46,838 bases of DNA, from the NCBI GenBank assembly GCA_017963755.1, contig JAGCTF010000174.1, positions 1 to 46,838 on the forward strand, read 5' to 3'. Made by a program: the position numbers and the translations under genes. Below are positions 1-46,838 of this stretch, one piece after another (the stretch's first letter is position 1; each line of letters starts with the position of its first letter). The DNA is from Clostridia bacterium. Lineage in GTDB: Bacteria > Bacillota > Clostridia > UBA1212 > UBA1255. The notes beneath the pieces are model-generated. The model was not told the origin of the DNA, searched no databases, and saw only the letters and a list, made by a program, of their open reading frames with translations.

Positions 1-53
1 AGAAGGAAAGCGATGACAAGCTAATCAAAGCCGGATTAGAGTCCGCGGCCAGG

Positions 54-581
54 ATGAAGGAAGCGGTATGTGATGAGACGTATAGAAACATAATGAGCGC
101 ATCTGCAATTGTCAATGATTCAGATATGGTCAGTGTTGTCAGCATCGAAAACGTTAACAAATATAAGGCTGTTTACAAAGTGTCGTTTGACCCCGAAAAG
201 GCTCTAGGAAACTTTTCTGATAGATTTGTAGACTATGATAAGCTTTCCGCAAATCTTCAGGAAAAGATCATCGCTCAGGTTTACGGTTCTATTCCATCTA
301 TGATCAATTTTAACAATGGAACATCTGCAACGGCGTTTGCCGCTTTATTTAACGACGGCGGAATCATAAAAGACGATTCTCTTAAAGAAAAAAGTATATT
401 AGTCTTCGTGTTCGAAAGCGGATATCCAGTATGGATTACCTACAGCCCTGTAGATAACGGTTTGGTTTCATACGTTTCAAACTGGATTATAGCCGACTGC
501 ACAAAAATAGATTCTGAAGAGTCTTTCATCAACGAACTCCATCTGAATAACATTACGACGCTGGAAGTGAAAAAAATATAA
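54..581 (+). CDS. hypothetical protein; the frame is open back to window position 3, so the gene may begin upstream of the window
   Basis: 175-aa ORF with ordinary amino-acid composition. No stop lies between nt 3 and the first ATG, and the RBS before ATG 54 is weak. I recognise no family motif. Confidence 0.5.
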   Translation: MKEAVCDETYRNIMSASAIVNDSDMVSVVSIENVNKYKAVYKVSFDPEKALGNFSDRFVDYDKLSANLQEKIIAQVYGSIPSMINFNNGTSATAFAALFNDGGIIKDDSLKEKSILVFVFESGYPVWITYSPVDNGLVSYVSNWIIADCTKIDSEESFINELHLNNITTLEVKKI

Positions 582-634
582 TAAACAAGCCCCATACGCT
601 AAATGTACGAATTGTTTGCTCGTTTATTTCCTGT

Positions 635-1360
635 ATGGCAAGGAAAGAACTTCTCGGCAAACTGGGATTTGATGAGGAGAAACTGAATACAATGTTTGAT
701 GTTGAAGAGTATATACAAAAGCTGATCGGCGAATGTAAAAACGCCTTCGCAGAACGATTGCTATATGTCGGACTGCAAGGCAGTTATATGCGAAATGAAG
801 CAAACGAAAAAAGTGACATAGACGTGATGCTCATCCTGGACGATTTTTCTATTGAGGACATGGACTTGTACCGGGAACTTCTGAAGAGGATCGGAAATGA
901 TGAAAAATCCTGCGGGTTCATTTGCGGCAGAGAAGAAATGAAGCGCTGGAATCCGCTAGAGGTCTACCAGCTGCGCCATACAACAAAAGATCTGTTCGGC
1001 ACGTTGAATGACTTTCTTCCGCATGCGTCAAGGGAAGATGAAATCAACTACGTAAAGCTGAGTCTTGGAAATCTGTACCACGAACTGTGCCATAGCTATA
1101 TTCATGCTGACACTGAGCATAATATTGAAGCATTTCGCGGCACATGCAAAAATGCATTTTTCCTGATCCAGAATCTGCATTTTTTGGAGTGCGGTTCTTT
1201 CGTGGTAAGAAAAAGAGAACTCGAGAAACAGGTTTCCGAAGATGATCGAATCATTCTCAGGCTGTCTGAATTACCTGAAGATTATGACTTTGATACTGCT
1301 TTTCGGCTTTTCTTTGGTTGGTGTCAGAGAGCATTCTGGCGGGCAGACCTGATTCGATAG
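635..1360 (+). CDS. nucleotidyltransferase-domain protein (Pol-beta superfamily, KNTase/ANT-like two-domain architecture); substrate unknown
   Basis: The N-terminal 'GLQGSYMRNEANEKSDIDVMLILDD' matches the G[SG]...D.D minimal nucleotidyltransferase signature. The ~241-aa length and helical C-terminal half resemble kanamycin/aminoglycoside/lincosamide nucleotidyltransferases. Confidence 0.7.
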   Translation: MARKELLGKLGFDEEKLNTMFDVEEYIQKLIGECKNAFAERLLYVGLQGSYMRNEANEKSDIDVMLILDDFSIEDMDLYRELLKRIGNDEKSCGFICGREEMKRWNPLEVYQLRHTTKDLFGTLNDFLPHASREDEINYVKLSLGNLYHELCHSYIHADTEHNIEAFRGTCKNAFFLIQNLHFLECGSFVVRKRELEKQVSEDDRIILRLSELPEDYDFDTAFRLFFGWCQRAFWRADLIR

Positions 1361-1521
1361 ACTTCGATATCGACCGGTTTCTCCAAACGTTTTGATTTCG
1401 CCAAAAACGCGTTGATTTACATGAAAAAATATGATAAATTTAAAATATACAGAGTCTGGGACAATGCGTATGTAAAAGACATTGTCCGATAACCAAAAAA
1501 GCAGCCGGTCAGGGAGGAGCT

Positions 1522-2964
1522 ATGTTTACTGTCAATTATAAAAATCTCACATTGTCCTTTAACGAATTTCACAATGTCTCGGATAAGGATATGCCGCAAT
1601 ACGGAGAATATTGCCTGCTTGAACTGAAGAACGGCGACTATACGGCCGGAGACTGGCATCCGCAAGATTACAAAAATAAAAAATCGACGTCCGGGACGTT
1701 CATCCGCGGGACCGCCGACTCAATAGACTCGGAAGAAGTGGAAAGATGGCACTCTCTTGAACGCTATGATCTGACCGAGTGCCTTGAAGATGAAGAAATC
1801 GACTGGATAAATCTCGGACCGAAAAAGGAAGGCAACCGGAACGCTCAGTTTAAGGGCTTCAAATCGTTTGCCGACAAAAAGAACCCGAAAGATGAACAGT
1901 TCTGTCTCCTTATCATGAATGACGGAAGTCTGGCGGCAGGCAGATGGAACAAGTGGCGGCACGAAGCCGGAGGAGCCTTTATTTATGCTCCGGCGCTTGC
2001 TAGCCACAGCTCGGATAAAGTATGGGCATGGACCCCGCTCAGTATCGATCGGTTCTTCGCGATGGAGTTAGAGCGGGAGAACGAGAAAAAGCGCGAAAAG
2101 AAAATGAATAAGAATCCTTCCGCAGATCCGGAACTGTTCAAATACGGGATGGACATCAAAGTGTATTATGAAAAGGCACTTGAAAAACTGCGCGAAGAGT
2201 TCAGCTGGGCAACTATCACAATGATGAAGAAACGCACTCCGGTCTGGCAGATCGCGCGTCTTCACGGAAAATATGTTTTCGGTCAGATCAGCAAAAGCTA
2301 TTATGACGATTCGGATATCGTTACTCCTTGGACTGAGGGCGCAACTGCGGACGAGTTCATCGATTTCCTTTGCAGATATACTCACGATACTGTAAAAAAC
2401 TCAAATCCTGAAGAGAAATTCAAGTTTGGAACAGACATAAATGTATATCTGGAAAAAGCTTTCAATAACGTGAAAAAGGATTATCGCTGGCTTGACAAAA
2501 AAATAATAAAGAATACGTGGCAGTACGATATTCAAAAGGTTGACGGTGACCTTGAATTCGTCAGAAGATACCGGAACGAAAACGATTTTTCTGTATTCAA
2601 CGTCGAGAGTGCTGAGCGTTTTATAGAGTGCGTGGAACACGACTATCAGAGCGCGGCGCTTCAGGCAAATATGATCGTAGCAAGCTATGAACCGCAGTTC
2701 GGACACATCGATCTGCACGGCTGGAATCTTGAAAGGTACATATTCTATAAGCTGATGTCGGGCGACTATAAAGTGAGCGTAACGGCAGGAAACCGTACGA
2801 CCGGAGGCAGCAGAGATTTTTTCATTACACCGTACTGCTTCGAAGCAAAGACGTATGAGGAATTTCTGGACCGCTATCTTGAGATAGTTCCGGACTACTC
2901 TTTCGGACTTGGTAAAAAAGAACTTCTGCCTAACGAGGATCTGAAAAAATTCCTCGGATATTGA
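1522..2964 (+). CDS. hypothetical protein composed of two different internal tandem duplications (the N-terminal pair is DUF551-like)
   Basis: 480-aa ORF preceded by a GGGAGGAG RBS 3-4 nt before the ATG. The internal repeats are visible in the translation (see the repeat features). No catalytic motif recognised. Confidence 0.75.
   Translation: MFTVNYKNLTLSFNEFHNVSDKDMPQYGEYCLLELKNGDYTAGDWHPQDYKNKKSTSGTFIRGTADSIDSEEVERWHSLERYDLTECLEDEEIDWINLGPKKEGNRNAQFKGFKSFADKKNPKDEQFCLLIMNDGSLAAGRWNKWRHEAGGAFIYAPALASHSSDKVWAWTPLSIDRFFAMELERENEKKREKKMNKNPSADPELFKYGMDIKVYYEKALEKLREEFSWATITMMKKRTPVWQIARLHGKYVFGQISKSYYDDSDIVTPWTEGATADEFIDFLCRYTHDTVKNSNPEEKFKFGTDINVYLEKAFNNVKKDYRWLDKKIIKNTWQYDIQKVDGDLEFVRRYRNENDFSVFNVESAERFIECVEHDYQSAALQANMIVASYEPQFGHIDLHGWNLERYIFYKLMSGDYKVSVTAGNRTTGGSRDFFITPYCFEAKTYEEFLDRYLEIVPDYSFGLGKKELLPNEDLKKFLGY
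1594..2043 (+). repeat. intragenic protein-level duplication: two ~55-aa modules
   Basis: Residues 25-80 'PQYGEYCLLELKNGDYTAGDW...GTFIRG...VERWHSL' align with residues 122-174 'PKDEQFCLLIMNDGSLAAGRW...GAFIYA...VWAWTPL'. The pattern (P..x.vLv..dG....a.W ... W.pL) resembles phage-associated DUF551 modules; that is my recollection of the family, not a search result. Confidence 0.55.
2128..2655 (+). repeat. intragenic protein-level duplication: two ~90-aa modules
   Basis: Residues 203-290 'PELFKYGMDIKVYYEKALEKLREEFSW...ADEFIDFLCRYTHD' align with residues 296-378 'PEEKFKFGTDINVYLEKAFNNVKKDYRW...AERFIECVEHDYQ'. Confidence 0.6.
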
Positions 2965-3033
2965 GAATGCGGATTTAAGATCTAAGATCAAGCCAACGTT
3001 TAAAACGCTCTAAAAAAATGGAGGCTGTTTAAT

Positions 3034-4173
3034 ATGAAAAACGGAAAACTGAAGGCGGTATTGGTCGGACTGGGCTTTGGCGGAGCTTTTGTGCCGATAT
3101 GGAACGATCATCCCGATGTATATGCTTTCGGCATCTGTGATCTGGATGCCGGACGTGCAGAAGAATTTAAAAAGAATTATCCGGATGTACAGATCTACAA
3201 TAACATTGACGATGTTCTTGCCGATGAAAGCGTTGACGCAGTACACCTTGTAACCTGTATACCGGACCATGCAAAGCAGACCGTTGCCGTCCTGAACGCC
3301 GGAAAGCACTGCGCCTGCACTGTTCCGATGGCGACTTCTCTTGAAGATATCCGTGCTATTTTCCAGGCAGTCCGAAAGTCCGGAAAAAAGTACATGATGA
3401 TGGAGACCACCCTTTACACCTACCATTATCTTTACGTCAGGCAGATGCATGAATCCGGTGAAATGGGAAGATTGCAGTTTATGAGGGGATCACACTATCA
3501 GGATATGGAAAACTGGCCCTGGTATTGGAACGGTCTGCCTCCATTCTGGTACGGGACTCACGCAATTGCCCCATTGATAGGCCTCTCCGGCAGCCGCGTT
3601 GACCGCGTTTCATGCCTCGGGTCCGGCACTATGCGCGCAGATCTGATGAAGACGTATGGTAATCCATTCCCGGTGGAGACCGCTCATCTGCATTTCGCAA
3701 ACGGCCTGGCCGCCGAAACGACCCGCTCTCTCTTTGAGACCGCACGCCTTTACAAAGAAGGACTTGCAGTGTTTGGCAGCCACAAGAGTTTTGAATGGGG
3801 TTTTGCTGATTGGGATAATCCTATCGTTACCACCATGGACAATGATGCCAACGTTCCGTACAGAGGTCTGCCGACACGCGCCGAAGTACTTGAGACTCCT
3901 AATTATTACGCTGACCTTCCGGAGGAACTCTGGAAGTACACCGTTGGCGGACAATACGACGCCACAAATCCGCAGGAGTCTTTGAAAAAGGGCGCCGGCG
4001 CGGGGCATCACGGTTCACATCCACACCTGGTCAACGAGTTTGTCCGCAGTATCATCGACGACCGCAGACCCTGGATCGACGAAATATTTGCCGCCAATAT
4101 CACCGCCGCCGGCATATGTGCGCATGAATCGGCTCTGCGCGACGGTGAGTGGGTTACTGTTCCCGAATTTTGA
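3034..4173 (+). CDS. Gfo/Idh/MocA family NAD(P)-dependent oxidoreductase
   Basis: N-terminal Rossmann segment 'KAVLVGLGFGGAFVPIW...GICDLDAGRAEEFKKNY', a ~380-aa length and a GGAGG RBS. Assignment is at family level only. Confidence 0.85.
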   Translation: MKNGKLKAVLVGLGFGGAFVPIWNDHPDVYAFGICDLDAGRAEEFKKNYPDVQIYNNIDDVLADESVDAVHLVTCIPDHAKQTVAVLNAGKHCACTVPMATSLEDIRAIFQAVRKSGKKYMMMETTLYTYHYLYVRQMHESGEMGRLQFMRGSHYQDMENWPWYWNGLPPFWYGTHAIAPLIGLSGSRVDRVSCLGSGTMRADLMKTYGNPFPVETAHLHFANGLAAETTRSLFETARLYKEGLAVFGSHKSFEWGFADWDNPIVTTMDNDANVPYRGLPTRAEVLETPNYYADLPEELWKYTVGGQYDATNPQESLKKGAGAGHHGSHPHLVNEFVRSIIDDRRPWIDEIFAANITAAGICAHESALRDGEWVTVPEF

Positions 4174-4226
4174 GCGTACCGGAAACGGGAAATTAATATG
4201 TGACAGAGAATAATGGAGGCGTATCA

Positions 4227-5612
4227 ATGTCTGTAATTGCCGCGTTTATGGTTCCGCACCCTCCTATGATCATTCCGGAGATCGGAAAAGGCACAGAAAA
4301 ACAAATTGAAGAAACGACGAGGGCGTACGAAAAAGTTGCCGCCGAAATTGCCGCGATCGCCCCCGATACGCTGATAATTACCAGTCCGCATTCGGTCATG
4401 TATTCGGATTATTTTCACATTTCTCCCGGAAGCAGAGCGACCGGATCGTTCAGACGTTTCCGGGCTTCAGGTGTAAGATTCTCCGAAAACTACGACACTT
4501 TGCTTGTGGACCGGATCTGCGAACTGGCGGATGCTGACAATTTCCCTGCGGGTACGCTGGGGGAGCAGGATCCGGAGCTTGACCACGGGACAATGGTGCC
4601 GCTGTGGTTTATACGTAAGAAATATGCCGGCGGCAACATCGTTAGGATCGGGCTTTCCGGGCTTCCGCTTTCGGATCATTACCGCCTTGGCCGGATAATT
4701 GCACGTGCTGCCGATGAGACAGGCAGGCGCACGGTATTGATCGCGAGCGGAGATCTTTCGCATAAACTTCAGGAATACGGTCCATACGGATTTGCAGAAG
4801 AAGGACCTGAATATGACAGGCGGATAATGGACGTGTGCGGCAGAGCCGCGTTCGGAGAATTGTTTGATTTCAGTGAGACTTTCTGCGATAAGGCTGCGGA
4901 ATGCGGCCACAGATCGTTCGTTATAATGGCAGGTGCATTTGACGGACTGCGCGTGAAGGCAGAATTACTTTCGCATCAGGACGTTACAGGCGTCGGATAC
5001 GGGATCTGTACTTTTTATCCTGAAGGAAAAGACGAAAAGAGGCAATTTCTAAAAGAGTATCTTGAAAAAGTTGAGCGCGAATGCCGCGAAAAAGCAGAAA
5101 GCAGCGATCCTTTCGTAAAACTCGCGAGATCTTCCGTGGAAGCGTGGGTAAGGCGCCGCTTGAAGATCAAGGTGCCCGAAGGACTTCCTGATGAATTGAC
5201 CGGCACTCGCGCCGGAGCATTCGTTTCGCTGCATAAAAACGGACAGTTAAGAGGCTGCATCGGGACGATATTGCCGACGCGAAAATGTTTAGCGGAGGAG
5301 ATCATCTATAACGCGATCAGCGCCTGCTCGCAGGATAACAGATTTTCGCCGGTAAGACCGGACGAACTTTCGACTCTGGAGATCAGCGTAGACGTCCTCG
5401 GCGAGCCGGAACCGGTAACATCTCCGGCCGAACTTGACGTAAAACGGTACGGAGTCATTGTCAGCTGCGGAATGAAACGCGGCCTGCTGCTTCCGAACCT
5501 GGAAGGCGTTGACACCGTGGAAGAGCAGATCGGTATCGCCAGGAGGAAGGGCGGGATCGGTGCTGACGAGCCTTATACTCTTCAGCGCTTTGAGGTCGTG
5601 CGGCATTATTGA
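4227..5612 (+). CDS. AmmeMemoRadiSam system fusion protein: N-terminal class-III extradiol dioxygenase/Memo-like (LigB-fold) domain fused to a C-terminal AMMECR1 domain (AmrA-type)
   Basis: The N-terminus 'MVPHPPMIIPEIG...ITSPH...ELDHGTMVPL...SGDLSH' is LigB/Memo-superfamily-like. The C-terminus carries the AMMECR1 signature 'GAFVSLHKNGQLRGCIGT' (nt ~5212-5265). I place the start at ATG 4227 (GGAGG at 4215-4219) rather than the GTG at 4200 in the ORF track. Confidence 0.85.
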   Translation: MSVIAAFMVPHPPMIIPEIGKGTEKQIEETTRAYEKVAAEIAAIAPDTLIITSPHSVMYSDYFHISPGSRATGSFRRFRASGVRFSENYDTLLVDRICELADADNFPAGTLGEQDPELDHGTMVPLWFIRKKYAGGNIVRIGLSGLPLSDHYRLGRIIARAADETGRRTVLIASGDLSHKLQEYGPYGFAEEGPEYDRRIMDVCGRAAFGELFDFSETFCDKAAECGHRSFVIMAGAFDGLRVKAELLSHQDVTGVGYGICTFYPEGKDEKRQFLKEYLEKVERECREKAESSDPFVKLARSSVEAWVRRRLKIKVPEGLPDELTGTRAGAFVSLHKNGQLRGCIGTILPTRKCLAEEIIYNAISACSQDNRFSPVRPDELSTLEISVDVLGEPEPVTSPAELDVKRYGVIVSCGMKRGLLLPNLEGVDTVEEQIGIARRKGGIGADEPYTLQRFEVVRHY

Positions 5613-5621
5613 GGGGCAATT

Positions 5622-6470
5622 ATGGCAGAATGCGGAGTATGCTTCAGGCATTGCAATATTGCGGACGGGAAGACAGGCTTTTGCGGCGCGCGGACGGCAA
5701 TGAACGGGACCGTTACTGCGCTGAATTACGGCAGGATAACTTCGCTTGCCCTCGATCCGATCGAGAAAAAACCGCTTGCCCGCTTTTTCCCAGGAAGCAT
5801 GATACTGTCTGCCGGCAGCTTCGGGTGCAATCTTCGCTGCCCGTTCTGCCAGAATTCGGATATTTCATGGTCGGAGAAAGCAGGGCGGTTTGCCGAGACC
5901 GCTGAAACAGTCAGCCCTGAAGAACTTGTCAGTCTGGCAATAAAAACACGGGCCCGCGGCAATATCGGGATCGCGTTTACGTACAACGAACCTCTGGTCG
6001 GATATGAGTTTGTCAGGGATACGGCGAGGCTTTCAAATGAAGCCGGACTTAAAAACGTGGTCGTTACAAACGGAACCGCCGAACTTTCCGTACTGGAGGA
6101 GATCATACCTTATATCGACGCGATGAACGTGGATCTGAAAGGATCTACGGAGCGCTATTACGGAAAAGTTTTGGGCGGGAACCTTCAGCAGGTGCTGTCG
6201 TTCATCGAATCGGCAGCGGGAAGATGCCACCTGGAATTGACAACGCTGATCGTTCCTGGAGAGAATGACAGCGACGCTGAGATGAGGGAAATTGCCCGCT
6301 TTGTGAGCGGACTTAAGAATCCTGAAGGTGATGAGGTTCCGCTGCATATCTCGCGATTTTTCCCGCGTTTTCATATGCAGGACAGAGACGCGACGCCGGT
6401 AAAAACGATCTATCATCTTGCTTCAGTCGCACGTGAGACGCTGAAATACGTTTATACCGGTAATTGCTGA
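5622..6470 (+). CDS. AmmeMemoRadiSam system radical SAM enzyme (AmrS-type, PFL-activase-like)
   Basis: N-terminal Cys cluster 'CGVCFRHCNIADGKTGFCGAR' and the radical SAM motif 'CNLRCPFCQN' (nt 5826-5855). It lies 9 nt downstream of the AMMECR1 fusion gene. Confidence 0.85.
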   Translation: MAECGVCFRHCNIADGKTGFCGARTAMNGTVTALNYGRITSLALDPIEKKPLARFFPGSMILSAGSFGCNLRCPFCQNSDISWSEKAGRFAETAETVSPEELVSLAIKTRARGNIGIAFTYNEPLVGYEFVRDTARLSNEAGLKNVVVTNGTAELSVLEEIIPYIDAMNVDLKGSTERYYGKVLGGNLQQVLSFIESAAGRCHLELTTLIVPGENDSDAEMREIARFVSGLKNPEGDEVPLHISRFFPRFHMQDRDATPVKTIYHLASVARETLKYVYTGNC

Positions 6471-6492
6471 GAAACGTACTCCCGCGTTGTGT

Positions 6493-7347
6493 TTACTCGT
6501 TGAGCCTGACATCCTGTTCCGCACCTGTTAAATGCCGTCTTAAAGCGGAAGGGGAATACCCGAAATGTTTTACAAAAGATTTGTAAAACACCGAATAATC
6601 GCTGAATCCGCTGCGTGCCGAGGCACTTTTTGCGCTTGCACCGTCGGACAGAAGATTATAAGCAAGGTCAAGCCTCTTTAATGTTATGTATTTCCAGACA
6701 GGTATCCCCAGAAACCGGCGAAACAGCTTGTTTATATATGAATTGCTGTAATGAAATTCGCGTTCTATGAACGAAAGATCCGAGATGTTGTCAAGATTTG
6801 CGCCTATATAGTCCGTAACGGAATTATACAGCTGCACTATTTCTTCGTACGCACTGTTTTTGCTAAGATCAACGCCCTTTTTTAACGTGGCATTGTGCGC
6901 GAGCTCGTACAGAACTGATCTGATATACGTAAAATACATATTGACGTCAGTCTCCGCGCGCTCGTCGCAGATCCTCCGCATATTGGCACTGACAGCGGGC
7001 AGTACGTTTTCTTTAAACGTAAACGCGGCACCGGTATTTTTACCGTATGTTTTTGATATATCATCAAGGAGCGTGTCAAGGTGTGCCTCTTCACAGACTC
7101 TCGGTATGAACTGAGCGGCGAGAAATTCAACAGGCCCTCCGTCAGTCAGCAGTGCGTGTACTTCGTTTTCAAACACGAGAACAGTATCGCCGGGGAGGAG
7201 TGCATATTCGGCATCGGAGATAAGCATCCTGCAATTGCCTTTAATAAGCATAAGAATTTCGTGCGAACAGTGCCGGTGCACAGGATAGCTGTTTTCGTTA
7301 CTTGTCAGTTCGTTTTTATGTACAGTATAAAGCCCGATCAGTTCCAT
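6493..7347 (-). CDS. AraC family transcriptional regulator (cupin sensor domain plus AraC-type HTH)
   Basis: N-terminal cupin-like 'HRHCSHEILMLIKG...GDTVLVFENEVHAL'. C-terminal double HTH 'INKLFRRFLGIPVWKYITLKRL...SGFSDYSVFYKSFVKHFGYSPSALRR'. It is divergent from the glycosidase genes. Confidence 0.9.
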   Translation of the reverse strand: MELIGLYTVHKNELTSNENSYPVHRHCSHEILMLIKGNCRMLISDAEYALLPGDTVLVFENEVHALLTDGGPVEFLAAQFIPRVCEEAHLDTLLDDISKTYGKNTGAAFTFKENVLPAVSANMRRICDERAETDVNMYFTYIRSVLYELAHNATLKKGVDLSKNSAYEEIVQLYNSVTDYIGANLDNISDLSFIEREFHYSNSYINKLFRRFLGIPVWKYITLKRLDLAYNLLSDGASAKSASARSGFSDYSVFYKSFVKHFGYSPSALRRHLTGAEQDVRLNE

Positions 7348-7391
7348 AATGCATTGCCTCCTGGCACATTATACTATAAATTGTCCTTTAA

Positions 7392-7481
7392 TTGCAATCT
7401 GTCTTCTCCTTTTTGCTATTGTTTTTGCAATGGTTCGGCGCTAAAATGAACTTGAATAATATCGTGGAGGAGTATTGCAAT
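7392..7481. promoter_or_regulatory. repeated TTGCAAT heptamers in the araC/glycosidase divergent intergenic region (candidate AraC half-sites)
   Basis: TTGCAAT occurs at 7392-7398, 7425-7431 and 7475-7481, plus TTGCTAT at 7413-7419. The first two exact copies are 33 nt apart (about 3 helical turns). There is no binding evidence, and the pattern could be chance in AT-rich DNA. Confidence 0.2.
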
Positions 7482-10400
7482 GAAACGGTATCTGAAATGG
7501 TTTGTCTGCTTAATGTTATGCTTATTCACAGCTGTTTCCGCCGGCTGCCGGAATAACGCTGAGAATGACGACGGTAAGCCCGGCACGACTTACGTTTTTG
7601 ACGACGGTATTAAAGAGGACAGCGGTGATACTCAAACGGAGATCCCTGAACCTGAGCACCATACTTATACTCAGGACTTTGAAACTGTTATAAAATCAAA
7701 CGACGAGGACTGGACGGTGAACTCCGAAGGTGAGTTCAAAAACGGCATTTTCAGAAGCGCAACAAATCACACTTACCTTGCACTAAAACACAAAGTTAAA
7801 GCTGATACTCTCAACATCGAAGTTGACATGAAAGTGGCGAGGAGCGGGAACATAAACAATGTTTCGGGGTATATCGGCCTTCGGCTCCCGGAGCACGGAA
7901 ACCAGTTTGCCGCCGTCGGAGCTAACGGTATATGGCTCGCGTTTCATGGCAAGCAGGTAGGTATTATTGACACCTGGCCTAACGTAAAGATGTTCAGCAA
8001 CTCCGTCGATTTTTCGAAAACGCAGCGGCTGCTTATCACGGATGACGTGAAAAATAACGTGATAACCGTTGACGTCCTTGACGGCGAAGAGCGAAAGAAC
8101 GTAATGGTCATAACTATCACAGATAATAAGGAGATCCGGATCGTAAACGAAAAGGGTAAAAATAAGATCAAAACGAAATTCGGTCACGATATCGACAGTA
8201 ATGGATTTGTAGCGTTCTGGGCCAGCGGCGGCAATTCCGGCGAGTGTGTTATGGACAATATCAAGATGGATTGGACGGATGTCGTACAGGAGCAGTACGT
8301 TCCTGCGGATAAGCTGGCAATACGCGATCTTTACGCCGACACGTGGGTGGCCACCGACGATCTCGGCAGGACTGTCACAGACGGAGCCGCCGCGCCGCGT
8401 GACAAACTTATAGGATTGTTTTATCAGATATGGTTCACTCCGACGAGTGTCACGTATTCTGATCAGAAAAACTACGACCATTACAGAATATACCGCGAAG
8501 GCGGCTTTGAGGCAGTAAAAAAAGCATACTCACAGGGACCGATCGGCTGGGGCCATTACTGGGCGGAGCCGTACTTCGGATTCTACCTTACTAACGACAG
8601 GTGGATAATCAGAAAGCACGCGTCAATGCTCTCAGATCTCGGTATCGATTTCATCTATCTCGACGTTACGAACGGAAACCCGCAAACGACGAGTTACAAA
8701 GCGATCATGAAAGAATATGAGATGATGAGGCAGGAAGGCCTTGACACGCCGGATATCTGTTTCATGCTCGCTGATGAGACCAGCCTCGTAGATAACGTGT
8801 TCATGGATCTTTGGGACAATATCTATTCTACGGGTCAGTACAGCGACCTCTACGTAATGTATGACGGAAAGCCTCTCATCCTCGGCAATTTCAATAAATC
8901 GTCCGAGGAGATCAAACAGCTGCTTGAAGGGTTCAGCTGGAGACGATGCTGGGCGCTTCATGAAAATCTGAAGGGCGGCGAAAATTTCTGGTCGTGGATG
9001 TGTCAGACGCCTCAGGTTGCTTCGTATAACACGAATAAAGACAACGCGGTCGAAGAAATATCCATTTCTGCCGGTATCCTTGCAAATACGAGTACAGGGC
9101 GAAGCTTTTCGAACGGCAGGCAGCCTAAAGTAGGTACGCTGCCGGACGGCACGAAGGATTATTTCCAGTTCAATCTCGAGACCACAGGTCAGGGGCTGTT
9201 ATTTGCGGAACAGATGCAGCGCGCGGTCGAAGTCGATCCGTACGTTGTCCTCATAACCGAGTGGAATGAGTGGGCTGCAGGAAGATGGCCCGGAAACGGG
9301 AATCCCACTATTGCCAATACGTATATTTCGTGGACGAGCGATTATTACGTTGACTGTTTCAACCCTGAATTCAGCCGCGATATCGAGCCGATGAAGGACG
9401 GATTTAAGGACAATTACTATTATCAGCTTGCGGCGTTTCTGCGCAGTTTCAGAGGCTCACGTCCGGCTCCCGCAGCTTCCGGTCAGCACAGCATCACGCT
9501 TGACGGAGGTCTGGGTCAATGGGCAGACGTCTGGCCCGAATACCGCGATACAACAGGTGACACGATCCATCGCGACAGCCTCGGAAACGGCGGCCTGGTT
9601 ACGTATAAGAACAGCACGGGCAGAAATGACCTTGTCAGTGCGAAGGTGTCAAGGGCTGACGGAAAAACGTATTTCCTTGCCGTTTGCGCAGATAATCTTA
9701 CAGCTCGCGAGGGCAATAACTGGATGAATCTGTTTATCGATTCCGACGGTAATTCCGGGAACGGATGGTACGGGTACGACCTTATCATCAACCGCGAAAA
9801 CGGCTCGGTAGAGAAATTCACCGGCGGCTGGAATATGCAGAAACTCGGACAGTGCGAAGTATTTACAGGTGACAACTATCTCGTTATCGCCGTTGACGAC
9901 GCCGCTTGCGGTCTTGGCGCAGAGTTCTGCTTCAAGTGGGCGGACAATTCGACGACTGAAGGAGATATCATGCAATTCCTTGACCTCGGCGACGCGGCAC
10001 CGAATGCGCGCTTCAATTATGCGTACAGAACGGGATCTAAGGACGTCGCATTGACGGAAAGTACGAAAGCTGCTGTAGGAGACGGAGCGTCGTTTACTGC
10101 AGGCAGATATTACGCATTGTCCGAAGGAAAAGCACAGCATGTATATCCTGAAGATACGTCTGTCGCGCCTGTAATGTATAAAAACAGAGTATTCGTGCCC
10201 GCAGCTTCGCTCGGCTTCGTGAAAGGACTCAGCGCTTCCGTCGACGGAAACAAAGCTGAGATCACGTATAAAGGCAAAGTTATGACGTTCGAAGACGGAA
10301 ACGCCGACGTAAAATACGGAAAGGACACGTATCAGATTCCGGTCGCGCCGTTCGTAAAAGACGGTGTGCTTTACGTGGCGCTGAATGCCGTGGCACATAT

Positions 10401-10506
10401 CGCAGGGCTAAACTACGCACAGAACGAACTAGGAGTCGCGATTATTACTTCTTCTTCAATTAAAGAGAATGAAAGCGTGTTTGCCGAACTGTACCGCGCG
10501 TATTGA
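7480..10506 (+). CDS. secreted lipoprotein, putative glycoside hydrolase of unassigned family. Domains: N-terminal beta-sandwich, TIM-barrel-like core, beta-sandwich, and a C-terminal copper-amine-oxidase-N-terminal-like 'stalk' domain
   Basis: Lipobox 'AVSAGC'. Core motifs 'EPYFGFYLTNDRWIIRKHASMLSDLGIDFIYLDVTNG' and 'VLITEWNEWAAGRW' resemble the P.xGxYxSxD..v...H......GID / EWNEW pattern of GH99-like (beta/alpha)8 glycosidases. The C-terminal 'VFVPAASL...KDGVLYVALNAVAHIAGLNY' resembles the Cu-amine-oxidase N-terminal-like domain common in clostridial surface proteins. It is a paralog of the gene at 32376-35156. Confidence 0.6.
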   Translation: MKRYLKWFVCLMLCLFTAVSAGCRNNAENDDGKPGTTYVFDDGIKEDSGDTQTEIPEPEHHTYTQDFETVIKSNDEDWTVNSEGEFKNGIFRSATNHTYLALKHKVKADTLNIEVDMKVARSGNINNVSGYIGLRLPEHGNQFAAVGANGIWLAFHGKQVGIIDTWPNVKMFSNSVDFSKTQRLLITDDVKNNVITVDVLDGEERKNVMVITITDNKEIRIVNEKGKNKIKTKFGHDIDSNGFVAFWASGGNSGECVMDNIKMDWTDVVQEQYVPADKLAIRDLYADTWVATDDLGRTVTDGAAAPRDKLIGLFYQIWFTPTSVTYSDQKNYDHYRIYREGGFEAVKKAYSQGPIGWGHYWAEPYFGFYLTNDRWIIRKHASMLSDLGIDFIYLDVTNGNPQTTSYKAIMKEYEMMRQEGLDTPDICFMLADETSLVDNVFMDLWDNIYSTGQYSDLYVMYDGKPLILGNFNKSSEEIKQLLEGFSWRRCWALHENLKGGENFWSWMCQTPQVASYNTNKDNAVEEISISAGILANTSTGRSFSNGRQPKVGTLPDGTKDYFQFNLETTGQGLLFAEQMQRAVEVDPYVVLITEWNEWAAGRWPGNGNPTIANTYISWTSDYYVDCFNPEFSRDIEPMKDGFKDNYYYQLAAFLRSFRGSRPAPAASGQHSITLDGGLGQWADVWPEYRDTTGDTIHRDSLGNGGLVTYKNSTGRNDLVSAKVSRADGKTYFLAVCADNLTAREGNNWMNLFIDSDGNSGNGWYGYDLIINRENGSVEKFTGGWNMQKLGQCEVFTGDNYLVIAVDDAACGLGAEFCFKWADNSTTEGDIMQFLDLGDAAPNARFNYAYRTGSKDVALTESTKAAVGDGASFTAGRYYALSEGKAQHVYPEDTSVAPVMYKNRVFVPAASLGFVKGLSASVDGNKAEITYKGKVMTFEDGNADVKYGKDTYQIPVAPFVKDGVLYVALNAVAHIAGLNYAQNELGVAIITSSSIKENESVFAELYRAY

Positions 10507-10554
10507 GAGTTCTCGTTGAATAGAGTATAAAATAAAAAAATATTTGGAGGCAAT

Positions 10555-13500
10555 ATGAAAAAGCGTATTTTTCCATTGCTTTTAGCTTTAGTTATTATCT
10601 CTATGTGCGGCTGTACTCCTGCGAACGAGAAATCGGGGAAGAATGAAGAGCCCGGTACGGAAATCTTTGACGAGAAAAATATTGACCCGGTAGAACTGGT
10701 CGCGGACTCATTTTCAGTTTCTGATAAAATCGAGCTTGCGCTTACGATAAAAAATCCGCCTGAAGACCTTGACGGAACCGTAAAAGTAGAAGCAAAATCG
10801 GAGAACGGGAAAAAAGTAAGCGGGGTTTTTAAAACGTCCGAAAAGATAGAACTTAACAGCCCTGCTAGTTCAGGCATAATAACTGTCACCGCTGTTTTGT
10901 CAGATAATAGCGGAAAGGAACTAGACGAAATGATGTTAAAAACGAAGGACGGCCTCATACAGCTTACGGAAGATTCGGCAGCGCTCGTTGTAGCGGAGAT
11001 GACGGACGAAGAAAAGGCCCATCTTGTAGCCGATTCGGGAGAGCCTAAAAAGGTCGGTGCATCAGGCGGAACGTATGAGATCGAACGCCTCGGAGTACCG
11101 TCGATCACTGTCAATGACGGCCCTGCGGGCGTCAGGTACAATACTTCCGTCTGGTATCCTTCTGTAATGAATATGACTTCTTCGTGGGACGGAGAGCTCA
11201 TCAGAAAAGTCGGTGCGGCAATGGGCGGCGACTCGCTCGCGCTCGGCATTGACATCGTCCTCGCACCCGGTATGAACATCCAGAAAAACGTGCTCGGCGG
11301 GCGCAATTTCGAGTATTGTGCGGAAGACCCGCTGCTTACTGCATTTTCCGCTACTGCATACGTTAAAGGAATGCAATCCGCCGGAGCCGGAGCATGCCTT
11401 AAACATTTTGTCGCAAACGAACAGGAGACAGACAGAGGAACGATCAGTTCAAACATGACCGAACGCGCGCTACGAGAGATCTATTTAAAACCGTTCCAGC
11501 TCGCAGTTAAATATTCGTCGCCGGTCTCAATTATGTCGTCGTATAACAAACTTAACGGTACGTATAACTCCATCAACAAAGACCTTCTTACCGGCATCCT
11601 TCGAGATGAGTGGAACTATAAAGGAATGGTAATGTGCGACTGGGGCGCGGCCGGAGCTATCGAAGAAAAAGTGAGTGCGCAGAACGATATAAAGATGCCC
11701 GGCGGAGAAGCGAACAACGTTCCTGACGTGCTCGCGGGTCTAAAAAGCGGAAGAGTGGATAAAACTGCGCTGGACAAGTGCTGTGAGCATATTCTTTACG
11801 CTATTACGCAGTCTCCGACGTTTAAGAACCTCAAAATGAACTTTGAAGTCGATTTGGAAGGGCACGGAAAAGTTGCGCAGGAGGCAGCCGCTGATACGAT
11901 AGTGCTGCTGAAAAACGAAAACGGTGCGCTTCCACTCGCTTCGGGTACTTCCGTGGCATTGTTCGGAAACGGCGCTTATAAGACTGTATTCGGCGGTTCC
12001 GGCTCGGGCGGAGTTACGCCGGCCAGTACGGTTAGTATAAAAAAAGGAATCGATAATAACGGAAAACTGTCTGTTTACGATGAAAAAAATAACATTTTCC
12101 GCCGCGCCGCTGCTCACTCGAAGACCGATCCTTCACAGGACAAGATCGTAGAAGAAGATTATGCAAAAGCGTGCGCCGAAGGCGCCGGTACGGCAGTTAT
12201 CGTCATATCCCGTGATTCGATGGAGGGCGCGGATAACAGCGTTTCAAAAGGAGATTTCCTGCTTAACGGAAACGAGTCCAATATGATCAGGCGCGTTTCC
12301 GAGGCGTTTCACGCACAGGGGAAAAAGGTCACGGTGCTTATAAATACGGGCTCTCCTATAGAGATAAGTTCGTGGCAGGAGCTCGTTGACGCGGTGCTTT
12401 TCATCGGATATCCGGGGCAGAACGCGGGCGATGCAGTCGCGGCTGTACTTTCCGGAGACGTTAATCCTTCTGCTAAAACAACGATGAGCTGGCCTGTCAG
12501 TTATACCGATACGCCCGAGTACAGCAGCTTCCCCGGGAGTCCAAGCAAGATCGTTTATTACGAAGATATATACGTCGGATACAGATACTATAATACTTTT
12601 GATGTTAAGACGGCTTATCCGTTCGGCCACGGCCTGTCATATACGGAATTTGAGTATTCTGATTTTAACGTAAAGGAGAATCAGAACGGGTCGTTCACTG
12701 CTTCGGTAAAGATCACTAATAAAGGCGGCAGGGCAGGAAGAGAGATCGTACAGATATACGTATCAAAGCCCGAAACTACTTTAGAGCAGCCCAAATACGA
12801 GCTTTGCGGCTTTGCCAAAACAAAACTGCTTGACCCCGGCGAATCCGAAACGGTCAATGTTAAGATCACTGACGACGCGCTTTTCAGCTACGACACACAA
12901 AGCAGCAGATATATCGTTGACGCCGGTCAATACAAGTTTTTTGCCGCGGCTTCTTCGAATGATATTCACGCTGAAGCTTCCGTAGTTATTAATGCGCTCC
13001 GCGTCGTGTACGACGTCGAGAACCGCTGCGTACCGTCTCCCGAACCTATGCATATAGTAAAATCCGAATACAAAAATCGCGGTCAAATTACCGATGAAGA
13101 TGCGCTCGATTCTGAACTTACGAAGAAAGGCAAAGCTTATACGTTAGAACTTGGTTCGTTGAGCGAGGTTGGAGCAGTTTACCTTAACTGGGAAAAACTC
13201 GATTCTCCTTATGTGGTAAGCGTGGCGGGAGAAGATCAAATATTCACCCGCTATGATATTTTCGCGTCAGACGGGCTTAACTTTACTATTATCAATCTTC
13301 ACGGAACAGAGGCAAAATATATCAAGATCGAACCTGTCACTTCTTCAAAAATAATTGACGCAAAAGTCTTTTCTGCAACGGAAGCCGACAAGGCTGATAA
13401 ACCGGAAACATATGAGAATATTGCCTTGAATAAACGTGTGAGGGCCGCTTCCGTCGAGGGCAATCTCGTGGCGGCTAACGCTGTCGACGGTAATCTTACG

Positions 13501-13779
13501 ACGCGCTGGGGCTCCGATCCGAACGGAAAATCCTGGCTTACCGTAGATCTGGGTGAATCAAGGCTGGTTAAAGGTATTATGCTTTATCTTGAAGCCGCAT
13601 ACGTACCGTACCGCATAGAATATTCGAACGACAATAAAGAATTCACGACGATCGCCTCGATCGGTTCCGGGGAGCTTTTTGTAAAGCTTCGCGATATCGA
13701 CGTAGAAGCGAGATATATACGTTTCATACGCGAAGGTGAGAACTGGTTCAGTATCTACGAAGCGGAAATATACGGGTAA
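10555..13779 (+). CDS. glycoside hydrolase family 3 (beta-glucosidase/beta-xylosidase-type) lipoprotein with an Fn3-like domain and a C-terminal F5/8 type C (discoidin, CBM32-like) domain
   Basis: Signal/lipobox 'VIISMCGC'. GH3 motifs 'GRNFEYCAEDPLL', 'KHFVANEQETDRG' and 'MVMCDWGA' (nucleophile Asp context). The C-terminal 'AVDGNLTTRWGSDPNGKSWLTVDLG...IRFIREGENWFSIYEAEIYG' is typical of discoidin domains. Confidence 0.9.
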   Translation: MKKRIFPLLLALVIISMCGCTPANEKSGKNEEPGTEIFDEKNIDPVELVADSFSVSDKIELALTIKNPPEDLDGTVKVEAKSENGKKVSGVFKTSEKIELNSPASSGIITVTAVLSDNSGKELDEMMLKTKDGLIQLTEDSAALVVAEMTDEEKAHLVADSGEPKKVGASGGTYEIERLGVPSITVNDGPAGVRYNTSVWYPSVMNMTSSWDGELIRKVGAAMGGDSLALGIDIVLAPGMNIQKNVLGGRNFEYCAEDPLLTAFSATAYVKGMQSAGAGACLKHFVANEQETDRGTISSNMTERALREIYLKPFQLAVKYSSPVSIMSSYNKLNGTYNSINKDLLTGILRDEWNYKGMVMCDWGAAGAIEEKVSAQNDIKMPGGEANNVPDVLAGLKSGRVDKTALDKCCEHILYAITQSPTFKNLKMNFEVDLEGHGKVAQEAAADTIVLLKNENGALPLASGTSVALFGNGAYKTVFGGSGSGGVTPASTVSIKKGIDNNGKLSVYDEKNNIFRRAAAHSKTDPSQDKIVEEDYAKACAEGAGTAVIVISRDSMEGADNSVSKGDFLLNGNESNMIRRVSEAFHAQGKKVTVLINTGSPIEISSWQELVDAVLFIGYPGQNAGDAVAAVLSGDVNPSAKTTMSWPVSYTDTPEYSSFPGSPSKIVYYEDIYVGYRYYNTFDVKTAYPFGHGLSYTEFEYSDFNVKENQNGSFTASVKITNKGGRAGREIVQIYVSKPETTLEQPKYELCGFAKTKLLDPGESETVNVKITDDALFSYDTQSSRYIVDAGQYKFFAAASSNDIHAEASVVINALRVVYDVENRCVPSPEPMHIVKSEYKNRGQITDEDALDSELTKKGKAYTLELGSLSEVGAVYLNWEKLDSPYVVSVAGEDQIFTRYDIFASDGLNFTIINLHGTEAKYIKIEPVTSSKIIDAKVFSATEADKADKPETYENIALNKRVRAASVEGNLVAANAVDGNLTTRWGSDPNGKSWLTVDLGESRLVKGIMLYLEAAYVPYRIEYSNDNKEFTTIASIGSGELFVKLRDIDVEARYIRFIREGENWFSIYEAEIYG

Positions 13780-13830
13780 ACGTTTATGAGGGTCTGCTCT
13801 TAATACGCTTATTCCGCGATCTGACGAGGT

Positions 13831-13872
13831 GCCGCCCGGAAACGCAAAATGCGATCCGGGCGGTCAGTTTTT
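13831..13872 (+). terminator. rho-independent terminator of the glycosidase operon
   Basis: 9-bp GC-rich stem CCGCCCGGA (13832-13840) / TCCGGGCGG (13855-13863), followed by TCAGTTTTT. Confidence 0.75.
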
Positions 13873-13905
13873 GCGTTGAAAATCAACGCATCATTGTGAT
13901 ATACT
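13872..13905 (+). promoter_or_regulatory. sigma-A-like promoter (TTGAAA-18-TGaTATACT) overlapped by a perfect 8-bp inverted repeat (candidate operator)
   Basis: -35 TTGAAA at 13876-13881 and an extended -10 TGATATACT at 13897-13905. The inverted repeat TGCGTTGA-aaa-TCAACGCA at 13872-13890 covers the -35 element. Confidence 0.45.
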
Positions 13906-13941
13906 TAGGTCGATCATATGACCGGACGAGGAAGATTGTTC

Positions 13942-14739
13942 ATGAGTCAAATAAGCAAATTTACAGATCTGATCGAGAAAAAAGAATACGTCAGCGCTGC
14001 CGCAGCAGTTTTGTACGATTCTTCTGCTGTTTTTGCCGCGACTGTCGGTCTCGACGGACGCCCTCAGGTGAGGCCCGCGTTGTTTGCGTTCGAGCAGGAC
14101 GGCGCCTTTTACTTCATAACGCGAAAAAGCAGCCGCATGTATGCTGAACTCTCAAAGACGCCCTACGTACAGTTTTGTACGAGGAATGAAAATGATGAAT
14201 TGACGTTCCGGCTTTCGGGTAAAGTCTGCTTTACGGAAGAAAAAACTATTATTGACCGCGCCGCAAAAAACTGTCCCGAAATTTCAAATAGTTCCGGAGA
14301 AGATAAGAAAGCATTGATAGCGTTCTTCCTCCTTGGGGCAGAAGCTGTGCTGGAGATCTCAGGAGAAGAAAGGAAACTGCCTCTCCCTGATCCTTCCGGA
14401 GTACTTATAGGAATCACCATAAAGAAAAAGAACGAATTGAGAGACCGCATCGCCCGCCTGCTTATAAGCCGCGAAGAACAGCCGCCCGTAACTGATCCGG
14501 AAGCGCTGCGAATGTTTGACGGCGCCCTGCTCGTATTTGCCGAAGCAGCAAAGGCACTCTGGCCGCGAATGGATATCAGGCCGGTCGAGCGTGCAGCCGT
14601 TTTCGAAACTTACGACGAACGTGAAAAATATACGGCACGTGCCGCGTCGATCATCGGCAATGCAGTTATTAATTATCCGGAGGATATTACGTACTGGCTC
14701 GATCCGGAGAGATGGAGCGAAAACGGATTTGCCGAATGA
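13942..14739 (+). CDS. pyridoxamine 5'-phosphate oxidase-like FMN-binding family protein with an uncharacterised C-terminal extension
   Basis: 'LDGRPQVRPALFAFEQDGAFYFITRKSSRMYAELSKTPYVQFC' is typical of the PNPOx-like split-barrel family. I chose the start at ATG 13942 (GAGGAAGA RBS) rather than 13918. Confidence 0.65.
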   Translation: MSQISKFTDLIEKKEYVSAAAAVLYDSSAVFAATVGLDGRPQVRPALFAFEQDGAFYFITRKSSRMYAELSKTPYVQFCTRNENDELTFRLSGKVCFTEEKTIIDRAAKNCPEISNSSGEDKKALIAFFLLGAEAVLEISGEERKLPLPDPSGVLIGITIKKKNELRDRIARLLISREEQPPVTDPEALRMFDGALLVFAEAAKALWPRMDIRPVERAAVFETYDEREKYTARAASIIGNAVINYPEDITYWLDPERWSENGFAE

Positions 14740-14790
14740 TATTGACACTTTGACTGAATGGCGCTGGCGCCGAAACAGGAGGAAAAACAG

Positions 14791-15072
14791 ATGAAAAAAC
14801 TCAGGATCTTTTATCTGGAACATTGCCCTTATTGCCGTAAGGCGAGGGAGGCACTTGATGAGCTGAAAGCTGAGAATGCGGAATATGAAAACGCTCAGGT
14901 GGAATGGATCGAAGAGACGCGTTCTCCTGAGATCGCTGACGGATACGATTATTACCGCGTGCCGAGCATCTTCTGTGATGATAAAAAGCTCTACGAATGC
15001 AGTCCGGCGGATGATTATGAGAAGATCAAAGCTCAGGTGGAGGAGGCACTAAAAGCCTCACTAAAAGAATAA
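14791..15072 (+). CDS. glutaredoxin-like / thioredoxin-fold protein
   Basis: 'MKKLRIFYLEHCPYCRKAREAL' carries a CPYC active site, and the protein is ~93 aa. An AGGAGG RBS precedes ATG 14791; the ORF-track start at 14758 has none. Confidence 0.8.
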   Translation: MKKLRIFYLEHCPYCRKAREALDELKAENAEYENAQVEWIEETRSPEIADGYDYYRVPSIFCDDKKLYECSPADDYEKIKAQVEEALKASLKE

Positions 15073-15137
15073 TCCACAGATGCTTTTTACGAATTAAAAG
15101 AGTTGCTGGAAAGCAGCTCGGCAGAGAGGAGCAGGAA

Positions 15138-15686
15138 ATGAATATAACGGTCTATCTCGGGGCGTATGAGGGCAATGACGCTGCGCTCAGATCGGCAGTT
15201 GAAGCGCTTGGGACGTGGATCGGGAAGAGCGGGAACTGTCTCGTATACGGCGGGTCAAAATCCGGCCTTATGGGCGTTCTGGCAAAAAGCGTGATCTCAT
15301 CCGGCGGCAATGCCATCGGCGTCGAACCTGCGTTTTTTGTGGCAGAGGAGCTCCAATATGATGAACTTACGGAGCTGATCGTCACTAAAGATATGTCGGA
15401 ACGTAAAGCAAAGATGATAGAACTCGGCGACGCGTTTATTGCCCTTCCCGGCGGTACCGGAACGCTCGAAGAAATAAGCGAGATCATGTCGAAAATATCG
15501 CTGAGACACCTTGACGCACCGTGCATCATTTACAACCATAAAGGATTTTACGACGGACTTAAGCAGCTTCTCGGCGCGATGAGAGAGCACGGGCTTTCAA
15601 ACGTTGACCGCCAGAAAGGAATCAGTTTCGCGGACAGTATAGATGAAGTTATAAGGAGATTGGAATATGGACAAAAAACTGTATGA
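15138..15686 (+). CDS. LOG family protein (TIGR00730-type; nucleotide 5'-monophosphate nucleosidase / cytokinin riboside 5'-monophosphate phosphoribohydrolase family)
   Basis: Motifs 'GGSKSGLMG' and 'PGGTGTLEE' (PGGxGTxxE), with a length of 182 aa. Confidence 0.85.
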   Translation: MNITVYLGAYEGNDAALRSAVEALGTWIGKSGNCLVYGGSKSGLMGVLAKSVISSGGNAIGVEPAFFVAEELQYDELTELIVTKDMSERKAKMIELGDAFIALPGGTGTLEEISEIMSKISLRHLDAPCIIYNHKGFYDGLKQLLGAMREHGLSNVDRQKGISFADSIDEVIRRLEYGQKTV

Positions 15687-18381
15687 GATCACGCGAGGAG
15701 AAGAAGAGAACCGTATCCTTCCGTTTTTCTGGCTGCACGGAGATGATCAGGACAAATTCGCTTCGGAATTCGATAAGATCGAGGAGGCGGGGATAAAGGC
15801 GGTCTGCCTGGAGTCAAGAACGCATGAGGATTTCTGCGCTGAAGGCTGGTGGGCGGATCTCGATATGATCATGGAAGAGGCAAGGCGGCGCGGAATGAGA
15901 GTGTGGGTCCTTGACGACAGACATTATCCCACAGGAATTGCCAACGGTATGATCGCGAAGAAGTATCCGGAACTCAGAAAATGGCACATGATCGAGAAAC
16001 ACGTTGACGTCGTCGGACCGCAGACCGGCTCGATCATTGTCCACGGCGATGAAGAAAACGTCGTTGAGAAGGCCAGAAAGCTGCTGGCGGCGGTGGCGTG
16101 CAGGCGCGACGGGCCGGATGAGAAAATGACGCCTCCGATGATCGATCTTACGCAGAATATAAAAGGCGATTTCCTTTACTGGGACGTGCCCGAAGGCAAC
16201 TGGCGCGTTTATCTGATTTTTATAAGCCGTGAGGCAACGGCCGGACATATGGTCGATTATATTCATATGATCGATCCGGATTCCGTAGACGTTCTGATAA
16301 ACGAGGCCTACGCGCCGCATTATGATCACTATGCTGCAGATTTCGGTAAAACTTTCGCGGGCTTTTTCTCTGACGAACCTGCGCTCGGTAACTCTTTCCT
16401 GCGCGGCGTGCCTGTAGGCGGATATGATTATAAAATAGGGCTTCAGCTGCTCGGACTTCCGTGGCGCGACGATATGCCGCAGATGTTTGAAAAAAGGCTC
16501 GGTAAAGACTGGAAACTGATGCTCCCCGGGCTCTGGAGGCCGCTCGAAGGAATCACGGCGAAAGTCCGGCTCGCGTATATGGATATTATGACGGGGCTCT
16601 ACCGCGAGTGCTTCGCGATGCGTATCGGAAACTGGTGCCGCGCGCGGGGAGTTGAATATATCGGCCACGTTATCGAAGATATGAACTGCCACGGGCGCAT
16701 GGGGTCAGGTACCGGCCATTATTTCAGGGCACTCGAAGGGCAGGATATGGCGGGAATTGACGTTGTTCTGCACCAGATATTACCGTTTACCGCGCATCTC
16801 GACCATAACTCCAGAGCGGGTTACGGGAGCGTTGACAGCACGTTTTACCACTATATGCTTGGCAAACTGGGCACGTCTTTGGCGTATATGACGCCTCATA
16901 TGAAAGGGCGGACAATGTGCGAGATCTTCGGGGCTTACGGCTGGGCCGAAGGCGTACCGATGATGAAATGGCTGATCGACCATATGCTTGTCCGCGGCGT
17001 CAATTATTTCGTCCCGCATGCGTTTGACACGCACTATCCGCTTAAAGATTGTCCGCCGCATTTTTATGCGCGCGGAAATAACCCCCAGTTCCGCGACTTT
17101 GCCGCGCTTATGCGCTACACCAACCGTATGAGCCACCTGCTGACCGACGGCCGGATCGCTCCCGACGCCGGTGTGTTCTATCACGTTGAAGCGGAATGGA
17201 CGGGCGATGATTATATGCTTTCGGAGTATCCCGCGAAGGCGCTCCTGGATGCGCAGCTCGATTACGTTTTCGTACCTGCTGACGCGCTGGTGAACGCAAA
17301 ACTGAATTCCGACGGTCTGCTTTCGCTTTCGCTTCCCGGCGCGGACGGCCCTTACGGATCAGTAGACCTCACCGTGCCATGCCTGGTTATGCCTGAGGCC
17401 GGAACGCTTCCTGAGCCGGTAATGAGAAAACTTTGTGAACTTTCTCGCGCCGGTTTCCCTGTAGCATTCGCCGGTTCAGTTACCAGAATGTCTGATTACG
17501 GTCCTGTGCCTCTGCCGGAAACAGTAAAGGCTCTTTCGCTCGATGAACTGCCGGGGTTCGTGCGAATCGCGTCTCATAGGGGGACCGTGCGTGTGTCTCC
17601 TGAGTTCCCGCTTTTAAGAACTTTCAGGTACGAGCGCGGCGGCAACGTTTATTATATGGTTTTCAATGAAGACGTCCGTCCGTTCAGCGGTACTGTTTCG
17701 TTCCCGGTAAAAGGCGCGGATCATGCTGCAAAACTTGATCTGCTTTATATGAGATATTCTGAGGCACGTATCGACGCCCTCGGCGGAAATGCAGGAGTGA
17801 CTGTCGCGCTTGAGCTTTCACCGTACGAATCGTGTGTGTTTGCGTTCGGAGAAGATTCGCTCGCAATCCTGAGCTCTGATGAGTCGCTTTTGACCCTGTC
17901 GCCTGCAAGCTCAGGGGAGCACGATGCGGCCGGAAGCAGGAACGTACTGCTTGACCTCTTCGACATTTCCAAGTGTGCCGCCACCGAATATCCCGCATAT
18001 ACTGAAGTTGCCAAAGACAGCCCGCTGTTCGATATCACCGGGCCTGAAGGCGATCCGCGCTTCTGCGGTTATATCCGCTACGAGGCGAGATTCGAAGCGA
18101 AGGCGGGAGAGGTGCTTAAAGAGATCGATCTCGGCCGGGTGGGCGAGACGGCGCACGTTTCTCTTAACGGCGTCAATATCGGTTTCTCGATCTGCCCTCC
18201 GTACCGCATCTGCCCGGCCGGTCAGGCAGCCTCATCCGCGGTTTTAAAGGACGGCGTCAACGTCCTCGTTGTGGAGGTGGCGAATTCTATGGCTTACCTG
18301 CAGCGTGACAAGTTCTCGATCGAGCTTATGGTGAGCGCTTCCGGGCTGCTTGACCCCGTGAAACTTACGATAACTAAATAA
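15667..18381 (+). CDS. cytoplasmic glycoside hydrolase-like protein (GH106-like / 'glycosylhydrolase-like jelly-roll' architecture; family assignment tentative)
   Basis: No signal peptide. The N-terminal 'ILPFFWLHGDDQDKFASEFDKIEEAGIKAVCLESR' resembles the P-FW-W-hG opening of GH106-type enzymes. The C-terminal galactose-binding-like segment reads 'ETAHVSLNGVNIGFSICPPYR'. The start overlaps the LOG gene by 20 nt, with a GGAGA RBS. Confidence 0.55.
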   Translation: MDKKLYEITRGEEENRILPFFWLHGDDQDKFASEFDKIEEAGIKAVCLESRTHEDFCAEGWWADLDMIMEEARRRGMRVWVLDDRHYPTGIANGMIAKKYPELRKWHMIEKHVDVVGPQTGSIIVHGDEENVVEKARKLLAAVACRRDGPDEKMTPPMIDLTQNIKGDFLYWDVPEGNWRVYLIFISREATAGHMVDYIHMIDPDSVDVLINEAYAPHYDHYAADFGKTFAGFFSDEPALGNSFLRGVPVGGYDYKIGLQLLGLPWRDDMPQMFEKRLGKDWKLMLPGLWRPLEGITAKVRLAYMDIMTGLYRECFAMRIGNWCRARGVEYIGHVIEDMNCHGRMGSGTGHYFRALEGQDMAGIDVVLHQILPFTAHLDHNSRAGYGSVDSTFYHYMLGKLGTSLAYMTPHMKGRTMCEIFGAYGWAEGVPMMKWLIDHMLVRGVNYFVPHAFDTHYPLKDCPPHFYARGNNPQFRDFAALMRYTNRMSHLLTDGRIAPDAGVFYHVEAEWTGDDYMLSEYPAKALLDAQLDYVFVPADALVNAKLNSDGLLSLSLPGADGPYGSVDLTVPCLVMPEAGTLPEPVMRKLCELSRAGFPVAFAGSVTRMSDYGPVPLPETVKALSLDELPGFVRIASHRGTVRVSPEFPLLRTFRYERGGNVYYMVFNEDVRPFSGTVSFPVKGADHAAKLDLLYMRYSEARIDALGGNAGVTVALELSPYESCVFAFGEDSLAILSSDESLLTLSPASSGEHDAAGSRNVLLDLFDISKCAATEYPAYTEVAKDSPLFDITGPEGDPRFCGYIRYEARFEAKAGEVLKEIDLGRVGETAHVSLNGVNIGFSICPPYRICPAGQAASSAVLKDGVNVLVVEVANSMAYLQRDKFSIELMVSASGLLDPVKLTITK

Positions 18382-18459
18382 GAGTGTTATTTCAGATAAA
18401 AATATGCTAAAATGCAAACGTTTTATACAAACACCCAAACTAACTAATATGGAGGAAAC

Positions 18460-19617
18460 ATGAAAAAGAAACTGTCCTGCTTTGTTTCGGCCGTTCTGGC
18501 GGTGATAATGATACTTTCACTTGCCGGATGTACGGCGCCGAAAAAGTATTCCGAGCATCTTGACGATTACGTCTTTACGGCACGGTACCACGATAACTTT
18601 AACATTCTGCAATTGACCGACATCCACTGGAACGTGAATACTTCCACGAAGTCTTCGATGAACTACCTCGACAAGCTGTTCAAAGAAGTCAGCGATCACC
18701 TCGCAGCGACACAGGGCGAGGGCGCGAAAATTGACCTCGTCGAACTGACAGGCGATATGTTTATGCTTGCCAACAGCTATCACCTGAATACTTTTGTGGA
18801 TTATTTTGAAAAGAAAGCGGAAGAGTACGGCTTCATTTACGCGCCGATCTGGGGAAATCACGACAGACACAGCCTGTACCATCCGAACGAACTTGCAAAG
18901 CGTTTTAAGAACGCAAAGCACTGCGTCTATTTTGAACCGTCGGACGATCTTTACGGAAGAAGCAATTTCGTTATCAACCTTACTGAAGACGGTACTAAGA
19001 ATTCTTCCGTCGCGTGGATGATCGCGAACCTTGACTCCGGCGCGGCGTTCTCAGAAACGGAACTGTCTGTTTTCAGAGACTACGATTACATCCGTCCTGA
19101 ACAGACCGACTGGTTTATTGCCGAACACGCGCTTGCAGGCGAGAACGTTCCGGCCATAGCTTATTATCACATTCCGCAGGATGAAAACGAAAAAGCCTGG
19201 AAAGCAGTTTCCGAAGAAGGCGCCGATATCAGGAACAAATTCTTCAGGCTTGAGGAGTTTGCGGACAACGGCAATGAAAAGTATGCGAGTGATTTTATTG
19301 ATCGCGCCAAAGACCATAATCTCAAAGCTGCGTTTATGGGTCATGCGCATAACGTCGACTGGACGTTTGAGTATGAGGGCGTCGTGATAGGTCTCGGAGT
19401 TAAAACGGGCACCGAGCTTTATTTCGCACATATCGACGTGGAATCAGACGACGAAGCGATGAAGGCAGGCCTTAAATCTGTGAATATTACAGAAAATTTC
19501 GATCTCATCGGCGCGTCATTGGTGACGCTTACAGGCCGCGACGGCTCCTTTGATCTGGAGCATCTCTATTTTAACGAAAGGAAAGACGGAAACTTCGCCG
19601 TCTGGGTGAAATGGTGA
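18460..19617 (+). CDS. metallophosphoesterase (calcineurin-like) lipoprotein
   Basis: Lipobox 'LSLAGC'. The full metallophosphoesterase motif set is present: 'LTDIHW', 'GDMF', 'WGNHD', 'YYHIP' and 'GHAHN'. Confidence 0.85.
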   Translation: MKKKLSCFVSAVLAVIMILSLAGCTAPKKYSEHLDDYVFTARYHDNFNILQLTDIHWNVNTSTKSSMNYLDKLFKEVSDHLAATQGEGAKIDLVELTGDMFMLANSYHLNTFVDYFEKKAEEYGFIYAPIWGNHDRHSLYHPNELAKRFKNAKHCVYFEPSDDLYGRSNFVINLTEDGTKNSSVAWMIANLDSGAAFSETELSVFRDYDYIRPEQTDWFIAEHALAGENVPAIAYYHIPQDENEKAWKAVSEEGADIRNKFFRLEEFADNGNEKYASDFIDRAKDHNLKAAFMGHAHNVDWTFEYEGVVIGLGVKTGTELYFAHIDVESDDEAMKAGLKSVNITENFDLIGASLVTLTGRDGSFDLEHLYFNERKDGNFAVWVKW

Positions 19618-20612
19618 TGAAAAAGATTTTTGACCGCAATAATTTTGTCCTGGCGCAGCTGGACGGAAAGCAGAAAAAACAGTCGGTGATCGTTCTGGCG
19701 GCTGTAATTATATTCTTTATACTTTCCGCGTTTACTTTCATGAATTTCTTATACTGCCTCTCGGACTGCATCGGTTCGATCGTATGTTCATCGGCAGACG
19801 TTGCTATTCGGGACGCGCTCAGATCGTGTCCTGTTTTCCTGTCGTTCTTCATATCTCTCAGCGGACTGATGGTCGCCCATACTTTCTACAGGAACGAAAG
19901 CCCTGAGATCCTTCATAAAAAAGCGAAGAAACACGCGATCATCGGCATAGTGCTGGGCGCACTGCTCATCGTCTACGTTATCGTAATGCGCATCGCCGGA
20001 AAATACCTTTCACTCGTAGAAGGAGCGCCTTCTCCCATATATCCGCTCGATTCTGTACTATACGCGCTGCTCTTTATCGTGCTCGGCATTCTGGTTATTC
20101 TTTTCCTTAAAAAAGATGCAGCGTCGCAGCTGTTCTGCGGCGCCTCGAGGGCTCCTCTCCAGAAGAAGGGCAGAGGAGTGCGAAGCGTTTTCAGAACGTT
20201 CTGGCTGCTCATAGCGCTCTACGGATTCTGCGGCTTCTTCTACAGCTTCTTTATCGTTGACTTCTCTATAGGATACGTACCGTACAGTATTGCGATGCTG
20301 CTCGTATCATTTGTCGCCTGTCTGACTCTCGCGGTATGGGAACTGTTCTACAACAACCTTACGGCAGAAAAACGCAAAGAATTTACTTTGCCGCTTGCAA
20401 TCATCTCTCTTGCCGTATCGGTCGCGGTAACGGTATTCTATTTCCTTGCCCTGAAGGGCAATCTCGACGGGCCTTCCAACGTCGGTTTCGGACTGCTTCC
20501 GGTAGCGTTTTCCGCGAGCGTGAATTTTGCGACGCTGATCGTGGTGGCAACGCCTTTGATAGTCTCTGTAACCGCGCTGATCAGAGGTATTACCAGGAGA
20601 AAGCGTAAATAA
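19617..20612 (+). CDS. polytopic integral membrane protein, function unknown
   Basis: At least 7 hydrophobic helices are visible, and the tail is basic ('RGITRRKRK'). The start overlaps the upstream stop (TGATGA). ATG 19611 is an in-frame alternative. Confidence 0.7.
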   Translation: MKKIFDRNNFVLAQLDGKQKKQSVIVLAAVIIFFILSAFTFMNFLYCLSDCIGSIVCSSADVAIRDALRSCPVFLSFFISLSGLMVAHTFYRNESPEILHKKAKKHAIIGIVLGALLIVYVIVMRIAGKYLSLVEGAPSPIYPLDSVLYALLFIVLGILVILFLKKDAASQLFCGASRAPLQKKGRGVRSVFRTFWLLIALYGFCGFFYSFFIVDFSIGYVPYSIAMLLVSFVACLTLAVWELFYNNLTAEKRKEFTLPLAIISLAVSVAVTVFYFLALKGNLDGPSNVGFGLLPVAFSASVNFATLIVVATPLIVSVTALIRGITRRKRK

Positions 20613-20614
20613 AA

Positions 20615-21136
20615 ATGGATCTGAAAACAGGATCTGAATTAAGCCATATTACAGCAAAGCGGCTGCTGCTTCTTATCTTAGCAGCAGCCCTGCTTTCTTT
20701 TGCCTTATCCGGCTGCAGTCTGCTGCGCTATTATTTTTCGCCCGAAGATGACGCTAAAGATAAGATCAAAGTGAATATTCAACTTGATCTGGAAGAAGAT
20801 ATCGGGCTGCTTGTAATAAATCATAACGTAAACGGTAAAACCGGAGCAGGAGGCATTTCGAATGCTGACAGATCGATGCTGAAGCGAAATAGCAAAGATC
20901 TATGGTGGGATTTTGAAAAGGAGCGTCACGAAGTCGCGGGAGACACTGCCGATATTATAATCAGTTTTATCGTCGTGACAAAATATTTCGAGCCCAATTA
21001 CGAAAATGATTATCCTGAAGAATTTCAAATCCCTGTCAACGAGATCCGCTTTACAGCCGCTTTCGGAGAGACGGTTACGGTGAAGCTCACCGGGAGTAAA
21101 GAAAATGGATACTCCGCGACGGTTGTTGACCGATAA
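20615..21136 (+). CDS. lipoprotein, function unknown
   Basis: Signal peptide plus lipobox 'FALSGC'. It starts 2 nt after the upstream stop. Confidence 0.7.
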   Translation: MDLKTGSELSHITAKRLLLLILAAALLSFALSGCSLLRYYFSPEDDAKDKIKVNIQLDLEEDIGLLVINHNVNGKTGAGGISNADRSMLKRNSKDLWWDFEKERHEVAGDTADIIISFIVVTKYFEPNYENDYPEEFQIPVNEIRFTAAFGETVTVKLTGSKENGYSATVVDR

Positions 21137-21155
21137 AATGATTCGGGAGAGCGTT

Positions 21156-21797
21156 ATGAAAATATATGAATACGGAAACAGCGAAGCGGATATTGTCCTG
21201 TTGCAGCCTGTAGACGATCATGATCTCGAATTCATTAAACACGAAGCAGATTTGATCGCCGCAGGATGCGGGCGTTCTTTCAGATTGATCGCGGTAAAAG
21301 TTGAAGACTGGAACAAAGATCTGTCTCCGTGGGAGGCGCCGCCCGTATTTGGTAAAGAGAGCTTCGGCTCCGGAGCCCCGGATACTCTTTCTGAACTTAT
21401 CAAACTGTGCGGCGATAAAAGCAAAACGTATTTTATAGGCGGATATTCACTTGCGGGCCTTTTCGCGCTCTGGGCGTCTTATCAGACTGACGTGTTCAAA
21501 GCAGTCTGCGCCGCGTCGCCTTCCGTCTGGTTTCCGGATTTTACAGATTATATGAGCGCGAATGAGATTCGGACAGGGATCGTCTACTTAAGTCTCGGAG
21601 ACAGAGAGGAAAAAACGCGGAATCCGTTAATGGCTTCGGTAGGCGGCAATATCCGCAAGGCATATGAACTGCTCCGTGAGCGCGGGATCAACTGCGTGCT
21701 TGAATGGAACGAGGGCAATCATTTTAAAGAACCTGATATCAGGACGGCGAAAGCGTTTATTTGGGCGGTCAATAATTATGAAGCAGGAACAGTTTAA
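21156..21797 (+). CDS. alpha/beta-hydrolase fold esterase
   Basis: Nucleophile elbow 'GGYSLAG' (GxSxG), with a downstream 'LSLGDRE' and 'EGNHF' (candidate Asp/His). A GGGAGAG RBS precedes ATG 21156. The ORF-track start at 21105 overlaps the upstream gene. Confidence 0.75.
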   Translation: MKIYEYGNSEADIVLLQPVDDHDLEFIKHEADLIAAGCGRSFRLIAVKVEDWNKDLSPWEAPPVFGKESFGSGAPDTLSELIKLCGDKSKTYFIGGYSLAGLFALWASYQTDVFKAVCAASPSVWFPDFTDYMSANEIRTGIVYLSLGDREEKTRNPLMASVGGNIRKAYELLRERGINCVLEWNEGNHFKEPDIRTAKAFIWAVNNYEAGTV

Positions 21798-23562
21798 GAC
21801 GATCGAACGGGAAGTGGATTTCTGCGTAGTAGGCGGAGGGCTTGCGGGCCTTTGCGCCGCTGTCAGTGCTGCGAGACACGGAGTAAAGACTGCGCTTATA
21901 CAGGAGCGCCCCATGCTCGGAGGCAATGCTTCCAGCGAGATACGTATGTGGGTGTGCGGTGCCGGTTTCAGAGGCGGTAACAAGCGCGAGACCGGTATTA
22001 TCGAAGAACTGATGCTCGAGAATATGTACCGCAACCCGGACAAGAATTATTCGGTCTGGGACGGGATCCTTTACGAACTTGCCGTCAACGAACCGAACCT
22101 TACTCTGATCCTTAATTGCTCTGTCAATTCTCTTGAAATGTGCGGGGACAAAATCGCCAGCGTCACCGGGTGGCAGATGACTACTCAGCGCTTCCAGACC
22201 GTGCGCGCTAAATTGTTCGCGGATTGCTCCGGAGACAGCGTGCTTGCCCCTCTCTCCGGCGCGGATCATACGATAGGCCGTGAGGCGAGATCGATGTTCG
22301 GAGAAAGCATTGCCCCCGAATCCGGCGACCGCCTGACTATGGGCATGAGCTGCATGATACAGGCGAGGGAAGAAGCGCGCCCGAGCACGTTCATTCCGCC
22401 TGCGTGGGCTTATCATTTTACCGCTGATGATATCTTTCACCGCGTGCCCGATATGAGCAATCCCGATGAGAACTTCTGGTATCTTGAAATAGGCGGAGAT
22501 GCCGATTCTATCGGCGATACGGAAGAAAAGCGCGACGAATTGCTGAAGATCGCATACGGGCTCTGGGATTACGTTAAAAACGCTCCGGAGAACAAGGCTA
22601 AAAACGCAAACTGGCGCCTCGACTGGGTCGGTATTCTTCCGGGAAAGCGCGAGAGCCGCCGCTATCTGGGCGACGTAATAATGACGCAGAATGACGTCAG
22701 CGCAGGAGGCCTATTCCCGGATCTTGTAGCGTACGGAGGCTGGCAGATGGACGATCACGATCCGCGCGGCTTCTATTCTAAAGGACGTCCCAACGTCAAT
22801 TATCCGGCTCCGTGCCCGTACGGAATACCGTACAGAAGTCTTTATTCCCGAAACGTATCAAATCTGCTTTTCGCAGGCCGCAATATTTCGGTAACGCACT
22901 GGGCGCTGAGTTCTACGCGCGTTATGGGTACGTGTGCGATTGTAGGTCAGGCGGCGGGGACCGCGGCGTATCTGGCTGTCCGCGACGGACTTACGCCCCG
23001 CGGCGTTTTCGAAAAGGATATCGGGGAACTGCAGGCGATACTCATGGACGATGACTGTTATCTGCCTTTCCATACCCGCAAGGTACCGGAACTGACAATG
23101 AATGCGGAAATTGACTGCCCTTCGCCGGATAAAGAAAATCTCAGGAACGGGATCGACCGCCCGATCGACGGCAGCGATAACGGAGTTACGTTGACGGCAG
23201 GGCAGAGTGCCGCATATCTGTTCGATAAAACGCGGAGTATCTCGCGCGTACGCATCATCTGGGACAGCGACCTTGACCGCGATACTATGCCGCTCATAGG
23301 AGGCCGCCCGTTCCGTCTTAATATGCTGGCAAACAGGCCGCTTAACTGTCCCGATTTTTACGTTCCGAAAACTATGACCAGATCTTACCGTATCGAAGGA
23401 CTTCGCGAGTCCGGAGAGTGGGTCAATATTTATGAATGCGGCGACAATCATCAGCGCCTCAACGTGGTTCAGCTTGAGGGAGAGTTCCGCGGCGTGCGGC
23501 TCGTTCCGCTGTCAACGTGGGGCAGCCCCGATTTCCATATTTTTTCTTTCGACGTTCAGTGA
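21778..23562 (+). CDS. FAD-dependent oxidoreductase (FAD_oxidored/GIDA-like family frequently found in glycan-utilisation loci)
   Basis: Dinucleotide-binding motif 'DFCVVGGGLAGLCAAVSAARHGVKTALIQERPMLGGN'. I chose ATG 21778 (MKQEQF), which overlaps the esterase stop by 20 nt; the ORF-track start at 21664 lies inside the esterase gene. Confidence 0.8.
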   Translation: MKQEQFKTIEREVDFCVVGGGLAGLCAAVSAARHGVKTALIQERPMLGGNASSEIRMWVCGAGFRGGNKRETGIIEELMLENMYRNPDKNYSVWDGILYELAVNEPNLTLILNCSVNSLEMCGDKIASVTGWQMTTQRFQTVRAKLFADCSGDSVLAPLSGADHTIGREARSMFGESIAPESGDRLTMGMSCMIQAREEARPSTFIPPAWAYHFTADDIFHRVPDMSNPDENFWYLEIGGDADSIGDTEEKRDELLKIAYGLWDYVKNAPENKAKNANWRLDWVGILPGKRESRRYLGDVIMTQNDVSAGGLFPDLVAYGGWQMDDHDPRGFYSKGRPNVNYPAPCPYGIPYRSLYSRNVSNLLFAGRNISVTHWALSSTRVMGTCAIVGQAAGTAAYLAVRDGLTPRGVFEKDIGELQAILMDDDCYLPFHTRKVPELTMNAEIDCPSPDKENLRNGIDRPIDGSDNGVTLTAGQSAAYLFDKTRSISRVRIIWDSDLDRDTMPLIGGRPFRLNMLANRPLNCPDFYVPKTMTRSYRIEGLRESGEWVNIYECGDNHQRLNVVQLEGEFRGVRLVPLSTWGSPDFHIFSFDVQ

Positions 23563-23581
23563 TTTATAAAGGGACCCGGCG

Positions 23582-24343
23582 TCAGAATCCGAGCTTTTTA
23601 GAGATGTTGTCAGCGATACGAATTATCTTTTCGGCGATCGGTCCGACCGCTTCTGTCGTGACGCGTTCGACCGGGCCCGAGATACCTATTGACGCCACTG
23701 CGGAACCGGTATAATCATATATGCAGGAGGCGATACAGCGCATGCCGGGCGTCGTTTCTTCGTCGTCAACGGCGTACCTGCGCGCTTTGTTTGCTTTTGC
23801 CTCGAGCATCAGTTCCGGGCAGGACGTGATCGTATACTGAGTATGTTTTTCAAGCGGCCTTCCTGATAGCAGGCTGAGCTGTCTGTCTTCATCAAGTGCA
23901 TAAAAGAGGGCTTTCCCGTGCGCGGTACAGTGTACTTCTTCGACGTCTCCGGTTTTCAGAATAACGCCTAGATACTGCCTTTTCGTACAGCAGTCGATTA
24001 TATATATTCTGTCATCCTCCCATACGCTGAGACCCGCAGCCTCTCCCGTGACGTCGGCAAGCTCTTCCAGAAACGGATGGGCGATCGATCTGATGTCGTA
24101 CTTGTCGAGCACTCTGTCCCTGAATTTGCAAAGTTTAAGGCCGAGCTCGTACTTACCGTTGTCACCGATCTGTTCGACGTAACCGGCGGCTTCGAGCGTC
24201 CGAAGGAGCCTGTATGCCGTACTTTTATTAACGCCTAAAAAACGGCCTAGTTCAGTGACCCCCATCTTACCGTGCTCATATATGAGGTCAAGGATCTCAA
24301 GACCTCTTGATAACGAATTGATCGTCTGGATACCGTTGTCCAT
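23582..24343 (-). CDS. IclR family transcriptional regulator
   Basis: wHTH 'MGVTELGRFLGVNKSTAYRLLRTLEAAGYVEQ' plus a C-terminal IclR effector domain. I chose the start at 24343 (MDNGIQT, GGTGGA RBS). The longer ORF-track start (24409) would run through the consensus -35 box of the divergent operon. Confidence 0.85.
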   Translation of the reverse strand: MDNGIQTINSLSRGLEILDLIYEHGKMGVTELGRFLGVNKSTAYRLLRTLEAAGYVEQIGDNGKYELGLKLCKFRDRVLDKYDIRSIAHPFLEELADVTGEAAGLSVWEDDRIYIIDCCTKRQYLGVILKTGDVEEVHCTAHGKALFYALDEDRQLSLLSGRPLEKHTQYTITSCPELMLEAKANKARRYAVDDEETTPGMRCIASCIYDYTGSAVASIGISGPVERVTTEAVGPIAEKIIRIADNISKKLGF

Positions 24344-24402
24344 CGCAAATCCACCGCCAAAATGCATACATGATCCATTGCCTCCGCGGACAAATTCGAA
24401 TA

Positions 24403-24432
24403 TTGACACGCGCGGTCAATGAATGGTATAAT
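24403..24432 (+). promoter_or_regulatory. near-consensus sigma-A promoter of the catabolic operon
   Basis: TTGACA (24403-24408), an 18-nt spacer, then TATAAT (24427-24432), preceded by TGg (extended -10). It lies ~85 nt upstream of ATG 24518. Confidence 0.7.
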
Positions 24433-24449
24433 TTTACCATAAGAAACGC

Positions 24450-24466
24450 GTTGCGTCAAGCGCAAC
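24450..24466. promoter_or_regulatory. inverted repeat just downstream of the predicted transcription start (candidate IclR operator or 5'-UTR hairpin)
   Basis: GTTGCG-tcaag-CGCAAC is a perfect 6-bp inverted repeat. A second palindrome, TGGTA-taatTT-TACCA (24424-24439), overlaps the -10 box. Confidence 0.35.
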
Positions 24467-24517
24467 AAATTTCGCAAACAAAACATAATTTATCATATGA
24501 TTCAAGGAGTGGTTTTT

Positions 24518-25375
24518 ATGCTCAGATTAGGCTTCCTGGCTAACGGCGAGATGCTCGGATGGGAGAGCGAGAAGCTTTGCGCCTTTATACGCGAGTCAGG
24601 CTACGACTGTGTCGAACTGATCGACGATATCATTTTTTCTCCTGATAAACCTGAAAGCTATGTCAAAGGCCTGCTCAAAGCCGCGGCTGAGAATAACGTT
24701 CAGATCTCCGAGATCCTCGTTCAGCACGATCTCGTTATGAAAGATGAGGTCGCCAGACGCGCTTCCGTAGAACTTATCAAAACGAATATCAAAAAGGCAG
24801 CCGGGATGGGCGTTAATACGGTAAATCTTTTCACTGGCCCCGTTCCTTGGATGCCCGGTGCGCTTAAAGTAGGCAGAGACATTTCTTTTGAAGATACGTG
24901 GAATATGATCTTCTCCGCGTTTGATGAGATCATTCCCGTGGCTGAAAAGAACGGTGTCCGTCTCGCGGTCGAAAACGTCTGGGGCATGGCGGCGCACGAT
25001 TTCTTCACTAACAGCTTTTTGCAGAATCATTATGATTCGAAAAATCTCGGTGTAAACCTCGACGTTTCCCACGATACACTTTACGGGATCAAAGATCCTG
25101 CGTTCATCGTTAAATCGTGGGGGAAGGATAAGATCTTCCACGTCCATCTCAAGGACGCGGTCGGTATCCCCGAGGACGGCAGCTTCGTGTTCCCGGTGAT
25201 CGGCGAAGGCGTTGTGAATTTCAGGGCTCTGTTCGGAGCGCTGCGAGATATCGGATACGACGGAACTGTCAGCGTGGAATTTGAATCCTGGGCTTACCGG
25301 AACACCGTGTACGGCGGACAGCACGCACCCGCGGCTCCGGAGATGAGAAAAATTCTGGACAAGTTTTTAAATTAA
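24518..25375 (+). CDS. xylose isomerase-like TIM-barrel protein (sugar phosphate isomerase/epimerase family; IolE/IolI-like)
   Basis: Family-typical segments 'VELI...', 'MGVNTVNLFTG', 'GVRLAVENVWG', 'NLGVNLDVSH', 'HVHLKD' and 'YDGTVSVEFE'. A GGAG RBS precedes ATG 24518. Confidence 0.8.
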   Translation: MLRLGFLANGEMLGWESEKLCAFIRESGYDCVELIDDIIFSPDKPESYVKGLLKAAAENNVQISEILVQHDLVMKDEVARRASVELIKTNIKKAAGMGVNTVNLFTGPVPWMPGALKVGRDISFEDTWNMIFSAFDEIIPVAEKNGVRLAVENVWGMAAHDFFTNSFLQNHYDSKNLGVNLDVSHDTLYGIKDPAFIVKSWGKDKIFHVHLKDAVGIPEDGSFVFPVIGEGVVNFRALFGALRDIGYDGTVSVEFESWAYRNTVYGGQHAPAAPEMRKILDKFLN

Positions 25376-25414
25376 AACGCATTTTTGAACAGTCTTGGAA
25401 AGGGGACTTTTATT

Positions 25415-26467
25415 ATGAGCAAACACAACATCATCATTGTCGGCTGCGGCGCCATCACGTTCCGCTGGCTGGACCACATCACCAAACGCGACGACTGCAA
25501 AGTGCTTGCACTTGTCGACAGAAACGTTGACAACGCGATCAACTACCGCGACCGCTACGGCCTTGACTGCAACATCTATACGAGCGAAAAAGAAGCTCTC
25601 GAGAAGGAGAAGGGCAATCTTCTTATCGACCTTACGTTCGTCACGGCGCATTGCGAGATCGTAACTACCGCTCTTAAAGCAGGCTACGACGTTTTCGGTG
25701 AAAAACCGATGGCCTTCACGGTAGATCAGGTCAACGAGATCTTAAAGACAGTCGACGAGACCGGTAAACATTACTTCGTTATGCAGAACCGCCGCTTCAT
25801 CGACCGCGTAGGAAAGATCCGCGAACTCGTAAAATCAGGCCTGCTTGGTGAACCGACGCTGCTTAGCGGCTCGATCTACGTAAACGCTGACATGGGCAGC
25901 ATCCGTAACAACCTTAAATACCCTCAGCTCCAGGACAATAACATTCACAGCTTCGATATGGCCCGCTACCTCGTCGACGGCAAGCCTACTTCTGTAATCT
26001 ACCACAGCTTCCGTCCGAAGGGCTCGATGTATACCGGCGACTCCGCATGCGACGCGGTGTTCGAATTTGACAACGGTGTGACGTACCTGTTCCGCGGCTA
26101 TAACGGCGCTCAGGCATGCTGGACTTCCTGGGACAACGAATGGCGCATCGACTGCGACAAGGGTTCCGTGGTTTGGGACGGTTTCGGCGACGTGCATTAC
26201 CAGTATTTTGAGCATACCAACGGCCTTCACTTCGGCGAGTGGTTCAAAGAGGGCGTGTTCGAGAAGCCGGAAGTCGTTCGCGACCAGCACGACGGAGCAC
26301 TCGAAGACCTGTTCGACGCACTTGACACCGGCCGCACTCCCGGGACTGATTGCAAGGACAACGTCTACAGTATCGCGATGGTTCTTGCCAGCATCAAGAG
26401 CATCGAGGAGAACCGCAAGGTCGAGATCGTTGTCAACGACACGTATCCGTACCTGGAGCTGAAATAA
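25415..26467 (+). CDS. Gfo/Idh/MocA family oxidoreductase (IolG-like dehydrogenase)
   Basis: 'HNIIIVGCGAITFRWLDHI...ALVDRNVDNA' Rossmann start and 'GEKPMA' (the EKP motif). Length is ~350 aa. Confidence 0.85.
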   Translation: MSKHNIIIVGCGAITFRWLDHITKRDDCKVLALVDRNVDNAINYRDRYGLDCNIYTSEKEALEKEKGNLLIDLTFVTAHCEIVTTALKAGYDVFGEKPMAFTVDQVNEILKTVDETGKHYFVMQNRRFIDRVGKIRELVKSGLLGEPTLLSGSIYVNADMGSIRNNLKYPQLQDNNIHSFDMARYLVDGKPTSVIYHSFRPKGSMYTGDSACDAVFEFDNGVTYLFRGYNGAQACWTSWDNEWRIDCDKGSVVWDGFGDVHYQYFEHTNGLHFGEWFKEGVFEKPEVVRDQHDGALEDLFDALDTGRTPGTDCKDNVYSIAMVLASIKSIEENRKVEIVVNDTYPYLELK

Positions 26468-26522
26468 AGTATTGAGATAAAACCTGCAGCAATGGATATT
26501 GCAGATTGGAGATTGGATCTTT

Positions 26523-28310
26523 ATGAAAAAAACTGGCGGAGAAGTTATCGTACAAAAACTTGTTAATGAAAAAGTGCCGTACATCCTGGGCATCCCCGGC
26601 CACGGCGTTCTCGGACTGTTCGACGCGATCCGCAAAGCGGAGGCTGAAGGTAAAATCAAATACCTCCAGGTCAAGCACGAGCAGGCCGCAACAGCTATTG
26701 CCGACGGATACTACCGCGTAAAAGGCGAGCCTTTAGCAGTATTTGCCTCGATCGGTCCCGGCACACTTAACCTCTCTATCGGACTGGCAACGGCTTTCGT
26801 TGACTCCACTCCTTTCCTGGCTCTCTGCGGAGATACGCACACTAATATGTACGGCGTGGGCGTGCTTCAGGAAGTCGAAAAAAATCATGACAGCAACATT
26901 CAGCGCGCACTTGAGCCTCTGGTAAAACGCAGCTGGCGCGCCGAGACGGCCGACCAGCTTCCACGCATCATGAACAACGCGTTTAAGGAAATGCTTTCAG
27001 GGCGCCGCGGACCTTGCGCGATAACCCTTCCTATGGACGTGCAGGCTGATTCCACCGAAAAGGAGATTTCTCTGGATAAACAGCCCGTATGGCCTCTCCC
27101 GAACGCAGATAAAAAATCCGTTGACGACGCGATCGCACTGATGAAGACGGCTAAAAGGCCGCTCATATTTGTAGGCGCCGGAGCAATGCACGCGAAAGCC
27201 GGAGCACTCATTGAACGCCTGGCGGAAAAGTGGGGCGCGGCGATCATCACGACACTTGCGGCGAAAGGCACTGTTCGCGAAACACATCCTCAGTACTGCT
27301 TCCACACCGGCAGCAAGGGCACAAAGATCGGTCTCGAGATAAGCCGTTCTGCCGACGTCGTGCTCGCGCTCGGGACAAGATTCGCCGATGAATCTACATG
27401 CTCGTACCGCAAAGGGATCGCTTTCAATTTCCCGGACACGAAGCTTGTCCAGGTCGATCTCGACGGACATGAGATAGGCAAGAACTACAAAGCAGACGTG
27501 GGCGTTTTCTCTGACGTAGTTTCGTTCCTGGAGGCACTCGAAGCGGCTGCTCCTGATTTCAGTGTTAACAAAGCGTACCTCGATGAGATCGCACAGAAGC
27601 GCTCCGACTGGTTCGCGTTCGTAGCTGATAAACATAAGGTCCGCACGAAAGAGTTCACTATTTCGCGCCTCATCGGAACTTTATCCGAAACGCTGCCCGA
27701 TAACACGATCATTTCCACGTCTTCGGGCAATACACAGGCTCAGCTCTTCCAGGAGTACTGCTACAAAGAGCGCTATTGCAACCTTACGACCGGCGGCTTC
27801 TCCACCATGGGCTGGGCAATGCCGGCGGCGTTCGGCGCAAAGCTCGCTGCTCCCGACAGGCCTGTCGTGGCGCTGGTAGGAGACGGAGACTTTATGATGG
27901 TGATGCAGGAGCTTTCTACCGCTGCTCAGTATCGCATCCCGGTCGTTACGATCGTTGCGGATAACCGCGGCTGGATGGCAATTAAGGACCTGCAGACCGA
28001 CGTTCTGGGCATCGAAAACACGTTCGGCAACGATTTCGAACAATGCGGCAAACCTTATGCTCCCGATTTCAAGAAAGTAGCCGAAGGCTTCAACATCAAA
28101 GCTTACCGCGCGGAGAACGAAGCTGAACTGAAAGACGCGATCAAAGATGCGCTCGCTCAGGACGGTCCTTCGCTTATACACGTTCCCGTATCTTCTGAAT
28201 TCCCGTATTCCGGCGGCGAAGCGTTCGGATGGTGGGACGTTCCGATCCCGGGATACATGGAAGAAAAAAGAAAGGCGTACGAAAATGCCGTCAGAGAAGA
28301 AACAGTTTGA
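26523..28310 (+). CDS. thiamine-diphosphate-dependent enzyme of the acetolactate synthase superfamily, IolD-like (3D-(3,5/4)-trihydroxycyclohexane-1,2-dione acylhydrolase-like)
   Basis: ThDP motif 'GDGDFMMVMQELSTA...DNRGW'. The insertion after the 'LQEVE' segment and the C-terminal tail 'GWWDVPIPGYMEEKRKAYENAVREE' resemble B. subtilis IolD ('SWWHVGVAEVSEQESVQKAYEAKEKK', from my memory of that sequence). Superfamily assignment is secure; the IolD subfamily assignment is moderate. Confidence 0.7.
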   Translation: MKKTGGEVIVQKLVNEKVPYILGIPGHGVLGLFDAIRKAEAEGKIKYLQVKHEQAATAIADGYYRVKGEPLAVFASIGPGTLNLSIGLATAFVDSTPFLALCGDTHTNMYGVGVLQEVEKNHDSNIQRALEPLVKRSWRAETADQLPRIMNNAFKEMLSGRRGPCAITLPMDVQADSTEKEISLDKQPVWPLPNADKKSVDDAIALMKTAKRPLIFVGAGAMHAKAGALIERLAEKWGAAIITTLAAKGTVRETHPQYCFHTGSKGTKIGLEISRSADVVLALGTRFADESTCSYRKGIAFNFPDTKLVQVDLDGHEIGKNYKADVGVFSDVVSFLEALEAAAPDFSVNKAYLDEIAQKRSDWFAFVADKHKVRTKEFTISRLIGTLSETLPDNTIISTSSGNTQAQLFQEYCYKERYCNLTTGGFSTMGWAMPAAFGAKLAAPDRPVVALVGDGDFMMVMQELSTAAQYRIPVVTIVADNRGWMAIKDLQTDVLGIENTFGNDFEQCGKPYAPDFKKVAEGFNIKAYRAENEAELKDAIKDALAQDGPSLIHVPVSSEFPYSGGEAFGWWDVPIPGYMEEKRKAYENAVREETV

Positions 28311-29148
28311 CCAAAAAACAACTATGAAGGCCGCGGCGGAAATACGAAAAGGGTGCATACGCGCCCTTGCCGCCGCCGGATCCGGACATATCGGGGGAAG
28401 TATGTCGCTGGCGGAAATCCTGGCAGTACTGTACACCGATATATTGAATATCGATCCGAAAAACCCTCACATGGAAGAGCGCGACTGGGTGGTGCTTTCT
28501 AAAGGCCACTGCGGTCCTGCGCTGTACTCTACGCTCGCGTATAAAGGCTATTTTCCGGAGGATGAGCTGCTGACGCTTAACAAGGGCGGCACGAATCTGC
28601 CGAGCCACTGCGACAGGCTTAAGACGGTAGGGATCGACATCAGCACTGGCTCTCTCGGGCAGGGACTGTCTCTGGCTGCGGGCGTGGCGCTCGGGAAAAG
28701 GCTTCAGAATATTCCCGGAAACGTATATGCGATCGTAGGCGACGGCGAACTGCAGGAAGGCCAGAACTGGGAAGCGCTGATGTTCATTGCCCACCGCAAA
28801 CTTACGAATATCGTAGTTATCGTTGATAACAATAAACGCCAGCTCGACGGATACGTTGACGACATCTGCCGCGAAGAGGATCTTAAAGCAAAATTCGAGG
28901 CTTTCGGGTTCAACACGCTTCGCGTTGACGGACACGACGTAAACGCACTTTACGGTGCTTTCTGTGCCGTGCTGAATTCCGACAGGCCCGCAGCTGTTAT
29001 TTGCGATACCGAAAAGGGTCACGGAGTTAGTCTTTCGGAGATAGACGGGTTTAATCACTATATGCCCGTGAGTGAAGAGGATGCAGAAGCGGCACTTTCG
29101 GAGATCGACCGCAGACTGGAGGAAAATTATGAGCGTATTGGTCAATAA
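28285..29148 (+). CDS. transketolase, N-terminal (ThDP-binding) subunit
   Basis: 'AAGSGHIGGSMSLAEILAVLY', 'SKGHCGPALY' and 'GDGELQEGQNWEA'. The start at ATG 28285 overlaps the upstream gene by 26 nt. ATG 28324 is an alternative. Confidence 0.9.
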   Translation: MPSEKKQFDQKTTMKAAAEIRKGCIRALAAAGSGHIGGSMSLAEILAVLYTDILNIDPKNPHMEERDWVVLSKGHCGPALYSTLAYKGYFPEDELLTLNKGGTNLPSHCDRLKTVGIDISTGSLGQGLSLAAGVALGKRLQNIPGNVYAIVGDGELQEGQNWEALMFIAHRKLTNIVVIVDNNKRQLDGYVDDICREEDLKAKFEAFGFNTLRVDGHDVNALYGAFCAVLNSDRPAAVICDTEKGHGVSLSEIDGFNHYMPVSEEDAEAALSEIDRRLEENYERIGQ

Positions 29149-30103
29149 TTTTGCTTTGGACAACGTTGAGATGCGGCAGGCGTACTGCGATGCGCTGATC
29201 GCTGAAGCGGCCGTAAACGATAAGCTTATGGTGATCGACGCAGACGTGAGTCATTCGGTCGGCACGGGAAGGTTTTACAGCGCCTATCCTGACCGCGCGG
29301 TCAATTGCGGTATAATGGAAGCGCACGCCGTAGGGATGAGCGCCGGATTGTCCGCCACGGGAATGGTGCCGTTCTTCCACGCGTTCGGCGTCTTCGCTAC
29401 GCGCAGAGTATTCGACCAGATATTCATTGCCTGCGCATACCAGAACCTGAACGTTAAGATCATCGGTGCCGATCCGCGCGTCACGGCGGCAACGAACGGC
29501 GGTACGCATATGCCTTTCGAGGACCTCGGTGTGATGCGCCTGATACCCGGCGTGAAGATAATCGAACCTGCCGATTCTTCGATGTACGGACAGATCGTTC
29601 ACGCTATGGCCAATGATTACGGAGTTTACTACCTCCGCACCTCGAGGCGCAAGACGGTCCGGATCTACAAAGACAGAGTTAAATTCGAAACCGGAAAGGC
29701 GATAGAACTTTATGACGGAAAAGACGTATGCATAATCGCGTGCGGGATAATGGTCTACGAGGCGATAAAGGCGCGTGACGAACTGCTTAAGAAAGGAATA
29801 ACGGCGCGCGTGCTTGATATGCATACGATAAAACCAGTAGACCGGAAAGCTGTAATATCCGCCGCGGCTGAATGCGGCGCGATCGTAACGGCGGAAAATC
29901 ACAACGCGCTGGGCGGCCTCGGAAGCGCAGTATGTGAAGTCGTAACAGAAGAACTCCCTGTGCCCGTCGAACGCGTCGGCGTGCACGAGTCGTTCGGAGA
30001 AGTAGGTACACAGGACTATCTGCAGAAACGCTTTAAACTTACCGCCGAAGAGATCGTGAGAAAGGCGCTTATCTGCATTGAAAGGAAGGGCAGGAATATA
30101 TGA
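29129..30103 (+). CDS. transketolase, C-terminal (pyrimidine-binding plus C-terminal domain) subunit
   Basis: 'GIMEAHAVGMSAGLSATGMVPFFHAFGVFATRRVFDQI' and 'LDMHTIKPVD'. A GGAGG RBS precedes ATG 29129, which overlaps the upstream gene by 20 nt. Confidence 0.9.
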   Translation: MSVLVNNFALDNVEMRQAYCDALIAEAAVNDKLMVIDADVSHSVGTGRFYSAYPDRAVNCGIMEAHAVGMSAGLSATGMVPFFHAFGVFATRRVFDQIFIACAYQNLNVKIIGADPRVTAATNGGTHMPFEDLGVMRLIPGVKIIEPADSSMYGQIVHAMANDYGVYYLRTSRRKTVRIYKDRVKFETGKAIELYDGKDVCIIACGIMVYEAIKARDELLKKGITARVLDMHTIKPVDRKAVISAAAECGAIVTAENHNALGGLGSAVCEVVTEELPVPVERVGVHESFGEVGTQDYLQKRFKLTAEEIVRKALICIERKGRNI

Positions 30104-30705
30104 GAATAGCTGTTATCAATGAAGTATCGTCAAGAGAGAAAAATGACAAAGTTCTGGAAGCACTCAAGGGACTTCCGGATATTGAAGTGTTTAACGTCGG
30201 AATGAGTTCGCAGGGCGACGAGCCGGAACTCACGTATATTCATACGGGGCTGATGGCGGCGATCTCGTTAAATTCCGGTGCGGCAGACATGGTCGTCGGA
30301 GGCTGCGGAACGGGTCAGGGCTTCCTGATCTCTGCAATGCAATATCCCGGAGTTTTCTGCGGGCTCATTACCGAACCGCTTGACGCATGGCTGTTTTCAC
30401 AGATAAACGCAGGCAACTGCATTTCGCTTGCGCTAAATAAAGGCTTCGGCTGGGCGGCGGATATCAATCTCAAATATATTTTTGAAAAACTTTTTGCCGA
30501 TCCGATGGGTCAGGGTTATCCGCTTCACAGAGCAAAGAGCCAGGGCGAGAGCAGAGAGAAACTAAAAGACATAAACGCCGCTGCGCATAAGGATTTCCAA
30601 TCCGTGCTGAACAGCATAGATCACGAACTAATCGCACACGTTTTCACACACAGACCGTTTAAGGAGTTTATTGACAGCTATGGAAAAAATGAATTTATTT
30701 ATTAA
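30100..30705 (+). CDS. RpiB/LacA/LacB family sugar(-phosphate) isomerase, long (201-aa) form
   Basis: 'MRIAVINE...' opening and the core 'VVGGCGTGQGFLISAMQYPGVFCGL', which matches the CGTGxGxxIaANKxxGxR motif of the family. ATGA start/stop overlap with the transketolase C subunit. Confidence 0.75.
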   Translation: MRIAVINEVSSREKNDKVLEALKGLPDIEVFNVGMSSQGDEPELTYIHTGLMAAISLNSGAADMVVGGCGTGQGFLISAMQYPGVFCGLITEPLDAWLFSQINAGNCISLALNKGFGWAADINLKYIFEKLFADPMGQGYPLHRAKSQGESREKLKDINAAAHKDFQSVLNSIDHELIAHVFTHRPFKEFIDSYGKNEFIY

Positions 30706-32188
30706 TAACAAATACGTCGAATCCGCCGCGGATACTTATTATGACGTTTATAACCCGAGCACAGGCGAGATCATCGCAAAAGCTCCGAAATGCACTGAAA
30801 AAGAGGCCTCCGACGCAGTAGAAGCGGCGTACAGAGCATTTCCCGCATGGAAAGATACTCCCGTACTTAAGCGCGTACAGATCCTTCACAACGTGCGGCG
30901 CATAATGGAAGAAGAAATGGACGAACTCACCATGAGCGTTGCCCGCGAAAACGGTAAAGCCTGGGAAGAGGCGAGGGGCGACGTTCTTAAGGCTAAAGAG
31001 GCTACAGAACATGCTATTTCCATGCCTTCGCTGATGCTCGGAGATTCCATGATGAATGCTTCTTCAGGCTACGACACCGTGATGTACAGAGAGAGCGTAG
31101 GCGTCTTCCTGGGCATCGTACCGTTCAACTTCCCGGCTATGATACCGATGGGCTGGATGACACCGCTCTGCGTTGCCTGCGGCAATACGATCGTAATTAA
31201 AGCGTCGAGCTCAACTCCTATGACCGCGCTCAAATTCGCGGATATTTACAGGCGCGCAGGACTTCCCGACGGTGTCCTCAACGTCATTACGTGCGGCCGC
31301 GAAGTTACGGACGTGCTCCTGGCAGATGAAAGGATCAAGGGCGTTTCTTTCGTCGGCTCGACTAAAGTTGGCCTCCAGATCTATGAAAAAGCATCGAAGT
31401 ACGGAAAACGCGTACAGACTCTTTGCGAAGCTAAAAACCACGCGCTCGTTATGAAAGATGCTCCGATCAAACGTACCGCTGCCGGCATCATCAACGCTTC
31501 GTTCGGCTGCGCCGGTGAACGCTGCATGGCACTTCCTGTAGTAGCCGTTGAAGAGGAGATAGCCGACGAACTTGTCGCCGAGATCGTAAGACTCGCTTCT
31601 CAGATCAAAGTCGGTCCGGCTTACGATAAAACGACCAAACTCGGCCCCGTATACAGCCTTGCGCATAAACAGAAAATAATAGGCGATATCGAAAAAGGCA
31701 TTGCCGACGGCGCTGTGTGCGTTCTTGACGGCCGGAACGTTACGGTCGAGGGATTCGAAAACGGATTCTATCTCGGGCCCACGATCCTTGACCACGTCAC
31801 GAGCGATATGTACGTAGGTCAGCGGGAGATATTCGGACCGGTTCTCTGTATCAAGAGGGTCAAAGATTTTGAAGACGGTCTTCGTGTAATGAACGGCAAT
31901 CCTTTCGCAAACGGTTCGGTTATATTTACGCAGAACGGTTATTTCGCTCGCGAGTTCACCAAACGTACGGACGGAGGTATGGTAGGCGTGAACGTAGGCA
32001 TTCCCGTTCCCGTAGGTGTTTTCCCGTTCTCCGGCCATAAGAAGTCTTTCTTCGGCTCGCTTCACACTCTGGGCAAGGACGGTATGAACTTCTACACCGA
32101 TGCCAAATGTGTGACGCAGCACTGGTTCGCCGAAGAGGAGAAGGCTTCGCAGAAAGTATCCACGTGGGACGGAACGCTGAACGGATGA
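30680..32188 (+). CDS. CoA-acylating methylmalonate/malonate-semialdehyde dehydrogenase family (MmsA/IolA-like aldehyde dehydrogenase)
   Basis: Collinear similarity to B. subtilis IolA throughout, e.g. 'PFNFPAMIPMGWM', 'FVGSTKVG', 'GAGERCMA' (catalytic Cys) and 'PFSGHKKSFFGSLHTLGKDGMNFYT'. The start is ambiguous: TTG 30671, ATG 30680 or ATG 30689. Confidence 0.9.
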   Translation: MEKMNLFINNKYVESAADTYYDVYNPSTGEIIAKAPKCTEKEASDAVEAAYRAFPAWKDTPVLKRVQILHNVRRIMEEEMDELTMSVARENGKAWEEARGDVLKAKEATEHAISMPSLMLGDSMMNASSGYDTVMYRESVGVFLGIVPFNFPAMIPMGWMTPLCVACGNTIVIKASSSTPMTALKFADIYRRAGLPDGVLNVITCGREVTDVLLADERIKGVSFVGSTKVGLQIYEKASKYGKRVQTLCEAKNHALVMKDAPIKRTAAGIINASFGCAGERCMALPVVAVEEEIADELVAEIVRLASQIKVGPAYDKTTKLGPVYSLAHKQKIIGDIEKGIADGAVCVLDGRNVTVEGFENGFYLGPTILDHVTSDMYVGQREIFGPVLCIKRVKDFEDGLRVMNGNPFANGSVIFTQNGYFAREFTKRTDGGMVGVNVGIPVPVGVFPFSGHKKSFFGSLHTLGKDGMNFYTDAKCVTQHWFAEEEKASQKVSTWDGTLNG

Positions 32189-32226
32189 TATAGATCCCGT
32201 GCTTAATCCGGATAGATTTTAATTAC

Positions 32227-32255
32227 AGGCCTTCATTTAGTAAGGCCTTTTTTTA
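32227..32255 (+). terminator. rho-independent terminator closing the catabolic operon
   Basis: Stem AGGCCTT (32227-32233) / AAGGCCT (32243-32249), followed by a T7 run. Confidence 0.75.
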
Positions 32256-32284
32256 TTTACAAAACACAATTAAAAAGATATAAT
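32256..32284 (+). promoter_or_regulatory. sigma-A-like promoter for the downstream GH-like gene
   Basis: TTTACA (32256-32261), a 17-nt spacer, then TATAAT (32279-32284). It lies ~90 nt upstream of ATG 32376. Confidence 0.5.
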
Positions 32285-32375
32285 AAACGACGGAAATTTT
32301 GCCGCGTTATCTTTGAACGAATGCCGCAGTTTTTTTGGTATGATAATTGCGATCAGTATTTTAAGGGGATTGATT

Positions 32376-35156
32376 ATGAAACGTACAGTATTGATGATTC
32401 TTGCAGGTCTGATATGCATAAGCATTGTTTCCGGCTTCGGAAAAGGATACGAGAGCAATGTTCGTGCGGAAGCCGCGGCACAGGATGTTGTAACACCGAC
32501 GTTTATTTATGATTTCACAGACGATGAAACGTATACTATCGGAGGCGGCGGACAATGTTTTACTGAGCTTACCGACGAAGGACTCCTGTGTACCGCAGTA
32601 GAAGACGATCCCAACGTCGGGATCGGGCTTGCAGGCGAGGCGGGAAACGAAATGGAGTGGATATTGATCAAATACCGCGGAAACGTCAATCATTCTGCCA
32701 GATCCGGCGAGATCTATTATACAACTCCGGATTCTTCCTACAGCGAGAAACAGTCGATAAAGTGGCGTTGGAACGGTATCTCTGACGAGTGGCAGACGCA
32801 GGTCATCCATGCACGTTCTCTTGGCAAGATCGAAGATCTGGTGCTAGACATCAGGTACGACTTCCTCGCGGCCGGGGCAAGCAACTTCCCGATAGAAGAA
32901 GGCGAGAGTCTTGAGACTGCTTTCATCGCTTTCTTCAAAACTGAAGAGGAAGCAAAGAATTTCGATTATGACGCTTATATCGCATCGATCGCACATTCCT
33001 CTGATCCGACTCCTCAGGTTAAAGAAAAGTGGGAGACGCCGGCTTTTGCTGAACCTGACGTGACGCTCAAGGCGGACAACGTTGACGGTACACTTAAGTT
33101 CGTACGTGGATCGGGTTCGGACAGCGTCGTGATCTCATACAGCACCGGCGGCAATGATTTTTCGTACACTGTCCCTTACAATGCGTATATTATGAACGGG
33201 CCACTCAAAGGAATTGACGACCTCGAACGCGCGCTCCCGGATCAGTTTACGATCATTAAGCCTGACTACGTTGACCACGAGGACGAAAATCCGGTTAAAG
33301 TTGACGTCGAGCCCCGTACTATCGGCGTTTACGGCGAAAACGGAAAGCGCTACGTCGGAATTTTCTATTTCCTCTGGCTCGGAACGTTTCACGACGTCAA
33401 CGAAACTCCGAGAAATATCAGCAAAATAATGGAGCAGTACGGCACGGCGGCTAAAGATATGCCCGAAATCTGGGCGCCTGTCGGTAAAACGTTTTTCTTT
33501 GCTGAACCGCTCTACGGATATTACCGCATGAACGACGAATGGGTCGTCCGCAAGCATATGGAACTGCTTACGAACGCCGGAATCGATTTCCTTTATTTCG
33601 ACGTCACAAATAATTTTCTGTACGAAGAAAACGCGCTTCGGCTTATGAAAATCTGTCACGAAATGAACGAAGAAGGATTTTCTGCTCCGAAGGTGGTTTT
33701 CTATACGAATACCGACGCCAAAGTGCGCGTAAAACAGGCGTATAAGGCTATATATCAGCCCGGACTCTATCCGGATACTTGGATGATGCTGGACGGAAAA
33801 CCGCTCATTATCGCGCCGGAAGAAGCGAATATCGAAGGCTTCTTCACCATACGCGAGCAGCAGTGGCCGAATGAAGAAAAACGCGATAATACCTGGCCCT
33901 GGATCGACTGGGAATGGCCGCAGGAACTTTACGGACTTAATAACAGCGAAGCAATCAGCGTCTCTGTAGCGCAGCACAGCGGAAACAGCGAATTTTCCAC
34001 GTCCGGACTTTACGGATATACGAAAAACAGAGGCAGATCGTACAACGGCTATTCGGACAAACACACTGCCGATTCATATAAGCTGGGTACTAATATCCAG
34101 CTCCAGTTCAACAGGGCGATAACGTCAGGAGTGCCTTACGTGCTTGTCACAGGCTGGAACGAGTGGATCGCTTCGAGATTCCACAACGAAAAAGAAGAAC
34201 CAAATAAGATCAGATTCATCGATACGTTCGATTATGAGTACAGCCGCGATATAGAGATGAGCCGCGGCGGATATTTTGACAATTACTATATGCAGCTAGC
34301 TTCGAACGTGAGTGCGATAAGAGGTGCCGCGCCTGTCATTCTGCGTGACGACAGACATCAGATAAACGTTACCGGTGATTTTGCGCAATGGGATAAAGTG
34401 GAGCACTATTACTCTGATCCTTCGGGCGACGCTTCTGAGCGTGACTCTATCGGACACGGAGGGATCAAGTACGAAAATAAAACCGGAAGGAACGACATTG
34501 TCCGCGTAAAAGTGACCGGAGACGCGACGAATCTGTATTTCTATATCGAATGCAAGGATAATATTGTCCACGGCAGCGGTTCGGACAGCTGGATGCAGAT
34601 CTACCTGAACGTTGACGCCGATAAGAGCGGATGGTACGGATACGATTATATTCTTAACTACAAGCCTGAGAATGATTTTACGACAACGCTTGCGCGCTAC
34701 AGCGGCGCTGACGGTGCGTACGGTTTTACTCCCGCGGGGTCAAAACTTACCTATAAAGTTTCGGGCAAACAGCTGATGATCGGCTTTCCGATGGAGGAAC
34801 TCGGAATCGAATACTACGACCGCATCGAACTGGAATTTAAGATCGCTGACAGCAGAAGTTCGTATGCGACAATGGAGCAGTTTTACGAGGACGGTGACGC
34901 GGCGCCTTTAGGACGTATGAATTTCGTATATCAGACTTATATCGAGAGTGTGAGCGGCGATAATAAGACTGCCGTTGTTAAAGAGGCAGACCGCGTTAAA
35001 TACGCTCAAAACGAGCCTGATATCACTGAAAGACCTGATAAAGATAATAAAGATTCTAAGATAAACGGCTGGCTGATCGGCGGGATCGCTCTCGGAGCCG
35101 CTGCCGCTGCCGCCGTCGTGATCGTGATCATCGCGCGTAAGAAGAAAAAAGCATGA
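32376..35156 (+). CDS. secreted, C-terminally membrane-anchored putative glycoside hydrolase of unassigned family (paralog of 7480-10506)
   Basis: Signal peptide 'MKRTVLMILAGLICISIVSG'. Core motifs 'EPLYGYYRMNDEWVVRKHMELLTNAGIDFLYFDVTNN', 'VLVTGWNEWIASRF' and 'WMQIYLNVDADKSGWYGYDYILNY'. The C-terminal TM helix and basic tail read 'WLIGGIALGAAAAAAVVIVIIARKKKKA'. I chose the start at 32376 (AAGGGGA RBS). Confidence 0.6.
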   Translation: MKRTVLMILAGLICISIVSGFGKGYESNVRAEAAAQDVVTPTFIYDFTDDETYTIGGGGQCFTELTDEGLLCTAVEDDPNVGIGLAGEAGNEMEWILIKYRGNVNHSARSGEIYYTTPDSSYSEKQSIKWRWNGISDEWQTQVIHARSLGKIEDLVLDIRYDFLAAGASNFPIEEGESLETAFIAFFKTEEEAKNFDYDAYIASIAHSSDPTPQVKEKWETPAFAEPDVTLKADNVDGTLKFVRGSGSDSVVISYSTGGNDFSYTVPYNAYIMNGPLKGIDDLERALPDQFTIIKPDYVDHEDENPVKVDVEPRTIGVYGENGKRYVGIFYFLWLGTFHDVNETPRNISKIMEQYGTAAKDMPEIWAPVGKTFFFAEPLYGYYRMNDEWVVRKHMELLTNAGIDFLYFDVTNNFLYEENALRLMKICHEMNEEGFSAPKVVFYTNTDAKVRVKQAYKAIYQPGLYPDTWMMLDGKPLIIAPEEANIEGFFTIREQQWPNEEKRDNTWPWIDWEWPQELYGLNNSEAISVSVAQHSGNSEFSTSGLYGYTKNRGRSYNGYSDKHTADSYKLGTNIQLQFNRAITSGVPYVLVTGWNEWIASRFHNEKEEPNKIRFIDTFDYEYSRDIEMSRGGYFDNYYMQLASNVSAIRGAAPVILRDDRHQINVTGDFAQWDKVEHYYSDPSGDASERDSIGHGGIKYENKTGRNDIVRVKVTGDATNLYFYIECKDNIVHGSGSDSWMQIYLNVDADKSGWYGYDYILNYKPENDFTTTLARYSGADGAYGFTPAGSKLTYKVSGKQLMIGFPMEELGIEYYDRIELEFKIADSRSSYATMEQFYEDGDAAPLGRMNFVYQTYIESVSGDNKTAVVKEADRVKYAQNEPDITERPDKDNKDSKINGWLIGGIALGAAAAAAVVIVIIARKKKKA

Positions 35157-35196
35157 TCGCATTCAAGCGTGAGAAAAAGTATTAGCTGATGAAACG

Positions 35197-35229
35197 GAAA
35201 GCCCCGGCAAAAAGGGGCTTTCTGCTTTT
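35197..35229 (+). terminator. rho-independent terminator
   Basis: 9-bp stem GAAAGCCCC (35197-35205) / GGGGCTTTC (35214-35222), followed by TGCTTTT. Confidence 0.7.
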
Positions 35230-35304
35230 GTAAAGTTTACGCGTGCCCCGGAAGAGGAAGCCCTGGCTGAACAAGCCGTTATTCTTTATTTTACATAATA
35301 ATTG

Positions 35305-35313
35305 TGATATAAT
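35305..35313 (+). promoter_or_regulatory. extended -10 promoter element of rnpB
   Basis: TGATATAAT (TGnTATAAT) ends 7 nt before the first base of the P1 helix. There is no good -35 element. Confidence 0.5.
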
Positions 35314-35319
35314 AAAAAA

Positions 35320-35662
35320 GGCAAGTATGCCAGATGGTCGCGGGCACGGTACGAAAGAAAGTGTCTGAGGAAAGTCCGGGCTCCGCAGGGCAGGATGCCG
35401 GTTAACGGCCGGTGAAGGTGACTTCAAGGAAAGTGCAACAGAAAACAACCGCCCGCTTTTTGAGGGTAAGGGTGAAAAGGCGAGGTAAGAGCTCACCGCC
35501 GCTGTGGTAACACGGCGGGCAGTGTAAACCCCATCCGGAGCAACACCGCGAAAGGGACGCTAAGTTGGCCCGACAGTCCCAAAGGTGGCTAAAGATGCGC
35601 GGTAACGCGTATTCGCAGATAGATGACCATCCGATACAGAACCCGGCTTACGGCATGCTTGC
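35320..35662 (+). ncRNA. rnpB: RNase P RNA, bacterial type A
   Basis: Universally conserved 'GAGGAAAGTCCGGGCTCC' (P4 5' strand) and 'ACAGAACCCGGCTTA' (P4 3' strand). The E. coli M1-like 'GGTAAGGGTGAAAAGG.GAGGTAAGAGCTCACCG', 'GTAAACCCCATCCGGAGCAA' and 'AGATAGATGA' are also present. P1 forms between GCAAGTATGCC (35321-35331) and GGCATGCTTGC (35652-35662), followed by a T-run. End positions are accurate to about +/-3 nt. Confidence 0.93.
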
Positions 35663-35691
35663 ATTTGTTTTTTAACCAGAGGGGTACTGCG

Positions 35692-37026
35692 ATGAGAAGT
35701 ATTTTCAGAAAGATCCTATTCATTTTCGCGCTCAGTATAATGATCATACTTCTTAGTATGCTTTTCGGCTGCTCCGGAAATAACGGAGGCGAACTTGTGT
35801 CTCCTTCCGGAGGCACACCTCAGAATGCTTCTGAAACCGATACTCAAAAACACACTGCCGCTGCAGCCACCCCTGAGCCTGCAGGTAGCGTAACTCCGGA
35901 AAAGACCACTGCAACAGGCGACGATATAAGCTCGCACGTAACTCCTTCTCCTTCTTCCGCTCCGTCGGAAACTTTACGTACTCCCGGCAATACTCCGACG
36001 CAGGACCCTAATGAGATTTTTCTCGATGATACACCTACTCCTGAACGCCCAACACCTGAGATAACAGCTGTTCCTGCCACTGACGTTCCTGCTACTCCCA
36101 CGCCGCGCGTTACTCCGACTATGGAGCCGATCACAGGCGATTATTACGGACTGACGGGAAAAACCTACTCTGATTATCCTTACCTGAACTCTGCCGAAGA
36201 ACTCTGGCGCATCGACAATATCATAAAATCGTTGATAACGGAAGATATGGACAGGAACGAAAAGATCCGTCTGATCCACGAATGGATGGTCAGAAATATA
36301 GCTTTTGACCAGACACAGAGATCGAGGCACGTGAATCAGATCTTCGCTACGGGCAGGGCAACGTCTCAGGGCTATTCCGAGATGTTCACGGTATTTATGG
36401 GCGAAATTGACGTCCGGTGCAAACTGATCTCCGGCACTGCCAGAACAGAAAACCAGACGTGGAACGCGGTCAATATCGACGGGGAGTGGTACTACGTTGA
36501 CGTCACTATGGACGATCCTCTGGTAGGCGGTCATTCCGATTATCCCGACGGGAGTAATTTAAGATACACTTATTTTCTTGTGACAGAGGCTGCCATCTCC
36601 GCAGATCACACCGCGTCGGATGAGCTTCCTTCTCCTTCCGCGACCTCCGGCAGATACCATGAAGAAGCCGTTAATAAGGCCAAGAATGAATTGTTAACTA
36701 AACTAGCTGCAATGATCGAATCAGGCGAGGTCGAAAACGGGTTTATTATCGACGGCCCCGAAGATATCGACAATGCCTTTGCGGGCATCTGCGACGCCGT
36801 ATCTGAGGCTGCTAAAAACGGGGAAGCACCTTTTAGATTTACTGTTTATGCTATCTCCGGAACGTCAGAGTCTATTAAAGAACTCAGCACCGATCTTCTC
36901 AGGCGTATATCGGATTTTGCAGCGGAAGCTTACAGACAAAAAGTTAACTGTACTATGAGAAGCCAGGAACAGGAACTGTTCGGAACTATGATATGCGAAA
37001 TAAATATTTCTGAGCTGAGCGCTTAA
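35692..37026 (+). CDS. lipoprotein with a Pro/Thr-rich linker and a transglutaminase-like core domain carrying substituted catalytic residues
   Basis: Lipobox 'SMLFGC'. The low-complexity P/T/S linker spans nt ~35803-36132. The TGase-like core reads 'GRATSQGYSEMF...ISGTARTENQTWNAVNIDGEWYYVDVTMDD'. I chose the start at 35692 (GAGGGG RBS); the ORF-track start at 35623 lies inside rnpB. Confidence 0.7.
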   Translation: MRSIFRKILFIFALSIMIILLSMLFGCSGNNGGELVSPSGGTPQNASETDTQKHTAAAATPEPAGSVTPEKTTATGDDISSHVTPSPSSAPSETLRTPGNTPTQDPNEIFLDDTPTPERPTPEITAVPATDVPATPTPRVTPTMEPITGDYYGLTGKTYSDYPYLNSAEELWRIDNIIKSLITEDMDRNEKIRLIHEWMVRNIAFDQTQRSRHVNQIFATGRATSQGYSEMFTVFMGEIDVRCKLISGTARTENQTWNAVNIDGEWYYVDVTMDDPLVGGHSDYPDGSNLRYTYFLVTEAAISADHTASDELPSPSATSGRYHEEAVNKAKNELLTKLAAMIESGEVENGFIIDGPEDIDNAFAGICDAVSEAAKNGEAPFRFTVYAISGTSESIKELSTDLLRRISDFAAEAYRQKVNCTMRSQEQELFGTMICEINISELSA

Positions 37027-37076
37027 AACAGGAAAGAGCATTTTGAATCAGAAGACAGACGGAGGAATAATTAAAT

Positions 37077-38162
37077 ATGGCAAAACTTAATGAATACAAA
37101 TGTCCCAGATGCAGCGGAGCACTCAGATTTGATGCAAATACCGGAATGCTTGTCTGCCCGTTCTGCGATTCTAAATTCAATCTTTCTGATTTTGAAAGCG
37201 CCGATTCCGAGCTGGGTTCCGGGTACGATGAAGAAGACGGTTTCCTTAACGATTTCGGAAATACGTGGGCCGACGGAGAGACTGAAGGATTGTACACTTA
37301 CGTCTGCAAATCCTGCGGCGGGGAAATTGTCGGTGACGCTACGATGGCTGCGACGTCTTGTCCGTATTGCGGGAATCCGGTTGTCGTTATGGAAGCATTC
37401 GAAGGGATGCTAAAACCCGATTACGTTATCCCTTTCAAGCTTGATAAGGATCAGGCGGTAAGGGCTTTGGGAAACCACCTTCAGGGCAAAAAACTTCTTC
37501 CGAAAGTGTTCCGCGATCAGAATAAGATCAAAGAAATCAAAGGCATTTACGTCCCTTTCTGGATCTTCGATACCGACACGTTCGGCGATTACGAATATGA
37601 AACGACGAAGGTCGAGAGATGGAGCGATAAATACTACGATTATAAGAAGACTACTTTCTATCAGGTGCTAAGAGCCGGAAACCTTAACTACAGAGGTATC
37701 CCGATAAACTGCTCCGAAAAGATCAGCGACGCACTGATGGAATCGCTCGAACCGTTTGACATAAATGCCGCTGAACCGTTTCAGACGGCATATCTTGCCG
37801 GGTATCTTGCGGATAAATTCGACGTAGACACAGACGTTTCATGGGAACGCGTAAAAGAACGTGTTGCAAATTCTTCCGCGGCGTATTTTTATAATACGGT
37901 CAATGGATATGACAGTGTGAGGCAGGATGGCGGAAGCGTATCTTTCATCAAAAGGCACGCAAAATATGCGCTTCTTCCCGTGTGGATGCTGACAACGGTC
38001 TGGAACGGCCAGACTTATCAATTTGCGATGAACGGGCAGACCGGAAAGTTCGTAGGAGATCTTCCGATGGATAAAAAGGCGTACGCGCTGTGGTTCATTC
38101 TGACTGCGCTCGGCGTAGCACTCGGAACGTTCCTGATCTCGCTTCTGATCACGTCGATGTAA
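37077..38162 (+). CDS. double zinc-ribbon protein with a C-terminal transmembrane anchor, function unknown
   Basis: Two CxxC...CxxC ribbons: 'CPRCSGALRFDANTGMLVCPFC' and 'CKSCGGEIVGDATMAATSCPYCG'. The C-terminal TM helix reads 'ALWFILTALGVALGTFLISLLI'. This family is widespread in Firmicutes. Confidence 0.7.
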   Translation: MAKLNEYKCPRCSGALRFDANTGMLVCPFCDSKFNLSDFESADSELGSGYDEEDGFLNDFGNTWADGETEGLYTYVCKSCGGEIVGDATMAATSCPYCGNPVVVMEAFEGMLKPDYVIPFKLDKDQAVRALGNHLQGKKLLPKVFRDQNKIKEIKGIYVPFWIFDTDTFGDYEYETTKVERWSDKYYDYKKTTFYQVLRAGNLNYRGIPINCSEKISDALMESLEPFDINAAEPFQTAYLAGYLADKFDVDTDVSWERVKERVANSSAAYFYNTVNGYDSVRQDGGSVSFIKRHAKYALLPVWMLTTVWNGQTYQFAMNGQTGKFVGDLPMDKKAYALWFILTALGVALGTFLISLLITSM

Positions 38163-38180
38163 ACGTAAGGAGGAATGAAA

Positions 38181-38525
38181 ATGAAAACAGCAATTAAAAA
38201 ATCATTGACCGCACTTTCTTCAGTACTGGCTGCCGCATTTACGGCCTGCCCGTTGATCATTGCCTCTGCCGCTTATGAGGACGAAACACGCTCGACTTTT
38301 TCGATTTCGCCTTTGAGAATTATCGTCTGCATCGGCATCGGACTGCTCGTCGCATTTATTGTGACTTCAGCAATGAAATCCAAATTGAGATCAGTACACT
38401 GGCAGAATTCGGCAAACGATTATATCGACAGAAGCAGTTTTGAACTGACGCTCGCAGAAGAAATTTACAAATACGATAAGACCGAAAAGACCGAGAGGCC
38501 AAGGGAAAGAGATTCGGAAGAATAA
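38181..38525 (+). CDS. small membrane protein (signal/anchor plus one internal TM), function unknown
   Basis: AAGGAGG at 38167-38173 sits 7 nt before ATG 38181, so the ORF-track ATG at 38175 is too close to the RBS. Two hydrophobic segments are present. Confidence 0.55.
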   Translation: MKTAIKKSLTALSSVLAAAFTACPLIIASAAYEDETRSTFSISPLRIIVCIGIGLLVAFIVTSAMKSKLRSVHWQNSANDYIDRSSFELTLAEEIYKYDKTEKTERPRERDSEE

Positions 38526-38566
38526 TAGATCCAGACGATCGACAGATAATGAGCGGGGTTTTTAAG

Positions 38567-40300
38567 ATGGCTGACAACACTTTTATGAAAGAGTATAAGA
38601 TCTGGTCTTCGGATGAATACTTTTTGCAATACAGAGATGAGCTTAATGCTGTATCCGGGGATCCTGAAGAGATCCGCGACCGGTTTTATAAAGAACTTGA
38701 TTTCGGGACTGCAGGGATCAGGGGCGTGATGGGCGCGGGGCTCAACAGGCTTAATACTGTGATAGTAAGAAAAGTAAGCACCGCGATTGCGAGATTCATA
38801 AGGTCCAGAGGCAGTTCGGCAATGAAAAGCGGGGTCGTAATAGGTTATGACAGCCGCATCAATTCGGACGTGTTTTCGAAAGAAGCCGCTTCTGTTTTTG
38901 CCGGATACGGTATTAAAACTTATTATCATTCTGAAATATCTCCTGTGCCTTTGCTCTCATACAGCGTAAGAACTCTGAAGTGCGCGATGGGCGTGATGAT
39001 CACTGCCAGCCATAACCCGAAAGAATATAACGGATATAAAGTGTACGGTCCCGACGGTGCGCAGCTTTCACCTGAGGACAGCGACGTAATAACCGGGAAG
39101 ATGAAGAGGATCGTTGACCTCACAAAACTTAGATCTTTTGATTTTGACGAACTCCTTAAAGACGGAAAGATCGAATATTGCCCGCAAACCGTTAAAGAAA
39201 CTTATATGAAAACCGTCAGAGGACTGCTTCCGGAAGACTGCGCAGAACGCTCGGAGACTGGTGCGCTTAAAGTGGTTTACACTGCTCTTCATGGCGCCGG
39301 AGCAAAATTCGTACCTGAAATTCTGAAAATGATCGGCACCGGGACTGTTAAGACGGTTAAAGCTCAGATGATACCCGACGGCAGCTTTCCGACCGTGCCT
39401 GTGCCGAATCCCGAAAACGCCGACGTGTATAAACTCGCTTTGAAAGAAGCAAAAAAGATCGGCGCCGATATCATAATCGCGACCGACCCTGATTCGGACA
39501 GGACCGGGGCATGCGTAAAACGCGAAGACGGAGAGTACCAGCTCCTTACCGGAAACGAGATAGGCGAGATCCTTCTTATGCGACGCATCAAATTGAATAA
39601 GAGTCCTAAGCCCTTCGCCGTTTCGACACTTGTTTCAACGAGGATCGCGAGCCTGATCTGCAAGGCGGAAAACGTTCAGTATATTGACGTTCTTACCGGC
39701 TTTAAATTTATCGGCGAGCAGATCAAACTGCGCGAAGAAAACGGCGATGCAAAATTCATATTCGGATTTGAAGAAAGTTACGGATACCTTGCCGGAAGTT
39801 ATTGCAGAGATAAAGACGCCGTAGCCTCCTGCATGCTGATCTGTGAAGCGGCGGCTTATTATAAATCACGCGGAATGTCGCTCGTTTCTGCTCTTGATGA
39901 GATTTATGCAAGAGTAGGGGCGCAGCATGAAATACAGACGTCGCTCGTACTTAGCGGCGAATCCGGTGCGTTAGAAATGAAACGCATTATGTCCGCCGTA
40001 CGCGGACTTCGCGAAAACGTGCTTGTCGATGAGAAGCCGGAGTTTTATCTTGACCTTAAAGAGAACCGCAGGTATGTTAAAACCAAAAACGGTTCATTCC
40101 GCTCATATGAAGAAAAAGAATTTCCCGTCTCCGACGTTTTATATTATTCATACGATAGCTTCTGGTTCTGCCTGAGGCCTTCCGGAACAGAACCGAAAAT
40201 AAAGGTGTATTTCGGGGCAGGAGGCGCTTCTAAGCAGGAAGCGGTAAACAATGCGGACGAGCTGAAAAAACGCGTTATGGACCGCATAAAGGCCCTTTAA
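38567..40300 (+). CDS. pgcA: phospho-sugar mutase (alpha-phosphoglucomutase/phosphomannomutase, PgcA-like)
   Basis: Active-site loop 'TASHNPKEYNGYKVY', 'FGTAGIRG' and the Mg loop 'ATDPDSDR'. The protein is collinear with B. subtilis PgcA. The start is 38567 or 38549. Confidence 0.88.
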   Translation: MADNTFMKEYKIWSSDEYFLQYRDELNAVSGDPEEIRDRFYKELDFGTAGIRGVMGAGLNRLNTVIVRKVSTAIARFIRSRGSSAMKSGVVIGYDSRINSDVFSKEAASVFAGYGIKTYYHSEISPVPLLSYSVRTLKCAMGVMITASHNPKEYNGYKVYGPDGAQLSPEDSDVITGKMKRIVDLTKLRSFDFDELLKDGKIEYCPQTVKETYMKTVRGLLPEDCAERSETGALKVVYTALHGAGAKFVPEILKMIGTGTVKTVKAQMIPDGSFPTVPVPNPENADVYKLALKEAKKIGADIIIATDPDSDRTGACVKREDGEYQLLTGNEIGEILLMRRIKLNKSPKPFAVSTLVSTRIASLICKAENVQYIDVLTGFKFIGEQIKLREENGDAKFIFGFEESYGYLAGSYCRDKDAVASCMLICEAAAYYKSRGMSLVSALDEIYARVGAQHEIQTSLVLSGESGALEMKRIMSAVRGLRENVLVDEKPEFYLDLKENRRYVKTKNGSFRSYEEKEFPVSDVLYYSYDSFWFCLRPSGTEPKIKVYFGAGGASKQEAVNNADELKKRVMDRIKAL

Positions 40301-40340
40301 ATCGATTCTGATCATTCGTATCATCTGACGGAGAATTATC

Positions 40341-43300
40341 TTGCACGATTTTATTCATCTACACGTCCATACAGAGTACAGCCTGCTTGACGGAGCATGC
40401 AGGATAAAAGAACTTTGCCGCAAGGCGGCAGAGTACGGTATGAGCTCACTTGCCATAACCGATCACGGCGTAATGTACGGCACGGTCGATTTTTACGAGG
40501 CGTGCATTGATGCCGGTATAAAGCCTATTATAGGCTGCGAAGTATATACTGCCGCAAGGACCAGATTCGATAAGGATCCAATGCTCGATTCAGAATACGG
40601 TCATCTGATATTGCTCGCAGAAAACGACGAAGGCTACCATAATCTGATCAAAATAGTTTCAGCTTCTTTTACCGAAGGATTTTATTACAAGCCCCGCACG
40701 GACAGGGAGCTTCTTAAACAGTATTCAAAAGGCATCATTGCGTGTTCTGCGTGCCTTAAAGGCGACGTCCCTCAGCTGTTATTAGCTGGAGATTACGAAG
40801 GCGCGAAGAAATGTGCGCTCGGATTTGCTGAAATTTTCGGTAAGGACAATTATTTCCTTGAACTTCAATCCAACGGCCTGCCCGAGCAGCTTACCGTAAA
40901 CAGCGGTCTTCTTCGCCTGTCAAAAGAGACGGGCATCGGGCTGGTGGCAACGAACGACGTGCATTATATCGATCCTTCCGATGCCAGGACTCAGGACGTT
41001 CTAATGTGCATCCAGACCGGAAAAAAGATCGCCGACGAGAACAGAATGAAATTTTCCACTAATACCGTCTATCTGCGCTCGAAGGAGGAAATGAATGAAC
41101 TCTTCAGGAACGTACCGGAGGCACTCGACAATACTTGCAGGATCGCTGAACGGTGCAACGTTAAACTTCATTTCGGCCGCCCCGTCCTGCCTGTGTTTGA
41201 TATTCCGGGAGGCCTCAGCGCGGAGGAATATCTCCGGAAGCTTTCATTCGAAGGAGCTTATGAACGTTACGGCGCTAAACTGCCTGACCCGGTTAAAGAA
41301 AGACTCGAATATGAGCTCGGGATCATAAGCCGCATGGGCTATTGTGAATATTACCTTATCGTATGGGACTTCATCAGATTTGCGAAAGAAAACGGCATAA
41401 AAGTCGGTCCCGGGAGAGGCTCCGGTGCAGGATCGATCGCCGCATACTGCCTGAAGATCACAAATATTGACCCGCTCAAATTCAATCTCGCTTTCGAACG
41501 CTTCCTTAACCCTGAACGTGTCAGCATGCCTGATTTTGACGTTGACTTCAGCGACGAGCACAGGAAAGACGTTATAGATTACGTTATCCGCAAGTACGGA
41601 TCGGACAGAGTCGCTCAGATCGTCACTTTCGGAACTCTGGCGGCAAGGGCGGCGATACGCGACGTCGGCCGCGTTCTCGACGTTCCTTATGCAAAAGTTG
41701 ATGCTGCGGCGAAGCTTATACCGTTCTCCGCCGGACCTGCGCGGCTGTCGATCCCGCAGGCGATCGGGTCAAATCCCGAACTTAAACAGCTTTATGATTC
41801 CGATGCGCAGATAAAAGAAATGCTTGACACGGCTGCCAAGATCGAAGGCGCGCCCAGAAACTGCTCGACTCACGCGGCGGGCGTCGTGCTTACGGAAAAA
41901 CCTGTCACCGACTACGTGCCCGTACATAAAAGCGGAGATATCGTCGCGACTCAGTTTCCCATGGCTGTGCTTGAAAAGATCGGTCTGCTGAAAATAGACT
42001 TTCTCGGACTGAGAACGCTTTCCGTCATACAGGACGCGCAGCAGATGGTCTTCGATAATTACGGGGTGAATATAGATTTCGACGAAATGACCCACGACGA
42101 TCCGAAGGTTTTTTCAGTAATTAAAGCCGGCCGGACTTCGGGCATATTCCAGCTTGAAAGCAGAGGTATGACGCGATTCCTCACTGAACTGAAACCCGAT
42201 TCGCTCGAAGACATTATCGCAGGGATCGCGCTCTACAGGCCGGGCCCCATGGACCAGATCCCGAGATACATAGAGAACAAAAAAGATCCTTCAAAGATCA
42301 CTTATGAGACGCCCGAACTGGAACCGATACTCAACGTAACGTACGGGTGCATCGTATATCAGGAGCAGGTGATGCAGATATTCCGCGACCTTGCCGGGTA
42401 TACTATGGGTGCTTCCGATCTTGTCCGGCGCGCGATGGCCAAAAAGAAACACGACGTAATGGAAAAAGAACGCGGCAGGTTTATTGACGGCACTAAACAG
42501 CGCGGGATCAGCGAAAGCGCGGCAGTGGCAATATTTGACCGCATGGCCGACTTTGCCAGTTACGCTTTCAATAAAGCACACGCCGCGTGCTATGCCGTTG
42601 TCGCATACGAAACAGCGTTTCTTAAAACATATTATCCTGCTGAATTTATGGCAGGTATTATGAACAGCCTCGTTAACTGGCCGGAGCGCGTAGCGGTTTA
42701 TATAAACGAATGCAGGCAGATGAAGATCGGCATACTTCCGCCCGACATAAATGCCGGCCAGGTGCGCTTTACTGTTAAAGAAGGCAGTATAGTATATGCT
42801 CTGGGTGCGATAAAGAACGTGGGGCTCAGAAGCGTTGAGCAGTTAGTGGCGATACGCGAGCAGGGCGGGCCTTTCAGTTCTTTTTACGATTTTTGCGTAC
42901 GTACCGTTAATACCGACATAAATAAGCGCACTGTAGAAAGTATGATAAAAGCGGGCGCATTCGATTCGATGGGATATTCCAGACGTGCGCTTCTGTTCTC
43001 ATATGAAGAACTGATGGACAATGCATCGATGTCCAACCGTTCACGCGCGCAGGGGCAGCTTTCGCTTTTCGACAGTTCGGACGAGGACAAGCTGAATAAC
43101 GACGCGGTCAAGCCTCTTTCGGAATTTGAAAACAGCGAACTTCTGTCAATGGAAAAAAGCGTTCTCGGTCTTTATCTGACAGGTCATCCGCTCCAGTCGT
43201 ATTTTCAGGACCTTTCGAGGATCTGTACGCTTAATTCCGCTGACCTTTACACGTCTGAAGAGGGCGGAACTGCCGAACTCGGAGGCAATTCTCTGAAAGA

Positions 43301-43793
43301 CGGAGATGAAGTGGTTATCGCCGGAATTATTACGTCGATCAAAAAGAAGACAACGAAGAGTAATACCGTTATGGCATTTCTTACCGTTGAGGATCTGTTC
43401 GGTAGTTTCGAAGTTATTCTGTTCCCGAAAACGTATGAAAAGTACGGAAAACTGATATCTCCTGACATGATCGCGGTTTTTAACGGGCGTCTGAACGTGC
43501 GCGAAGACGAAGAACCTAATATATACTGTTCCGCGGTTTCTCCTATAGATTCATTTAAAGTGAAAAACGATACGGGATTTGCGAGAGAAAGCGGAAAAGA
43601 TTTTTACGTAAGGCCGTCAAAGTTAGAAGCGGTAAAGGCGTTCTGCGGATTCTTTTCTTCGGGAGGAAGAACTGAAGAGATAAGGGTATTTACGATAGGA
43701 AATGACGGTAGCAGGAGCCCGGAACCTGCCGCAAAATTCAATATCATGTTCAACAGCGATATCAAAACAGCGCTTGAATCTATATGCAGCTGA
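40341..43793 (+). CDS. dnaE: DNA polymerase III alpha subunit (DnaE type)
   Basis: PHP domain 'FIHLHVHTEYSLLDG', 'GPGRGSGAGSIAAYCLKITNIDP' and 'PDFDVDF'. The protein is 1150 aa with a TTG start and a GGAG RBS. Confidence 0.95.
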   Translation: MHDFIHLHVHTEYSLLDGACRIKELCRKAAEYGMSSLAITDHGVMYGTVDFYEACIDAGIKPIIGCEVYTAARTRFDKDPMLDSEYGHLILLAENDEGYHNLIKIVSASFTEGFYYKPRTDRELLKQYSKGIIACSACLKGDVPQLLLAGDYEGAKKCALGFAEIFGKDNYFLELQSNGLPEQLTVNSGLLRLSKETGIGLVATNDVHYIDPSDARTQDVLMCIQTGKKIADENRMKFSTNTVYLRSKEEMNELFRNVPEALDNTCRIAERCNVKLHFGRPVLPVFDIPGGLSAEEYLRKLSFEGAYERYGAKLPDPVKERLEYELGIISRMGYCEYYLIVWDFIRFAKENGIKVGPGRGSGAGSIAAYCLKITNIDPLKFNLAFERFLNPERVSMPDFDVDFSDEHRKDVIDYVIRKYGSDRVAQIVTFGTLAARAAIRDVGRVLDVPYAKVDAAAKLIPFSAGPARLSIPQAIGSNPELKQLYDSDAQIKEMLDTAAKIEGAPRNCSTHAAGVVLTEKPVTDYVPVHKSGDIVATQFPMAVLEKIGLLKIDFLGLRTLSVIQDAQQMVFDNYGVNIDFDEMTHDDPKVFSVIKAGRTSGIFQLESRGMTRFLTELKPDSLEDIIAGIALYRPGPMDQIPRYIENKKDPSKITYETPELEPILNVTYGCIVYQEQVMQIFRDLAGYTMGASDLVRRAMAKKKHDVMEKERGRFIDGTKQRGISESAAVAIFDRMADFASYAFNKAHAACYAVVAYETAFLKTYYPAEFMAGIMNSLVNWPERVAVYINECRQMKIGILPPDINAGQVRFTVKEGSIVYALGAIKNVGLRSVEQLVAIREQGGPFSSFYDFCVRTVNTDINKRTVESMIKAGAFDSMGYSRRALLFSYEELMDNASMSNRSRAQGQLSLFDSSDEDKLNNDAVKPLSEFENSELLSMEKSVLGLYLTGHPLQSYFQDLSRICTLNSADLYTSEEGGTAELGGNSLKDGDEVVIAGIITSIKKKTTKSNTVMAFLTVEDLFGSFEVILFPKTYEKYGKLISPDMIAVFNGRLNVREDEEPNIYCSAVSPIDSFKVKNDTGFARESGKDFYVRPSKLEAVKAFCGFFSSGGRTEEIRVFTIGNDGSRSPEPAAKFNIMFNSDIKTALESICS

Positions 43794-44615
43794 TCAATGC
43801 TTTAACGAGGCTGCGATCGCAACTATTCCCGAAATAACCGGCTGATGCAGCAGATAAATTATCAGGCTGTGCCGTCCTATAAACGAAAGGATCCTGATTG
43901 GCAGGGCTTTAGAGGGTACTTTCGGAAGAAGCGAGACCTGTTTCCTGTAAAGTGTTCTGCCTAAGAATACGCCTGTAATGAACCATCCGAGATGTGGAAG
44001 TACAGGGAAATAGTCTCCCGTAACGAATCCGTAAGGAATAAATCCGAAGATGGCAAGTATTCTGGCAAAACCGTTAAGGTCGTATGCTCTTTTTGTTATA
44101 ATATATCCGCTTACGATCAGTATTACGGCAACGACAGGAAGCAGGAATAACGGTAACTTTTTGATGAGTCCGTACAAGATCATACAGAAACCCAGAAGAT
44201 GCAATATGCCCCAGTATATAACGATATCTTTCCCGGCAAGCCCGGTAAGATACATGACGTAAGTGACCCACGTGATCACGAAGCCTGCGCCGAGAACGAT
44301 GAATCCGCGCTTTAAAAAGCTGTGCCCCAGAGTGACGCAGATACCTGAAAGAATGATGAAAAGAACGCCTCCGTTTTCCTGTATGAAATCGAACCAGGCG
44401 GGGGTCTTAACGTTCATATCGAGAAAGTAAGTCAGATCAAATATGAGGTGGACAATAACTACTCCTATTATTGCGATTCCGCGAAAGGCGTCAAGTTCCC
44501 ATATTCTTTCTTTTCTTACCTGATTAAGTTCATCCGGTTGCGCGGCGGCAACGTCATTCTGTGAGATCTTTTCCATTTTCGTTCTTCCGTGTGAGCCGTT
44601 TGTTTTTTCCTTCAT
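43794..44615 (-). CDS. DUF1624 / heparan-alpha-glucosaminide N-acetyltransferase-like integral membrane protein
   Basis: 'RIWELDAFRGIAIIGVVIVHL' matches the family's R..xlD..RG.a...M...H opening, followed by ~8 TM helices. The start is 44615 or 44576. Confidence 0.7.
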   Translation of the reverse strand: MKEKTNGSHGRTKMEKISQNDVAAAQPDELNQVRKERIWELDAFRGIAIIGVVIVHLIFDLTYFLDMNVKTPAWFDFIQENGGVLFIILSGICVTLGHSFLKRGFIVLGAGFVITWVTYVMYLTGLAGKDIVIYWGILHLLGFCMILYGLIKKLPLFLLPVVAVILIVSGYIITKRAYDLNGFARILAIFGFIPYGFVTGDYFPVLPHLGWFITGVFLGRTLYRKQVSLLPKVPSKALPIRILSFIGRHSLIIYLLHQPVISGIVAIAASLKH

Positions 44616-44797
44616 TTACGGAACGGCAGGATGATATTATCATAAATTTACTGTTTTGTGAAGTAGAGCCCGGGTCGTTTATTTAAACCCTATAATATAA
44701 AATATATATTATGTATCACTTTTGAAATTATGCTCAAAATTTGCGTCAAAAAAGCAAATAAATAAAGAAAATGTCGAAATTTGTCGATAAAAAGTTG

Positions 44798-44826
44798 TTG
44801 CGTTTTTGCCAGCTCGATTGTATAAT
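44798..44826 (+). promoter_or_regulatory. sigma-A-like promoter of the terminal locus
   Basis: TTGCGT (44798-44803), a 17-nt spacer, then TATAAT (44821-44826). A TGTCGA direct repeat at 44772-44777 and 44782-44787 lies just upstream. Confidence 0.45.
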
Positions 44827-44872
44827 CATAACGCAGCATGATCGAAGAAAAATAACCAGCGGGGTGTATACG

Positions 44873-45067
44873 ATGAACACATTGGAAACAGCCTTAATAT
44901 GGCCTGTTATTTTTATTGTTTTCACAGCAGGAATGATCCTCGGGATCATAACAGCGCAGGTTTCGTTTAAACAAATTGAGCACTACGGTGAAGAAAACAG
45001 CAGTTTTTCGCCGGCAGACGTCAGGAGGATCGTGGAGGTCGTATATGAGACGATTGATGATATTTAA
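44873..45067 (+). CDS. small membrane-anchored protein, TadE/pseudopilin-like N-terminus (tentative)
   Basis: The 64-aa protein 'MNTLETALIWPVIFIVFTAGMILGIITAQ' has a polar N-terminus with Glu followed by a hydrophobic helix, as in TadE-like/type IV pilin-like proteins. A GGGG RBS is present. The ORF-track start at 44771 lies upstream of the predicted promoter. Confidence 0.45.
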   Translation: MNTLETALIWPVIFIVFTAGMILGIITAQVSFKQIEHYGEENSSFSPADVRRIVEVVYETIDDI

Positions 45068-46838
45068 TAATAATGGGTTTATAACAGTGCCCGCAGCATT
45101 GATCCTCGCAGTAACATGTCTGTTCGACCTTGTCCTTGCGGATGCCGCGTCCCTGGTTTCGGCTAAATATTTCTACGATCAGCGGGCGTCTTTGGCATTA
45201 GAAAGTATTCTGGCTTCATACGACAGCGTACTGTTTGAGAAATACGACCTGTTAGGCCTTAACCTGTCTCATTATACTGAAGCGGAAACTGATTTTATAA
45301 AATATATCAGTGAACCGGTTCGCGGTGACGTTATATCTTTTTCGAGGCTTCACAGAAGAGATTATGAACTGAGTTTTCTTGACTCGTTTGCCAGACCTGA
45401 CGGGCTCAAAGATGCTATCTGTTCGCATATGAAATATAAGAGCGTTGCCAATGGAGCAGTTTACATCGGTCAGGCACTCGGCCTGATCAAGGACGCCGGT
45501 GAAATGACTGGCGCCGCCGCAGACGTTGCAGAAGGAGAAAAGATACTGTCAGATGCTAAAGAGGAACTTGAAGACTTAAAAATCAAGATAAATGGACTTT
45601 TCAGCGGTGATTCATTTTGCGTGAACGGGTACGTTAACAGGAAATATCTTTTCTTGCTGTCGGAAGGACGTCTGATCTCAAAAGCGGTCACACTTGACTC
45701 TTTTACCGACGGAGCGTCACTGATACGGGAAGCACTTGAAGCGTTTAATTCATTGCTTTTTGTGTACCGCGGACTGAATACAGATGCTTATAATATTATT
45801 TCAGATCTTAAAAACAAAGCGGGGCAGATCGAAAAATGTGCTGAAAGAGCGGAATCCAGGCTGTTTGATATAAGCGATGAAAGTACGAAAAACTCTTTGA
45901 AAAAAAGTATTGCAAAGCTGAGAGCTGAAGCGACAGTACTGGGGAACGACGGACTTGTTGACCCGCTTAATAATAACGTTGAAGAGCTGAATAAACGGAG
46001 CGGTTATATCTCCGAAAATATACTGATGGTCGATGCAGTTTACTCTGCTTCGGGCGAGCGGCTTCCTGATATCGACAACGATATTGACATTTCTAAATTT
46101 TCGGAAAATCTGATCAACGCGCTTGATGATACCGGAATCAGAACAGATCTTAGGGTGGATGCGTTTTATAACGCGCCGGATGAAAATCTGATCGAATTCG
46201 ATTCGCGCAAAAAGAAACTTGAAGACCTTAACATATATTCTTCCGATTCGTATGTTGTCCCTGACTCAGTATATGCCACGCTTCCTTCGGTTAAAGCGGA
46301 CGTACAGAGCCAAGGGTTCGAGCTGTTTGATTCTTTTCAAGACGCGGACGGGTTTATACATAAACTGACCGGCGCTTCAGAGCCGTACACTTTAAAAGAA
46401 GCGGGCGAGGATCTTTTAAATAAATATCTGATCTGCGACTACGCGTCGTCGTATTTATCGGATATAAGCCAGAAGACAGCTTCGGCGGTAGGTAATGATT
46501 TTATATGCGAAAAGGAGTACGTTCTGGGAGGACATAAAGAAAGCGAAGAGAATATTAAAACTGTTTCTAATCTATTGCTGGGGATCAGATTCATATTTAA
46601 TTTCGTGCATTGCTACAATGATGAAGTGAAGCACGGATTCGCATCTGAGATCGGAAACGCTATTGCCGCCGCGCTTACCGGAGGCGCCGGAGGAGAATTG
46701 TTCGCGATACTGATAATCGGAGCATGGTCGCTCGCTGAATCTTATATTGACGTAAAGGAACTCAGAAGCGGATACAAAGTTCCTGTGGTAAAGACTGAAA
46801 AGACGTGGAAAAGTTCGATCGACGGGCTGATAAGCTTG
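45045..46838 (+). CDS. large N-terminally membrane-anchored protein, 3'-truncated by the window (598 codons seen); DUF5702/TadG-like (tentative)
   Basis: This ORF is absent from the supplied track because it has no stop in the window. ATG 45045 is preceded by GGAGG (45034-45038), and I hand-translated the frame as open through nt 46838. The N-terminal anchor reads 'GFITVPAALILAVTCLFDLVLA'; a coiled-coil-like middle follows; the C-terminal region has 'CEKEYVLGGHKESEENIKTVSNLLLGIRFIFNFVHCY'. It overlaps the preceding small gene by 23 nt. Confidence 0.75.
   Translation, partial: MRRLMIFNNNGFITVPAALILAVTCLFDLVLADAASLVSAKYFYDQRASLALESILASYDSVLFEKYDLLGLNLSHYTEAETDFIKYISEPVRGDVISFSRLHRRDYELSFLDSFARPDGLKDAICSHMKYKSVANGAVYIGQALGLIKDAGEMTGAAADVAEGEKILSDAKEELEDLKIKINGLFSGDSFCVNGYVNRKYLFLLSEGRLISKAVTLDSFTDGASLIREALEAFNSLLFVYRGLNTDAYNIISDLKNKAGQIEKCAERAESRLFDISDESTKNSLKKSIAKLRAEATVLGNDGLVDPLNNNVEELNKRSGYISENILMVDAVYSASGERLPDIDNDIDISKFSENLINALDDTGIRTDLRVDAFYNAPDENLIEFDSRKKKLEDLNIYSSDSYVVPDSVYATLPSVKADVQSQGFELFDSFQDADGFIHKLTGASEPYTLKEAGEDLLNKYLICDYASSYLSDISQKTASAVGNDFICEKEYVLGGHKESEENIKTVSNLLLGIRFIFNFVHCYNDEVKHGFASEIGNAIAAALTGGAGGELFAILIIGAWSLAESYIDVKELRSGYKVPVVKTEKTWKSSIDGLISL

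Follow-up and report, generated by a model that had tools for sequence, protein, structure and literature searches.

An uncultured rumen Clostridium carries, in the 46.8-kb window that we analysed (the whole stretch of DNA), seven tightly packed, co-directional genes on the + strand, at 24518-32188 in the ORF listing (Table 1). An earlier, sequence-only reading had taken them for a tight operon with a near-consensus promoter and a terminator, divergent from an IclR gene. All of these elements are real, and the promoter is a perfect sigma-70 one: the −35 box TTGACA (24403-24408) and the −10 box TATAAT (24427-24432) are separated by an 18-nt spacer with an extended TG, and both boxes align and are kept across the rumen-clade loci. 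Just 3' of the −10 box lies the operator-like element AGAAACGCGTTGC, with the palindromic core AACGCGTT. This element is overlapped by an inverted repeat (24443-24455 / 24461-24473) and is retained in seven otherwise divergent rumen-clade intergenic regions; it may be the site to which the IclR protein binds. The terminator has a 7-bp stem, 4 pairs of which are G-C, and then TTTTTTTATTT; the scan placed the hairpin and T-run at 32227-32248. The gene 3' of the operon has a promoter-like site of its own (32256-32284).

Table 1. Features of the operon and its upstream region (positions in the window)
Feature	Position	Strand	Evidence or remark
IclR-family transcriptional regulator	23582..24343	-	Pfam HTH_IclR + IclR_C; divergent from operon
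Operon promoter	24403..24432	+	12/12 consensus positions, promoter scan
Operator-like element AGAAACGCGTTGC	24442..24454		Conserved in rumen clade; candidate IclR site
Xylose-isomerase-like TIM-barrel protein, 285 aa	24518..25375	+	Pfam AP_endonuc_2, 135 bits
Gfo/Idh/MocA NAD(P) oxidoreductase, 350 aa	25415..26467	+	Pfam
ThDP-dependent enzyme, 595 aa	26523..28310	+	Three TPP_enzyme domains
Transketolase N-terminal (PP-domain) subunit, 287 aa	28285..29148	+	Pfam Transketolase_N
Transketolase C-terminal (Pyr + C domain) subunit, tktC-like, 324 aa	29129..30103	+	PDB 6YAJ match
Long RpiB/LacAB-family isomerase, 201 aa	30100..30705	+	NF006753
MMSDH/IolA-type aldehyde dehydrogenase, 502 aa	30680..32188	+	TIGR01722
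Intrinsic terminator closing the operon	32227..32258	+	Hairpin + T-run

A GGAG-type ribosome-binding site precedes every start in the operon, and the four overlapping junctions are as first described (28285/28310, 26 nt; 29129/29148, 20 nt; an ATGA at 30100; and 30680/30705, 26 nt). The aldehyde dehydrogenase gene has an alternative TTG start at 30671; for the IclR gene the ATG at 24343 is the probable start, and its ORF is open to an upstream GTG at 24409. Families were assigned with Pfam and NCBIfam models, and every family named in the sequence-only reading was confirmed, including the split, two-subunit transketolase. No kinase, aldolase or transporter was found in the operon or in the rest of the window, which does contain glycan-degrading neighbours (a GH3 and a GH106-like protein). 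We found no paper describing this operon.

The arrangement recurs in at least 80 other species-level genomes, all 80 being metagenome-assembled Clostridia/Bacillota. Gene order and strand are conserved among them, and the arrangement is beyond chance. Genes were counted in the 53 species-level related loci with enough flank. The long RpiB-type isomerase and a Gfo dehydrogenase are each present in at least 48, the transketolase in 40, the IclR regulator in 37 and the dehydrogenase in 27; minimal variants lack the transketolase. The conserved core of the cluster is the ThDP enzyme, the Gfo dehydrogenase and the DhuI-like isomerase. Conservation of the neighbourhood thus holds for this core in most loci but not for the TIM barrel, which is accessory within the rumen clade, occurs in only 7/53 and has its slot occupied by a remote FucI-like protein in four relatives. 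The absence of a transporter likewise holds for the operon in the window but not for its relatives, as in 32 of the 53 loci the cluster includes a transporter of the GPH family or the CUT2 ABC type. Neither a kinase, an aldolase nor KduD was found near any of 85 related loci, bar one generic class II aldolase, and KduD is absent from the window as well. IolB, IolC and IolJ, which the sequence-only reading had noted as missing from the operon, were found neither in the window nor within 10 kb in the 85 loci. Neighbours in the relatives include CE6-type SASA and GDSL esterases, GH78, GH38, GH29, a sulfatase and a protein with a GH67-N-like domain. Some variants also carry GldA, DhaK/DhaL and GlpA-like genes. 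An ORF resembling aldehyde:ferredoxin oxidoreductase, assigned by sequence appearance only, lies beside some clusters.

IolD converts a 1,2-dicarbonyl compound into an aldehyde-acid, and the ThDP enzyme of the operon had been called IolD-like. Its NCBIfam scores were 353 bits for ALS, 321 for IolD and 265 for Xsc, and no cut-off was reached. We rejected its assignment as IolD itself, for which the cut-off is 715 bits and the identity 26-29%, which puts IolD and E. coli IlvI equally far away. Kinship with IolD did hold: in a neighbour-joining tree made with the C-terminal tail left out, the clade of the ThDP enzyme was sister to IolD (83/100 bootstrap), and the tail itself ('WWDVP...Y') is common to this enzyme and true IolD only. 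More than 3500 homologues were found at E<=1e-50, every one named just 'TPP-binding protein'. By these sequence criteria, the enzyme belongs to an unnamed family with IolD as its sister group and nearest characterised family, and its gene anchors the cluster.

A Gfo gene of some kind adjoins the ThDP gene in at least 48/53 loci, and three non-orthologous types occur. The likeness to IolG proposed for the product of the window gene was not borne out: with 88 bits it fell far short of the IolG cut-off (355), it is 26% identical to B. cereus IolG, and most relatives carry a non-orthologous Gfo protein of 401 aa in its place. IolG is nonetheless the best named match, though a weak one, for all three types. 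The TIM barrel, also held to be IolE-like, was rejected as IolE (33 bits where the cut-off is 290, with no BLAST match to B. cereus IolE). Its best, weak matches are L-ribulose-5-P 3-epimerase (39 bits), fructoselysine 3-epimerase (36) and MJ1311 (50). The best NCBIfam matches of the IclR protein are BhcR, IclR, AllR and KdgR, all below their cut-offs.

The RpiB-like protein, for which streptococcal DhuI had been cited as a precedent, is indeed of the DhuI family, with 230 bits against a cut-off of 137 for NF006753 and E=1.6e-52 for PDB 4U8E (gbs1892, that is, DhuI). KduI and IolB belong to a single family, and DhuI has the same function as KduI (PMC12838403). The 67 copies linked to the cluster form a monophyletic group with eight fixed differences; the isomerase can thus be placed, by sequence, in the DhuI family as a separate clade. 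Homologues in cultured organisms adjoin genes for KduD, oligogalacturonate lyase and a cupin protein, and the kduD-linked ones are about 44-50% identical to the cluster isomerase (44-48% for those of Rahnella and C. butyricum). Because the cluster copies form their own clade and the fixed changes adjoin the catalytic GCGTG motif, the comparison suggests a uronate-like substrate related to, but different from, that of DhuI.

In transketolase, Asp469 reads the 2-hydroxyl of the acceptor, and Arg358, Ser385 and Arg520 are anion-binding residues. The N subunit keeps His26, His66, His100, Asp155, Asn185 and His261 (E. coli numbering), and the C subunit, which matched the split transketolase of C. 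hydrogenoformans (PDB 6YAJ) with 252 bits, keeps Arg358, Ser385, Glu411, His473 and Arg520. His461 is replaced by Ala or Gly, and Asp469 by Asn, in 51/51 cluster copies. The PTS-linked split transketolases of Salmonella (tktC) and Niallia have the same loop variant, and therefore it cannot be read as an adaptation to carboxy-aldehydes.

The last gene had been considered MmsA/IolA-like, and rightly so: its product scored 527 bits for TIGR01722 (MMSDH/IolA; cut-off 448.5), is 44.7% identical to B. cereus IolA and matched B. subtilis MSDH (PDB 1T90) with 432 bits. As the MMSDH cut-off is passed and the Arg-Cys catalytic pair is kept, the evidence points to a beta-carboxy aldehyde as substrate, and the enzyme is presumably CoA-acylating. 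Of 36 cluster dehydrogenases, all or nearly all have Lys at the position of Arg106 in 1T90, which we take to be Arg124 of the literature, and Glu for Gly251; the latter substitution falls in the LxGAKN loop. Because of these two changes the true aldehyde may be one other than malonate semialdehyde.

Together, these features suggest an operon that is inducible and catabolic, serves to degrade a carboxylated sugar-like substrate and works without kinase or aldolase. We infer every chemical step and the substrate from sequence, and we give this reading a probability of about 0.4. The catabolic, inducible character would follow from the promoter, the operator-like palindrome, the divergent IclR gene, the transporters of the relatives and the glycan-degrading neighbours; the link to uronates, from an isomerase in the DhuI family with homologues beside kduD. 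Oxidation and ThDP-dependent cleavage of a C-C bond, by the Gfo dehydrogenase and the ThDP enzyme together, would produce an aldehyde-acid of the uronate type, and the DhuI-like isomerase would convert its aldose end into a 1-hydroxy-2-keto (ketol) end. The tktC-like transketolase could then transfer the two-carbon ketol unit to an acceptor (for example glyceraldehyde-3-P, giving xylulose-5-P), leaving a short carboxy-aldehyde for the MMSDH-like dehydrogenase to turn into an acyl-CoA. The IclR protein would be a repressor, relieved by an acid of the pathway.

As the substrate, a pectin- or xylan-derived 4-deoxy-5-keto-uronate is favoured over inositol. Starting from DHU, the ThDP enzyme would decarboxylate the 2-oxo-acid end and the Gfo enzyme would turn the resulting aldehyde into an acid by oxidation. 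From this, the isomerase would make 3,5-dihydroxy-4-oxopentanoate, from which transketolase would free malonate semialdehyde, to be converted by the dehydrogenase into acetyl-CoA and CO2. By derivation, this is the one route among those drafted that delivers malonate semialdehyde through transketolase. Several observations stand against it. We know of no precedent for a natural DHU decarboxylase, and unsaturated-uronyl hydrolase, pectate lyase, KdgF and KduD are absent from all related loci searched, so that a supply of DHU is only presumed. With three non-orthologous proteins in the Gfo slot, the role given to that enzyme is a guess, and the scheme leaves the TIM barrel and its FucI-like substitute unexplained. 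For each hexuronate the route would release two CO2 along with two reducing equivalents, with no obvious gain for a fermenter.

The sequence-only reading had proposed a route for myo-inositol or another cyclitol, with oxidation by the Gfo enzyme, dehydration by the TIM barrel, ThDP-dependent ring opening to 5-deoxyglucuronate and isomerisation by the DhuI-like protein in place of IolB; transketolase would then yield a C2 unit and 3-hydroxy-4-oxobutanoate, which the dehydrogenase would oxidise to malate or malyl-CoA. Five iol-like families do stand in a single transcription unit in the window. Among characterised proteins, IolD stands nearest to the ThDP enzyme and is alone in sharing its tail, the matches of the Gfo types and of the last gene lead to IolG and IolA, the relationships among KduI, IolB and DhuI would allow the exchange of isomerases, and some variants have a CUT2 ABC transporter. 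The route is possible but doubtful, and is not favoured, because the TIM barrel is not IolE, the Gfo and ThDP proteins are far below the IolG and IolD cut-offs, and the predicted C4 aldehyde is a gamma-carboxylate, not a beta-carboxy aldehyde of the type used by MMSDH. Moreover, the ThDP orthologues are 61-85% identical across variants and should share a substrate, but 46 of the 53 loci lack the TIM barrel, which is sometimes replaced by the FucI-like protein; nor, to our knowledge, are GPH transporters inositol carriers. What survives is the idea of a kinase-free, transketolase-dependent pathway.

Such a pathway could also degrade a hexuronate or oxidised cyclitol in two rounds of isomerase and transketolase, by analogy with the sulfo-TK pathway, in which a PF02502 isomerase and a split transketolase work iteratively (PMC9594981). 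The Gfo and ThDP enzymes would form a fully hydroxylated uronate or 5-keto-aldonate, transketolase would take a C2 unit, and the tetruronate would be re-isomerised and cut a second time, so that the dehydrogenase would receive glyoxylate or tartronate semialdehyde. The sub-threshold matches of the IclR protein to the glyoxylate-responsive BhcR, IclR and AllR agree with this, the Arg-to-Lys and Gly-to-Glu changes would be in keeping with a malonate semialdehyde analogue that bears a 2-hydroxyl group, and the minimal variants could feed ordinary hexuronate pathways. We nevertheless consider it unlikely: glyoxylate-handling genes are absent from the clusters, one Gfo enzyme would have to oxidise twice, and nothing in the data positively favours two rounds over the DHU route. 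A neutral aldose or ketose could instead undergo oxidation to a 1,2-dicarbonyl (an osone or 2,3-diulose), whose hydrolytic cleavage by the ThDP enzyme would yield a short acid and a shorter aldose; after isomerisation and transketolase action, the aldose would give glyceraldehyde, glycolaldehyde or acetaldehyde. The GldA, DhaK/DhaL and GlpA-like genes suggest C3/C2 neutral products, C3 products not being predicted by the favoured scheme; the possible aldehyde:ferredoxin oxidoreductase and the FucI-like protein would also suit a neutral sugar, and in aerobes, relatives that are 41% identical have GMC, Gfo, ThuA and TIM genes as neighbours, a set typical of keto-sugar formation. However, an isomerase of the DhuI family, a dehydrogenase of the MMSDH type and a regulator of the IclR type all point to carboxylated intermediates and make this reading improbable. 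Finally, the E. coli sulfoquinovose importer is a GPH protein, and four relatives have a protein that weakly matches the sulfoquinovose isomerase SftI (50 bits; cut-off 700). A combination of SqwGH-like split transketolase, SqwI-like PF02502 isomerase, acylating sulfoacetaldehyde dehydrogenase and Xsc-like desulfonating ThDP enzyme would resemble the sulfo-TK pathway (PMC9594981). Yet the window lacks sulfoquinovosidase, an SqvD/SftI-grade isomerase, a sulfonate exporter and sulfoacetyl-CoA ligase, and none of these was recognised in the related loci among the neighbours that were annotated. The Xsc score of the ThDP enzyme is lower than those for ALS and IolD, the isomerase is a long, DhuI-type protein and the core Gfo dehydrogenase would have no role, so that a sulfonate substrate seems highly improbable.

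The favoured, carboxylated-substrate operon has the Gfo/Idh/MocA, xylose-isomerase-like TIM-barrel, IolD-related ThDP and MMSDH/IolA families in common with the iolABCDEGJ operon of Bacillus and Rhizobium, and its predicted logic is alike (oxidise, cleave to an aldehyde-acid, isomerise, split, oxidise a carboxy-aldehyde). It differs in that IolB, IolC (the kinase) and IolJ (the aldolase) give way to a DhuI-type isomerase and a split transketolase, in that the ThDP, Gfo and TIM proteins lie far below the respective iol cut-offs, and in that the TIM barrel is dispensable in relatives. With the DhuI/kduD-type uronate systems it shares the isomerase family and, in its regulator, the family of KdgR; the GPH transporters of the relatives belong to a family that includes known oligouronide carriers. 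In place of the KduD/DhuD reductase, KdgK and KdgA of those systems, however, the isomerase, itself of a separate clade, is partnered by the ThDP enzyme and the Gfo dehydrogenase. The Salmonella tktC operons (STM2340/2341-type) have the same split architecture, with the His461 equivalent lost and Asn for Asp469, but they lack ThDP, Gfo or DhuI-like partners and have an ascorbate-type PTS, and therefore phosphorylated substrates. The proposed route is also like the sulfo-TK pathway of Clostridium sp. MSTE9, which is kinase-free and in which a split transketolase uses a non-phosphorylated, anionic ketose as substrate, the ketol is formed anew by a PF02502 isomerase and a dehydrogenase handles the terminal aldehyde (PMC9594981). 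In contrast to that pathway, the present operon is without sulfoquinovose-specific genes, has the ThDP and Gfo genes as an additional core, and combines an isomerase of the long DhuI type with a dehydrogenase of the MMSDH type.

The seven genes of the operon encode a TIM-barrel protein, a Gfo/Idh/MocA dehydrogenase, a ThDP enzyme, the two subunits of a transketolase, a long RpiB-family isomerase and an aldehyde dehydrogenase, with a GGAG-type ribosome-binding site ahead of every start. The tight packing of these genes and the overlap of the last four junctions, described in a sequence-only reading of the window, were found at the same coordinates in the ORF list, and the promoter, the terminator-type hairpin and the divergent IclR gene were likewise confirmed by the promoter scan and the ORF list. 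As that reading had it, the operon lacks a kinase, an aldolase and a transporter, and none was found elsewhere in the window. The IclR regulator scored over the Pfam cut-offs for HTH_IclR (56 bits) and IclR_C (139 bits) and reached no NCBIfam equivalog cut-off. Directly 3' of the -10 box lies an element that is kept in seven rumen-clade loci, among which the surrounding intergenic DNA diverges. In the window, this operator-like element sits in an imperfect inverted repeat; it is a candidate IclR operator. No riboswitch was detected in the leader by an Rfam scan.

Features of the operon region and of other parts of the window
Feature	Position	Strand	Observation
Second Gfo/Idh/MocA gene	3034-4173		directly upstream of the AmmeMemoRadiSam trio
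AmmeMemoRadiSam trio	4200-6470	+	fused LigB-like (Memo-type) and AMMECR1 protein, then radical SAM protein
Three ORFs	18460-21136		no Pfam family; ahead of the next ORF
ORF ahead of the PF12831 gene	21105-21797		no Pfam match; GGYSLAG serine-esterase-like motif
FAD-dependent oxidoreductase	21778-23562	+	PF12831, 297 bits; convergent with the IclR gene
IclR gene	23582-24343		divergent from the operon; ORF open up to 24409
Operon promoter	24403-24432		TTGACA-18-TATAAT with extended TG; 12/12 match (promoter scan)
Putative operator AGAAACGCGTTGC	24442-24454		within the inverted repeat
Other arm of the repeat	24461-24473
Seven-gene operon	24518-32188	+	overlaps at 28285/28310, 29129/29148, 30100 (ATGA) and 30680/30705
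Hairpin and T-run	32227-32248		promoter scan
Promoter of the 947-aa protein gene	32256-32284		near-consensus
947-aa protein gene	32313-35156	+	N-terminal signal or anchor, C-terminal membrane anchor; no Pfam family
RNase P RNA, bacterial class A	35322-35665	+	Rfam RF00010, 281 bits
ORF	35623-37026		overlaps the RNase P RNA 3' end, so that its start is probably wrong

When one genome per GTDB species was scanned, 80 loci were retrieved, all from metagenome-assembled Clostridia/Bacillota of rumen, termite gut, chicken gut and digesters. A sheep-omasum MAG matches the window itself at about 97% identity. Window proteins were mapped onto the loci, and genes were counted in the 53 loci that extend for 7 kb or more downstream. 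The long RpiB gene and a Gfo gene were each present in at least 48 of the 53, the transketolase in 40, IclR in 37 and the aldehyde dehydrogenase in 27. These counts define a core made up of the ThDP enzyme, Gfo and the DhuI-like isomerase. When the gene order singled out by the sequence-only reading was followed in other Clostridia, the core recurred; the TIM barrel was found in only 7/53 loci and missing from the other 46, and a transporter (GPH/MFS_2 or CUT2 ABC) was present in 32/53. In L014 and L016, two relatives of about 80% identity, both transketolase genes are absent and the ThDP gene runs directly into the long RpiB and dehydrogenase genes. This clean loss shows that close relatives can do without a dedicated transketolase. 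Genes of three non-orthologous types occupy the Gfo slot, a remote FucI-like protein takes the place of the TIM gene in four rumen relatives, and GldA with DhaK/DhaL, or GlpA-like genes, are added in some variants.

Genes for glycan degradation accompany the cluster: a GH3 and a GH106-like protein in the window and, in related loci, esterases (CE6-type SASA, GDSL), glycosidases (GH78, GH38, GH29), a sulfatase, an LmbE-type deacetylase and a DUF4838 protein with a GH67-N-like domain. One variant, seen in seven loci (L065, L066, L068, L069, L072, L077 and L079), has no transketolase, dehydrogenase or IclR gene. There, the ThDP, Gfo and long RpiB genes lie amid a GH29 fucosidase, a peptide-type ABC transporter and an ORF called flavodoxin-like from the appearance of its sequence only, together with a DUF4838/GH67-N-like protein, a sulfatase and an LmbE-type deacetylase; this gene set suggests that the locus serves a sulfated or acetylated glycan of host or plant origin.

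The ThDP enzyme has three TPP_enzyme domains (Pfam), and its NCBIfam scores for ALS (353 bits), IolD (321 bits) and Xsc (265 bits) reached no cut-off, that of the IolD model (TIGR04377, 3D-(3,5/4)-trihydroxycyclohexane-1,2-dione hydrolase) being 715 bits. It is 26-29% identical to three annotated IolD proteins and 28.5% identical to E. coli IlvI. More than 3500 homologues were found at E<=1e-50; the best 120 of these are 63-98% identical and all metagenomic, and where a name is given, it is just 'thiamine pyrophosphate-binding protein' or 'acetolactate synthase'. In a named-family scan, the nearest 50%-identity representatives were unnamed ALS-like proteins, and no curated cut-off was reached. 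MAFFT alignment showed a C-terminal G-W-W-D-(V/F)-P...Y motif only in this family, its unnamed relatives and IolD, and not in IlvI, PoxB, Gcl, AlsS or 5-guanidino-2-oxopentanoate decarboxylase; a PDB search with the C-terminal tail alone returned no solved structure that bears it. In a neighbour-joining tree of small sampling, from which the tail, Xsc and cyclohexanedione hydrolase were left out, the clade was sister to IolD (83/100 bootstrap). Judged from these comparisons, IolD is the closest known family, yet the ThDP enzyme is not an IolD. The earlier description of the enzyme as IolD-like stands as to its sister position and common tail, and fails as to score and identity.

Relatives 41% identical to the ThDP enzyme occur in cultured Shinella, Sinorhizobium, Thalassospira, Priestia and Arthrobacter, where they adjoin HisD-like, GMC, Gfo, ThuA/TIM and sugar ABC genes. 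Because these are different clusters (HisD-like, GMC, ThuA), no function was transferred from them, although these clusters, too, have to do with oxidised sugars. On the Shinella, Priestia, Thalassospira and Arthrobacter plasmids (L086, L087, L088 and L089), the relative is always near a HisD-like dehydrogenase, often also with an aspartate-ammonia-lyase-like gene, GMC, ThuA/TIM/Gfo, GH3 or hexosaminidase, and a sugar ABC transporter. These genes make up a further uncharacterised cluster, which may serve an amino- or keto-sugar.

The long RpiB protein belongs to NF006753, the DhuI family (230 bits; cut-off 137), and matches S. agalactiae DhuI (gbs1892, PDB 4U8E, E=1.6e-52), which bears out the parallel with DhuI drawn earlier. 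Homologues in Rahnella (44-48% identity) adjoin kduD, oligogalacturonate lyase and a cupin protein, and the C. butyricum homologue adjoins a KduD-like short-chain dehydrogenase; no KduD homologue was found by BLAST beside any cluster copy in the window and 85 loci. A separate clade is formed by the 67 cluster-linked copies, with eight fixed differences, several of which (N9V, T67G and A75F among them) flank the catalytic GCGTG motif; this suggests a uronate-like substrate that is related but not the same. DhuI and KduI are non-homologous counterparts, and KduI falls in one family with IolB (PMC12838403).

The last gene of the operon was correctly read as encoding an MmsA/IolA-type dehydrogenase. 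Its product passed the IolA/MMSDH model (TIGR01722; 527 bits, cut-off 448.5) and resembles both B. subtilis MSDH (PDB 1T90; 432 bits) and B. cereus IolA (44.7% identity). In MMSDH, Talfournier et al. (2011) reportedly assigned Arg301-Cys302 as the catalytic pair and Arg124 as a second carboxylate-binding Arg, presumably Arg106 of 1T90. The Arg-Cys pair is kept in 36/36 cluster dehydrogenases; the residue aligned to Arg106 is Lys in all 36, and Gly251 (LxGAKN loop) is Glu in 33. The altered residues may point to an aldehyde other than malonate semialdehyde.

That the transketolase is split into N- and C-terminal subunits, as first read, was confirmed by Pfam/NCBIfam. ThDP/metal-binding and catalytic residues are conserved (His26, His66, His100, Asp155, Asn185, His261, Glu411, His473, Phe434 and Phe437; E. 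coli TktA as reference and numbering), and the cluster transketolases retain the anion-binding Arg358, Ser385 and Arg520. With these three residues, the canonical substrate channel comprises His461, which contributes to binding of the substrate's phosphate, and Asp469, which recognises the 2-hydroxyl on the acceptor aldehyde. Both are kept in the E. coli, human and C. hydrogenoformans (split, PDB 6YAJ) transketolases; in 51/51 cluster copies His461 is replaced by Gly or Ala, and Asp469 by Asn. Salmonella (tktC type) and Niallia have the same altered loop in their PTS-linked split transketolases, so that it marks a subfamily and not the cluster alone. This weakened the idea that the loop is an adaptation to a carboxy-aldehyde. 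The split transketolases of L104 (a Salmonella plasmid-like replicon) and L105 (Niallia taxi) adjoin ascorbate-type PTS genes.

Taken together, the family-level chemistry fits one logic, a kinase-free route for a carboxylated sugar, to which we give a probability of about 0.4. Gfo and the ThDP enzyme would produce an aldehyde-acid, the isomerase would convert it to a ketol, the transketolase would remove a C2 unit, and the dehydrogenase would take the residual carboxy-aldehyde. In the version that starts from 4-deoxy-5-keto-uronate (DHU), the ThDP enzyme would decarboxylate OHC-CHOH-CHOH-CH2-CO-COO-, Gfo would oxidise the new aldehyde to give OHC-CHOH-CHOH-CH2-COO-, isomerisation would yield HOCH2-CO-CHOH-CH2-COO-, and cleavage by transketolase would release a C2 unit and OHC-CH2-COO-, to be oxidised to acetyl-CoA and CO2. 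By derivation, this is the only one of the drafted routes to yield malonate semialdehyde, the natural MMSDH substrate, via transketolase, and the remaining C3 hydroxyl would fit the transketolase-donor configuration, since DKII/KDG are D-glycero. Against it, a DHU-producing enzyme, KduD and KdgF are not linked to the cluster in the window and 85 loci. This, a role for Gfo that is a guess, the unexplained TIM barrel or FucI-like substitute and C3-metabolism genes of some variants, and the altered dehydrogenase residues are why the general scheme is held only tentatively, the DHU version about half as firmly, and the inositol route discussed below is rated improbable.

The inositol route of the sequence-only reading would employ the same enzymes as the carboxylated-sugar scheme. 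BLAST with B. cereus proteins over the window and 85 loci found no IolB or IolC and, for IolJ, a single generic class II aldolase in one locus (L007), in line with the claim that iolB, iolC and iolJ are absent from the operon; searches of the same scope for IolE, KduD, KdgF and Ogl gave nothing of relevance. The inositol route also requires the TIM barrel to be IolE, an identity that is neither supported nor conserved: against the inosose dehydratase model TIGR04379 the protein scored 33 bits over a partial stretch (cut-off 290), it had no BLAST match to B. cereus IolE at E<=1e-5, and it is an AP_endonuc_2 protein (Pfam) whose weak top NCBIfam scores are ketose 3-epimerases and whose best PDB match is MJ1311. 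Nor is the IolG-like label supported for the window Gfo, with 88 bits against the inositol 2-dehydrogenase model TIGR04380 (cut-off 355; 127-133 bits for the other Gfo types of the relatives). Moreover, the route would end in a gamma-carboxy aldehyde. Two of the other alternatives raised at that stage were set aside. A 3-keto-glycoside cleavage module of Gfo and a TIM lyase is at odds with negligible scores against the glycoside 3-dehydrogenase models BT_2158 and BT_2159 (the window Gfo scored 29 bits, the other types 44 or less; cut-offs 750 and 650). A sulfo-transketolase-like route would call for sulfoquinovose-specific genes, and no SqvD/SftI isomerase, sulfoquinovosidase or sulfonate export gene was found in the window; the SftI model gave only a 50-bit match (cut-off 700), in four relatives.

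If the carboxylated-sugar scheme is right, and we put this at somewhat below even odds, the cluster would encode a phosphorylation-free catabolic pathway not described so far, which is widespread among uncultured Clostridia of guts and digesters and includes at least two new activities. The IolD-sister ThDP enzyme would cleave or decarboxylate an oxidised sugar acid, for example as a natural 4-deoxy-5-keto-uronate decarboxylase, and the tktC-type transketolase would use a carboxylated, non-phosphorylated ketose donor and release malonate semialdehyde; between them, the two enzymes would carry carbon from uronates or cyclitols straight to xylulose-5-P and acetyl-CoA. Pectin, glucuronoxylan and host glycans supply uronic acids, and phytate supplies cyclitols; both kinds of compound are major carbon sources in rumen and gut, and to our knowledge all known routes for them need a kinase and an aldolase. 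A conserved module that dispenses with both, shared by many uncultured Christensenellales, Oscillospiraceae and rumen Clostridia, would extend carbohydrate fermentation maps by a new branch. It would also assign functions to a large ThDP family without a name, whose thousands of sequences carry only the label 'TPP-binding protein', a second DhuI-like isomerase clade, the tktC-type transketolases and an MMSDH subfamily, and would offer ATP-neutral parts for engineering pectin and xylan valorisation.

A full-text literature search found no description of the cluster, which probably contains new enzyme specificities. All of its components come from known families, and its logic resembles that of the iol, DhuI/KduD and sulfo-TK pathways.
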